Origin: Selaginella moellendorffii
Taxonomy: Eukaryota > Plantae > Lycopodiophyta
Assembly: GCF_000143415.4 (NCBI RefSeq)
Contig: NW_003314270.1
Location: forward strand, 2,570,191 to 2,634,190
DNA: 64,000 nt
Reading direction: 5' to 3'
A program made the translations under genes and the position numbers. Below are positions 1 to 64,000 of this stretch, piece by piece. The notes under the pieces were generated by a model. That model did not search any database. It saw only the letters and a list, made by a program, of their open reading frames with translations, and had not been told where the DNA came from. How positions within the stretch are numbered: position 1 is the first letter of the stretch; each line of letters begins with the position of its first letter.

Positions 1-1859
1 CTGTGAATAAAGAGAAACAAGCTTGCTTCTACTGCATCAGCTCGCCAGGTACGTACCATTTTCAGTGATATAGATTATTGGATTGCGGTACTTATCCTTG
101 ATGTAATTCATCAGCCTCCTGATCCCGTACGGTACGACGTAGAAGCCATTGATATTCCTCCCGATCAACACGCCCTTCTTCTTGTCTGCGAGAAGACGAA
201 CGAGAGAGCTGGAATGAGAGGAATCCATTTCTAGGCCCACCTAGGAACGCAAAGTCGACGTCCTTGTAGTAAGCCGGGTGGTAGATGGCTTGGCGCTGAT
301 TGAGGAGGTTTCCCTGGACAAAGGTACGGTTTGGATTGTCTTTCACGTAGAGGCTGAAGTAGTGATTGATGCCAATGAAATCAGAGGTGCCTTGGAGCCA
401 TTTCTTCTCCTCGGCTGTGAATTTTGGGAGCCTGCTTCCAACGTTTGCGACCAACGCTGGTGGATACTCCCCATACGTGACGGGATGGAGCATCCTGGAC
501 GCGAACAGAGTAAAGTTTTTTCGTAAGTTTATAGAGATCAGGGTTCTTACCATCCGAGATTGAACTGCCGAGCTCTTTCGGCGGCAGCTTTGTCTTGCTT
601 GGAGTTTGAAACAGGTTCGTACCACAATGTGTCGAGCGTGAGACCGATCGTCCCTTTCTGACTAGCCTGCGATTGTTTTCGTCAAGTTGAGGTAATCTTT
701 TAAGACTTTTTAATTTTTCTGGTGTACCTTGTATCTTTTGGTGTAGATCTCGATCGCTTTCGCATGGGCGAGGAGTAAATGGTGGCCTACGACGTATGGC
801 TCCATGGACGAGTCTCCTCCCGTGCAGTTTCCGATCTCGGGCGAGCATCTTCCCGGCGCAAACACGCCAATGTTGTAGCCAATGACTGCGAAAATGTGGG
901 GCTCGTTGAGCGTGATCCAGTTCTTCACTCTGTCCCCGAATGCTTTGAAGCAAGCCTCCACGAAAACTCCAAAGTCGTCCCTGGCGTGTCATGGTATGTT
1001 TTGCAAGAGCTCATGGTTGGATTTACTAACTTACACAATCTTGGAGCTCAAGAATCCTCCATAGGATTTCTCCAGAGCATAGGGGATGTCCCAGTGGAAG
1101 AGCGTCACGTATGGCTTCAAGCCTGGATCCGCGAGGCAAGCACTTCAAAATACGTGCAAGCGATCGTGCCATGCAAACCTTTGGCAAGGAGTGTATCGAT
1201 GACATCGTTGTAATGACTGATTGCCTTTGGATTAACACTGCCAGTGCCATCTGCAGCACAAGCAAGGAAAACGTGGTAGCTCATCTCGAGCTAGCTAGAC
1301 ATCAAAACAATCTCATACCGGGAAGCATGCGAGGCCAATCAATCGACAGCCTGTACGCATCCGCGCCAAGGCCATCCAGTATCGAGAAGTCCTCCTGCAA
1401 GCATTCTCCGACTTTCAGGTCGATGGATTCAAGCGATAAGATGAAGAGCAGTGAATCAAGCGAAAACTCAACCTTGTAGCGATGATACTGATCAATCGCG
1501 GGATCTGCTGTGCTGCCATCTGCGATCTTGCCTGCACCAAGAAAACAACTGTGACTTTTCCCGCGAGGAATTTGGCAGATTGTACCAGGGATCTGTGAAT
1601 AAACGTCCCAGTTGCTGGGCTTCCTTCCATCTTCCTTGGTTGCGCCTTCAACCTGGATCAGGCCAGCGCAGCGGCGTTAGTATGGAGCGGAGTGCCGATC
1701 TCTCGCCACCTGATAAGAAGCTGATGCGGCGCCAAACACAAATCCCTTTGGAAAGCTGTATCTGCTCAGCACATCTTGCATGTCCTGGGAGGAATCTGCA
1801 TTGCTGCAAATGCAAAGCCACAGGACCAGAAACAGCACAGCTAGAGGCCTTGGATCCAT
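1..1859 (-). CDS. Glycoside hydrolase family 1 beta-glucosidase, multi-exon, secreted; the 3' end runs off the window start
   Basis: Signal peptide [21 protein letters not shown]; [15 protein letters not shown]; acid/base motif WITLNEP (710-961); DFIGINHY; nucleophile motif YITENG (37-240); short GT-AG introns. Confidence 0.93.
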
Positions 1860-3079
1860 CGGCTCCTCCAGCCGACGCGACTCGAGAGATCTATCACGAA
1901 GGAGGAGATCCCTCGCCTCTGCCTTTTATATTGCTGGTTGATCTGGCCTTGCATTTTGTCAAACACGCATGATCAGTTTGATCAGTTTAGGCAGAGCTAA
2001 GACGTTATTGTGACAGCCTCCTGGCTGTATGTATGCGTTGTAAAGCGAAAGATACAAGAGTGGTTTTACACGTCATAGAAATACAGGATAACTACAGGTT
2101 GTGATGTGTTGCCGTATTTATGTTGTTGAAATGTCTGCTGTCCAAGATCACATTGAAGTCCTGCAACTTTGAAGATAACGTATTTGGATCGTTGTATGTG
2201 ATGCCCTGATCCCTTGTGGTTTCTTTTTCAGTGGTTAGTAATCAAAACTAAAAGTAATGTATGTCTTAATCTTAGATATTTTATTTGTATTTTTATTTTC
2301 CTTTCTTTAGGAAATAAATTTAATCACTCTTTTAATTCTGGGAATAAACTGACACTAAGTACCTCTCCATAATTTTGTCCTTGGCTACAAAGTAAGAAAA
2401 TATGCTTAACAAATGTTAAAGTAGATTTCCAGATAATGGTTTACAGTACGTTTGTTTCTCACTCAAAATGATCTTACAATTTCTTCTCCCCTCTTCTTTC
2501 AGCAAGCATTATTACAAATGGTTTATTAAAACCATGTGGCATATAGTAGGGAGTGTTTTTTCTTTCTTCATAATTCTCTTCACATGATATTAGAGATATA
2601 GCTTAGGACTTTTTTGGCACAAATAGTGCCTTAGACATTAGGACAGGATGGCATCACATTCATTCTCTAGAGAAATGGAGTAATTCTATAGGACAAATTT
2701 TTTTGCTTAGAAATCCATAGTTCTAGTTCATGAGATAGGGATTTTGGCCCGTGGTATCTAGAATGAGAAAGTGCCAATCGAAGAATGACAGCATCAATCA
2801 ATACAACATGTGATTGATGGCTTAGCCTGCAAATCAAGCAAGCAGTATTGCCACACATTCAACTCTGGTGGGGGCATTCTTATGACAAATCCTCTCTAGT
2901 TGAGGCACTTGGACTTGTGTGGTCCAGTTGAAATCATGACCAGCATAGAAAGAAGTATTTTATTAGATTCATAAACAACACTACAAGTTATGTGGTCATA
3001 GCTACTAAAACTTGATTTACATATCAAAGTGCTCCACTCTAATGGAGAGGTGAAGCTCTGCCAACATTTAAAGCTTATA

Positions 3080-3460
3080 AGCATAAAGTATGTCCTTTAA
3101 TTTTGCTACTTACAAATTCAGTGGCAATTCACAATTCCATACACTCCTAAGCTTAATGGGGTAATTAAGCAATTCAATAAGAAAGTGGTGGAGTTGGATA
3201 GGATGACGATAGCCAATGCTAGTCTTCCTCCCAGGTTTTGGGATCATGCTAGCTCAATAGGGTGTTGACAATGGCTGTTCAAGGCAAAACACCTTATGAG
3301 GTTTAGACATGATGGTATTTATGCATGGATATTTTAAGATGGAAGCTGGATGTGAAGTGTATATTTCTAGGCTATAGTGATGAGCATTGGGGATATTGAC
3401 TCCTTTACATAGACTCAAATAAAGAGTTTTTGAGCTGAGACATGATCTTTGATGAGTGTT
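3080..3460 (+). mobile_element. Degenerate Ty1/Copia integrase and SH3 fragment
   Basis: Translates to PYTPKLNGV..FNKKVVE...ASLPPRFWDHA and KLDVKCIFLGYSDEHWGY, with stops. Confidence 0.7.
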
Positions 3461-3749
3461 GAGTTTATTCCCAGTGTCACCATGATCCAGCAGTTCTTTC
3501 TGTAAATTTTCTTCATGGAGAAAGCAAGGTAAGATTTCAACTTGAGTCTTTTAGTCCATGGGATGATGATGATCCTCTTCCTCAGCTTGGCTTGGCTGTG
3601 CCTATGCTCCAGCTGCAGAGAGAGCTTTGACCATCCAGCCAAAGAATATGGCTAGTGGTGTCCAAGTCTGCTCCTCAAGTTATCCATGACAAGTTGTTGG
3701 CTACAATGGAAGTGTCTTCATTTCACCATTGTCTTTTAAAATGTGGTAT

Positions 3750-5300
3750 TGCACTAAAGGAAGATCCATGCTCAACTTTCAACTTGACCTCTTGACATTA
3801 CTTCTTCATGGTACAATCAACACGTCCCACACTTACCCTATTTCTCACTTGGTTCCTAGTTTTTCCTCTGTGCTAGTGGAGTGCTTATTTCTAAGTTGAT
3901 TAAAAACAGAAGAGTACCCTTCTTGTGCTTGTCAATTGCCATGAGTCATCATGGCAATCCTTCTACTCAGCAGCCTTGCCTTTGCCTACAACAATCTCTT
4001 TGTGTTGCATGAGCTTAGGAAAAACCTGCCATTGGGTGCTGTCAGGAATTTTCTTGATGTATCGATGATGAGACTTTATGACATAAGTTGCAAGGACAGC
4101 TTGATCTATGATATTGCCATTTGGATCTAGCAGCCCAACCTTGTACTCACTCATTAGGCTGCTGCTCAACAAATGTAAAATCATGTCTACATCCTTTTGC
4201 TCCCATGATCTCAGTCTAATAGTGAGTGGAATTCTTCTCCACATTCACATGGACACTATAGAGAGTGAACACTGTAAAGAGAGCCCTCCTCCTAAAACTT
4301 CATTTTTCCTCTTGCTACAACTACTGAATTGTCTTGAAATTCACGTGGTTTGTACATCTATAGCTTGCTTTGAAGATAAATGACTGTCATAGGTAGTAAC
4401 TTTTTTGGGACACAAACTTTACAATCCATCCAGAACAACCATCCTATCTTGCTTGCAAAAGCCACATATCTAACCTCTGGATGTGTGATCTTGACACAAT
4501 CACCATGAAACTCCAAGTTGAATCCTTACTTTATCATTTATCCAAGGATATGTTGAGCTTTAATGCTTGACTAGAATTATTGATAGTTGCACTTGAATCA
4601 TGCCTACACCTTCAACCATTAACAAGCTATTATTTGTGAGTCATACACTCCAAAAATAACTCATGATCAAAAGTTGAGTCATTTGTTGCTGCCAATGTGA
4701 CACAAGCTCTTCAGCCAATATCTACTAATTCTGAGGTCTTGATCATGAAAAAGTTTTTGAGTCTGATCCTGACCAGGTTCCTGAGCCAGATCAGGACGAA
4801 GTTTTTGAGCACAGCTTTTCTGAGCTTGAGCACAAGGTTCTTGAACCTGTGCATACTCATGATCAATATTGTCCTGAAGCTTATCGATGAGAGCAAGTTG
4901 AGAGGTGAGCATGAGCAACTGCTAGAGCCTCTTATCATCTCAGCCAAATGACCATTATGCTTCCTTAAGCTAAGAAATCTCCTTATGCTACTGCAGCATG
5001 GGATCAAGCTGTAATTGATGAGATGTGAGCTTATGAAAAAAATGAGCCTTGATACATTCCTGAATTTGTTCATGACAATGCTAATGTTGTTTTGACAAAG
5101 CTTCGTTTCTGAGTGAAAGCTGGACCAACAGGAGAAGTGCAACACTTCAGGCTTGTGGCAAGAGGTTTCACTTCTATACTCCTTTGAGTGCCACAAAAAC
5201 ATCATGAGAGGCTGGGCAATCGTGCTGTTGTAAAGGGCCTCCTTCATAACACCTCTTTTGTATTGGGTCATTTGTAGTTGTCTAAGTGTAATTAGCAAGC
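3750..5300 (-). mobile_element. Probable degraded retroelement (gag/protease-like) remnant with short internal degenerate repeats (~4730-4850)
   Basis: Broken ORFs, CpG depletion and a repeated Q-E-P/Q-K-L peptide; no diagnostic motif recognised. Confidence 0.3.
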
Positions 5301-6023
5301 TTATCTATGGGTCTTATCTATGGGTCATCTTATTAGCAGCAGGATCACCCAGCCCTTAGCCCCAATAGTCAGAATCTAAAAGGTTTCTATTATCATACAA
5401 GAAAATAAAAAGGAATTACTTTTTATATTTTTACATTTTATTTTACAGTGGTTCAGTTTTGGTTTTATAAATTTTTTCAAGGAAACAAAAGATCTCAATA
5501 ATAACATATATAAGAGAAAATGTTATCTAAATATCATTTATTATTTCTTACAGGTTGATTCTATAAAAAAATTTCATATTGAGTAGATTCCCTTTACATT
5601 TTTTCTATTTAAAATATTACTCCCATATTATTTATTTATTAGTTTCTTATTGTTAAACAGGGTTTGGTGTAAACAGGATTTATATCAGTTTTAAGCACTA
5701 CTGTACACTAACACTAACCTTAAACACTAATTTTAGATAAATATAAGCTAAGATAAGTATAAGATTATTATGGTTATTATAATTTATTTGTAATCCACGA
5801 TATTAATTTAGTCAGGCCAAACTCCTTGTACTCCACAAAGACAAAGGAAGAGTAGAGCTATTCTTCGAAATGAGTGTACTTTCGAAACATGCTGTTCTGG
5901 GTATCGAAATAAAAGAAAAAGAAAATTACCTCCACGAGAAATTTTGTGTCTCACATGGTCAGTTAGGATCAAACAATCACTTGATCTGATTTCTTATAAG
6001 AACAAGGGTATTGATAGTATTTC

Positions 6024-8447
6024 CTAGCGATTAAGGAGTGCTTTCTTGGTGGTGGGCGTGACAAACCTGAGCAGATCACTAGAACTTAAAAGCTTGCTCA
6101 TGTGCTCCCTACGCATTTGCACGTAAATCTCCCGGTTCTTGCCGCCCAGCACAGAGGGGAGAATAAACACCAGATCTCCAAACATGGCATTGATGCAAAA
6201 CGAGAAGTAGGCTGGCCTCCCCCACCCAAAGTCAATGTCGTACACCGGGAAGATGTGAAGGCTGGTGCAATTCACGTCCTTCCCACCATACGTGTCGAGG
6301 TTATATGTCACACCCATCCCCTTGCGCTGCTCAATCTCCATCCAGTCAACGCACGACTTCACCGTCTCTGTTGACATGCCCAGTATATCCTGTGGATAAG
6401 CCGTGCTGCGTATGACATGTGCCTGGCTCGAATGTGGCCTGCATTGGCCGGCAGTGACGGTGCGTGTACAGCGTTGCCAAAGAAGCCCATCGGGAGGGTT
6501 GGCTGCCACCTTTTGCCCCCGCGCAGTGACATGGTGTAAGCGAATTTGGTGGTGTCGACATCAATAAGCTCTCGAGCCTCGGTCATGGACTTCCAGAAGA
6601 GGGCCGCCACGGCCTCAAATGACGTGGCAGTGCCGTAGCCGTCGGGGCCACTCTCGATCTCACGGGCCAGCTCCTCAGCCTTGTCGGACGTCAGGATGAG
6701 CACCTGTTGACAGTATGAGGTGGGTGCTGCCATTGATGTATCAGCCATGTAGCTCTCCACGGCCTCTGGTGGCACTGCCACGTAGTCCCTGACCGGCACG
6801 TTGACCACTGGCGGCTCCCGCGGCATGAGGAGCTCGGGCTTGAAGACGGGCACCGTTGACATTGGCAGCCCACGGTTGACCTCGGCCCACGACTTTTGAA
6901 AGAAAAGGCCTGAATATCCGTCCAGGACAAGCTCCGTACAGGTTTGACCCACGGCGATGCCACCGCAAGCAAACCGTGTCACCTGAGAGAAGAAAAAAAA
7001 ATACAAAGGGCTTCAGATTTGAGAAGAATTCTCAACTTGCCTGCATATGGAAGAATGGCGCCTCTGGAATATTTTCAATCAGCCACTCAGGCGCATTCAG
7101 CTCCTCCTCGATGGAGTCCTCCCACTCGTCCAGCCTCGCTAGAGTGTGCGCAACTCTCAGCGTGATCCCGGCATCATTACAATTCACTGCCTTCTCCCCG
7201 CACTCGTTCTCCTGGAGTCTCCCGGCAAACACGTAGTGATCCACCAGAACCTTGGACAGGGAATCCTTGATCTTGGAGACCATATGATTGAAGCTGTCAA
7301 TACTGGAACTGGTTTTGTAGAAGTGCACAGACTTCAGGTACGAGTTCTTGAAGAGCATCTTGTCCAAGTTAGTGAGGGATACCCAGCATGGCTGCTTTGT
7401 GGGGATTGCAGGGACGATGGTATCAATGGAATCCAAAATAACAACTTTGCCGCCTTTCTTTCTTGTGCTACTAGTCGCAAATAAAGTCGCATTCTTGAGC
7501 AGCCTTTCCATTTGCTCCTGGGACATTTGCACCTCCATAGCCGTTCCCTCTTCTTCTTCCCTGGGAAGAATGAATACCATTCCATCTCCAATCCACGGAG
7601 AATAGTGAACCGGCTTTCCCCACCCGAAATCAGTCTCATAGGCAGGAATGCTGACACAAGTAACATCTTTTCCACAGTGCTTGACCTCGCTGACATGCTT
7701 GTTGGTGGCATCCTTGTTGGTCATGCACTGTAAAATCAATGCCGATGTGGCCTCGAGAGGCGTACCACCAATCTCACGGACCAGGTCGTCCACTTTGCAA
7801 GGATTGATCACCAAAACCTCTCGCTTGACAGGATTGCCAATGGTTGCACTGGCCGCTTTGGCCAACTTCACTAAACCACTCGACGTCGCCTCTAAATCAC
7901 CACCACTCTCCGGCGTTGACATGGTCGTACCACGATTGACTTCGGCCCACCACTTTGGAAACTGGAGTGCTGAGGATGCCAACCCATCCAAGACGGCAAA
8001 TCCAATTGCAATTCCACCACAGCTAAATCGTGTCACCTACAAATGTAACTCCAATCAAATCGATGTGGTATAATTGTAAGATCTATTTACCTGGATCCGG
8101 CACACTGGTGATCCGTCAGAGCACTCATCAATCTTGCAAAGCTCGTCTCGGATGGAGCAGCGATCCATGCTCTCCCAATCGTCAAACCTTGCAATGGCGT
8201 GAGCGATGGTCAACACCACCTGTGCTTTTGCCAGGAAAGAGTACTCTTCTACACTTAGAGCGCTCGCAAGGGACTGCTTGAGCTCTTCCACGACGAGAGC
8301 AAAGGGACTCTTACAGCTGGGTTTAAAGTAGTAGACATCCTTGACATAGAAGAAGCTCTTGTGATTGGAAAGAGCTGCCCAAGATTGTTGCCTCCCTGCT
8401 GTTGCTGGAGAAACAGTTGAAACAGAAGTTAGAGTTACAGCAGCCAT
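6024..8447 (-). pseudogene. BAHD acyltransferase-like locus: a shortened BAHD domain fused in frame to a full-length BAHD domain, with a 1-bp frameshift near 6390 (pseudogene or sequencing error)
   Basis: Two Q|VTRF.CGG.A.G segments, each split by the conserved BAHD Q-intron (8037-8090 GT-AG; 6983-7040 GC-AG); two DFGWG motifs; FAGRL...NCNDAG; the frame switches at LIH|DILGMS. Confidence 0.85.
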
Positions 8448-8922
8448 ACTTCACGAGCTGAATTGGCCAGGATAGCTTTGTGCAATATATTGGCCTCCCA
8501 TGAGGAGCATCAACGTTGTGCGTGTGTCTCGTGGGGATGGCAGTGTCTCGCGGGCGTGTGTCTTGTGGGGTTTAGAAAAGTTTATGATTGTTAAAGTCAA
8601 TGCATACTTGTTCATCCTTATAAAACGCACACCAGGACACTAGTGTGATGTTGCAATTTCATTCATTCATTCATTCCTTATTTACAGGGTCTTGTGGTGC
8701 CCACCAAAAAGCATGAGACTGATGGATTATAATAAGCAGTTTGCGCTTGTGCTCGCTCACCAGTTAGAGATCCATGGCATTGATTCAGGGTGGCGCTGGT
8801 GCTGGTGCCGTGAGAGGTGAAGAAATGCCAGCATCTCTTGCTTAGATCTGCAAATCTATTGTACAGACAAGCTGTAAGTTAAGAAAAAGTATAAGGAAAT
8901 CTACTATATCGGCACAAGTGGA

Positions 8923-9022
8923 NNNNNNNNNNNNNNNNNNNNNNNNNNNNNNNNNNNNNNNNNNNNNNNNNNNNNNNNNNNNNNNNNNNNNNNNNNNNNN
9001 NNNNNNNNNNNNNNNNNNNNNN
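8923..9022. other. Assembly gap (100 N)
   Basis: Run of N. Confidence 1.
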
Positions 9023-9168
9023 ACAAATTTTAAATTAAGAAAAAGGAGGACTCCATCTTTTTGATTGGCTCTAGGGGTCTGTATATTTATGATAATATCT
9101 TGATTTATGGATACCCACGAAGAATTACACACACTCAGGTACCCACATACAATGACACGTAGACATAT

Positions 9169-9170
<2 letters not shown>

Positions 9171-9234
<64 letters not shown>
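9171..9234. repeat. (AT)n microsatellite, about 32 units
   Basis: Seen directly. Confidence 0.98.
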
Positions 9235-9236
<2 letters not shown>

Positions 9237-9675
9237 TGAAATGAAAGTCATATCAATGTCAAATACCATTATTGTATATTGTCATTCTTGCTTCCCTATC
9301 TCTATCTTTCAACATATTGTAAATAATTGTATGATAGGTCATTAGGTGCTTAATTCAAGGCATTAAAGTCTTCTCTTGAGCTCATGCATACCATCTTTAT
9401 TATCTCCAAATCCATCAAAACAATCTTTATTGTCTAATCTAGAGACAATATCATCTATATGGTGTATGTACCAATACCAGAAACAACTTATTGTTCACAA
9501 CTTTGAGTTCAAGAGGGTATAAATCAGCACCACACTGTCGATCAATTCATTAGTGCTGAATTCATCCAGTCCTTCTTCGCTTGCATGTGAGTCTTGGGTG
9601 GAAGCTTCAACCTGGATCAAATTACTGAGCAAAGCACAATTGTTTCACGGACATAGTTAATGACAAACCAAACAA

Positions 9676-11109
9676 TCAAAAGAATGCTCCAAACCTCTGG
9701 CCTGGGCTTGCACCAGTGCTGCTTCTGTTGCTACCGCAACTGGTAAATTTTGTCACCAGCATGTTGCCCAAGAACCTCTCCATCACACCGCTGGGCATGC
9801 AGAGCGCCACCTTTCGCTCGCGCCCTCCTTTAGCAGTGGGCAGGACGAAAGCAGTGCCGTCTCCAAACCATACCTCGGGGACAAGCGTGTAGTGAACCTG
9901 TTGCCCCCAACCAAAATCGGTCTTGAAGATGGGAAACGTGTGCATGGTGGTGCAGTTCACATCTCTGCCGGCATAGTAGTCCACGTTAAACGCAAACTCA
10001 AGGCCTTTCCGGCGCTGGATTTCCATCCAGTCGACAGCTGATTGGATGTATTCGCCACTGATCTTGGCAATGTCGTTGTGGATGAGCTTTGCGGCGAACG
10101 AGATGTGGTGGGACTTGATATCGCCGGCCCTGGCCGGGAGGGTCGCCAAGTGGATGGCATTTCCAAAGTAGCTCATCGGGACCGGAGGGTCCTTAAATCG
10201 CTTGTTGCCCCTGCAAGACACCGGGTACATGTACCGCGTGGTGGCATCGTTGGGCAGCTCGCGAGCCTCGGTGATGGACTTCCAGATGAGAGCCGAGAGA
10301 GCCACGAAGCTGCTGGCCCGGCCGAAGCCAAACGGGCCAGCCTCGACCTCGTGGACGAGCGCGTCCATGCCCGATGAGCTGACGGTGATGATCTTCTTGC
10401 GATAAGTGGAAGCCGCGTCGACGATCTGGTAGCCGAGCTTCTCGGCGGCGACATAGTCCCGCATTGGAACGGTCACCCTTGGTGGGTTGCGGGCTTGGAA
10501 CAGCTCGGCATGGAACAGCGGTGGGGTGATTGGCAATCCCCGGTGTATCCGCGACCAGGCATGGAAGAATTCGGACACGGAGTAGCCGTCTGCTACAGTC
10601 TCACACAACGCACCGCCTAGAGCAATGCCACCACAGCCAAAACGTGTAATCTACATATAAACATCGATCAGAGTAGTTCTTCCTATACTTCACACCTGGA
10701 TTTGCAGCGTGGGCGAGTTGGCGCAAAACCTGTCCTGGGTGTTGAGTTGCTGCTCGATGGAGCAATCGTCCAAGCTCTGCCAGTCATCAAACCTGGCATC
10801 GGTGGAGGCCACCCGGAGCGGAATGCCCGCGTCGTTGCAGTTGACTTTGGGGGAGCCATCGGTACCAGCTTGAACTCTCCCTGCAAACACAAAGTAGTGA
10901 GTGAGGGTGAGCGCTAGGGAGCGCTTGAGCTTGGCAACGGTGGCTTCAAATGGTTGTGGAGCTTGTGGTGGCATGTAGTAGTGCACGAAACTGGAATAGA
11001 ACGAGGAGCTTGCTAGGAGATCGACGTTCGAAAGGGATTTCCAGCAGGGCTGTGGAGTTGGAGTTGCGGGTGTGACATTGTGAATGCGGATTAGGGAAAC
11101 GGAGGCCAT
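9676..11109 (-). CDS. BAHD acyltransferase family protein, two exons (11109-10696, 10650-9676); catalytic motif reads ExxxD
   Basis: FAGRV...VNCNDAG, LQIQ|ITRFGCGGIALGGALCETVADG, YFGN, DFGWG; 45-bp GT-AG Q-intron at 10651-10695. Confidence 0.92.
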
Positions 11110-11356
11110 TGCAGCTCATGGGAAAAACTTGGTCTCGCTTGGAGATTAATAGCATTGAACTTCCCACGAGATGCATGCCGCCGTTGGTTACTGTAGTGCA
11201 TTCACGTAATTCAGGTTTTTAGACTCGCTCAATTTCACATTGCCAACGTTACTGGTTTGTAATCCAGGTTGGAGAGTCAATCTGTGAATGGAAGCAAGGA
11301 TCAGAAGGTGAATTGAAGCAACAAGTTGACTGGTCAATTTAACTGTTAAGGATACC

Positions 11357-11651
11357 GAGGAGATCCTCGCGCCATCGCCGGATCACACGAGTTCTAGCAG
11401 CAGTACTAGCACTTCCATGGCGGAATCTTCTTCGTGTAGCACAAGCACCACCGCGGCCAATTCTTCTTCTTCCTTGGAAGAGGAGCATCGCGTCTAACGA
11501 GATCATTCCACAAAATTTTAAAGAGAAATATTCTTGTTTGGAATTCGTTTCCCGAAAAAAAAAGTGGCCTTTTTTTTAATAGCTTTGATGTTTTAGTGCT
11601 GTGAGCCAAAGAATCTTGTTAGAGTCAATCGCAAAATCAAATCGCCCATCC
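11357..11651 (+). repeat. Direct duplicate of the 3' coding end and 3' flank of the C2 gene (13058-13379)
   Basis: Near-identical sequence GAGGAGATCCTCGCGCCATCGCCGGATCACACGAG...AAATCGCCCATCC in both places. Confidence 0.95.
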
Positions 11652-11948
11652 GCACACTATCTTCTGTCGAAAATTCTGTGAATATACCTTTTCGTATATG
11701 TTGCGTGTACACTTTTCCCTTCGTCGATTAGATTGTATTGTGAAATGGTTAAATTTTGAGATATAAACATACATTACAGCATAACTTTTGTGAACATTCT
11801 AGCCATACAATTGAAAGGGTCTGAGATATGTTATCGCATAATTGACTCCTTTAGCCACTTATAGTCAATCAAAATAATTCTTTATATTTATTTTGCAGCC
11901 ACATGTATTGAGTGGTTTGTTTGTTTCAATAGCGCGTAATGACATGTG

Positions 11949-12063
11949 GCCTCCCGTTAAACACCATCCTGATTCATTCTCTCTCCGCTTACCTGGCGAT
12001 GACGTCAGGTCATCGCCAGGTAAGCGGAGAGAGAATGAATCAGGATGGTGTTTAACGGGAGGC
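11949..12063. repeat. Perfect inverted repeat (55-bp arms, 5-nt loop); candidate hairpin-RNA/MIRNA locus or fold-back element
   Basis: 11949-12003 is the exact reverse complement of 12009-12063; loop GTCAG. Confidence 0.95.
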
Positions 12064-12409
12064 GATACTGGAGACAATTTTATTCCCGCCGCTAGATTAT
12101 AGACTATCCAATGGCTACAGATACTCTTTAAAAGCATCGCACATATTTGTGACTGATCCAGTCCAGATCCTTTTCTCTTTTTTCTCTCGTTGCTTTTGCC
12201 TTTGGATGAATCGGTCGATGATCAATTCCGCTGCGATGGTTGTTGCGAGTGTCTGATCGCCGCCTGCAGAAGCTCTGATCTCGCAGTACCAAATTCGCTC
12301 CGGAGTCGTCGTTTCCTTTCCTCGTAGCATTCATTCTCCAACGTCCCAAAAAGGCGGCATTCCCTTGGACGTTTTGCAAGGGCTCTCTCTCTTTTCCACT
12401 CCGATCATC

Positions 12410-13198
12410 ATGAAGCTCATCGCAAAGAGCTCGTCGAGTCTCTCCATCTCCAGCTCCAAGGATCGGGTCTCCCCAGGCAAGGAAAAGCAGCAGAAGAGCA
12501 ACAACAGGAAATCCAAGCAGCCCAGGACGAGGGCGATCGAGTTCTGCATCATCTCCGCGCAGGATCTCAAGAGCGCCACGAAATTCGGCCGGATGCGCAG
12601 CTACGCGGTGGCGTCCATCTATCCCGATCGCAAGGTGAGCACCCGGATCGACTGCGAGGGCGGCACCAATCCCACCTGGGACGCCAAGCTCGTGCTCGAG
12701 GTGGACGAGCGCGTGTTGGTGGGCGACGAGGACGACACCCACACGCAGCTCACCATCGACATTTTCAGCCGTGGATCCCTCCGCGACAAGCTGGTGGGGA
12801 CGGTCAGGATCCTGGTGTGCGACGCCGTGAGGGGGGAGAGGAATATGCGCAGCATCGTGAATAGATTCCCGGTGGCCTCCTATCTCGTCTTCCGGCCCGG
12901 GGGGTGCCCGCAGGGGATTCTCAACGTGTGCATCCCCCCCGGCGGGAGATTCCCGGAGAGATTCGACTCCATATCCTTCAAGCGCGGCGAAGATCTTCGC
13001 GTCATGGCTTCTTCGCTCAAGCCGGAGGAGATCCTCTCGCCACCGCCGGATCACACGGAGGAGATCCTCGCGCCATCGCCGGATCACACGAGTTCTAGCA
13101 GCAGTACTAGCACTTCCATGGCGGAATCTTCTTCGTGTAGCACGAGCACCACCGCGGGCAGTTCTTCTTCTTCCTTGGGAGAGGAGCATCACGTCTAA
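12410..13198 (+). CDS. C2-domain (SRC2/BAP-like) protein, intronless, with a Ser-rich tail
   Basis: IEFCIISAQDLK...YAVASI...STRIDCEGGTNPTW...RDKLVGTVRI; 33-bp tandem repeat EEILxPxPDHT at 13025-13090. Confidence 0.88.
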   Translation: MKLIAKSSSSLSISSSKDRVSPGKEKQQKSNNRKSKQPRTRAIEFCIISAQDLKSATKFGRMRSYAVASIYPDRKVSTRIDCEGGTNPTWDAKLVLEVDERVLVGDEDDTHTQLTIDIFSRGSLRDKLVGTVRILVCDAVRGERNMRSIVNRFPVASYLVFRPGGCPQGILNVCIPPGGRFPERFDSISFKRGEDLRVMASSLKPEEILSPPPDHTEEILAPSPDHTSSSSSTSTSMAESSSCSTSTTAGSSSSSLGEEHHV

Positions 13199-13416
13199 CG
13201 AGATCACTCCAGGGAGAAAAAAACAAAATTTATAGAGAAATATTCTTGTTTGGAATGTTCCAATTCGTTTCCCGAAAAAAAAATGGCCATTTTTTTTTAT
13301 AGCTTTGCATTAACGATGTTTTATTGCTGTGCGCCAAAGAATCTTGTTAGAGTCAATCGCAAAATGAAATCGCCCATCCACCCAGCCGCCACAAAGAATT
13401 TATTACTGATTGACCA

Positions 13417-14076
13417 CTATCCGAGAGTTCCTCCTGGAAGATTTGCTACTATCCCTCCTGGAAATGATACTCGTTCTCCCGATTCTTCTTCGGTTTCTTC
13501 GGCCTCGAACTTCTTGAAAGAAGGAACCGCCTCCAGCTGAGTGCCGTGAATGCTCTTCACTCTCTTGAAGCTCAAGAAATCCAGGCGTTTCGGAAACACC
13601 CCGCCGGGAGCAACGCAGACGTTGAGCATGCCTTGCGAGTCGCCGTCCGGAGTGAAAACCAGGTAGGAGCTGATCGGATACGGCTGGTTGGAAGGCTTGA
13701 CGGCGTCCACCAGCGAGATTCTCACAGTCCCCACGAGCTTGTCCCGCAGAAACCCCGGGCAGAAGATATCAAACGTGAGCTGCGAGTTGCTATCCTCCTT
13801 GAAAGCCGCCTCTTCCACCTCTAAGCTCAGCTTCTCCTGCCATGTCGGCTCCGTTATCCCCTCGAAATCGATCTCTGTCTTCACTTTCTTGTCCGCGGAG
13901 ACGTAGGCCACGACGAAGCAGTTCATGTCTTTGCGGACTCTTCTGAGCTCCTGAGCTGAGATCACATAGAACTCGAGCAGCCTCATCTGCGGCTGCTTGT
14001 TGCGTCGCCTGATCCTTGGCACTGGCTGAGACTCCCCCATCTTGGAGAAACACGCTGTAAGCTTCTTCGCTAGCAT
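13417..14076 (-). CDS. C2-domain (SRC2-like) protein, a paralogue of the neighbouring gene, convergently oriented
   Basis: LEFYVISAQEL...TEIDFEGITEPTW...RDKLVGTVRISL...SYLVF...QGMLNVC, shared with the 12410 gene. Confidence 0.88.
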   Translation of the reverse strand: MLAKKLTACFSKMGESQPVPRIRRRNKQPQMRLLEFYVISAQELRRVRKDMNCFVVAYVSADKKVKTEIDFEGITEPTWQEKLSLEVEEAAFKEDSNSQLTFDIFCPGFLRDKLVGTVRISLVDAVKPSNQPYPISSYLVFTPDGDSQGMLNVCVAPGGVFPKRLDFLSFKRVKSIHGTQLEAVPSFKKFEAEETEEESGERVSFPGGIVANLPGGTLG

Positions 14077-14479
14077 GCACCACTTGAGAAGCCGATTGCT
14101 TGCCCTCTACTCTGTACTCTTTTGAAGCCCTTCCTCTTGCTCGACACAGCCGCCGCTGTCAGTAGAGCGAACCGAATGAGACGAAGTTATCCTTATGTAG
14201 GCCAGCACAGAGACGGGGTCCAAGAGGGATTACAGAGTCGTCAAATTCACCCGCACCTGCGTGTCGAGGATGTAAGCTAATGTAAAACGCAACCAAGTAG
14301 CGTTAGACACAAACAATACCTCCACGCGACCGTTCATGGAACTTGCGGTGCAATAGTTTTTAATGATCTCCTCCAATGGCCACTGTTCCATCCCTGCCAG
14401 TCAGCAAACGAACGCTTCCCTTCTGGTCTGCGGTGGACACGAGTCAAAGACAGAAGAAAAACGTGTCGCTTACCTGTTT

Positions 14480-16693
14480 TCACCGCTTGTTTTGTTGTAA
14501 CGTTCGGCTAATCTCGGGATCCACATCGGCTCCAGCCTCAAGTGCCTCCTCCCAAATCTCCATCGCCTGGTCCATCTTTTCTTCGGCGACAAGCTTTGTC
14601 AAGAGTAAGCTGTACATGAATGGCGTCGGAGAGCATCCCCGTGACTTCATCGCCTGGAAAAGCCGGAAGGCTTTGTCATGCTCCGCTGACTTCCAAAATC
14701 CATCGAAAACTGAGTTGTAGGTGACCGTGTCTGGCAGGCATCCGTCACTTTCCATGACTTCTAGCAAATGTATTGCTTCGTCCAGCCTGCTAACCTTGCA
14801 GAGCTTGTCGACGAGCACATTATACGTAACCACCGTAGGAGCGCAGCCTGTTTGCTTCATTAACTTGTAGAGCTCGTAAGCCTCGTCGTAGGAATCGGAC
14901 TTGCATAGTCCATCGATCACGCTGGTGTAAACTATAGCGTCTGGCGTCACGCCCCTTTCCAGCATGGTCTTCAGCAGCATGCAGCCGTCCCTCACGCGAG
15001 CAGACTTGCAGAGCTTGTCTATGACAATGCTGTACGTTATCACCGTGGGCACGCATCCCTTGTCAAGCATTTCCGAGAAGAACGCCAGTGACTTGTCCAG
15101 CTGGTCTGCCTTGCAAAAGCCGTGGATGAGGATGGTGTAAGCCACCACATCTGGAGCACTCCCATTTCTTTCCATCTCCCTGAGTAGCTTCTCGGCATCA
15201 TCCAGTCTTCTCGACTTGCAAAGTCCGTCAATGAGGGTGCTGCACGTTACGACGTCCAAGAAGTAGCCCCCGTTTCTAAGAACCTCGTACACCTCGTATG
15301 CCTCGTCGACTTGGGAAGCTTTGCACAAGCCAGAGACGATCGAGTTGTAAGTCACCACGTCGGGAGGACAGCCTGCTTCGGTCATGCGCTCTAGAAGCTG
15401 CCGAGCGTCGTCAATCCTGTTTGCCCTGCAGGCCCCGGAGATCATAATGTTGTACGTGTATATATCCGGGAGACAGCCACGATCGGTCATGAGCTGGAAG
15501 AGCTCGTATGCGAGGTCGAGTTGGCCGACTTTGCAGAACATATCGATCATCAAGTTGAAAGTGAAGTGGCTCGGTTTACAGTCCCTCCGAAGCATCATCT
15601 GTGCCAGGTTGAAAGCGTCAATATACTTCCCAGACTTGACAAGGCTGTCCATGAGTGTGTTGTAAGTAATGAAGTTTGGCTCGCAGCCATACTTGACCAT
15701 CTCTTGCAAGAGCTTGGCACCGTCTTGCGGTCTCTCTTGCTTGCAATACCCGTCGATGAGAATGTTGTACGTAAAAACGTCCGGCGAGCACGAGTTCTCC
15801 AGCATCTGGTTGAAGAGCACGACCGCCTCGTCCATGTTGCCGAGCTTGCAAAACCCGTTGATGAGCGTGTTGTAAGTTACGACGTTGGGAGCACAGCCAG
15901 CCTCGATCATATCCTCGAGAATGAGCGAGGCATCGCTTATCCTGGCAGACTTACACAAGGCGTCGACGAGAATGGTGTAAGTGATGACGGAGGGAGCGCA
16001 GTTGCGTTGCATATCCCTGTAGTGGACGAGCGCACTGTCGACCCTTCCATTGTCACAGAGTCCCTTGATGATCGTGTTATAGACCGCATTGTGTGGAACG
16101 ATCCCTCTCTTCTCCATCTCATCCAAAAGCCTGTAAGCCTGCTGGAAATCCCGGGCCTTGCAAAACCCATTGATCAAGGTGCTATACGTGATGCTGTCCG
16201 GAGAACACAATCCACAACGGTGATTCTTGAAGAGGTCATAAGCCTCCTGTGCCTTCTTCTTCCTCACGAACGCGCTGAGGAGGCAATTGCAAGTGAATTT
16301 CGAGTGCTTGTAGCCTGGCTGCCCCGTGCACCAATCGAAAAACTTGACCGCCTTGTCCAGATCGTCCAGCTGCTGGAGCACCCTTCCCACCACCGATGGC
16401 ACCAGGTAGCCCCCGAATTCACACAGCCGCCTGCTCGCGAGCTCGAAATCCTCGCTGCTGTCTAAAACCCTAAGGAATTCCTTGGCGGCCTGGGCGTAGA
16501 AGATGCCAGACTTGGAGCTGGCACTGGCAGCCGCGAATTTCGAGGTGTGGAGCTTGAGATCGGGCTCCACTTCCCTGGTAGAGTGCCGCGGACTTACCCC
16601 GAGAGAGGATGCAAGGCAGAATTTGGGCGGTGGCCTTCCTTTGCTGGTGGATGGAGCGGTGACACCAGCCGGAGCGCCCAGCGCTGTCGCCAT
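14480..16693 (-). CDS. P-class pentatricopeptide repeat protein with an N-terminal organellar targeting-like peptide
   Basis: About 17 tandem 35-aa repeats (PDVVTYNxLIxGxCKxG); FFDWCTGQPGYKHS. Confidence 0.96.
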   Translation of the reverse strand: MATALGAPAGVTAPSTSKGRPPPKFCLASSLGVSPRHSTREVEPDLKLHTSKFAAASASSKSGIFYAQAAKEFLRVLDSSEDFELASRRLCEFGGYLVPSVVGRVLQQLDDLDKAVKFFDWCTGQPGYKHSKFTCNCLLSAFVRKKKAQEAYDLFKNHRCGLCSPDSITYSTLINGFCKARDFQQAYRLLDEMEKRGIVPHNAVYNTIIKGLCDNGRVDSALVHYRDMQRNCAPSVITYTILVDALCKSARISDASLILEDMIEAGCAPNVVTYNTLINGFCKLGNMDEAVVLFNQMLENSCSPDVFTYNILIDGYCKQERPQDGAKLLQEMVKYGCEPNFITYNTLMDSLVKSGKYIDAFNLAQMMLRRDCKPSHFTFNLMIDMFCKVGQLDLAYELFQLMTDRGCLPDIYTYNIMISGACRANRIDDARQLLERMTEAGCPPDVVTYNSIVSGLCKASQVDEAYEVYEVLRNGGYFLDVVTCSTLIDGLCKSRRLDDAEKLLREMERNGSAPDVVAYTILIHGFCKADQLDKSLAFFSEMLDKGCVPTVITYSIVIDKLCKSARVRDGCMLLKTMLERGVTPDAIVYTSVIDGLCKSDSYDEAYELYKLMKQTGCAPTVVTYNVLVDKLCKVSRLDEAIHLLEVMESDGCLPDTVTYNSVFDGFWKSAEHDKAFRLFQAMKSRGCSPTPFMYSLLLTKLVAEEKMDQAMEIWEEALEAGADVDPEISRTLQQNKR

Positions 16694-16810
16694 AGCGCAG
16701 CAGCTCCTCCAAGAACCCTAGCTTTTGAGTGGTAAGAATAAATTTGAATTTCTGGATATACTTTTTTTCGCTCGCTTGGCTCCTCTATTTTCTTTTCTGG
16801 GAGAAGAAAA

Positions 16811-18231
16811 CTACGTGTCTCCGGAGCCAAGATAAACTCCCAAGTAGATGAAATGGTCCTCGATACTATTGCCAGACACGGACCTGTGAAGATAGAACAA
16901 TGAATTGGATCGAGCGTTAGAAAATCAAAGAGAAGTTTTTGCCTGCTACAAGTTGGATCTTCGCCAGAGCTGTCACAAACTCGCTCATACTCGAAGGTGA
17001 GAATTCCTATCGACAGAGTTGTGATCCACACCTGAGAAAACGAGCACCCAGCAGAAGATCCACGAAGCTTTTGGGAAGAACTTGGGAAGTACCTCTCTTG
17101 CGAAGTGATGGTAGCTTCGAGCTCCGAGGAAGGAGAGATATGGAGGGAGGTGCGGAACCATATCGTGACCGTGAGTCATTCGTATCGCTCTTGGCAAGTG
17201 CTTGCTGAAAAACTTTGCGAAGACAGTGTTGCCGAGGCGTGGCTGTCCAAACGTGACTATCTCTACATCGTCTGTGGAAACTTTGTAATTTACCTGCGTT
17301 CTTGGTGAGATCTCTCTAGAAAAAAATGATAGAGACGAGGGACTCACAATGAGATCGAGTGCGCAAAACGAGGCAAGAGCTCCTCCCATGGAGTGGCCCG
17401 TCACCATGTACTTCAGCCCGTGCCGCGTTTGCTCTATGTAACTTATAGCTGCCATTATGCTTGCTCGCATACTGGTGTTGTGATAAGCCGAGTAGAAACC
17501 ATGGTGGACCTTCACAAAGGATTTTCCAGGAGTCAGAGATTCAAACATCCAAGTATATCAAACCTTGGCATCCTTAGTTCCGGGATAGTTTAAATCGAGC
17601 TCCTTGAAATACAAATCCTCCATCCAGTTTGCCATGCTACACAACTAGACATTTATTATACGAAAAAGACAGAGAAGATTTTACCTGTTTTCTTGAGTTC
17701 CTCGGAAGGCAATCACAATAGCATGTAGACTCTCGGATACACCAACAAATGCCTGAAGAAAAAAGAAAAGAAAAATCTAGAGATGTTTTTAAAACTCTAT
17801 CTTACTTGCCTGTAGACAATGTCGAACATCCACGACAAGAGCTGTGACATGAAAATCCTGGAGATCCGATCAATCGACTGGAAAGACTGTAGAAGCGATA
17901 GACTTACCTTTATCACACCGTTGCAACGTGAGCAATTCCACTTCAGCAAGGAGGCTGAATCATCTAGATACACCTTAGAGGAAAGAAGACGAGAAAAAAA
18001 AAAGTTAAAAAAGCACTCGAGAAGGATTTCAATCCAAGTGCCTACCGCTGATGCATAGCGGACCATGATCTTTGCGAGCGTCCGATTGTAGTACCGAAAA
18101 CTCAAGTTATCTCCAACGACAAACTCTGCGAGAAGTAGTTTTTTCGAAAGTCACAAAAAAAACTAAAGGTTCTTACCTCGTCCAACAGCAGCGGTGAGGC
18201 ACGAAAGCAATAGAACCACGGCTAGTTTCAT
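16811..18231 (-). CDS. Class 3 (triacylglycerol) lipase, secreted, multi-exon
   Basis: Signal peptide MKLAVVLLLSCLTAAVG; IVIAFRGT; VHHGF; TGHSMGGA (GxSxG); TFGQPRLGN; HDMVPHLPP; GEDPTCSR|SVSGNSIEDH. Confidence 0.9.
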
Positions 18232-18595
18232 CACACCTTTCTCTCAATCCATCTTCACCCAATGCAATCCGGAACTAAAGAAGAAACCAAAGAAGAATGC
18301 AACGAAACTCATCCATTTCTTCTTACTTGGCAAGGAGCAAGCATTTGTCTCAAGACAAATGTTGCCAGTTTGGCACCCGAGCGCCACGCCAAAGCGATGA
18401 TCCCCCTGCGCAAGACGTGATCCCGGGCATTGCGCAGGATACCTAGAACTCACTGCGATCACTGCGAGCTCTCACGGACCTCGCCGCCGCGGGATCAGAG
18501 CCACCCAATCCGCTACCAAACAGCCAACAAAATCCCTAGTTCTTTATAGGAAAAAAGTTAAAAGTAGATTTGCTTAGTAAGATTCAACGACTAAT

Positions 18596-18667
18596 GGGCA
18601 TTTGGTCTACTGGTATGATTCTCGCTTCGGGTGCGAGAGGTCGCGAGTTCGATTCTCGCAATGCCCC
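18596..18667 (+). tRNA. tRNA-Pro(CGG)
   Basis: GGGCATT acceptor stem pairing with AATGCCC; anticodon arm CTCGC-TTCGGGT-GCGAG; T-loop TTCGATT. Confidence 0.93.
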
Positions 18668-18825
18668 CCCTGCTTGTCAGCTCGACAAGTAGCATCCACG
18701 CGGAAGCACGAGCTCTCTGTAATCAATTCTTTGAGAACATCTGGATCGAATCTTTGTTTGCTTGCTGCAATTGTGGTTTTGTTTCCTTCCCTGCTCCGAA
18801 TCTCTGTTTGATCGTGCTCGCTGAG

Positions 18826-19473
18826 ATGAGTCTCCGGCTCCTACTGCTCGATTCACCAGCGCCGCGACTGTCCAGCTCAAAGCCTCCGCCTCAAAAACCG
18901 CGATCAAGGTCAGTAGTTCTTCGATCGATTCGTCCCCGGGCCTCTTCGTCCGCGTCATCGGCCGCAGGGGACTTCGATTCCAACGATGCGAGTCCCAAAG
19001 AAGCTAAAGACGCAGGCTACAAGTCTCTGCTGGTGGCCATGGGCGTTCCTCTAGCCGCGGGATCGCTGGTGGCAGCATTCAACAGGCCGGATGAGTGGTA
19101 CTTCCAGCTCAAGAAACCGTCGTGGACGCCTCCAGCCCCAGTGATTGGATTTGCGTGGAGCCTCCTCTATCCTCTCATGGGCGCCGCGGCCTGGCTAGTG
19201 TGGAGGAACGGGGGATTCGAAGAACAGCGATCGGCGCTCACGATCTTTGGCGTTCAGCTGGGGTTCAATCTCCTGTGGCAAGTCGCATTCTTTGGGCTGC
19301 GCAACCCGGCGCTTGCGTTCCTGGACATATCCATCTTGGTTCTGCTCGTGGGCATTTGCGTTTGGGCATTTGGGAAATCCAGTGCCGCAGCTGCAAACGC
19401 GATGAAGGTGTATCTCCTGTGGGTGATCTTTGCTGCTGCTCTCAACTACAAAATCTGTGCGCTCAATCCATAA
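18826..19473 (+). CDS. TSPO: TspO/MBR family (translocator protein) membrane protein with an S/R/P-rich N-terminal extension
   Basis: WYFQLKKPSWTPP, AWSLLYPLMGAAAWLVW, QLGFNLLW...FFG, YLLWVIFAAALN. Confidence 0.9.
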   Translation: MSLRLLLLDSPAPRLSSSKPPPQKPRSRSVVLRSIRPRASSSASSAAGDFDSNDASPKEAKDAGYKSLLVAMGVPLAAGSLVAAFNRPDEWYFQLKKPSWTPPAPVIGFAWSLLYPLMGAAAWLVWRNGGFEEQRSALTIFGVQLGFNLLWQVAFFGLRNPALAFLDISILVLLVGICVWAFGKSSAAAANAMKVYLLWVIFAAALNYKICALNP

Positions 19474-19717
19474 AAGATCACATCTCTCCCTCTCTCTCTC
19501 TCTCAATCAAGATCATATTTGCCTCGAGTAACTTGGGTGATCTTGAAAGATCACATCCCCTTCTCTCATCCAAAACTAGAAAAATGAATCAAGATCACAT
19601 TTGCCTCAGTATTGGAACACTGGAGTAACTTGGGTGATCTTGAAAAAACTTAAAGCTCTCTTGGCCAAGACTAGAAAGAACAAAGATCACAGTTGCCACT
19701 GGAGATCTTGAAAGACA

Positions 19718-19789
19718 AGGAGGCAACCAGATTTGAACTGGTGACCCAATGGACTGCAGCCAATTGCTCTACCAGTGAGCTATACCTCC
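19718..19789 (-). tRNA. tRNA-Cys(GCA)
   Basis: Reverse complement GGAGGTATAGCTCACTGGTAGAGCAATTGGCTGCAGTCCATTGGGTCACCAGTTCAAATCTGGTTGCCTCCT; GCA anticodon, U73 discriminator. Confidence 0.88.
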
Positions 19790-20057
19790 ATCTCAACCAA
19801 ACAACTAGCATAGATCTTGCAGGAACTTTTCTGCGTGAAAACAAAAGTGGACTAGGCATGTATTTCTCTTTGGATTCAATGACCCACATTGTCTCTTTTC
19901 GTCAAACAAGATCATGAGCGCCTGTGGAAAACAAACAAACCAGCATTCATTCATGAGCACATGCCTAGTGTGAGCGAGCTGGTAGCAGTCAACCAAAGCG
20001 CGTCCATACTTCTCATATAGGGTTTATGGATCCTCTGGCTTGACGAAGAAGACGATC

Positions 20058-23000
20058 ATGGAGAACACAAGCACGGTGAGAGGCTTACTGCTAGTGCTCT
20101 TAGTATGGAAATGCTCGACAGTGGCACGGAGCCAAGCGACTCAGCCATGGCCTTCGTACAGATCGAGCTATAGCCGAATCCACGATGCCCAGAAGCAATG
20201 TCCATTCTCTTCGTCCTTGGTCTCCTCGCAGCAGCAGGGCGGGGACGATGATCAGGGCCCGGATCCCAAATGGGTCATCCAGAACGAGCTCAGCTTCCAG
20301 AATGGCGACTGGTTCCAGGAACCCAAGGCCAGATCCTCGCCGGTGCCTCGCTTCACTGTCAATGGGACTCGCCCGCAGCTGCTTTCTTCGTTCTGGATCA
20401 CGGATGTCAATCTCCGGAGCAAGGCGGGCGCGGTCAAGATCAGCGCCGTTTTGCAGCTCGCCATCTCGGCCTTCCGCAGCATCGGCTACTTCACGACCGC
20501 GTCCGAGAGCTCCGAGTCGTCACCGGAGTTTGCATCGCTCACAGTGCTCCTCGAGGGTGTTTACTTTGAGACCCAGCGCAACGATCGGGGTGTTTGCATG
20601 GTGGGATGCACGGTTTTCAACGGGACAAGGATCTGCGATCTCTTCCTGGAGCTCCACTTTCCCCGGAGGCTTTCGCTCGAATCCAGGGAAGTCCGCGGCT
20701 CCTTGACAAGCAAATCTGGGATCTTTGACGACGTATCCATCGCATCGCAGCTCGGAGCGTACTCCAAGTACGAGTTCGACGACGGGAGACTCGTCAAGCC
20801 CGCGTGTAATCCTTCCATGCAGCAGATGCCGTCGGAGGGCATTACAGTCTACACTGGAAATCGAGGCTGCTCGATACTGATGGAAATCCTTACTGGTCAG
20901 TGGATCCATCTCTCAAGCTCGGGGCCGTTTGCTCTCAACGCTACGAGGATGCAAGTGTTGGACATCCGCTGCATCGATATCCCGTCTGGAGCGAATGTGA
21001 GCGCCATCTTTCGAGCAACTCCCAGCGTTGACGACGAGAGCCTCTCGCTGGAACGCAAAGGACTGAGTGATGGGCTGGCCTTTGCTGCCGAGGGAGTCTA
21101 CAGTTCTTTCACTGGCGAGATCTGCATGCTCGGCTGCCGGAACAAAGATCTAAGCTCGTCATCGCCAAGCTGCGACGTCCGCGTGTCGATGTTCGTGCCA
21201 CTCTCGCTCTCCATCGCGCAGAGGGACGTCTTGTTTGGGAAGATGACGAGCTTGGGTGGCGAAAGTGCGTATCGTCCTACGAACTTTGGTCTCTTCGTAC
21301 CCTTGAGAGGCCTGCCATCGGAAGTGTCAAAGAAGTTGAGCTACAGCTACTCGAGAGCTCGGGAAGGAGAGAAGCTTGCGAGAAGTGAGGAGATGGAGAC
21401 GAGCCTGGCCGATCGAGTGAAGCAATCGATGCTCAAGTTCCCAAGGCCGAGCAAGGATCACTCGATGCAGGAGCTGGGGCAGGATTTGGCGGTGTTTTCT
21501 CAGCTCATCAACGAGAATCCAGCCAATCCAAGCGGCAGCATCCAGTTTTCAACAAGAACTATGGACATCCAAGCTTCATCAAAAACTATAGATATCCAAG
21601 TTCTCTCGATCGAAGACATCATTCTCATGGACTGGAACAGCCATCAGAGCGATGACTCCTCGCAAGAACTTGGCGATGACGAGAAAGATCTATCCAAAGG
21701 TGACGAGGAAACGATCCGAGTTGCGGTGGAGGTGATAGTGACGAACGTCGCTCAGGTATCCGCCGAGGGTGTCTACGTTCCTCGCACGGGACGGATCCAT
21801 CTTGTTGGCTGCCTCAATAACATCTCTGGAAGTGATGTTCTTATGGACTCCCAGCCCGATTGCAACACGACCATCGTGATCCAGTACCCTCCTCGCAACA
21901 CGCAGTGGCTCGTCAATCCCACGCTGCGCATGAAGATTGCCAGTTCTCGCGCGAGCTCCGACCCGAGCTTTTTCCCTCCGATGCATCTCGAGTCGTTTCC
22001 AATCCTCTACAGGGACCAGCTCCGCGAGATTCTCTCCAGGAAGACGCTGGAGGCCGTGCTAAGCGCAATCACCTTGAGCGTCATGCTCATTTGCATCGTC
22101 CTCCAGCTGATTCACGTCAAGAAATCCGCCGAGTCGGTGCCTTTCATCTCGCTACTGATGCTCGGCGTCCAGGCATTCGGCTACTCGATCCCGCTCATCA
22201 CAGGAGCCGAGGCACTGTTCGCCAGGCTCACCTCCCGTGACGATCCGGCCGCCGAGGCCGGACAATCCTCCGCGATCAAAGACACTGGGATCAACCAGAT
22301 GGTGCTCTACTTGGTCAAGCTCCTCTCTCTCGCCGCCTTCCTTCTCATGCTCCGGCTGTGCCAAAAGGTGGTGCGCTACCGCATCCGGCTCGCCACCAAG
22401 TTCCCGCTCGAGCCACGCCGTGTTCCCAGCGACGTGAAACCGGCCAAGATCTTCCTGCTCGTCCACACTCTCGGCTTCCTCACGGTGCTCGCCTTCCACT
22501 ACGCTCTCCAGGGCTCCTCGAGGAGCAGCGAGATGATGCGCAAGGATTCCCAGGTAGGATGGGACGGCAAGATCCAGAAGCCAGAGCAGGATTGGATGCG
22601 GGAGCTCAAGGAGTACGGGGGGCTTGTGGAGGATTTGTTCTTGCTCCCGCAAGTGATTGCAACCTCGGTGTGGGAGATCAGAGGGAAGCCACTGGCACGA
22701 GCTTACTACATGGGCATGACGGCGTTGCGATTGCTCCCCCATGTCTACAACGCTCTGACGAGGCCGCTCTTCAATCCATACTTTGCGGACGAGTCGCTGG
22801 TTTACGCAAACCCGAGGATGGATTTCTACTCGCGGGTCGGGGATGTGGTCATCCCCGTCATGGCGGTGCTGCTCGCGGCGATGGTGTACGCTCAGCAGAG
22901 ATGGAATGAGCTCAAGTGGGGCAGAGTTTTGAGGCAAGGATCAAGCAAGCTCTTGCGGTATGGATCCAAGTTGTATGAGAGGCTACCGTCGTCAAAGCTG

Positions 23001-23111
23001 CCCAGCACTGGGGCGAATTTCGAGGCCGAGATGATGCCAGGCAATGGCAACGTGGACGGGGACGAAGATCGACGAACCCTAATGGACGCTGAGAAAGGTG
23101 GCAACCATTAA
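20058..23111 (+). CDS. DUF2921 family multi-pass membrane protein (large luminal domain plus C-terminal TM helices)
   Basis: Intronless ORF of about 1017 aa with a signal peptide; repeated EGVY...G..CM.GC; PFISLLMLGVQAFGYSIPL; YGGLVEDLFLLPQV; RLLPHVY. Confidence 0.85.
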   Translation: MENTSTVRGLLLVLLVWKCSTVARSQATQPWPSYRSSYSRIHDAQKQCPFSSSLVSSQQQGGDDDQGPDPKWVIQNELSFQNGDWFQEPKARSSPVPRFTVNGTRPQLLSSFWITDVNLRSKAGAVKISAVLQLAISAFRSIGYFTTASESSESSPEFASLTVLLEGVYFETQRNDRGVCMVGCTVFNGTRICDLFLELHFPRRLSLESREVRGSLTSKSGIFDDVSIASQLGAYSKYEFDDGRLVKPACNPSMQQMPSEGITVYTGNRGCSILMEILTGQWIHLSSSGPFALNATRMQVLDIRCIDIPSGANVSAIFRATPSVDDESLSLERKGLSDGLAFAAEGVYSSFTGEICMLGCRNKDLSSSSPSCDVRVSMFVPLSLSIAQRDVLFGKMTSLGGESAYRPTNFGLFVPLRGLPSEVSKKLSYSYSRAREGEKLARSEEMETSLADRVKQSMLKFPRPSKDHSMQELGQDLAVFSQLINENPANPSGSIQFSTRTMDIQASSKTIDIQVLSIEDIILMDWNSHQSDDSSQELGDDEKDLSKGDEETIRVAVEVIVTNVAQVSAEGVYVPRTGRIHLVGCLNNISGSDVLMDSQPDCNTTIVIQYPPRNTQWLVNPTLRMKIASSRASSDPSFFPPMHLESFPILYRDQLREILSRKTLEAVLSAITLSVMLICIVLQLIHVKKSAESVPFISLLMLGVQAFGYSIPLITGAEALFARLTSRDDPAAEAGQSSAIKDTGINQMVLYLVKLLSLAAFLLMLRLCQKVVRYRIRLATKFPLEPRRVPSDVKPAKIFLLVHTLGFLTVLAFHYALQGSSRSSEMMRKDSQVGWDGKIQKPEQDWMRELKEYGGLVEDLFLLPQVIATSVWEIRGKPLARAYYMGMTALRLLPHVYNALTRPLFNPYFADESLVYANPRMDFYSRVGDVVIPVMAVLLAAMVYAQQRWNELKWGRVLRQGSSKLLRYGSKLYERLPSSKLPSTGANFEAEMMPGNGNVDGDEDRRTLMDAEKGGNH

Positions 23112-23211
23112 AGGTTGACCAAGGTTATACCTTTAATATTTTGGCAGCTTTAAAAATGTTCCGCTTGCATGCTGAAAGCTAAAATTAACTTAGTCTGTGC
23201 TACTCCAGACA

Positions 23212-25988
23212 ATGGTAAGGTGCTGTTTAGTGCTAATGCTCGTCTTGTGGATTTGCTCAATGGGAAACAGCCAAGAAGAGCGCTATAAATCGAGCTACGA
23301 TGAAGCCCAAATGAGGTGCCCATTCTCCTCGTCATTCTCCGGAGATGAAGATGGATCAGATCTGAAGAAGGACGAGCTCAGCGTCCAAATGGGCGACTGG
23401 TTCCAGGAGCCCAATGCGAAATCCTTGCTGCTTCCTGGTTTGACTGCGAATACAACTCGCCCCGTGCAGCTCGCCTCCTTCTGGATCACGCACGTCAGTC
23501 TCCGGAGCAAGACAGACATTGTCAAGATCAGCGCGGTTTTGCAGCTCGCGATCTCTGTCGAAAGGATCATCGGCTACTTCACGAGTGCATCCGAGAGCTT
23601 CGAATCGTCCCCGGATTTCTCATCACTGATGGTGCTCCTGGAAGGGATCTACTTTGAGACACAGCAGAACGACCGCGGTGTTTGCATGGTCGGATGTACG
23701 GTTCTCATCAACGGGGCAAGGATCTGCGATCTCTACCTGGAGCTCCATTTCCCTCGGAGGTTTTCGCTCAAATCTAGGGAAGTCAACGGCTTTCTGACCA
23801 GCAAATCTGGGGCGTTTGACACTGTAGTGCTTGCGCTTCAGCTCGGAGGGGACACCAAGTACGAGTTTGACAATGGAAATCTCGTCAAGCCGGCATGCGA
23901 TGCATCCATGGCCATGCAGCAGATGCCCCCACAGGGCATCCGGGTTTACAGAAAATCAGGTTGCGTGGAACTGGTGGGCATCTTCCAATATGAGTGGAGC
24001 CAGCTCTCAAGCTCAGGGCCGTTTTCCCTCGATGCCACTGCCATGCAAATCATGGACATGCGCTGCATAGACACCCCGTCGGGAGCAAATGTGAGCGCCA
24101 CCTTTCGAGCAGTTTCAGTGAGACTTGACAACCCCGATCTCTCCCGAGCTCGGACGGGACTGAGGAATGCATTCGTCTTTGTTGCTGAAGGAGTGTACAA
24201 ATCTTCTACTGGCGAGATTTGCATGCTTGGCTGCCGGAACAGAGAACCTAGCTCTCCATCACTCAGCTGCGATGTCCGAGTGTCGATTTTCGTGGCACTC
24301 TCTCTCCATCAGCCAGAGATACATCTTCTTTGGAAAACTGACGAGCTTTGGTGGGGGTAATTTGTTTCGCCCCACAAAGTTTGTTCGCGTCGCACAGTTG
24401 GGCAGGCTGCCATCAGAGATTCCCAAGTTGATGAGCTATACGTATTCGAGAGCTCGAGAAGGAGAGGAGATGGCGAGATTGGAGATAAGTCTGTTGGATC
24501 AGGTGAAGCAGTCGATGCTCAAGTTCCTAAAGCCGAGCAAAACGTACTCAATCCAACAGCTGGGACAGGACTTGTCCTTCTCTTCACTGATCATCCAGAA
24601 GAACAGCAGCAGAAGCAGTATCCAAGCTTCTCCAAAGTTTTTGGACATCCAGGTTCTTGCCATTGAAGACGATCTCATCTATTATTCTGGCGAAGTCTCC
24701 AGCAAAGAGTTTGATCTTCGAGACGCAAGAACTCTGCGAGTTGCTGTGGAGCTCACACTGACCAATGTTGCTCAGGCATCAGCCGAAGGAGTTTACGTTC
24801 CTGGCACGGGACGAATCTATCTCGTTGGCTGCCTCAAGAGAAAAACTCTCGCAAACTGTGTGATCGATATCGATTCCCAGCCTGACTGTAGCGTGAGCGT
24901 CGTGATCCAGTACCCTCCTTACAACACGCAGTGGCTCGTCAGTCCGACTGTCCGCGCCAAGATCACCAGCACTCGCCCGAGTTCCGACCCGAGCTTCTTT
25001 ACTCCAATCCATGCTGAGACGTTTCCAATGCCCTACATATACCAATACCGGCAACTGAAGCTCCCATCGGTTCTGTCCAAGAAGACGCTTGAAGCCGTCT
25101 TGAGCGCCATTACCCTCAGCCTGATGCTGCTTTGCATCATCTTGCAGCTGATCCACGTCAGGAAATCTGGATCCGCCGGGGCCGTGCCTTTCATCTCGCT
25201 GGTGATGCTCGGCGTCCAGGCGTTTGGATACTCGATCCCGCTCATCACCGAGAGGTGAGGCCTTGTTTGTAAGACACACTAGCCGTAAACCGCGATTCTC
25301 GACGATCAACGAGCAAGCCACGGAGGTTACCCAGAAGGTACTCTACCTCGTCAAGTTCCTCTCGCTCGCGGCGTTCCTTCTCGTGCTCTGGCTGTTCTTC
25401 AAGGTGGTGCGCTACCGCACCCGACTCGCCAAGTTCCCACGCGATCGCAATCGACGCCGCGTTCCCAGCGACGTGAGAACCGCCAAGATCTTTGTGCTCG
25501 TCCATTCTCCCGGCCTTCTCACGGTCCTCGCCTTCCAGAGCTTGTCCAGTGAGATGCTGGTGGCATTGGACGGGACACTCTACAAACCCAAGATGAAGTG
25601 GATCCGGGAGCTCAAAGAGTATGCCGGGTTCGTGGGGGATTTGTTCCTGCTGCCACAAGTGATCGAAGTTTCCGGGTGGGATCAGATCAAGGGGAACCCA
25701 CTGGCACGAGCTTACTACATGGGAATGACGGCGTTGCGCTTGCTTCCTCACGTCTACAACGCGATCACTATTCCACTGCCCGATGCATATGAGTTTCTGG
25801 TGTTTACAAAGCCGAGGACTGGGGACTGGCTAATTTCTGCGATGGCTTTGCTCCTGGCGGCGACGGTCTATGCACAGCAGCAGTGGTCGGGGAATGGATC
25901 TTACGAGACGCTGCTATCGACAGAGAAATTTGAGGCTGAGCATTGCTCTAGAAGATGGAAGATCGAGTCAACAGTAACCAAATTTTAA
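23212..25988 (+). pseudogene. Tandem DUF2921 paralogue with two frameshifts (~24300, ~25251)
   Basis: Colinear with 20058-23111 across three ORF pieces (23197-24360, 24167-25258, 25224-25988); a 2-bp loss in a CT run and a 1-bp gain relative to copy 1. Confidence 0.85.
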
Positions 25989-26062
25989 TAAAGGCATTAA
26001 AGATCAGTCAAAGCTAATCAAATAGTCAACACAATATAATTAAGATAGCAAAATTTAATATA

Positions 26063-26136
26063 TGGCTTCGTCCAGGTTCGAACTGGAGACCTTCAGTGTG
26101 TTAGACTGACGTGATGACCAACTACACCACGAAACC
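26063..26136 (-). tRNA. tRNA-Val(AAC)
   Basis: Reverse complement GGTTTCGTGGTGTAGTTGGTCATCACGTCAGTCTAACACACTGAAGGTCTCCAGTTCGAACCTGGACGAAGCCA; a T-run follows. Confidence 0.95.
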
Positions 26137-26262
26137 ACTTGTGGTATGAACTTGCTAATTGTTTCTACATATTGGATAGAGAAGAACTGTGGATAAAGAT
26201 CTTGGAGGTGGAAGACGCGCCACGATCCTCTGTTCTAGGGTTTAGGGCGAGGGAGGAATGCC

Positions 26263-29106
26263 ATGGCGCTGACAGCTCTTGCCTCGGCGCATCTCCTGTC
26301 GGTAAGCGAGAAATGCGAGAGGAAATGCGCGTGAGAGCTTGTGGTGTCCATCCAGATTGGCTCGACTTCGCGCTCGGGACTGCTCCGGAGGGACGGCATT
26401 GACGATTCTTTCGATGGACATTGCGCGCTTTCCCAGACGGGGATCAGAAGAGCGAGGTTCTTTTCAGTATCTGTTCGTATTTCGATGCTCTCATAGCCGA
26501 TTGCATTGGATTCCAGGCAGAGCTTTGGAGAGGCCGATAGAAAGCCAAGGGATGTGAGAATTCGAGCTCAAGCATTGTCGGATGCAGCACAAAAATCGGA
26601 ATATGTGAGTAGTAGAAGATTTCCTCCTTGCTCGATCTTATATTTCTTCCTTCCAGCGTAATATCGCGCAAATCAATGAAGCTATTAGGAAGGCTGAATC
26701 GGTGCCAGCAGCGCTTAAGATCCTGGAAGAAACCAAGGCCGCCGGAGTGCACACTCCAAATGAAGGTACACACTTTTATTGTCCGAGCTGAAGATTAATT
26801 TTTTTTTCCGGGTGGCAGCAACATATGCATCGCTCATGCTAGCTTGTAGAAAGCTTGGCCAAGGAGAACGCGCACTTACCATCTACGAGGTACTTACTGT
26901 TCCTCGTGACTCACAAATATGAAGAAAATTATTTCAGGCCATGAAGCAGACCAAGGAACCAATAAGTATTCGAACTTACAACACTCTGATCTCTTGCTGC
27001 CAACAAGCTCTTCGTATGGATGATGCGTTCCGGGTGAAGGTAGATATCCGTTGGTTGTAGTTCATGCGTAAAGTATTGATCTGATATTTCAGAAAGAGCT
27101 CGAAGAAGCGGGAGTGAAACCAGATGTGGTGACGTACACTAGCCTTATTGACACTGTCATAAGGTCCACCCGCATTCCCCCAGCTCAAAGGTAGTCTTCT
27201 ATACTTCTGGCGCTGGCAGATTTTGTGACAAAAGCATTGTAGAAACTTGCAGGCTCGAGAAAGCTTTACAGCTATACAAGGAAATGCAAACTCTTTCCAT
27301 AACGCCTGACAGCAAAACCTACAATACCCTTATACAAGCTGCTGGCGAGGCAAAGGCGACAGAAAAAGCACTTGTAAGATATTTGCGGTTGATTTTTTGG
27401 TTTGAGCGCTTGCGTATTTCTGTGTGCAGGAATTGTATCAGTCGCTTACGAAGGTTGGTCTTTCGGCCAATTCGTTCACATTCGATCTTCTGTTGAAGTG
27501 CCTCGGAAGTGGTGGAAGGCTCAAGGTAGCTTTACAAGTTTACAACGAAGCCCGAGCAGCAGGAATTACACTTTATACGAGCACCTACAACTTTTTGATT
27601 GGAGCCTGCGCAACAGCTCCGCAGCCTAATGTAGGCCTTTTGCTGCGAGAGAACTTTAACGCTGGTTAACAAACTGCTTGCGCAGGCTGAGAGAGCATGG
27701 GCCTTCTACGAGGAAATGAAGAGCAAGAATCTGAAGGTCAATGCATTAACATTTATCAACCTTATCAGCGCTTCTAGCAAGGTAATTCCTATGGGAGCTT
27801 TGTTTTTTTGTTGTATGATTATACGATTTTGTGCAGGCTGCGGACAATGCAGGCGTCATGAAAGCTTTTCAGTTGATGAAAGAGCTTGATTATACAAAAT
27901 CTATCACAACTACAACATACAATCAAATTCTCGAGTCTGCAAGTATAGCGAACACCTTGGAAGACGCTCTAAAGATCTACTACGAGATGAAGAAAGCTGG
28001 GTACAAGCCAAATGTTTCTACCTACAGCAGTTTAATTTCGGCTTGCATTCGCAACAAAGACTTCAAGCAAGCTCAAACGTTGGAAGAAGAGGAGTTTAAG
28101 AACGTCGACGTGTCGCTAAATCAGTCCGTCTTACACAGCCTGATCAGAGCCTACGGTGATGCTGACAAATGGGAAGATTCAGTGAGAATTTTTCGAGATA
28201 TGATAAAGAAGGTAATGGGGGTTATCCTTTTGCTTCTTTTTTTTGTATTTGACAGTAAATTTTTTTTTTTTCAGGGAATGCCACTGACTGAGGAATCGTT
28301 TGCAAGTGTATTTGAGGCTTGCTTTGGGCGCGAACAAATCAGTGCGATGGTAGCATCAGAAAACAAAAAGTTCGGCATTACACCACGTACGTTCTTTCTG
28401 TCTTCTCGTGAAAATTTCGCTTCTCTACTTCTTTGGCTGCAGGAATCGAAGCTGGAATACAGTTGTACGAAGAGTTTGCTTTGAAGAAGCAGTTCACGAA
28501 CTTTAGCAGCACAAATCTATCCAGGTAGAGACGATATCTTGTTTCACTACATCCCCTGACTTGCTGTTTAGGTGTGACGTGAAAACAATGAGCCTCCCAG
28601 GAACCATCTTTGCGGTACTCGCCTGGTTGAAAGCCGTCCGAGCGAATCCACCCGCCGCAGATTTAATTGTTGTGACGGGAACCATCAACGAGGTAAAACA
28701 TCACCAGCTCTTTGTCATGAGAAACATACATTTTCTGCAGCTCGATAACACCCCTGGGAAGCCGAAGTATCCAAAGCGCCACACGCTTGCCATGAGAACT
28801 ATGCGTGCGCTACGATTGCCAGTGATGCGTCTCAACACGCTTGCTATGCTGACGCTCACAACAAACAACGACGCCGTGCAAAGATGGGTGAGAAATGCCG
28901 ATCCATTCTCAGCGTCAGAAGGAACAGCAGCGGTGGAAGAAGGTGATCCAGCAAATGGTTCGGAAGAAGCCGAGGAGGAAGGAAAAATTACTCAAGAAAC
29001 TGTGGGAGAAGGAGAAGCGAATGAAGAAACTACGCCAACAACAACAAATGGTGAAACTGAGAGTGATGTCGCTGATGATGGAGCAGTGATCATAGTCGAG
29101 GCATAG
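26263..29106 (+). CDS. Intron-rich PPR protein with a C-terminal Smr-like domain and acidic tail (PPR-SMR), probably plastid-targeted; exon boundaries approximate
   Basis: PPR motifs in successive exons (TYNTLISCC, KPDVVTYTSLI, PDSKTYNTLI, KPNVSTYSSLI); DVKTMSLPGTIFAVLAWL...LIVVTG resembles Smr. Confidence 0.78.
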
Positions 29107-29222
29107 GTTCTTTCGTTTCTCTTTTTTTTTGTTCACACAGGGTGCTCGCAGCGCCCGAATCAAAATTGAAGTGGTGTTCTCGTGATTTTGCGGCCTAATC
29201 GCCAACGGCCTTTCAGCTGAAG

Positions 29223-31595
29223 TTAATGGAGCTCGTAGAAGAGTAGCGTCGCTCTCGCCTCTAGCACTTCTTCCTCCGAGACTTTGACGACATCAGCATC
29301 GGATATCGCAAACCACATGGTCTCTTCTCGCGCGATTTTCACATCGCCCTGTTTCGTCTCCTCCCCCGCTTCACGTTTTTCCGGAGTGATGTCTGTGAAT
29401 TTCGATCGTTGCCCGTCCAGCATCTCGATTTGATGGCGAGGAACCTTCACCTTGCGGTAGACGGTGTAGTGACCGGACATTGGGCTGCCCTGGTGAACCA
29501 CGACAGAGATGAGATCATATAGCCTCTTCACGCCTTTATGTCGTTCTGTAAGAATCTATCGCTTTTAGAACTCAAAAAAAAGAAAGAAAGTATAACTGCA
29601 ACCTTCAGTTTTGGAGGCCACAACTGGATTTGGATCCTGGCTATCCACTTCGAGCTTTGCCTTTGCCTCGTCATGCTTCTACGAAACAAGCGTGTCAGTA
29701 AAGAAAATCACCACCACAACCAAAATCACTCACGTCTTCCACAATCCGATTGCAGGGACTGCCTTGTCCCAGCTCCTCGGCTCCTCCGATACACCTGGCG
29801 TTGGCGTCGAAGTCGCCGTGAATGGACTTCAGACCTGTGGAACCCAATGCTCTTAAAACGGGTAGCATTGCCGTTTTAAACACTCTCGGATCGATCTCAG
29901 CGCTATCTTTCCTCGTCGGAGTTTGTTTCGAAGCGATCGTAAAAGGCGACAAGTCCAGCGTCGTAGAAAACGAGATATGGTCCTACACACAGAGTCGAAT
30001 AAGAGAGCTGCTGCGTGCACAGAGATAAGTTACCAAAAGCTTCTCAAGATGGCCAGAAGCATTTACAATGACTCGTTGCAGATGCAAACACAAAACCTGC
30101 AACAAGGTCCTTTTTAGTTCAAACCTTCATATAAACATGTTTAGTACCTCGGGACAACGACCGATTTGTAAGCTCTTGTATGCATCGCCTTGTATTTTAA
30201 TCCACAGTCCGTCTCTTTCCTTGACAAGCGTCTCACAGACGCAGTCGTCATAATCGCAGCTATGAAGCGTCTTCAAAAGGTCCTGATGAAAGCAGAAAAC
30301 ATCACAGAAGAACCTGTTGGTTCCTATCCAACACCATACCAAGCATTAAAAATGTGAGCTGCAGGCACCTTGTTGTCTTCTGGCCTCCGAGATAAGAAGC
30401 AGGCAGCAGCAAGATGAGCACACCGACTGCACTTGAAATTCGAAACCCGCTCTAGCATGGTGAACTGGTCAAGACAATCTTCTATGGTACATGCTTTCCT
30501 CTGTGGACGAAAACAAAAGCATGAGCTTGAAATCTAAATTGCGGGAATGACTCACAATATATCCGCCTGCAGACTGCGGAAGAGCAAGAGAAACGTCTGT
30601 GAAAAAATGAAACTGCATAGAACCCTGAAAGGTCATGGACAAAGTATCAGTAAAAGTAAAACACGTAGGAAAGCTCAAGATCACCTGGAAACCGCATTGT
30701 GAACATATGATGGAGCTTCCGTATGTGCCTTCCATAGGCCATCGAAGTTGCTGGCGCCAGTAGTTCAAGGCAAGCTTGCTCTGAAAATCATCAGTATGGA
30801 TAAGGCTTTCCATCTGCCTTGACAACGCAGAAACATCTGCCAGGGACTGCAAAGTCGGCCTATACTCCTCAAAATTTTCCATTCGCTCGTGTTGAAGGGC
30901 TGCTGCAAGATATGACAATGCCTCGGCAGCGTCCTGAGAAAAACCTTTAAAGTCACAACCATTCGAAAAGAAAAGAGAAAAAGGAGATCAAATACCTGTT
31001 GCATGCCAAGATCAAAGCTCCGAGCGTAATGCCCGAGTACACGCATGACCTGACGAGGACTGACTATGCGGTGTCCGGGTGCCACTTCCCCAAGTTCTAG
31101 AACAAACATGTTCTCTTTTCCATAAACATCCAAAATTCTTTCTGCGTACCTTCTAGCAATTCGCAAAGAGCCGATGAGAGAGGCATGGAAGGCTCCCGCT
31201 CATCACCCTCCAGGTTTTCATACGCTCTCAAATACGCAGCAAACTTCTGGGAGCTAGCAAGGGCCTGTAAGAAAAACGTGAACAATCCATCCATTTCTGG
31301 ACAAAAGAAAGAAAATTCTCATCACCTGGAGGATCGCGTTCAAGAAGCAATTGTTCCCGGAATTTTGCAGCCCTGGGACCGTGAGCTCCCGCTGGTGAGC
31401 GCCATGGCTGCCCCGGATCCATTGCGGCAAAGCCCTCACCAACATCAGTGCGCCCATCAATCCGCCCCCTACAAGCGTGGCCAGCGCCGCGATTCCCCTG
31501 CGACCTTCCAGGGAGCTCAGGCAGCGCCATGGGATCGACTGGAGCGCCCGCAGCCGCGCTAAAACATCCAAAATCTCCGCTTCGGACCGTCCCAT
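29223..31595 (-). CDS. UBP27: Ubiquitin-specific protease with an N-terminal TM segment (UBP27/USP30-like), multi-exon
   Basis: Cys box VPGLQNSGNNCFLNAILQ; QQ|DAAE; His box YDLISVVVHQGSPMSGHYTVYR...WFAISDADV; hydrophobic N-terminal helix. Confidence 0.85.
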
Positions 31596-32989
31596 CACCA
31601 ATAAACCCTAATTTCGATATCCTTCTTAAATATTACCTAGTCATTATTTTGATATTGTACCTTTTTGGTTTGACTTATAAGAAATATACCTAGAATATCT
31701 AGTTATATTCTGGGATATGACAAATAGTGTTTAGTTCTTGGTAAACTCCTCCCTCAATCATCAAGTGCTCAACTCCAGAGCATTGATACAAATGGTTTTA
31801 ATCCATCCACTCTCCTAGTGGATCATTGGCTTTTAGAAACCAGAGAAATAGATTTGAAACACAGGTTCTTTCCTTGCTGTTTGATTTTTATGTGCCTTGT
31901 GTTTTAACTCTTTTTTAAGATATAAACATTTAGAGATCCCTTCTAGAATACCATTGGAATCCACCTTCACCTCATCAGAGTGCAGAGCTTCATTGTGGTG
32001 CCAGTAGTGTTTGTGAATGTGGATATGTGCATGGGATTGCAACCAATCACATTTAAAGTTCTTTCCAAGCAACCACAGGTACATATCTTTTTTCCTTTGT
32101 AGTGTGTGAGGAGGTATTAGCACCTCCATAGAATTTGTCAAGCAATATATCAACACTCTTGTAAATGGGATTTTTAATAGCATTGTCTACACTCACTAGA
32201 ATTTGAGTTCTTTCCCATTGTCATCAATGATTATCTGTTGATTTAAAGTTGGCCTTGGATGCACATTTCACAATTGACAAACAGCTAGAATATACAGGCT
32301 AGTAGATCATAGTCCTTTCTTTCTAGTTCCTTTCCTTTCCGTTTCTTAAAGCTGAGAAACTTAATTGAATTACAGTAAACCAAGCTCATCCAAGAGTTTT
32401 TTCCTGAGTTGCAATGCTAAAGCCAAAGTTTTGCAAGTTTAGCTTCAAATGACACACTCAAATCAATGTTGTAATTTCAATTTGACATATTCATTGATTT
32501 CATAAGTGTAACTATAATTTGAGGAAATCCAAAGGTAAATAATGTTTGGTGTTCAGGATTTCTTTTGTTGCATTGGATGGGAAATAAGCTCACTTTGGAA
32601 ACAAGTAGACAAACTACATATAAACTTCGAAGTATCAATTATTTGTAGGTAAAAATATAAAATCCATTAAAAAAAAATAACAATTTACAAAGTATATAAA
32701 ATACAGATTCGAAGGATTTTTGCAAACCTTGCTGGCTGATATACTGTAAGCTCCAACAGACACGTGTTTAAAAGCTCTAGCAAGATTTATGTGGGACAGA
32801 GTGGAAGAGCATATTTTGCAAGGAAAGGATGTGATAGCGGAATGCTCAAAGAAAGATTGGCATAACAAGCTTGTGAAATTGAGGAAAAACTGTAAAGGTC
32901 TACTAGAATCACCACACTGATAAAAGCTGTGATCTAAATCTCTGTGACAAGGAGAAAGTTAACTGTAATTATCTAGATGAAAGCATTAG

Positions 32990-34406
32990 TTAACCAAAAA
33001 TTCGTTTCACAACGTCCACTGGCAGAGCATAGACCGCATCTATCCGCTTCAATCCGGGGTAGTCCAAGAGCGATAACCCTGGACAAAACGGGTAAGAATC
33101 AATCGCAAAGCGAGAGAATTGTCAGCTTACCAGCAACTCCAAAGAAGGTGTGAAAAACATCCACTGCGTCGTTTGGCCTGTCCGAAATGCCGCCTTCTTC
33201 AGTGTCCTACACAAGGCTCACAACTATGTTAAGAGATGAAACGCCTCTACAGTGAGTGTACCTGGCAGTCGAGAATGAAAGTTTTGAGCTTTTCCTTGTC
33301 GATCCAGTCCACACGGCCGAGCGTCACTAGACTTGAAAGCACCCACCACGAGTAGCAGACCTTTGACACGAATCGCCATTTTAGAGAGGACCAAAGAGAT
33401 ACGACTTACGTCGGGTTGCTTCTCGGGCCTGCCATTGAGACCACCGGATTTAACTTGGCGCTCGCAAAGCCACCAGCCGAGTAAATCCTTGTCAATGTGA
33501 TGAAGCGCACCGGCAATAGCGAGAGCGCTAACGCAGCAAAAAACTGTATAATCGCGGAAAACATTAGCTAAGCCAAGAGCTTTCGAAAACAGTTTTCAGG
33601 CTTACTCTGTCCGGCGTGAGATTCCCCTCCGGGAATGCTACCAAAACCACCGTCGAAGTTCTTACAGCTCGCAATGTAGTCGACTGCTTTCTCGACGTTG
33701 ATCACGTCCAAGCGCTTGAGAAGAGAAAGGCAGCACAACGCGCAATACGAGAATCTGGCACAACCAAAAAAAAGAAAAAAAAAACCACGGTGATATGAGA
33801 AAACCAAAAGCTTTTCTACTCAACCTCGTATCGATTTCCCCCCACTCGTCTCCAGCAAAAGATCCATCCTCCTGCTGAAGGCTCGCAATATCTTTCCTGG
33901 ACGTTAAGAACATTGTTCAAGGAGAAAACAAGTCTGAAGAAAGAAAACTCTGGAGAAAAAGGATACAGGAAGCTGCTTTGTCCGAGTCCAAGAGCTCCAT
34001 TCTATCGTAAATCGCTAGAATCTGGACGGCGCTTAGAGTATAGAGAATGTGAGGATCATGGCCTATGTTTCCACTAAAACCACCTGAAATCAAAGAAAGA
34101 AAGAAAATCCAGCTTAGATCCAAGAGCAGAGCAAGAGCAAGAGGATTCCTCACCGCAATCGTGCTTGCATTGTAAGAGCCAGCTTATAACTTTGGCATCG
34201 TCGACGTCTTCCCTACATCCCATCAAATCCAGCGCGGTCAACCCCCAATACGCTCCGTTCATCCGGAGGTGCTCCATCACCATTGAATCGAAATCCTTCT
34301 TCTGCGCGATCGAGGAGAGATCTATTCTTGATCTTTTGCGAGATTTCTTTCATACCTTCTCCAGCGATTTGATGAATTCCACATGCTTGTCCACTCGCAG
34401 CTCCAT
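32990..34406 (-). CDS. RGTB: Rab geranylgeranyltransferase type II beta subunit, multi-exon
   Basis: [54 protein letters not shown]...[27 protein letters not shown]. Confidence 0.95.
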
Positions 34407-34540
34407 CGTCGCCTATAAACCCTAAGTAGAAAAACTTGCATTTGTTGTATACTTTAAACGTAGGAAAGAATATTCAAGAAGTACAAATCAGCATATTCTA
34501 CAAAGCTTGTGTGCTTTGGCTTTGCAAAGTTTTATAGCTG

Positions 34541-36401
34541 CTACTCTTCTTCTTCGGCTTCTTCGAGCCACTGCACGAAAGGCTCCAAGCTCTTGGCAAA
34601 GATTTGCCTGCGACAAAAATCAAAGCTGTGAATCACGCATCCAATTCAAACGAACGATATATGACGAGAAAGAAGGAACAATGAATGCAAAATGAGCTAG
34701 TATGAAACGCTAAAGCTGCAAATAAAGTGAAACTCTGGCACTTACCGGCCCTTCGGATTCGCTCCCTTGCGGAACCATGTCAAAATGGTATCCTCGGCCA
34801 GCACGTCCTGGTCGTAGAGAGCGCGCACCATCTCAGGAAAGAGCTTCATGAGCTTTGCGTCTTCGTAGCAGTGGACCTGTATTTTGTACATAAGCTCCAT
34901 CTCCAGCTTTGCGGACGTGCAGACTTCGCCTAACAGCGAGCCCCATGTCTTCACCTGTGCATTAGAAATAAGAAGAGCGTTACTTCGCTTCTTACGACGT
35001 GAGAGAACTTAAAAACTAACCTGTCGCAGAGCGAGATTGACATTCTGCTGTTGATTCTTGCCTGACCACTGTACAGCATCCATTAGAGCATCCCACACCG
35101 TCCGCACAACGTCCACGTCGGGGAGGAGGGATTCCTTTCGACGACTCTTCACAGTCTCGATCACTTCACCCATGTCCGCATTCGCACTAATCTGATCGGC
35201 CAGCGAGGTTCTCAGCTCTTTTAGCTTCACGTCGAAAACTTTTTTGTCATGGTACTCAACCAAAACACCCAGGCCTTCCTTCCTGCAATAAAGAAAAACT
35301 TGAAGATGCACAAGAGATAAAAATCATGAAAAGCGCCAACCTGAAGTGCTCGGCGAATGCTTCGGGGGTTCGCTTCTGCATTGGGAACAACTCCACGAGA
35401 CGATCCTCCATTTTCGCACGCTTCAGGAGCGATATGAGATCGTCAAGACTGTTCTCCAGAAGAAACTCTTTGAATGTCTCCGTACAAAACCCCAGTACAG
35501 TCCCCTTAGCCACGAGGCTGTCATTGAGAAGCGCCGCAAATACTGTTTCTGGTGGCAGGCCCGAGAGCTTCTGGGACAAAGCAAGGGTCGTGAAGATTGC
35601 CAGCTTCTTCCGGTCATCGGCATCAAAGAGTTCCTAACAAAAAGAAAAAAAGAGTTAATACCGTCTCCCTGTAAACCAGAAAAACTAGCATACCAAAGAT
35701 TGGAGCAGCCTGCGCATGACATTTTCGAGATTCTTGATCAGGAACGGACGTCGCCTTATAATCTTCTGGATGTACAGAACGTAAGGCAGTATGCTAGGTC
35801 GAGTAGCTTCACAATTTAAAACAGCATAAGGCTGCCTCTCTCCGTCCTCGGGCTTCGTCGTCCCTGGTTGATTACGGCCACCGGTGAACACAACCTGGCA
35901 AACGAAAGAAAAAACAAGTTTGAGACTCCTAAACTCCACCGAGAAACTGCGACGTTCTTAAGCTTATCCATACCTCGAAGAAGGTGTCACCATAGCGTGA
36001 GAAATCAAGATCCGAGGCCTCGATACTCTTGGCAGTCAGCTCCTAGAAAAACCAGAGGAAAGAATAATTAAAAATCAAGATCACGCTCGCAAGGCATAAT
36101 TCTCACCAGATCACCAGCATGATCCAAGTAGATCTGGACTATAGCATCCGCGAAAGAAGATGGGTCCAACGGAATTGCAATATTCCGTTTGCGGGTCTTA
36201 ATCCGCGTGCCACTATACACGCCCAAATCATGAACAAACCAAACCAAACCAAAACCAATGCAAGAATCTCAAAGCCCTTACCCGAGAGTGGGTCTCTCCT
36301 TGGTGCTGCAAAAGCACACAACACGAATTAGAACCAGATTCTGAGACCTAGACACTGGATCCGGCAAGCAATTTGGCCCATAGGGTCGCATCTCACCTCA
36401 T
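34541..36401 (-). CDS. eIF5-mimic protein (BZW/5MP, W2 domain), multi-exon
   Basis: MSTKERPTLG|GTRIKTRKRNIAVPLD; QVHCYEDAKLMKLFPE..LYDQDVLAEDTILTWFRKG; C-terminal KWLEEAEEEE*. Confidence 0.93.
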
Positions 36402-36795
36402 AAAACGAGGAGCGCCGATCCGCAGCTACCTAGTGGCGCCGGTGCCGATCCCGCCAACGATTCGATGGATCGATCAAACCCCCGCGCGCTCTCGCCGGCC
36501 GCGCACAAACGAGACGAGGAGAGAAATGGGGGTTGAGAATGGGCAAAAAAAAAAGAGATAGCGTGGGCTCGTTTGGAACAATTAACCGGAATAAAGTAAA
36601 GCGTTTGGATTCCGTCAATTTAATGAGTCGGATGGTTAGGGCATGACGTGTGCGTGGCTTGATCAAAATCGTACACGTGTCCTTTATATTTAACCGTAAG
36701 AAAATGCGACTCCAAGATACAATTTGTATCAGTTTGCCAATCATTAGATTGGAAATAGTCAATTTCTTTGACTTCTGCTGACCAAGTCAAACTAG

Positions 36796-38514
36796 TTACT
36801 TGGCACTTAGGGTTTTTGCGTCGGCGAGCATGACATAGAGACCGGCATTGTTGCTGGATCGCCCGCCCAGCCTGTGAATCGCCCCAGCGGCCCTCTCTGC
36901 GCCATTCTTCTCGCCGTGATTCCGCGATGCTGCCAAGAGCGTGTGCCAGGCGATTGGATTTGGCACGAAGGGCATGAAACGGACGAGATCCTCGGCCCTC
37001 TCCAACTGCCCCGCGCGCGCAAGCACGTCCACAAGGCAGCAGTAGTGGTCGTAGATCGGTTCCAGCGCATGATCGAAGGAAACGCTCCAAAATCTTCTGC
37101 GGCTCTCTTCGATCCGCCCCATTTTGCTGCAAGCCACGAGGATTCCGACGTAGGTGATGGCGCTGGCGAGGAATCCTTCACACTCCATGGCGGCGGCAAG
37201 CTCCAGCGCTGTGGCGGCGCCCACGGCGGCGGTGCACGCCACCACCATTGCATTCCAGGCCACGGCATCGCAAGAACTCATCCTCTGGAAGAGCTCCATC
37301 GCTCGATCCATCTGCCCGGTGCGAGCATAGGCATTGATGACGGCAGTGCGCGCTGCGAGGTCGCTGGATCGATTGGGCATCAGATCCAACATACTACGAG
37401 CAGTGGCGATCTGGCCATTCTCGATCAGCGCCTGGATGATAGCGAGCCAGGCCACCTCGTCCGTTTCAGGGATCTGCAGGAAGAGCTCCAATGCCTGCTC
37501 GATATGCCCGGCGCGGCCATAGGCTGTGATGAGCGTGGTGATCGCCACCACATCGAGCTCTGGCATTCGATCAAACAGGCACTTAGCCTGCTCCAAGTTA
37601 CCCCCTGCCGTGCTTGCGACAAGGATAGCGTTCCAGGAGATCCTGTTCCTCTCGGGCATCGAATCAAAAAGCCGCTGCGCTATTTCTAGATCCCCAACAC
37701 GGGCGTGACCGGAGATGATAGCAGTCCACGAGATCACATCCACAAATGGCATCGCAGAGATCACGCGATCTGCCTCAAGAACCTCCCCGGCATCGCAGAG
37801 CGCTGCCACAATCGCGTTGCACGATGCAACGTTTCTCTCAGGCATCGCACAGAAGATCTCTTTTGCGCGTTTTAGATGCCCGTTTCGGGCATATGTAGCA
37901 ATGAGCGCGTTATAAGTCACGATGTTGTGTTCCGGCATTGCAAGAAAGATGGCGGCCGCGGAGGTCATCTCGCCACGATCACCGTATCCGCTCATAATCG
38001 CGGTCCAGGAATTTACGCTCTTGTGGGGCATTTGATCAAAGAGGTTTCTTGCAATGGCCAAATGGCCGGACTGGAGATAGCTCTGGATCATGGTGCCCCA
38101 GGAGATTGTGTCGTGATCGCCCATGGCATCGAACACTTGCCGTGCCTCCTCGATCTGGCCGCGGCTTGCTAGCACACGAATCATTGCAGTGGAGGAGACG
38201 GGATTCCAAACGGGCATCCTATGGAAGAAAAGGTTGGCGGCGTTCTTGAGGTCGCCGTGGAGGGCGCAGCCAGAGAGGATGGCATTGAAGGAGACAATGC
38301 TGTGTTTGGGAGTGGAGTCAAAGATCTTCCAGGCAAGGTCCATTTGCCCAGCCTGGGCAAATGCGGTGATCACAGTGTTCCAGGTGACCACGTTTTTCTT
38401 GGAATCCGGGATTCGGTTGAACAGGTCTGTGGCTTGCTTGAGATTCCCATGTTTGAGATGAAAAGCTAGCTTTGTGTTCCAAGACAAGACTTCGTTGTGT
38501 AACCCAGATTCCAT
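36796..38514 (-). CDS. PLS-class PPR protein with an E domain and no DYW (organellar RNA-editing factor type), intronless
   Basis: Tandem 31-aa S-type repeats (MPERNxxSWNAxI); E domain HYCCLVDVLARAGQL...MPFVPNPIAWHTLLAA. Confidence 0.93.
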   Translation of the reverse strand: MESGLHNEVLSWNTKLAFHLKHGNLKQATDLFNRIPDSKKNVVTWNTVITAFAQAGQMDLAWKIFDSTPKHSIVSFNAILSGCALHGDLKNAANLFFHRMPVWNPVSSTAMIRVLASRGQIEEARQVFDAMGDHDTISWGTMIQSYLQSGHLAIARNLFDQMPHKSVNSWTAIMSGYGDRGEMTSAAAIFLAMPEHNIVTYNALIATYARNGHLKRAKEIFCAMPERNVASCNAIVAALCDAGEVLEADRVISAMPFVDVISWTAIISGHARVGDLEIAQRLFDSMPERNRISWNAILVASTAGGNLEQAKCLFDRMPELDVVAITTLITAYGRAGHIEQALELFLQIPETDEVAWLAIIQALIENGQIATARSMLDLMPNRSSDLAARTAVINAYARTGQMDRAMELFQRMSSCDAVAWNAMVVACTAAVGAATALELAAAMECEGFLASAITYVGILVACSKMGRIEESRRRFWSVSFDHALEPIYDHYCCLVDVLARAGQLERAEDLVRFMPFVPNPIAWHTLLAASRNHGEKNGAERAAGAIHRLGGRSSNNAGLYVMLADAKTLSAK

Positions 38515-39639
38515 AGACACAAAAGTTCAAAACACCACATTCTCATATTTTAGGTATGGTTTAGTACTATAAATGGATAAAGTCTTGAATTTTATATCGA
38601 CTATATATGTTTGTATATAATAAAACATGCTGTTTATTTTATATTTTCAATAACAAAAATGATTTTCTAGATATTATTAAAGTAAATTACTCACAATTAC
38701 CTTAATTATCTTAATATAAATAAATATATTAAAATGTTATATATATGTTATCAAATTTACTAAATACTTATAATATTCTTATTTTCTATATATAGTTCAA
38801 TATCCTAAAAACTAAAACTCAATTTCTAAGTGCTCAGGATATAAAAATAAAAGTATATATGAATTTGGGTTTAAACCCCGACAAGGTCATGTATTTGAAG
38901 ACTTTACATGTTAAATAAATTAAACAAATAAAAGTAAAGATCATAATTAAACGCATTACATATTATTCTAATTTTTATTTTATAGATTTCATATTTTATT
39001 TATTTTATATTAATTTTATGAAGATCACATCTATTTTCAGAATGAACTTATAATCTTGAATCTTTAATTTTTACCAAAAAAGTAATTTTCTTATCAATAA
39101 AATTTTAAATTTTTTTCACTTTAGCTCTTTTGTTAGGATGTTTTTTCCCTAAATTTAAAAAGAAAAAGTTTTTAAAAGAATGATTCATTCCTCTTTTTAA
39201 TCATTTAAATTTCAAAATATCAACTACATTATTTCATTAATAATTGAAATTGCATAATCTAAATACAATGTTTTGAATTCAAACTTTACATTTCTATGTC
39301 TTTTGAAATTCTAATGTGTGCTTCTTTATGTATTCACTGAGGTTTGACATGAAATTGGAATGTAATTGATTTATATAGAAAGCAGACTTTAGTGTTATCA
39401 CACCTGACAAATGGTAAAGAAGATACTAGAAAAGTTAGTTCATAAATGTATCCAGAAACCTGTCACTCAAAACACCAACTTTACAATTCTTCTGTGATTG
39501 CAGCAAGAGATTTCCTGGCATGCACACTCTCCTGGATTTTCATTAGGCTAGTAGCCCAGGGACAAACAGCCGAGAGCAAGAAACGTTTCTTTTTACTGAC
39601 AAGAAGCGTTCTTTTTACGCACTAAAGGAAGTCTACAAT

Positions 39640-39942
39640 TCAATCCTTCTTTCCGAAAAGTCCTCCCAAGAAGCCACCCTTGGAGGGCGCTGCTGCTGTC
39701 CCTGCTCCTTTCTTCTGCTTGCTCGATGGCACCGCTGACGACGCAGCTCCATTGGATCGATCATTTCCATCGCCCTGGTTCAAAACCGGATCCTTCTCCG
39801 AGAAAGTTTCCTTGTCCAATCCCTTGAGCAACCAGTCCAAGAACCCTCCACCATCCTGCTGCTGCTGCTTCTTCTCGGCGCTCAAGAAGAGTGGCCTTTG
39901 AGGGGCTTGCAACGCGATCCCTCCCACACCAAACTGGGCCAT
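39640..39942 (-). CDS. TSP9: Thylakoid soluble phosphoprotein TSP9-like
   Basis: GFLDWLLKGLDKETFSEKDPVL and C-terminal GGFLGGLFGKKD match the TSP9 pattern. Confidence 0.75.
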   Translation of the reverse strand: MAQFGVGGIALQAPQRPLFLSAEKKQQQQDGGGFLDWLLKGLDKETFSEKDPVLNQGDGNDRSNGAASSAVPSSKQKKGAGTAAAPSKGGFLGGLFGKKD

Positions 39943-40429
39943 TTCTCCTTCCAAATCGTCCTCGAGAGCGATCAAAACCCTAGCTACGTATGCCAAGCAC
40001 CAGAGACGCTTGTGGAGTGCACACGCTCCCCCCGGATAAGAAACGAAAGAGCCTGCTACCGCCACGTGGTAGCTTATCCCAACCCACGTCATGGCCACGT
40101 TGGCTGCTGACGCGGCTGAATACAAGGTTCATATGTATTTTACAGATTTTACTGGGATGAAAACAAGCTTTTTAGATTTTCCTGCGAAGTAGTTTCTGAA
40201 AGTCTCAAAATCAAATCGATGGAAGCTCAAGCACTTACAAATGAGAAAAACATTAAAAAGTTAGCATGAACTGAACGGGAAACTATAGAAGAGAAATCAT
40301 ACCTCCCATGCGCTGTGACTCTACCGCGAGCCCAATTTCTGTAAGATCAGTGCTAAAAACACCAGAACTCTGTCTAAGAGCCCTCGCGAATTTCATGGCC
40401 AAGCCGTCGCACTATCCTAAGAACTGTAG

Positions 40430-41313
40430 CTACCGCTGCGAGTGCATATCCCTCCAAACCCAAGCGCTGGATTTAAAATCTGCTGATATTTGCACCCGCA
40501 AAACCTCATGAACAGTACCTCGTTCCATCACCTTGAAGAGAAATCGCTGGCGAGGCTCAGTGAGCTCGTACAAGGACGCTATCTTCATGTGCATCTCGTC
40601 TCGCCGGCGGAAGCCATTGGACCAAACACCCATGCTCCACCACCGAAAGCATATGTGTCGATCGGAAATCTTCCTCCCAACGAGGGCGTCTCTCACAGCA
40701 TCATCCTGGTGTCAAGGCAAAGATTTCTAAGAGGAAAACCAGAGGGAAAGCATTGAGTTACCTGGATCTTGAGATGGACGAGCGAGTAGTGCAAGCCGAT
40801 TAGATTCACCAGGACGCTCAAAGCTGGCGAGAACAGATTGATGAGAACGTCCTGGAAGCCAATGTCTCGCACGCACAGGAGGTCGAGAGCGTTGAGATAG
40901 TTGGCGACTTCCAGCGATTCTTCGCAGGCGTACATTCTCACAAACTCGATCACGGCTCCGGCCAAGCTTGCCATCTCAAGGTGGCGATGAGCGTACGATG
41001 TTCTCCAATCCTTTAAAGGAATCTATCAGAAAATTTATCACAAGAAAGAAAATTAGCTACCTCGTGAGGCTGCTTGTAAGGGATGGCCGCGGGCCAGCGT
41101 CTCTTGAAAACGCTGGCCCAGATTCCATCGCGACAACCGATTTTCCAGAGAGATTTTGAGCAGCTTGCCAGTGCACAAAGATCTCGCGACTGTGTCACGA
41201 ACTTTAGGAAATCTCTGCAACATTCCCTATCACCATCATACCTCGAGCAAGATCAGGATGCGCTCCAATAGATCGTCCTCCAGATCCTCAACCCTTCCTG
41301 CCTGTGAATCCAT
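40430..41313 (-). CDS. F-box protein, multi-exon
   Basis: VEDLEDDLLERILILLE|SRDLCALASCSKSLW...DGIW...FKRRW; downstream exons splice in frame to ...WVWRDMHSQR*. Confidence 0.8.
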
Positions 41314-41504
41314 GGTACCGTGCTGCACGATCTTGCGAGATCAAACACCGGCGCGTTGAGATCGGCGCCTTGGAGAAGCCATTGCTGGAAGAAACTCTCC
41401 AAATTTCTTCCTGGAGGAAGAATCCCCAAATTTCTCTCCTTCCAGGTGGCAGTACAAGGAATATACGAGCCCTGCTTTCTAGGGTTCTTGAGTGAAGAGG
41501 ACAA

Positions 41505-42248
41505 ATGCGCTGGCGCGGAATCGTTGTTCTAGTCGTGGCTTGCGTCGGTGAGTAATTCTTGTCTCCAGAATCTTTACCGAGCACTGGATCTCTCAGTATC
41601 TCGGTGCGGAGGGGATGTGGAATCGACGCTCGCGATGGTGAAGCCCGACTGCGTCGAGACGAATCAGGTGGAATCCATCAAGGCCCTTGTCAATGCGTCG
41701 GGTTTTCTGATAATCACCGAGAGAATGCTACGTCTGGAAGAATCGCTGGCCAGGAACTTTTATGCCGAGCATTCCAAGCGCGAGTTTTTTGACGATCTCG
41801 TCGATTTCATGACAAGGTTTGATGGATTATTGGCTTGTTTTTGCCGCGTTCTTTACAGCCATTCCCTTGTTCTTCGCAGTGGTCCTGTCGCTGCCATGGT
41901 GCTCCAGAAACGCAACGCCATTGCCGAGTGGCGTGAGTTGATCGGTCCGACTGATCCATCCAAGGCGAGAGTTTCTCATCCACAAACGTAAGAACAAGTT
42001 TGTTTGCAAGCTTTCACTTTTCTCTGTGATCGGGATGGTGTAGCCTTCGAGCCAAATGGGGTATCGATACGCAAAGGAACTGCGTTCACGGATCAGATTC
42101 ATCACTATCTGCTGGAAGAGAAATTTCTCTCTTGTTTGGTGGTTCACGCTCCACAGGCAAGCGTTTCATGCGCGGTGTATCTCGTGCTTATATGTGGTGT
42201 ACTTTGATCTTGGCAGGAGCCGGTAGAATCTCTCACGAAGAACTATGA
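41505..42248 (+). CDS. NDK5: Nucleoside diphosphate kinase, type IV/ER type (NDK5-like)
   Basis: Signal peptide MRWRGIVVLVVACV; TLAMVKPD; FYAEH; SGPV; WRELIGPTDP; NCVHGSDS; C-terminal HEEL*. Confidence 0.88.
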
Positions 42249-42479
42249 GCTGCGCGAAAGTGTCTCAAGGATCGTGGCTTTCGGCTCGTACTGTCAGTCA
42301 CATACTCCACATTGGCCGGCAGGGTACTAAGTATAATTCGCGCTTGGGAAAGGTGGAGCCATAGATCGCATCCAACACAATCTAAGGCTGATCTCTATGT
42401 TGGCCCCTCGCAATCAGGGTTGCAGCTTGGGTACATCCAGCAAGGAGCACAGCTACAGGCAGGTCCAGTTCAACAATGG

Positions 42480-44500
42480 ATGCCGCAGCTCTAGAGCCAA
42501 GCCGATGGATGCAAACTGTTGAGTGGCCCTGTGCCACGTGGCTACTTTCCAGTGGTTTGCCACGAAGCTTCTGGTTTCCGGCTGTCTTGACGGCAAACTA
42601 TCTCCAGAACCGGCTCCCCACCTCTGCTGGCATCGCTCCTGAAGAAGCATGGAGTAGCAAGAACCTACAGTTACGCATCTGAGAATATTCAGGTGTGAAG
42701 CGTGGGCACACATCCCTGATGGAATGCACAAGAAATTGGACCCCAAGAGCCAGCAGGCTGTGTTTGTCGATCACAAAGCCTATCGTCTCTGAAATCCAAT
42801 CACGAAGCAGGAGATCCTCAGCAGAGATGTGGTTTTCAACGTCCAGTCAAGGTTCTACATCCAGGCCTACCTTGACCGAAGAAAATGACGTTGAAGCGGA
42901 ACAAGACCAGTTGACTGTCAGCATGATCACTGTGCCGCTTCAAACAGTCCCTACGCATCAACTCATGCCCGCTTCTACTCCAACACCACCAATGCCGCCG
43001 CCTCCTCCAGATCCTCCACGCAGATCGATCCGCACAAGGCGGCCTACTGAGCGTCTCATCGAGACAATGGTCTCATCTCGTGCAGCTGGGACTCCTACTG
43101 TTCCGAGGACCTATGGAGAAGCCATGGCCTCACAGGAAGCGTCTTACTGGCGTGTAGCAATGGAAGCCGAGATTGCTTCACAGCAAAAGAACGAGACACA
43201 TGTTCTTGTTCCTAGTGCTTGTTCCTTGTAGCTACTGCCCGGTCATCACCACCATGGAGGCAGACTTACGGCTTGCTACTCCCGAAGCAAAGCTGTACGA
43301 TGATTATCAAGAGCATGTGGGTGTATGCTCTTAAGCTTAATCCTGATGGCTCGGTTCGCGATTGGTGGCGAAAGGATGCTTGCAAGTTCCTGGACTTGGC
43401 TACAACGACACCTTCGCTCCAGTGGTTAAGCATTCTACTCTTCGTTCCTTGATTAATTTTGCTGCGGTGGGAGACTTTGATCTGGAACAGATGGATGTGA
43501 CCACGCCGTTTCTTTATGGCGAGCTTGAAGAAGAAATCTATATGTCACAGCCAGAAGGATTTCTAGCCGCTGGAAAAGAGGATCATCTCTGGCTTCTCAA
43601 AAAAGCTGTCTACGGCTTGAAACAAGCACCCAGATCCTTACTAAGTGTGGGCTTTTCCCGTAGCGAGGCAGCGAATCTTTATATTCGGGTGGACGGTGAA
43701 TCATTTGTGATCATCGCTCTTTATGTTGATGATACTCTTGTCATCCATAATCATCACTTACTGTTTCTCCAGGTTAAGCGAGATCTTTGCAGATGAAAAC
43801 TCTTGGCTCGGCTTCCTACTTTCTTGACATGGAACTTGTGCGTGATCGAGGCTGCCAGCTCTCCCAATCCATGTCTCCTGAGACAGAGGACGACAAAAGA
43901 GCCATGGACTCCATCCCTTACAGACAAGCTGTTAGCAGTCTCATGTACCCAGATATTTCTTTTGCCATGAGCAAGCCAATTCCTGGCTAATCCTGGATCT
44001 CAACATTGGGCAGCGGTGAAACGCATCTTCAGGTACCTTCGTGGTACTACTTACCTTGGATTGTGCTACCAGGGAAAAGAGCTTACCCTCGCGGGCTACT
44101 GTGATGCTGATTTTGGGGGAGACTGAGACACACGCAAGTCCACCTCTGGCTATTCGTTTTCCCTGGGCAGTGCGACAGTCTCGTGGTGCACAGGACGCAA
44201 AGTACAGTGGCAACGTCTAGCACTGAAGCAGAATATTTGGCAGCCTCACAAGCTACCAAAGACACTACTTTCTAACCTTGGTGTGAGTGTGAAGACTCCC
44301 ACTCGCCTCTTCTGCGATAATCAAGCGTTAGCAGCCAATCATCACTTTCATTCACGCACCAAACACTTTGGGATTCATCATCATTTTGTTCGTGAGAAAG
44401 TGGAAGATGGCACAATTGAGCTGATCTACTGCAACATGACGACTCAGGTTGCAGATATCTTCACAAAAGCACTACCCCGAGATCAATTTCAAAGTCCCAC
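42480..44500 (+). mobile_element. Degenerate Ty1/Copia retrotransposon pol (integrase, RT, RNase H); LTRs not recognised
   Basis: GLPRSFW.PAV.TANYLQNRLP; DTFAPV; QMDV..FLYGELEEEIYMSQPEGF; YGLKQAPR; LYVDD; CDADF; STEAEY; RTKH..HHHFVRE; QVADIFTKAL; many frameshifts. Confidence 0.93.
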
Positions 44501-46299
44501 TGGAAGAACTTTCTGTATATTCAACTATATATAAATGGTACATATACATGAAACTACTGCCACGTAGGCATAACTACATGCCACATCATCTAATACTCCC
44601 ACTAGCTGATCCAAGCTTGAATCTAAGCTTGAATCATGCTTAGCTAGTCTGAGATGATGAGCATGGAGAGCTGATGAGAAAGGCATATGAAAAACTCATC
44701 AATCAACTACCCAAAACTTGGTTTTTGGTCATGGACTTACTTGCACACTCTTTGCTCTTTGCTATGGCTTCAATCTTGCCACTAGCATGTGATCTTGGCT
44801 GTGAACTGCAAGGTTCCCATTTTTACTACTACTAAGCACTTAAATCTCCAAAAGTATCCTTCGCAATTGCTAGAAGTTCCTACAAAGAATTGTTATGCCA
44901 TGTTCTTGAATCTTGCTTGATCTAATTTTTTATATAGGTTGCTGAAATCTCTCAATCTCCCACTGGCTTTATACTCTACTTGCTGCTCAGCACCTCTGCA
45001 CAGCCTAGTGCCTTTAAGCATCTAGCACATCTACCAAAAGCTTCAAGCAGTGCAAAAAGGGATTGGAATCAGGAGGCTCATCCTCCTCCTTGTCACTAGC
45101 CTCTTGGCTAGCAAGTTCCATGCCCAAGATCAAGGAGCCAATTGCTTCGATATTATAGTAGTAGTGGAGAGATGCACATGAGGAGGAAATTTTTTTTGTG
45201 TATTCAACTGTATATGGATGGTACATATATATGAAACTACTACTACATAGGCATAACTAGGGCGTGGACCATACTTGAGCTCACGAGTTGAAGAGTTGAG
45301 CTCACGAGTTGAGCTCAATTTTCAATTGTAATTTAGTACAAATATTATAAATTTTAAAAGTTTAAGGTTATGGCGAACCTAATAATTTAATAACTCTCTA
45401 TATATTATATAGATAAAAATGTTCTAAAGAGCACTTTTTGTTCTAATAATTTAAATATTTACTACATGCAATGATAGGGACATTTGTTAGAATATAAAAT
45501 AAAATGTTTGCAAAAAGAGTATTCTTGTCACTTCTTTAAATTTGTACTCTATGCTTTCTGGCTAGTAAATGTTAGGTTTGTCAGAATTAAAAAATTATTA
45601 AATTTGAAATAAGATTCTATGTAAAGCCATATAACCGTTTGAAAGGAAAAAAAATAACCGTTGATGTAAGCTTATTGCATATAAAAGAAAGACTTGGTTC
45701 TTTGTAGAATACATTCTTAAGGGGTTTGTCGTAGCATACTGTCTAGAATTTATAGATCTTCATTCACACTCTCATTCGAAAAAAGGGAAATACACCCACA
45801 AATGTCTATGGGTTCTAGTATTGATAATTTTAACTCTCACAATCTTTCTTCCCAGGGTTCAAGGGCTGAAGATGCAATAACTATCCCATTGCACAGCATA
45901 ACCAAATCACACAAGAGGATGAAAGAGAGGATAGTGAGGATAGTGATCATGAGTTGGAGATAAATGTAATGACAGAGGGTACAACAAATTGGATGAAAAA
46001 GAATGCCCTCTTACTTGTTTTAGAAAAGTGCAATTCTGCCACTTTCAAGAAGTGCCCCATATATTTTCTAGCGTCTGGTGGAAACAATGGCAATGATCAG
46101 TATGATGGTATATATGCTTTTGCGACACACTGCAACATCACGCACCCGAAAGACTACCATGAAATCTTTTTTGAGATGGTAAAGACAGAAATGGAAACAC
46201 ACGAGTACTATGGGCAGTATTGCGAGAAGAACACTCGGAAGCATATAAAATGAAAAGTGAAATGAAAAAGCATATTTTTATTAATTATATAAAGTATAA

Positions 46300-47600
46300 T
46301 AAGTTTTATTGATAGAGAATAAACATCGATAGTGTTGGAGAAATTTAATTAGCTCCAAAAATTTTTTGCAACTCAGCAATAGTAAGGCTTGTTTGGTGTA
46401 TATGAATATCCATTTTAGGATCTTGGCGCAAGATGTTGATGAAGATGTAGTACATATGCTTGCAAGGAGCATATGCCTTCCCATGTTCCTCGCGCTTCAT
46501 AAAGTCTGGACATGTGCAAGAAGGAAAGTTGTGAATGGCAATTGTGTACTCTCCACCTTCTGTTTTGACTGTGTACTCCTTTGCAAGTGCAATGATGTAG
46601 TTCGTGGAGAGAATTTCACACTCAAGTGTTTGAACCAAGTTTATTTTACCTTGCTTCTACTTGGAGACGGTACCAATAAATTTAACTGCCTTACCTTTTC
46701 ATGTTGGCCTCCTATCCATCTCTGTAGGAATAGTCTTGCTCCTGTCACTCATGTCTCCAACTCTCCTCTCAAGATTAAAACTAGATTTCTCAAGGTTTTC
46801 AATCTCATCCGAGGTGAGCGTGACCCCATTAGCAACTGGCCATTCTTTAGGTATTGCATTAGCTTTAGTCACTATAGTGTCTTCAAGCCGCTTCGTATGG
46901 TTGGTGTCGGTGTTGTAACAATATAGCCAGCACCATCTTGAAAATCCTGCTTGCTTTCGTTCCCTATAAAAACATGGGGCTGGAACAGAAGCAGATTTTT
47001 CACCACGAATATAGGCTCAACACTTGCCCCTCAGAAGCATCCCCACACACCTTACATTCAATTTTGTTGGCACGCGTCGGATTGCCCATTGCTTCGGCTC
47101 CACGCTACGGTAAGCAATTTCAACCTATTGTGATGCACTCTCTTCATCAGCCACTTGAGGTGGCTCGGTTCGAGAGCGGTGTCTTGGAGCAGAATGGTAC
47201 TTGACATCAGGTTTGTGAAAGCTTTTTGCTCCAAGGTCCATACTAACATCTTCCCCAGCAAAGGAAAAATGACGCTTTGAGCGGATAGTCTTCATATCAC
47301 TAATAGAAGCTCGGGGAGTGTACTCCATAGATGTGCCATGGACCACTTTCTCAACTGCAGTTGCCACTGTTCGGGCAGGTGGAGTTAATTTTCTCTTCAT
47401 CCTATCATGTAACATCTCAACAGAAGGCCCTGTTCCCATATATCTTCCTTCCTCGAATGCCAGTGCTTTTGAAGATTGCTCTATAGCACATATCAAATCA
47501 CTGATGAGCATCACTTGTGATGGCCACAATGCCAATGGGAGTGTTGAGAGCAGCCCTGTGCCATGTGACTAGTCCATGTGGAGAGACACAAGTCTTCACT
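46300..47600 (-). mobile_element. Degenerate SWIM zinc-finger-containing TE fragment (MULE-like)
   Basis: YTIAIHNFPSCTCPDF...PCKHMYYIF (CxC...CxH SWIM motif) in broken ORFs. Confidence 0.6.
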
Positions 47601-47769
47601 GGTTCACTGTGTATGAGTCCTCACCGGTTCATCGTGTCACACATATATACATTTCCATTCCATATATACTATGACAGATCTTGAGCACCATCACACAGTT
47701 TCACCTTTCATTAGAGCACTATCCTTTGGAGCAGTGGTATAGTTTTGTCATGCCTCACTAGCAGAATAC

Positions 47770-48200
47770 CCATGCCCCAAGCCCCAGCAGTTCAATGGTT
47801 TCCAACCTTTCATGCTAGAATGCTTATCAAAATCTGATTGTGCCTTAGCAGCACACAATTTACATCTCACAACCTATGAGCTGGAAATCCATCTTGACAA
47901 GGGACCTCTGCCAAGATCCAGAGATAGGCAAGGTTGCATAATTGGTCCAGCTCATCAAATGGGCCACTTTGTTTTCATTCACCCGCAGCAATTTTACATA
48001 ACACATCTAGATAATAAGTTGGCTGAAGAGCATCTTCCAAATGAATGGCTTCCAAATTTGAATGAGGAGGTGTTGGTATTGTTTTTATTGATGATGCTAT
48101 GAGAGCTTTTTAAGAGTGAAAAGGACAAATTGTCAATCATCAATAATCTCTTGTATCCACCATGGGACTGCAGTACGAGTGGATGACTAGTTGCCTCACA
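47770..48200 (+). mobile_element. Possible LINE reverse-transcriptase remnant
   Basis: LPRSRDRQGC resembles the LINE RT R.xRQGC motif; otherwise very decayed. Confidence 0.3.
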
Positions 48201-51200
48201 TGGAATAGCTAGTCTACACAATGGAAGGATTAGTAAATTCAATGTGGAAATGGAGGTGTTGGTTCCCCTTGACTCAGTAGGAGTTGTTAGTCAATAGTCA
48301 ATGAGCAGTTGTTATAACTACCTTCATTTCTGGTTTTTTGAAGCTTGAGGGCAAAGAAAGAAAGGTAGTAGAAAGAAGGGTTGGACTTTGTATTTTTCAG
48401 TTTCTTTCTTATTCTATTATCCTAATTTAATGCTTAACAAAGTTATTGGAGCTAACTATAAAGGTAAGATAATGAAGCTATATAGTGATCAATCTATATA
48501 AATCTATGAAGGAACTAGAACTTACTAAACTATCCACTGAGAACCAATCTAATGAGCTAATGAATGGCTGAAATTGAGAACTACAGATCCATTTTATAGA
48601 CCTAGCAGAGGGAACATACCTCAGTTTTGGTTTGTGCCAGTGCCCCAAGGTGCCAAAGCTCTCAATATCAGACACAAGATGGGCCTTATCAAGAATTGAC
48701 TATGGCAGCATGCACAACTAACATTCCCTCCATTGAGTTTGGATTTTATGCTTTCTAAAACAAGTAATATATGGTTGAGTAATTCTTGTAGCTTGCATAC
48801 TAAGAGCAAATCCTTCATAGACTTTAGTTAAAGAGACAAACTTCTGAATTGATTAGAATTACAAACAAGTGATCACCCTTTTAATCATTTAACTTAAGGT
48901 GTAAGGGATAGAATCTTAATAGATTTCATTCCCTACATCTTGACCAAAAAATCTGTAAGCACTCTCCTACTCCACCTACTTCTACCCATGAAACTATGAA
49001 CTCAGCTGGCTATATAACCATAGCAATAACAACATAAGGAAATAAAACATATACCACCAACTTATGGAGGAGATTACTCTGTCAATGATCTCTAAACACT
49101 TGGCATGCAAAAAGTGCTATTATTGTTGTCATGATTATTGCAAAGAATTAATGACTGATTAATGCAATTGGTAATAGGTGGATCTTGCCATATGGAAAGT
49201 AGATTTTAAGCTTGATTGAATCTAGTGATGCAAACCATAATGGTGTACTTCATGTGAATGCTTTACTTATACATCCTTTACCAATTGAAAATGTTACCCT
49301 CACTTATTTATTCTGATCTTCATAAAACTTACTAGTGTCAACAACTATTATACACCATTTTATAGTGCTCCTCCACAAGGTGAATGTCTCGAATGAAATA
49401 ATGGATAGAGAGGTCATAAAGGTCATCAACTAGATTCTAGGATACCAGATTCAAGTCAATAACAACATCCAATGAATGGAGTAATTTTAGCTAAGTTAGA
49501 GCCAAATTAATGTTGTAGGATATCTTTCTATAGCAAAACTTCTTCCTAGCCTTTTGTTTGTCATCATCTCTCTCTCTGCTCCACAATAGCATGAACTAGC
49601 TCAAGTAAAATTACCTTATTACAGTTTTATGACTACACAACAAAGCATAAGCTAAAGACTTCATATACTTAGCATCAATAGAAAATGCATCCACAACTTG
49701 AGAGGACTTGGTCCAACACCCACGATGACATACAATAATAGGCAGAGGTCACCCTCTCTCTCTTCCACATGATTTAAAAGTATCGATTTGGGAATATAGT
49801 GCAAATGAACATTACTCAACAGCTATCCTAAGACCACCAAGTTTCATTTGCTTTAGTTCAATAAACTTGGTTTTTCACAAAGGACGATAGTACTAAAATT
49901 AAGTTACATTTTAAAATTCTACATTAGAAGGCTGAGAATGGACTTCATACCCAGTCCTCAAGAACCTGGTACCCTAGCATTTGCTATAGTTATTTACACC
50001 ATAGAAAACAGTGATAAAAAAGTCACCATCTCCACCACTCATTCCACACTAATGTAAACAAATGGCTTGCAATCACCATATAGTATTAGAATGCTAACAG
50101 TATAGACTCCATCAAGTAAGTTCTCGCCCATAGAATCCCAACGAACTCAATCACAAAAGACAATGAATAGAAGTCTATATGAGGGAATTAAAATACATGA
50201 GCTCACATTTTAGAATTTGGTAATTTAAAAAATTAGTCTAAATATGTTAAACTCCTTTTAATAGTAGCACCTTCACACAAATGAATAAGCAAAGGGATGG
50301 AGAAATCAAAGTGCCTACATCCCAAAACCTCCTTAATTATTTGTCCACAGACACCATCCACCACTAGGGATCTAACATTGACAAACACATAGCTGGGGAT
50401 GGGATTTCAACTCTCTCAATACTCTTTGATCATCATCTACAATTAGCTAGCATCACACACCCTACACTTAAATAATTATTCACCATATTTTCCTTGCTAT
50501 TTCCAATCACTCACTACTTTACTCTCCAGCCATGCTACTATCACTTACTTTGATAAAAACAGTTAGCACACCCAAAACTCAAGTCTTCCAATTGCAAGAC
50601 TTGGCCCTCCTTTAGGTGGCAATGATTGTTGTCATAGTTGAATAAGCTAGACATCAGTATTCAGAGAGATCACCCACTAAGATCCCCAACATGACACCCA
50701 CCACCATTGTAATGAACACTACCTAGGTGGAAGCAACTCTAAGACTTGGTTAATAAACACTTCACTACTATACTAGTGTTGGTGATTGAGGACACCACTA
50801 ATTCATGTTAGCATTACCTCTTTTAATCATCAAAACCACTTGGTTCATAAGGGTGATAAACCACTATACACTCACATAGCCATCCCAAGGCATGAACTGG
50901 TCTTTACTCATTATGGTTGACAACCTAGCCTTCAAGCAAAACACCTAATTTGGAAAGAAGTTAGAAAATAAATTTAGTATCATGATGTACCATTTGACAT
51001 CAATAGATTTGTGTGTGACTTCCATAATGAGGAAGATTTTAGATAGGTTCTAGGAATTACTATCTAGTTCATAAAATGAAGACATCACATAGTGGACTTC
51101 GAAGGCCATAAAAAACCTACTTTGCAAGGTAGAAATTCTTGTTCATATTGACAAAGTTGTTAATATAATTATTTGTAAAGTACTAGTGACATATTACATC

Positions 51201-51689
51201 CCATTAATGGTCTACTTCACACATAATAAAATATCCTATCCTCTCTAAAGCTCTATTTCGTTAAAGTGGGAATTGTTATTATCCCACTTGTAAAATAAGG
51301 TTTCCAAACCTTTATATAATATATAAATATAACAAAATTCAACTGCATTGAGGCACATGCCATTTTATTTTAAACAAGGAAATGTCTACTCAATCACTTC
51401 TTCTCCCCCTGCCACTGCTTCACCTCTCTCTTCTCCTTGTCATCGTCGTCCAATTTCTTTCCATCCTTTTAATATTGGCTCAGTTGCTCCGAGTCTAGGT
51501 GGAGCCCAAGTCCCCATTCAATCTTTACTTTCCCCTTATTAATAAAACAACTTCGTAGACTTCCAATAACATGCTGTAACACTTCTAGTATAATGCAAAT
51601 CCTCTCAAAGAATTGTCTTTTAATATTAATACAATGGCATGGAACCCCATGCCATAATAAGTTACATTTTTAAATAAATACATGCCATC

Positions 51690-52574
51690 TCAGACTGTTA
51701 TTTTTTGCCTCCAACGCCTATACAATAATCTTGGAATTTCATCACTCTCTACACTATCAGGATTTAAACCCAATAGTAATGCCATCTCTTCTCTAATACG
51801 TCCACGCTCATGTTTAGTGGTCGAAGAACCCATCCGGTTGAGCAGATTATGGAGATGCGGATAGTGCTTGGCTAGACAATATACATGCCATAAATGATGA
51901 CTGGTGTCTGTCTGATCAAATGGCTTCTGATATACCGTTCCATCTGCCATTTGGTTGATTTCTGCAGCCACCTCTTGGACTGGCCAATTCTCTATCACTA
52001 TCGCTCCAAGCTGTTTTGCAAGGTCCCCCAAAACATAGGGTTTCTTCTCCCTAGTTTCCATACTGCAAGAGATGGGGTGCACTGCATATGTGTGCGTGTT
52101 CGCTACAGTTTTAATCGGCGAGTCATCGATGATGAGGATTTCACTTGACCTAGCAGTCCGGTTCATCACTACAGCCTCTGGCTTGACGAAGATGGGCTTG
52201 CTACCCCTCACATGGACCATAGTCAAGCAATCCTCCTGCGTTAGGAGAAAGTCAAATGGTAATATTACTCGCGTCTAATCGTGCATCATCTGTAGCAACG
52301 TTAATGCATTATGGCACATCATAGATGTCCAAACTCCCAATTGCAAATTGAACCCGGCCCTCTGTTTTAAGTGTCGCATGGTCATTATTAGATCCTGCAG
52401 TTTCTCCCGTGTGATTAATGTGAATCTGTCTCTTTTGACCAACTTGCGACCGCAGGCTTTGGAGGGTGCAGTGACATTCGAGGACGAGCCACGCTCATGG
52501 GAGAAAAGGACACCGTTCAGATAAAAAACGATACAGTACCTTCGCCGTGACTCTGAAATGAAATGCATCAGCAT
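51690..52574 (-). pseudogene. FCP1/NIF-like HAD phosphatase domain (last exon of the cargo gene), with a premature stop at 52275-52277
   Basis: RYCIVFYLNGVL (DLNGxL-like), LGVWTS, QEDC...KPIFVK, ILIIDDSPIK...N...P. Confidence 0.65.
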
Positions 52575-54490
52575 AAAAAATGGTACAAGTCAATTTTACC
52601 ATCTACATTATTAGCGAATGGTGCTCCCGATAGTCGTTGAGAGGGTTTTGGTCGAGGAAACGTGAAGGGCGGAAATACTCTCCTCTGCAATATGGGGTCA
52701 ATCGCATATGATGGCGTGTGGGCACATGCCATTTCAGCTGTAGACTCTGGTACAACTGGCTCAACAGTGGCATGGGGTGGTTCCGATGGCGTGTGATTAC
52801 ACGCCATTTCAGCTGGTGCCTCCGTTGGCAAAGTGGACATGACCGAACAGGCAGCAGGGGCGGTGTAGGGAGGTTTCAACGACGCGTAGTCAGACGATTG
52901 GGCACATGTTGAGTCCGTTGGAAATGAGGATACGACTGGCTCGGCGGCTGGGGCGGCCTCATGCGGGTCCAATGGCGCCTGGTCACCGTTAGTTGGATAC
53001 GTGGACAAGATTGACTCAGTGGTATGGGCAGCATCAAGTGGAGCGTGGTCAGTTTGCTTGGCGTTGATATGGATAGTAGCCTCCACCAGCTCTGATGACT
53101 CTTGCAGACAAGTAGAGTCCACTGGCAGATCCATATGCATGTCCAAATATCTCCCTTCGATTGAGATGGTATCCTCCCGTGCTACTAAAAACAAACTCAT
53201 TAGCACATTGAATCGACTATACTGTATTTACCATCAACTGCTATTGAGGAACTAGGACCGATATCACTTGGGCGCACTGCTAATTCTGAAGGATTGGACA
53301 TACATTTCGACCCTTGCTTGGCATTATCCTTCCTCGACACTAAAGGCTAGAGTTTGTAAATTCAACTGAATAATCTCTACTTACCATTTGCTCTGCGACC
53401 TACATGGACAATGTTAGAAATGGTAAAAGGTTAGGAATGGATGTACTATTATTTACCTGATGGTTTGTCTTGTATGACCTTCCTCCGCTGCTCTTTGGCC
53501 ACCTCAGGCTGGCCATCGTCGTCATCATCGTCGTCGTTGTTATTGTGATCATCACCATTGTGAGGACCATCCAAGTCCTCTTCATCCTCCTCTTCTTCGT
53601 CCTCCTCTTCTTTGTCCTCCTCTTCATCCTTCTGCTCTTCCTGCTCATTATCTTTCTCTGGCTCCTCATCCCCCTCTTGCATTTCTTCCATAGGCTACTC
53701 AAGCTGGATGGTTTGTTCTTCCAGGACCATCTTGGGAAAATCATCTGGCCGAGTCTCCATCTCAAAATACAACATAGCCTGTTTTAGTGCGTGACCTAGG
53801 ACCGTATCCTCACCCGACTGTCTTAACATGGTTTCTGCACATTCTTGCACCCTTCGAAGACAACGAGATGAGAAAAACGTGGCCCTGACTTGAAAAGCAT
53901 CCCTCATCCATTGTACATCTCTATTGAGATTGGGGAAGGGGAGTCCGCCATAGGAATCTGAGTCAGGAGGTGGTGACTGCCTGCTTTCACTCAGCCCTTG
54001 ATCTGCAATGAATGGCATGAGCACACACGCCATAACCGCGAGGCATTACCTATCATCTTTTCGTTGCCCTTCTTCCTTTTCAAATCAAACGCTTCTGATC
54101 CCGACGACTGTCCAACGTGCTTTCGCTTTTTATGACCACTGTCAGTTTGAGCTTGGCTAGTGCTTGCCTGTTTTGCCTTTGAAGAAGTGTCTCCTGCAAG
54201 GAATGGCATGAGACCACACGCCATTGCAAATATAATTTGTACCTCCTTTTTTCCTATTGCTTGTCTGTTTGTCCTTCTTCGACGCGCCACCAGTGCGCTT
54301 TTCAGTCCTCGTGTCTGAATATTCACAACGATCTATAATCAAAATGGCGTGAGGCCTCACGTGACCTTACCTTGTGCAGGTTGTGAGCTCGGCCCAACAT
54401 GGGTATCTTCAACAGTAGCTGTTAACGCCATTTCAGCATCTAGGGGTGGCCACGCTCCTGCATACAGAGCTTGTGAGATAACATTTAAAC

Positions 54491-55831
54491 TTAAAGTGCG
54501 TACTCACCAGGTTTGCAGAGAAGATACTGTTTTTCTTTGGCAACTGTAATTATATGCTCCATTGAAGTCACCTCTTCAATGGAGTTTGTCACCGCAACAC
54601 ATGGGACACCCTTGAGTAGTGCGGCTCGAAAGAATAGTCCGCCGCAGTTGTACTCGACAACGCATTTGCCCTTGGAGTCGGAAGCAGGTGACCCACCTGC
54701 TATTGCGTTGAAGACCCAGCTGAGCATTTCCCATGCTGCACCTGGAGCTTTCTTTGGATTCGAAAGCTCCATAGCCGTCTTCAGTTCCTCAGGCACGGGT
54801 AAATTGACCTCCCTCAGATCAATTTGATCGGCTTTGTCGAACGAAGCTGGGAAGTCACTCCAGTCCCACTCTGCTGCAGGACCAATAACAAGGGCGAGTG
54901 TGAAGATGCGGACATTCGTCAGTATCTTCTTCTTAGCCATTATCCCATGGATCTCCCGCATCTCCTTGCCTTTCAACCGAGCCTTCACCTCGTTCAAGGC
55001 CTTCCAGAACTTGTGATAGGATTCGGAGTCGTAGATCATATAGTGGACTGAAGATTCCACCTCCGCAAGTCCCACCATTAAGTCAATGATGGAGCTGACT
55101 TTGTCTGCATGAGTGATCTCCTCGTTTGTGAAGTCCATCACACAAAAGATGTTCTTGACCTGCTCATCTCCGCGGGAAACGATGCTCCTCCACCTTTGAT
55201 CCTCATCCGAATTCAAGTATACCCAGTAAGGTTCTCGATAGGCCTCTGCTGCGGGGTCGAGCTGTTTCTGAAGCCGGCGGTCGACATCACTCTTAATGAA
55301 ATTTGGATACTGATCCAACTTCTCAGCTTTACTTTTCGTGGCATCCCGCAGCAGATCGATGAACTTGGGGGCCCCCTTCACGTACTCGTCGATGTCTTCA
55401 TTTGACAAATCCAGCACTTCCATCATCTCTTGCGTGGTGTCGATGCTCACCCTCTCCACGGCCACTTGCTCGAAGATCCAATCCTTCAATAGCGCACGAG
55501 CTCTCAGAGTCGTGCACAAGTCCTCGTATGTCACAATATGGCCGGGAGTCATTTTGGTCTTGTTGAAGACTACCTCACCACGTAGAAGAGCATTAGCCAC
55601 TGTTAGAAGGTCGTTGTCGTCTAGAGACCGCGAGAAACGCAAGGCATTGAGCTTCAAATCATTGGGCTTCCGGCCGTCCTCCACACCCATTGAGTTTAGT
55701 AACTCCCCGTTATGGTACCTCCTCAGCACATCTACCCATTTGTCAAAAACAACTTTTGTCGCGAGTAGAATGTTATGGATGCTGAGTGTGTCATTGACCC
55801 CCAGTGTTTTCGAGAGAAGACTCGAGAATTC
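54491..55831 (-). pseudogene. Cargo-gene exon ending in a DNA amino-methyltransferase-like (N6A/N4C) SAM-binding segment
   Basis: NPKK...WVF.......KCVVEYNCGGLFFRAALLKGVPCVAV parallels xK P..L...GDxVLDPFxGSG....AA...GR..IG of beta-class amino-MTases. Confidence 0.5.
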
Positions 55832-55885
55832 CTGCAATGGAAATGGCGTGAGGCCACATGCTATGCCACATGCAACGAGGCTTAC

Positions 55886-56725
55886 CTGCTATGCGCTAGT
55901 TGCTAGTGCACGTCCTTGTCCTGGTTTTTGTGGCTTCTTCAGTTGAACCCAGAGCTTCCGTGTTCGTGCCAATGTCTCGTGCAGACCCGATTTGTAGCAC
56001 GTTTCTTGCTTGACATTCTGCGTGTGGGAGATGTATATGATAGATCGGAGGGGCGAGCTGCCTTTTATCAAGCGGACAACTCTTGTCTTGAAGACTTTCT
56101 TCACCTCCTCGCCCACCATAATATCCACAACTATCTCTTGCATCGCCAAGCTAGAATGCTGCCCGGAGACGGCATAGAACCGGATGTTCTGATCGTCCAA
56201 CACCTTCCTATTGATCAAGTCTGGAAACCTCGTCTCGCCCTTCATTGTTCGGTAGTAGGGGATCACGTCTGCGATGTCGGGTGTTACTGGACTTGCCAGC
56301 ATCTTCTGCTTTAGTTTCTCCACCCACTCATCAGATATTAGCCTGTGGTTGTATTTGCTTTGGATGTCGATACGGCTCACGTCGATTATATATACTTTGT
56401 TGGAATAGTAACAAGTACTATTATCTACGACGATTTTTGCTGCCTCTTCTTGCTCGTTTTGCTCTTTGCGGCTTTTCTTTTTGGTGGGTGTAGTGTTCGA
56501 ACCCGAGGCAATGGCATCACCGAGTAGCTTCTTTTTTGGAGGAGAGTCGGACGTTGGCTTGAGCTTGACCACCCTTTTCTGCTTCGGGGTAGTTTCCAGA
56601 TTGACCCCCTTCCCCTTTGCTTCGCGAACTGGAGGCACTCTCAACGGCTCAATGTTGGAATATAGTTTTTGAACATCGCCATAGGTGAGGTCCGTGGATT
56701 CCATGTGATCTTCATAGACCCGCAA
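55886..56725 (-). pseudogene. Cargo-gene exon with a Lys-rich (NLS-like) region and a ParB/Srx-like domain; premature stop at 55889-55891
   Basis: IDVSRIDI...HRLISDEWVEKLKQKM...FYAVSGQHSSLAM, a ParB/DGQHR-type GxH motif. Confidence 0.55.
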
Positions 56726-58565
56726 CGTCTTTTGAAATTGTGGGCCTCCTGGACAACCTCTCCCTAGCTCCCTCTAGGAATTCCTCATAACCGCTGCCCC
56801 CTTCCGGGAAGCCGCTAGGATGTGCAAAGTGGATCTTGAAGGCGGACGCTGTCTCTACCACAAGTGCCAGTCCATATTCTTGCATGGAACTGCATGGAGT
56901 GTCTGTCACTTGGATGAGGATCCCTATGCATTCTTTTCTCCCACCATCTGTGTTGTACAGCCTCAGATCCTCACCTTCCATCCCGAAAGTCCAACTGGTG
57001 AGCTCCTCCCCCTTCTCTACATCCACATTGACAGTGGCTGGAAGAAGAATGCAATTCCTCGCCTGTTCAGAAATGCACAACAATTAGAGCTGACAGATGA
57101 AAAGCTAGCAGCTGGAAATAACGTGAGGCCACACGCCATTCACCACTGCATCAGATGTCTTGAGGCTGCATCCTAAAATGGCGTGAGGCTACACGCCATC
57201 TGTAACCGGACTGCACTCGAGAGCCCAATCGGTGCATGCCAATGTTGCTACTGAATGGCATGTGGCCTCATGCCATTTTCTACTTGGCCTAAAAGACTTA
57301 CCATTTGAAGCCGAATGGAGGTGTGACAATCGAGGCCGGACTCGCTGGCGAATGTGCATTATGTGTGCAGCGGATCGTAGCAGCAAGGCTACTCTGCCAC
57401 TTACAGTTGGAGAGTGGCACTGAAATCTCCCGGGACGCCAAGTGGGCTACGTGTGGGTGGCGGAGTGGGCGGCGGAGTTGGCGGAGAAGTTACAAACTGG
57501 GTGTGTCTTGAAGTGGACGCCGATGCATATGAGCGCGATGCGAGCGCGAGTGTGATGCAAGCGCGAGTGGACGCCGATCCACACGAGAAACCTGTAGAGA
57601 AGGTAGATGAGCGCGAATGTAAGCGTGATCGTGAGTGGGAGCGCGATGCGAGTGCGAGTACGAAGCAAAATGCAAAACCTAACCTCACACGCGCGAAATG
57701 TCACGACGGTTGGTAATCCCGCCACGTCATCATTCCTCGGACTTGGGCGCCACCATTAATTTCTGGATCGCCACGCGCATGCATGCACGTGAAATCCAAA
57801 AGAAATCCGCAACGTCATCATTCCTTGGACTGCATGCACGTGAAATCCAAAAGAAAGATCATGATTGGGATATCATTTAATACCTTCGCTATATTTATAC
57901 CATGCATGATTGGATATTCCAAAGCATCTTGTATTTCCAAAAATGCCAGATGTTCAGCTAAATAAATTGTCAGAGGATTTGATGTGACGTTCAAGCGTGT
58001 GGGCTCATGCAATTTTGATCCCAAAAAATGCACCAAAAAATGCTCGGTGTCATCTGGCGTTATCTCTTGAATGGCGTGGGGCCGCATGCCATTTTCAAGG
58101 GCACATAGGAGTATATTCCTAGAATATTCTGATACGGGCGAGATTGTTTTGAGTTTTCTGGAGATCCAACCGTTAGATCGTAACTAGATTTTACAGAATG
58201 GTATACAATGTCTTTCTTGATGACCCTGCAAAGAAGCATCTCGATCAGACACCACATGAGACCACACAAGCCTTACAATGTTTCAGGGGCATTTGCCATA
58301 GATCCGACCGTTATTTTGCTCCAAGATTTTACAGTTTGGTGTGCATTGACCTTTCCATCGACACTGCAAAGGGACATCACAATCAGATATGGGATCACAA
58401 GAAACTAACTTCACTAACTCTGGTTTCACCAAGATCTACGTAAGGAGTTATGAAATGAAAAGACCTTCTCTATTGAAATGTGTTTATGGTCCTAGGGGCA
58501 TTGTGACATATCAAAGGATTTTGCATCAAGTTCTGTATTTGCATGTTTATCAAACTACTGAATTG

Positions 58566-58592
58566 CTAAACTCTAAACCCTAAACCCTAAAC
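58566..58592 (+). repeat. Short interstitial plant telomere-like (telo-box) tract
   Basis: CTAAACTCTAAACCCTAAACCCTAAAC. Confidence 0.6.
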
Positions 58593-59856
58593 ATGTGGCA
58601 AATGCTGCGTGAAGAAAGATGCCCTTTCTGGGCAAATGCTGTAAGAGGAAGATGCCGAGCAGATGTATCTCAGGCTAGCGAAGGGGACAAACGAAAGCTA
58701 GCTATAAATATGATGGGATGCAAATAGATTACTAGGCTGGTCCTACGAAAATCAAAAACCATAATTGAAAACATTGAAAATGCAAAAAGAAAGGTTTATA
58801 ATATTTTTGAATTTTAAGCAACCAAAGGAATGTAAGTAGGGCATGTGTTTGTAAGTTTAAAAATGCCTCAACCACTTAAATTCCCAAGTAAATAAAGCTG
58901 TTTCTATTTTTGGTACAGGTAAACTTTATAGCGTGTGGGCTCATGCAATTTTGAACCCAAAAATGCACCAAAAAATGCTCGACTAGCATTATTCTTTGAA
59001 TGGCGTGTGGCCTTATATTGCCATAAATGGACCTACACACACAGCATAATTATTCCTTTACACGGCGAATAATTTTGGCACGGATCGCTGATACGGCATG
59101 GCAAAGTTCAAATCACTGACATGGCACAGCTGGATCGAGGCAAGGACATGATGTGACAAAGTTCAACCTCCGACAGCAAAGTCTAGAAGCTACTCAGTTT
59201 GAAATTTGTCAGAGGAATCATCAGATCTGGTTTGTCAGAGGATTTGATGTGACGTTCAAGCGTGTGTTATTTTTGAATTCTCAAACTCATTCCTAGGTCT
59301 ATCATTTTTGTGCGCCGTGTTCTTGGTTCCGCTTAGCGCAGTGAGCGCTGCTTGTGTAAGCGGCGTTGTGAGCTGTGGTTTATGCGTCTACAAGCGGTTG
59401 CGGCATTGCGAGCGCCATTGCGAGCGGTAGTTTATGCGAGTGGCAGTTTGTGCGAGCGGCGCTACGAGTAGTTGCGGTGTTGCGAGCAGCACTGTCTTTG
59501 GTGTGGCTACTGCTTCCTCTTGATATTCGGCACTTGTGCTTCCTGGTATGTTCACCATGGAATGGCTTAGGACCACATTTAGAAATGGCATAAGGCCACA
59601 TGCCATCTTGGGCCCTTGCAATTTCATGGCTAGCGTATTGTCATGTATGTTTTTACTTGCCTGTAGCTGTGTGTATATCAAGATGGCATGAGGCCTCATG
59701 CCAATTTTGTGAATGCAAAATTTCACGTGGGTGTCAATAGCATGTTTGAATAATGGCATGTGGCCTCATGCTATTGAGGTTGTTTGGTATGTTATGATTT
59801 AGGCTATTCTCCAATCATTTTTTGTATGGTCTTAACTTCTTTTCTGCACTTTCAGA

Positions 59857-62800
59857 ATGGCCTTCAGGGTTGGGGAAAATGTTTACATTTTGAATGGTGG
59901 GAAGAGAGTTGCAAAAGGGACCCTTGTGTCTATGGATCGGAACTTTGTTATACACTGTCAAAGGCTTGGGGAAGGCAATGCTGCTGTATCAGTAAAGACT
60001 GTCTTCGATGGGAATGTGGTCGCTATTGAACGAGGAGAGATGGTCGTCGGGGTAAATGTTGTTGTTGCCTTGAAAAATCTTCAGAAGAAAGCAGATGTTG
60101 GGGACAGCGCAAGTGCGACGCATGTTCCCTCCGTGGATCTTAAGAACCGTGCTACATGGATTCAGGCAAAGGTGTTTCTAAACAACCCCGAGGGGGAGGT
60201 GGTAGCTGAGGGCTTAGCCACAGTTGTCGATCCAAGAGATGCGGTTGCTAATCAAGAATTGGGCTGGGATGATATTGGAGTTGTGATTTTAAAGGTTGTT
60301 GACACAGAAAAAAACAGTCTGACTATTGGAAGCATTGTGCGGTGGAAATTGAGGCACTTAGTGTTTGAGAATGTGAAGGATTCACAATCAAACACCACTA
60401 CAACTGATGACAGAACATCTCTTCATGGGAAAAGAAAGTACACCTTCCTAAAGCGCAGCCAAAGGGATCTGAGCAACGAACCGAAAAGGCAGAAAATGGC
60501 GATGGAGGTTTGAATGGTCTTGACAGTTGCTTGTTGCAAGAGGAGGTGCTGTCAACATGCTGATTGGGATGCTATTGAAGAGGAGAGAGAAAGATACAAG
60601 ACATTGTCCTGGAAGGCAGCTCGCAATTTTGTGTATGAGGCATTACGGTCATCTGTTGATGCTTCAGAACATCAGGTGGGGGGCATGGTCTTCCAGAGGG
60701 GTTTGGTCTGCATGAAGGCATGGAGAATCATTTATAGAGTCCCTCGAAGCACATTCTATAGAATCAAAACTGAGTTCGAGGAACAAAGGGTTCAACAGGC
60801 AGTCCATGGGAACAACGGTATGCACAAAACCAGGGGTCATGTTGTATATGGAGAGGCAATCTTCAAGAGGTTTGTTGAGACATGTAGCGAGCAGCAACCA
60901 CATAAAACCCGCCTCTTGGAAGATGGAACACGAGACACCCAACGAGTTCTCCCTTCCATGTATACCAAGGGGGCCATATTGGAAGATGTGAATCGGGAAC
61001 TCTAGAGTAATGGCTATAGGAAGCTGAGCCAATCTAGATTTAGTAAATTGTGGAGCAACAGGTTCAGGGATGTGAGTATAGGAAAGTACTCCAGCTTTTC
61101 AAAGTGTGACGAGTGCACTGCTATCAAAATGGCTTTGTCGAAGAATTCTTGTAGCGCTCAAGAGCGAGAGACGTTGGTTAGAAGGCGGCTCGACCACAAC
61201 ATCGAGCAGAGAAGCTGCAGGACTGCATATTATCATAACAGGATTCTCTCCATGGAGAGACCTGACTCTTACCTCTGCATCATCCACGACAAAATGGACC
61301 AGAAAAAGACATGCTTACCTCGACTCAATCCTGCCCCCAAGGCAATCTCTTCATCCATGCAGTTGCCTGTGTCTCTGTTTGGCATAATCGCTCATGGGCA
61401 TGGTGCCCAGAACTATGGGAACTTCTTTGTACCTCTATGGGGTGGCGGGGGTGCAAACATGATGATTGCGTCCCTAGCAAAACACTTAAGGTCTCTGCAA
61501 AGTGCGCAGACTGAGCTAAACGGCCAACCCTTGCATAAGGCCCTTGTCGATCAAACCCCATACAGGGTTCAGCTGGAGGAGGAGCAAAGGCTTGCAGTAT
61601 CGCATGGGGCCCCATGCCATCCTAGTGAATATGTTGGCCGTCAGATTGTAGGGTTATCACGTGAGGCCTCATGCCATTCCGACGAGGCTGGTCGCCCGGT
61701 GAATGCACAGCCTCATCCAAATGAAGCAGAATCTCAAGGAAGTTCTTGCGGCCGATGTGGCCTTCCACCCCATCTTCTGCTCCAAACAGACAATGCTGGC
61801 AGTGAGAACAAAAACATGTACGTCTTTGCGTACTTGGCGATGCTTGTTGCCAAAGGCATATTTGAAACGGTTACACTTGGCTTTCTCATGGTTGGGCACA
61901 CTCATGAAGACGTCGATGCCATGTTCAGTCACCTGGCAGAGTCCCTCCGGCGATCCAATGTCCTCACCCTCCCACAACTCTACGATGAATTCCAAAATTG
62001 CATCAAAGGCACTGTTGAAGCTGCACTTGTGACAGAGGTTCCAGACTTTAAGGGGTTTGTAAGAGGCTACATTAGGGACGGATCCGAAACGCTGATTGGC
62101 CACTCCAAGCCTCTTCAGTTTCATTTCAACATGCGTGACGGTGCTCCAGTGATGAGGTACAAGATGAGAGAATGGGACACAGTGTGGCTTCCAGTGGACG
62201 GCATTGAACTCTTCAAGAGAGATCCCATAACTGGGGAACCTATAATTCCTCAGGGTTCCCCACGGCCGATGCACCCAGATGGACTCAAAGACCAGGAAAG
62301 TATAGTGGCCGGGATTAGACAGCATATTGCCTTTTGGAAGAGGGGGTTGGTGTTTGGTGGAGAATCCTATTTTAAGAGGTGCAAGCCTTTGCTCGAATAC
62401 TGGGAGAAGATTATATCTGCTATCCAAAATGGGCCGGTTGTATATGAAGAATTGAAAGAGTCCTTCTGGCCAGAACCTAGAGCACCAGATAGTAGCGGAA
62501 CAATGTCCTCTGGAAATGCAGTGACAGATAACGATGTTGAGGATCACTATTGTGGGCCGAGGAACAAGAAGCCGGATTCAGCATTCAATCCAGTACAAGT
62601 CTGCAAAGGAATGGTCGTGCTTGTCAGACCCAGTAATAAAAAACAAATGATATGGGTGGGGCGCTGCATCACTGATGTAGAGGAGGACGCGGAAACTAAC
62701 TCCTTCAATGTAACTGTGGAGTGGTTCAAGCCAAGTTCCGGATATACGAAGGATTGCCTAGAAAAGAGATGGGTGTTGAATCCAAGGGATCCCAGCATGA

Positions 62801-62998
62801 ACATATCGGTGGATAATGTTGTGCATGGTTGGATGCGGAAGCAGAGTGCCACCATCACCTTGCCAGACCATGCAAGAGATGCAGCAAGAGCATTCATAAC
62901 CTGGGTTCAAGGTGAGATTCATTAATATTCCTTTACTAAGTTTCTAATGTATTTTATTTCAAGGTGAACAATCCGAATCTGAATCAGAGGAGGCGTGA
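59857..62998 (+). pseudogene. DDE/D RNase-H-fold transposase (DUF7869-type, Sola1-like), about 1020 aa if two in-frame stops are read through; probable small last exon at 62964-62998
   Basis: Same frame from 59857 to 62925; CCKRRCC, CMKAW, HGN, FSKCDEC, IIHDKMDQ, LLQTDNAGSENKN, FLMVGHTHEDVDAMFS. Confidence 0.75.
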
Positions 62999-64000
62999 TG
63001 GCATGGCGTGATGGCGTGAGGCGTGACACCAAAAAGGAGGTGTCCACTAGCGCTTAGGCTTATAATGGCGTGTGCCCTCATGCCATTTACTTGATCACCA
63101 AATACCTTTTTCCCTTTGCACTAGTATATCTTAATACCGGTCTGAGAAATAGAATGGCATGTGCCCTCAGGCCTTTTACTAAATCACCTTTGAAAGAAAT
63201 GCAAGCCTCTATGTCGTAAAAAAAAGGTACTAGAGAAATTCCTTAATAATATGAATATTATTTAGTTTCATGAAAATACACTAAGGGTCAAATGAGTTAA
63301 ATGACTTCTTCAGACTAGCAATGCCTCTTGCTACACCTTCACAATTAGATTCGTTAGAAAAAGATAACATTGAATAATATCTAAATGTTCTCACCATTAA
63401 GTTATATGTCTGGCTAATAGGAATGACGTTCATCTTGGAAAGCTCACCACATGCTCAATGAACAAACAAATAGTGTGTGTGCACATGCCATCGCTCTTCT
63501 TTAGCTTCAGATTCGGCTTGTTCACCTTGACAATGAGATTTATTATACAACCAGATGGACTCAGTCTGGACACAAAGTCACCGCGCTAGTCACCATGCCC
63601 CAGATATGTCTAGCCCCTGGACAAAAGACATATAATTTCACGTCATTTTCAAATACTTGAAAATTTGTACCTAGTCCCATTTTACTGAATAAATCCCACT
63701 TTAACGAAATAGAGCTTTCTATCTCAACATACCGCTCGGTTTCTTTCAACTATCTTGCAAAATTATGAGAGAGTGAAGACTTTAGGATAATTTAGATAAA
63801 CATGCTTCACTTCTTCTTGCAATTCCAAGTGCATAACAAATGAACCAAATAATGGCACACACTAAACTTGACAGGTTTGCTACAATAAAACTTCCCAACA
63901 CAACACAACCCTAGTGCTACAACACATGCTGGGACTACATGAGATCAAGGAACAATAAACTCCATTACAAAATAACTAGACTCAATTTCAAGAATAGAGT

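Follow-up and report, generated by a model that had tools for sequence, protein, structure and literature searches.

Within a 64,000-nucleotide window of the Selaginella moellendorffii genome (contig NW_003314270.1), the original prediction described about 21 irregularly spaced 22-bp palindromes confined to one element, and the question that they raise is which protein, if any, reads them. The answer that we favour, at a probability of roughly 55%, is that the palindromes are element-specific candidate sites for a dimer of the element's own predicted ParB/Noc-fold protein, and that they would mark the element as self.

The transposon and its family

The palindromes lie in an element with two divergent genes, whose limits, ends and predicted domains are as follows:

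51244 to 51247, forward strand: left target-site duplication (TSD), TCTA
51248 to 63717: complete terminal inverted repeat (TIR) DNA transposon, 12,470 bp, delimited by its inverted ends and a read joint
51248 to 51271, forward strand: left TIR, 24 identical bp, first letters AAGCTCTATTT
51690 to 57304, reverse strand: spliced accessory gene, divergent from the transposase gene, deduced product of about 1,650 amino acids
54508 to 55300, reverse strand: methyltransferase-like Rossmann region, a lead only (Atlas resemblance to N6_N4_Mtase clusters 0.82–0.85)
55960 to 56430, reverse strand: predicted ParB/Noc/sulfiredoxin-type N-terminal fold with an SGQHS motif (Atlas features 0.93–0.96)
59857 to 62925, forward strand: DUF7869 (Sola-like) DDD transposase, 1,022 codons (Pfam PF25273, E=5e-43)
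63694 to 63717, reverse strand: right TIR
63718 to 63721, forward strand: right TSD, TCTA

The empty site is seen in reads of runs X1 and X2, where a joint links position 51243 to 63718 and skips 12,474 bases, with four ambiguous letters. Because it combines a 24-bp TIR, the TCTA duplication and this joint across the whole element, it is a TIR cut-and-paste DNA transposon. Membership of CACTA/En-Spm is ruled out, as the ends start with AAGCT and the TSD is 4 bp long, against CACTA termini and a 3-bp TSD. The family is young and very abundant, at very high depth in its land-plant host. Summed X1 depth is about 7e5 inside the element and about 3e2 in the flank, figures that do not amount to a copy number, and more than 50% of the aligned X1 contigs are at least 99% identical to the window copy. 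The copy at 51248 to 63717 is itself a slightly decayed member, with many C>T and G>A changes.

Pfam names the transposase as DUF7869 alone, the PDB holds no match to it and a literature search found no papers on DUF7869. Its acidic motifs (HDKMD, QTDN and HEDVD) fit a DDD triad, and the catalytic Asp residues would presumably lie within them. A 4-bp TSD is the hallmark of the Sola superfamily (PMC10741241), and TSDs of this length occur in the window (TCTA) and in the related elements L009 (ATAT) and L070 (TAAA); the TSD is mismatched or unmatched in three of the five relatives with two ends. The AWWT target preference of the Sola1 subgroup (PMC3845634) is fitted by ATAT and not by TCTA or TAAA, the sites being few. 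'Sola-like' is here a label given by TSD and acidic motifs. The transposase has 71 homologs, the named plant ones being those of Ceratodon and Riccia, and its window copy carries two premature stops, at codons 219 and 383.

The palindromes and their placement

The palindromes are real. In the 64 kb, 19 matches to the consensus are found at up to three mismatches where 0.01 are expected (100 dinucleotide shuffles: mean 0.01, maximum 1) and 21 at up to four mismatches, and the three copies quoted in the original prediction were located at 57255, 63065 and 54203. A site profile finds 23 copies with a score of at least 12 and 20 with at least 20 inside the element, in-element counts that are partly circular since the profile was built from the same sites, the test at up to three mismatches being cleaner; Markov shuffles of the element yield 0.08 and 0.01 copies, respectively. 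Confinement to one element is borne out, as the profile finds a single copy outside it at the lower threshold (11939, score 15.8) and none at the higher. None of the 23 copies is a perfect palindrome, a mean of 8.2 of the 11 pairs matching, and the viral contigs searched hold no exact match to the window palindrome. The copies are distributed as follows:

51342 to 51363: palindrome with a score of 12.3, centred 105 bp from the left end
51634 to 51655: palindrome just beyond the stop of the accessory gene
52711 to 52807: two palindromes (52711, 52786) within a coding linker rich in Pro, Ala and Glu
54003 to 54049, reverse strand: predicted 47-nt intron with palindrome 54012 (CTCAT, A at −16)
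54194 to 54242, reverse strand: predicted 49-nt intron with palindrome 54203 (CTCAT, A at −16)
54333 to 54370, reverse strand: predicted 38-nt intron with palindrome 54344 (CTCAC, A at −18)
55832 to 55885, reverse strand: predicted 54-nt intron with palindrome 55843 (CTCAC, A at −18)
57118 to 57276: three palindromes (57118, 57178, 57255), all within the first intron predicted for the accessory gene
57992 to 59024: palindromes 57992, 58071 and 58928 and, at 59000, a copy interrupted by a 3-nt insertion, all in the intergenic region between the two divergent genes
59585 to 59774: three palindromes (59585, 59683, 59753), all within the 5′ intron predicted for the transposase gene
61599 to 61677: two palindromes (61599, 61656) in a transposase insertion that is length-variable in the alignment
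63011 to 63491: four palindromes (63011, 63065, 63154, 63470) in the right non-coding end
63625 to 63646: weak degenerate copy, score 6.7, within the chance range, centre 82 bp from the right end; picked post hoc, as relatives have a site at that distance

Copies do occur in intergenic DNA, introns and coding sequence, as had been described, but not evenly: coding DNA makes up about 64% of the element yet contains only four of the 23 (binomial p=5e-6, in a test that covers all coding DNA and replaces a 'structured coding' version drawn after the sites were known). These four occupy the Pro/Ala/Glu-rich linker and the length-variable transposase insertion.

The expected behaviour of a dimeric protein site, with fixed spacing and halves that vary independently, is found. 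ATGGC and GCCAT are 12 letters apart in 10 occurrences, and all other gaps from 6 to 19 together supply one. The halves do not covary among the 23 sites (positions 6/17, p=0.65; positions 9/14, p=0.37), nor among 141 sites of related elements (p=0.84). The accompanying idea that R/Y variation at CpG positions stems from methyl-C deamination is not supported: the 46 half-sites comprise CA 25, CG 18, TG 2 and CC 1, a one-sided pattern where random deamination would make CA equal to TG (p=6e-6). At sites 54012, 54203 and 54344, three DNA runs list no variant of 2% or more, which means that most of the family has the same letters. Being one-sided and, at these three sites, common to the family, the variation is not recent CpG decay; older deamination later filtered by selection is possible.

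These data bear on two other readings. In the first, a host transcription factor binds the palindromes, or they arose neutrally from local duplication and CpG decay; some relatives' clusters are indeed tandem duplications (L009, L026), just as the window copy has its many C>T and G>A changes. Against this, the motif differs between element clades, with at least four other types in relatives, at least five including that of the window, and lengths of 16–24 bp; no high-score site occurs in 51 kb of host DNA, and the flanks of the window palindromes are mostly unrelated to each other. This reading is very improbable. Alternatively, the palindromes could serve mainly in splicing, as RNA or single-strand DNA hairpins or as tiny mobile introns. 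Of the nine short predicted introns, four contain one site each, whose CTCAY is placed at −16 to −18; two of the four have somewhat more stable folds than their shuffles (z −2.5 and −1.7); the other two are at chance (z 0.45 and −1.2), compensatory changes are absent, T–T and A–C mismatches are frequent, 13 of the 23 sites lie outside the short introns and the 5′ transposase intron, five short predicted introns splice without a site and Rfam returns no match. We give it an equally slim chance. What the four predicted introns do suggest is that the CTCAY of the palindrome likely doubles there as the branch point.

Private letter changes of X2 at or near CAG/CTG, together with depth peaks over three palindromes, establish no methylation footprint. 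At fine scale, the pattern is correlated with distance (rho −0.79; residual −0.50 after CG and CWG counts, in autocorrelated bins), while at the 450-bp scale 79% of the variance is accounted for by CG and CWG content, and the palindrome effect is rho −0.19 (p=0.35). Because no palindrome effect is left at the latter scale, the X2 pattern is not counted as support.

Candidate readers of the palindromes

The accessory protein has, in order, an N-terminus of unknown nature, a ParB-N fold, a helical domain, a degenerate N6/N4-methyltransferase-like part, charged linkers and a HAD/NIF-like C-terminus. The reading frame is kept through its ten predicted exons (56728 to 51690), the first codon and first intron having been read by eye. 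The window copy carries a frameshift of one letter near 56730, where the reads are one letter shorter, and three internal stops. Pfam, PHROGs and PDB sequence searches left the protein unrecognised, word-based searches with two pieces of the gene found no homologs and a full HMMER search gave 16 weak matches (P0075 and P0077, repeat artefacts, were left out of the alignment). The HAD/NIF label of the tail comes from a motif pattern only and a collinear, non-significant alignment to an L009 ORF that is NIF-positive (Pfam E=5e-6).

That the element encodes a ParB-fold protein, as first proposed, is supported by Foldseek and VIA comparisons of a predicted model and by matches to phage ParB/Spo0J (E about 1e-4). 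Foldseek ranks 1–13 against the PDB are all Noc, ParB or PadC (best E 2.4e-3, none at E≤0.001). VIA aligns the ParB-like part with PadC (Z 9.7, rmsd 3.0, 99 residues) and KorB (Z 9.1, rmsd 2.7, 94 residues), and alignments of the model to Pnob8 ParB (model residues 95–389, Z 8.2, 196 residues) and Spo0J (Z 5.1, 163 residues) extend into the helical domain, which is matched loosely in both (rmsd 4.3–4.5). The model is middling, with a mean pLDDT of 59 and a pTM of 0.42.

Since the structural relatives of this protein bind short inverted-repeat sites (parS, NBS), we infer by analogy that it is the reader, presumably as a dimer, and that its job may resemble that of TnpA or VANC. Binding of the dimer to the palindromes would mark the whole element as self and keep it expressed, either by activating it in trans or by protecting it along its length from silencing. 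The many scattered sites would replace spreading from one site, the outermost ones may play an architectural role in bringing the element ends together, and sites parked in introns, with CTCAY doubling as branch point, would allow the genes to be covered without protein cost. A more elaborate proposal, that land-plant Sola-like transposons possess a eukaryotic counterpart of parS/ParB in which a nucleotide-gated ParB dimer loads at element-specific palindromes (at branch points and fixed end distances), coats or bridges the 12-kb element, shields it from CG/CHG silencing and pairs its ends, with protein and site co-diverging so that each family reads only itself, is tentative and rather unlikely. 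The arginine patch of ParB, GERRxRA, is replaced by GQHSxxA in the window and by G(Q/A)HS in 12 of 12 aligned rows that span the motif, which makes the idea of a CTP clamp doubtful; judged by these residues, the protein is probably no classical CTP-driven sliding clamp.

The same gene could instead encode an active 4mC/6mA methyltransferase that uses the palindromes as its substrate and tags the element. The catalytic motif of beta-class N6A/N4C methyltransferases is (D/N/S)PP(Y/F), of the DPPY/SPPY type. In the window and its homologs, the catalytic PPY is absent and an Asp is kept (CVMDFT, IADLRR, VCDSA, VLDAT, FADFA), and with no catalytic motif recognisable the accessory protein probably transfers no methyl group. 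VIA places residues 639–728 at Z 6.0 over 69 residues, and a separate model (pLDDT 42, unusable) leaves the fold unconfirmed. Such a tag has in its favour the Atlas resemblance, a SAM-loop-like VEYNCGG kept in homologs and the same ParB-plus-methyltransferase architecture in Sola1-1_Ec32 of Ectocarpus, which has been proposed to modify its own DNA; we hold it to be improbable, if slightly less so than the hairpin or host-factor readings.

Related elements show that the trait extends through the family. The exact sequence GTGGCCAC occurs in 52 of 80 metagenome loci with related transposases, several of which are one place assembled twice, at 214 copies against 2.3 expected. Loci L001, L026 and L023 carry three other palindromes (10, 11 and 5 copies), and no match to the window profile is found among the relatives' palindromes. 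In relatives with two ends, sites inside and outside the element number 40 and 1 (L009), 8 and 1 (L064), 8 and 0 (L070), 12 and 0 (L029) and 7 and 0 (L043). Among 27 right ends, after de-duplication, 16 have the centre of the outermost site 81–85 bp away and four more have it 64–65 bp away; on the left, the distance is 97–105 bp in four of seven ends. The corresponding window values are 105 bp on the left and 82 bp on the right, the latter from the weak post hoc match. The palindromes had been contrasted with CACTA subterminal repeats, which cluster at element ends: they are indeed spread throughout the window element, but the recurring end distance, and the position of many relatives' sites mostly near the ends, erode the contrast.

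That the outermost sites keep a fixed distance to the ends is one reason to consider the transposase itself. With N-terminal Transposase_23-like repeats, or with a helix-turn-helix, it might bind the palindromes as subterminal and internal sites so as to pair the ends and activate itself, and the ParB-like gene would do something else. Its N-terminus is weakly Transposase_23-like (PF03017, E=0.005) with a CUT match at E=0.16, sites occur in the short L064 and L070, where the transposase is the only gene detected, and a 2026 preprint reports a transposase that can activate its own copies in a sequence-specific manner. In addition, one outer base of the site (T or C) splits 29 labelled loci on one branch of the transposase tree, with one change against a shuffle mean of 9.1 (SH-aLRT 94, quick tree). 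This pattern cannot tell which protein is the reader, because both proteins travel together and kin share labels. Set against a transposase reader, the palindrome has no visible likeness in sequence to the TIR, which would demand two specificities, many sites lie kilobases from the ends and inside the accessory gene, and short derivatives would keep cis sites for any trans factor. This is the chief alternative, possible and yet clearly less probable than a ParB-like reader.

For the ParB-like reader, two loci have a decayed ParB-like gene next to the transposase: L055, with a GGQHT motif and a helical part matched at E=1e-10, and L040 (tblastx to L055, E=9e-11). Such remains are found in only two of the 80 related loci, against palindromes in about 52, and L009 has 40 sites with no detectable ParB-like gene. 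This scarcity is weak counter-evidence, since many loci are short, decayed or deletion derivatives, and it fits a transposase reader equally well.

Likeness to known self-recognition systems

ParB-like accessory genes have already been published for algal transposons, and the window element adds a land-plant case. Sola1-1_Ec32 of the brown alga Ectocarpus encodes a ParB-plus-methyltransferase protein of 1,104 amino acids, proposed to modify its own DNA, and the main text of that paper contains no mention of palindromes (PMC12477816). Likened by its published description, it differs from the window element, which has a land-plant host, a protein of about 1,650 amino acids, a degenerate methyltransferase-like part and a HAD-like tail. 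In the red alga Bostrychia, PAG3 of Plavaka (EnSpm) elements is ParB-like and inverted repeats are its proposed binding sites (bioRxiv 10.1101/2025.02.11.637652). The PAG3 and window elements both combine a transposon-borne ParB-like protein with inverted repeats within the element; those of PAG3 form tandem arrays adjoining the gene, with a fused 2OG oxygenase and an EnSpm-type transposase, whereas those of the window are dispersed over the element, at predicted intron branch points and at a recurring end distance.

In the literature search only these two papers proved relevant, by title and term counts, although subscription journals, Repbase and the papers' supplements may describe such repeats. 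In the papers found, self-reading is proposed for the algal ParB-like genes and a site is neither defined nor tested. The window element offers a sharply defined 22-bp consensus as candidate site and belongs to an abundant young family; related elements with different palindromes, including the ATYTRGTGGCCACYARAT clade, suit swap experiments. Were binding to hold, plant transposons would have, besides TnpA and VANC, a third independent self-recognition system, one built on a fold of bacterial chromosome segregation, and it would show a binding site hiding within genes by doubling as a splice branch point. If reading were parS/ParB-like, a programmable, sequence-specific chromatin tool might follow, and such a system would be directly testable as the family is young and abundant.

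The En/Spm protein TnpA binds repeated cis sites required for transposition and activation (PMC2613891; bioRxiv 10.64898/2026.08.24.746577). A second element protein, here the candidate reader, and cis repeats that co-diversify with element lineages are common to both; the window element lacks CACTA ends and a 3-bp TSD and also has internal sites, and the DNA-binding domain of TnpA is transposase-derived. With bacterial ParB/parS and Noc/NBS (PMC7333895), the element shares two-fold symmetric dispersed sites and, in the predicted model, a helical domain behind the N-terminal fold; it differs in having GQHSxxA for GERRxRA, no ParA partner and an intron-containing eukaryotic transposon gene. VANC21 of the Mutator-like Arabidopsis VANDAL21 recognises 9-bp asymmetric motifs arrayed in one orientation (PMC5735166). 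The motifs of both elements are family-specific, differ between families and extend across introns, intergenic and terminal non-coding DNA; those of the window are 22-bp dyads paired with a ParB-fold protein, and anti-silencing has been shown for VANC21 only. The trait typical of VANC and TnpA systems, a family-specific motif enriched in the non-coding parts of the element, is found in the window element.

The element and its palindromes

The 22-bp palindrome of the original prediction is a real feature of this DNA: ATGGCRTGNGGCCNCAYGCCAT has 19 matches with up to three mismatches in the 64-kb window, against 0.01 in shuffled sequence, and 21 with up to four. Refinement gave the consensus ATGGCRTGWGGCCWCAYGCCAT, whose profile, at a score of at least 12, finds 23 sites between 51342 and 63491 and one in the remaining window, and, at a score of at least 20, finds 20 and none, respectively. 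The single outside match (11939-11960, score 15.8) lies close to a C2-domain gene and is either chance or a remnant.

The sites fall within an element delimited by inverted repeats at 51247 and 63688-63718, which reduce to 24 identical bases with outer limits at 51248 and 63717, and flanked on either side by TCTA. The empty site appears in contigs of two DNA runs from a single sample, in which 51243 connects to 63718 and four letters are ambiguous. Two genes are carried by the element:

59857-62925, plus strand, DUF7869 transposase (E=5e-43), which has three acidic motifs and is interrupted by two premature stops
56728 to 51690, minus strand, accessory gene of ten predicted exons; the frame holds over 1,534 codons, broken by three internal stops

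Set against the features of the Sola superfamily given in PMC10741241, PMC3845634 and PMC5751038, the DUF7869 protein and the 4-bp target-site duplication are consistent with that superfamily. Named homologs come from Ceratodon, Riccia, Selaginella and Calypogeia, which points to a land plant, probably a non-seed one, as host. Outside the element, the window holds plant genes, including PPR, transferase and TspO genes, and a run of 100 Ns (8923-9022); the element went into repeat DNA that is AT-rich and poor in CpG (43362-51247), downstream of an RVT_2 (Copia-type) fragment.

Summed depth in the sequencing run X1, a measure that does not equal copy number, rises at the element ends from about 300 to about 700,000 and clearly marks the family as very abundant. 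At least 99% identity was found in 29,480 of the 54,621 aligned X1 contigs. Differences between the window copy and its family are mostly C>T and G>A; the 24 places classed, out of several hundred, comprise 9 CG, 6 CHG and 9 CHH, and the whole element contains 890, 904 and 3,977 such contexts. The divergent intergenic region shows many rearrangements between family copies in the reads and contains duplicated blocks of 35-60 bp (57967-58027, 58923-58963 and 59232-59292), and a telomere-like CTAAACCCTAAACCCTAAA is found at about 58570. GCGAGT/TGCGAGC-like CG-rich repeats directly upstream of each gene (57520-57680 and 59340-59500) are reminiscent of a control region in a GC-rich first exon. The right non-coding end has an inverted repeat of 47 bp (83%; 62959-63005 and 63484-63530) that encloses three palindromes.

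A two-fold site and a ParB-like protein

Only 4 of the 23 sites are coding, compared with 64% of the element's DNA (p=5e-6), and these four sit in a linker and a variable insertion. The halves vary independently and none of the 23 copies is a perfect palindrome, which argues against a hairpin and favours the earlier reading of a two-fold symmetric site for a dimeric protein. Methyl-C deamination, proposed as the source of the R/Y variation, did not hold as a recent process: the CpG position of the half-sites reads CA in 25, CG in 18 and TG in 2, and three sites carry the family's majority letters with no listed variant reaching 2%, so that the variation is better regarded as tolerated degeneracy.

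Branch points follow a YTNAY-type consensus. Of nine short introns predicted, four hold a single palindrome each, which ends 9-11 bases upstream of the AG, and in these its CTCAY is the sole branch-point-like word at -15 to -25; the other five carry YTNAY words of the ordinary type between -15 and -18. The free W position is T on the spliced strand in all four, relative to about 43% T among such half-sites (p ~0.04), a suggestive bias.

The window copy of the accessory gene has a one-letter frameshift near 56730 that the reads lack. A predicted AlphaFold model of its protein (20 sequences, mean pLDDT 59) has Noc, ParB and PadC as top structural matches (best E 2.4e-3), with VIA Z values of 9.7 to PadC and 9.1 to KorB; Pnob8 ParB and Spo0J align loosely, extending through the downstream helical domain. 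The ParB-like part also matches phage ParB/Spo0J proteins at E ~1e-4. The GERRxRA patch, which binds CTP in ParB according to PMC7333895, is replaced by G(Q/A)HS in all 12 rows covering it. The region after the helical domain weakly resembles N6/N4 methyltransferases and contains no recognisable catalytic motif, and the tail appears HAD/NIF-like by motif only. Annotated Selaginella moellendorffii genes (P0073 and P0089-P0091, present as two near copies) are homologous to the helical and methyltransferase-like part and are possibly a domesticated form.

Palindromes of related elements

Among the best 80 of 464 metagenome loci with related transposases, the window profile gave three marginal matches only (score ~12), while a de novo dyad search returned palindromes of other types. 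Most frequent is ATYTRGTGGCCACYARAT, the core of which occurs in 52 of these 80 loci, with 214 copies against 2.3 expected; others are TTTGGCCATATGGCCAAA (locus L001), CCCACGGGTGNNCACCCGTGGG (L026) and GAAATCTARCAYGTGYTAGATTTC (L023), and about a dozen loci, mostly short, yielded no palindrome. Where both ends were found, sites inside and outside the element numbered 40/1 (L009), 12/0 (L029), 7/0 (L043), 8/1 (L064) and 8/0 (L070). Termini read AACACATATTT in these relatives versus AAGCTCTATTT in the window element.

Among 27 de-duplicated right ends, 16 have the centre of the outermost site 81-85 bp from the terminus and four have it at 64-65 bp, and in seven it is farther away or absent; among seven left ends, four have it at 97-105 bp. 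All these ends are kin and hence not independent counts. In the window element the outermost site is 105 bp from the left end, and a weak copy is 82 bp from the right. Right-end sites stand about 113 bp apart in many loci, and palindromes are amplified into tandem arrays in L009 (5917-6435) and L026 (52-350), where the repeat period is about 24 bp and 47 bp.

That the palindromes are read by a protein encoded by the element is, in our view, highly probable. The main rival for the reader is the transposase itself, which we consider rather unlikely. One outer base of the palindrome, T in one group and C in another, divides 18 from 11 loci at a single branch of a quick transposase tree (65 rows, excluding 15 presumed duplicate loci and rows below 170 residues). 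Decayed ParB-like genes adjoin the transposase in 2 of the best 80 loci (L055 and L040). L009 and L055 share a NIF gene and palindrome clusters, and a stretch of 4.6 kb that lies between two clusters in L055 and contains its ParB-like gene is missing from L009. The two loci also carry the segment of NIF-like gene and clusters in opposite orientations (L055 4-6907, L009 5000-7500); arrays of palindromes may favour inversions and deletions, unless the difference is a misassembly.

A candidate self-reader and its precedents

We favour, at a probability of roughly 0.55, the ParB-like protein as the reader, acting like TnpA or VANC, accessory transposon proteins that provide functional precedents with different folds (TnpA, PMC2613891 and 10.64898/2026.08.24.746577; VANC, PMC5735166). 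The recurring position of the outermost sites suggests that they take part in pairing the element ends, and the internal sites, which surround both promoters and occupy introns, would serve activation or shielding from silencing. Loss of the arginine patch suggests that coverage would come from many fixed sites and not from CTP-driven sliding.

Published work describes an opposite-strand gene of Ectocarpus Sola1-1_Ec32 encoding ParB with an N4C/N6A-methyltransferase, for which binding and modification of the element that carries it were proposed (PMC12477816), and Bostrychia Plavaka PAG3, with a ParB-like domain and adjoining tandem inverted repeats, for which own-element binding was likewise proposed (10.1101/2025.02.11.637652); ParB-HTH methyltransferase fusions occur in chlorophytes and chytrids (PMC4738411). 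A literature search, with supplements, Repbase and subscription journals outside its scope, found no account of element-specific palindromes dispersed through Sola-like elements of land plants. Judged from sequence, the element would be a land-plant version of this recently proposed, so far hypothetical kind, the transposon-borne ParB-like self-reader, to which are added a defined site, clade-specific site turnover, a recurring end distance and overlap with predicted branch points.

In the sequencing run X2 alone, letters change at or beside CAG/CTG triplets (54144-54316; up to 83% at 54292), and depth drops as CG and CWG density rises. The pattern resembles base-calling errors where DNA is methylated and, if it does reflect methylation, most copies would be CHG/CG-methylated.
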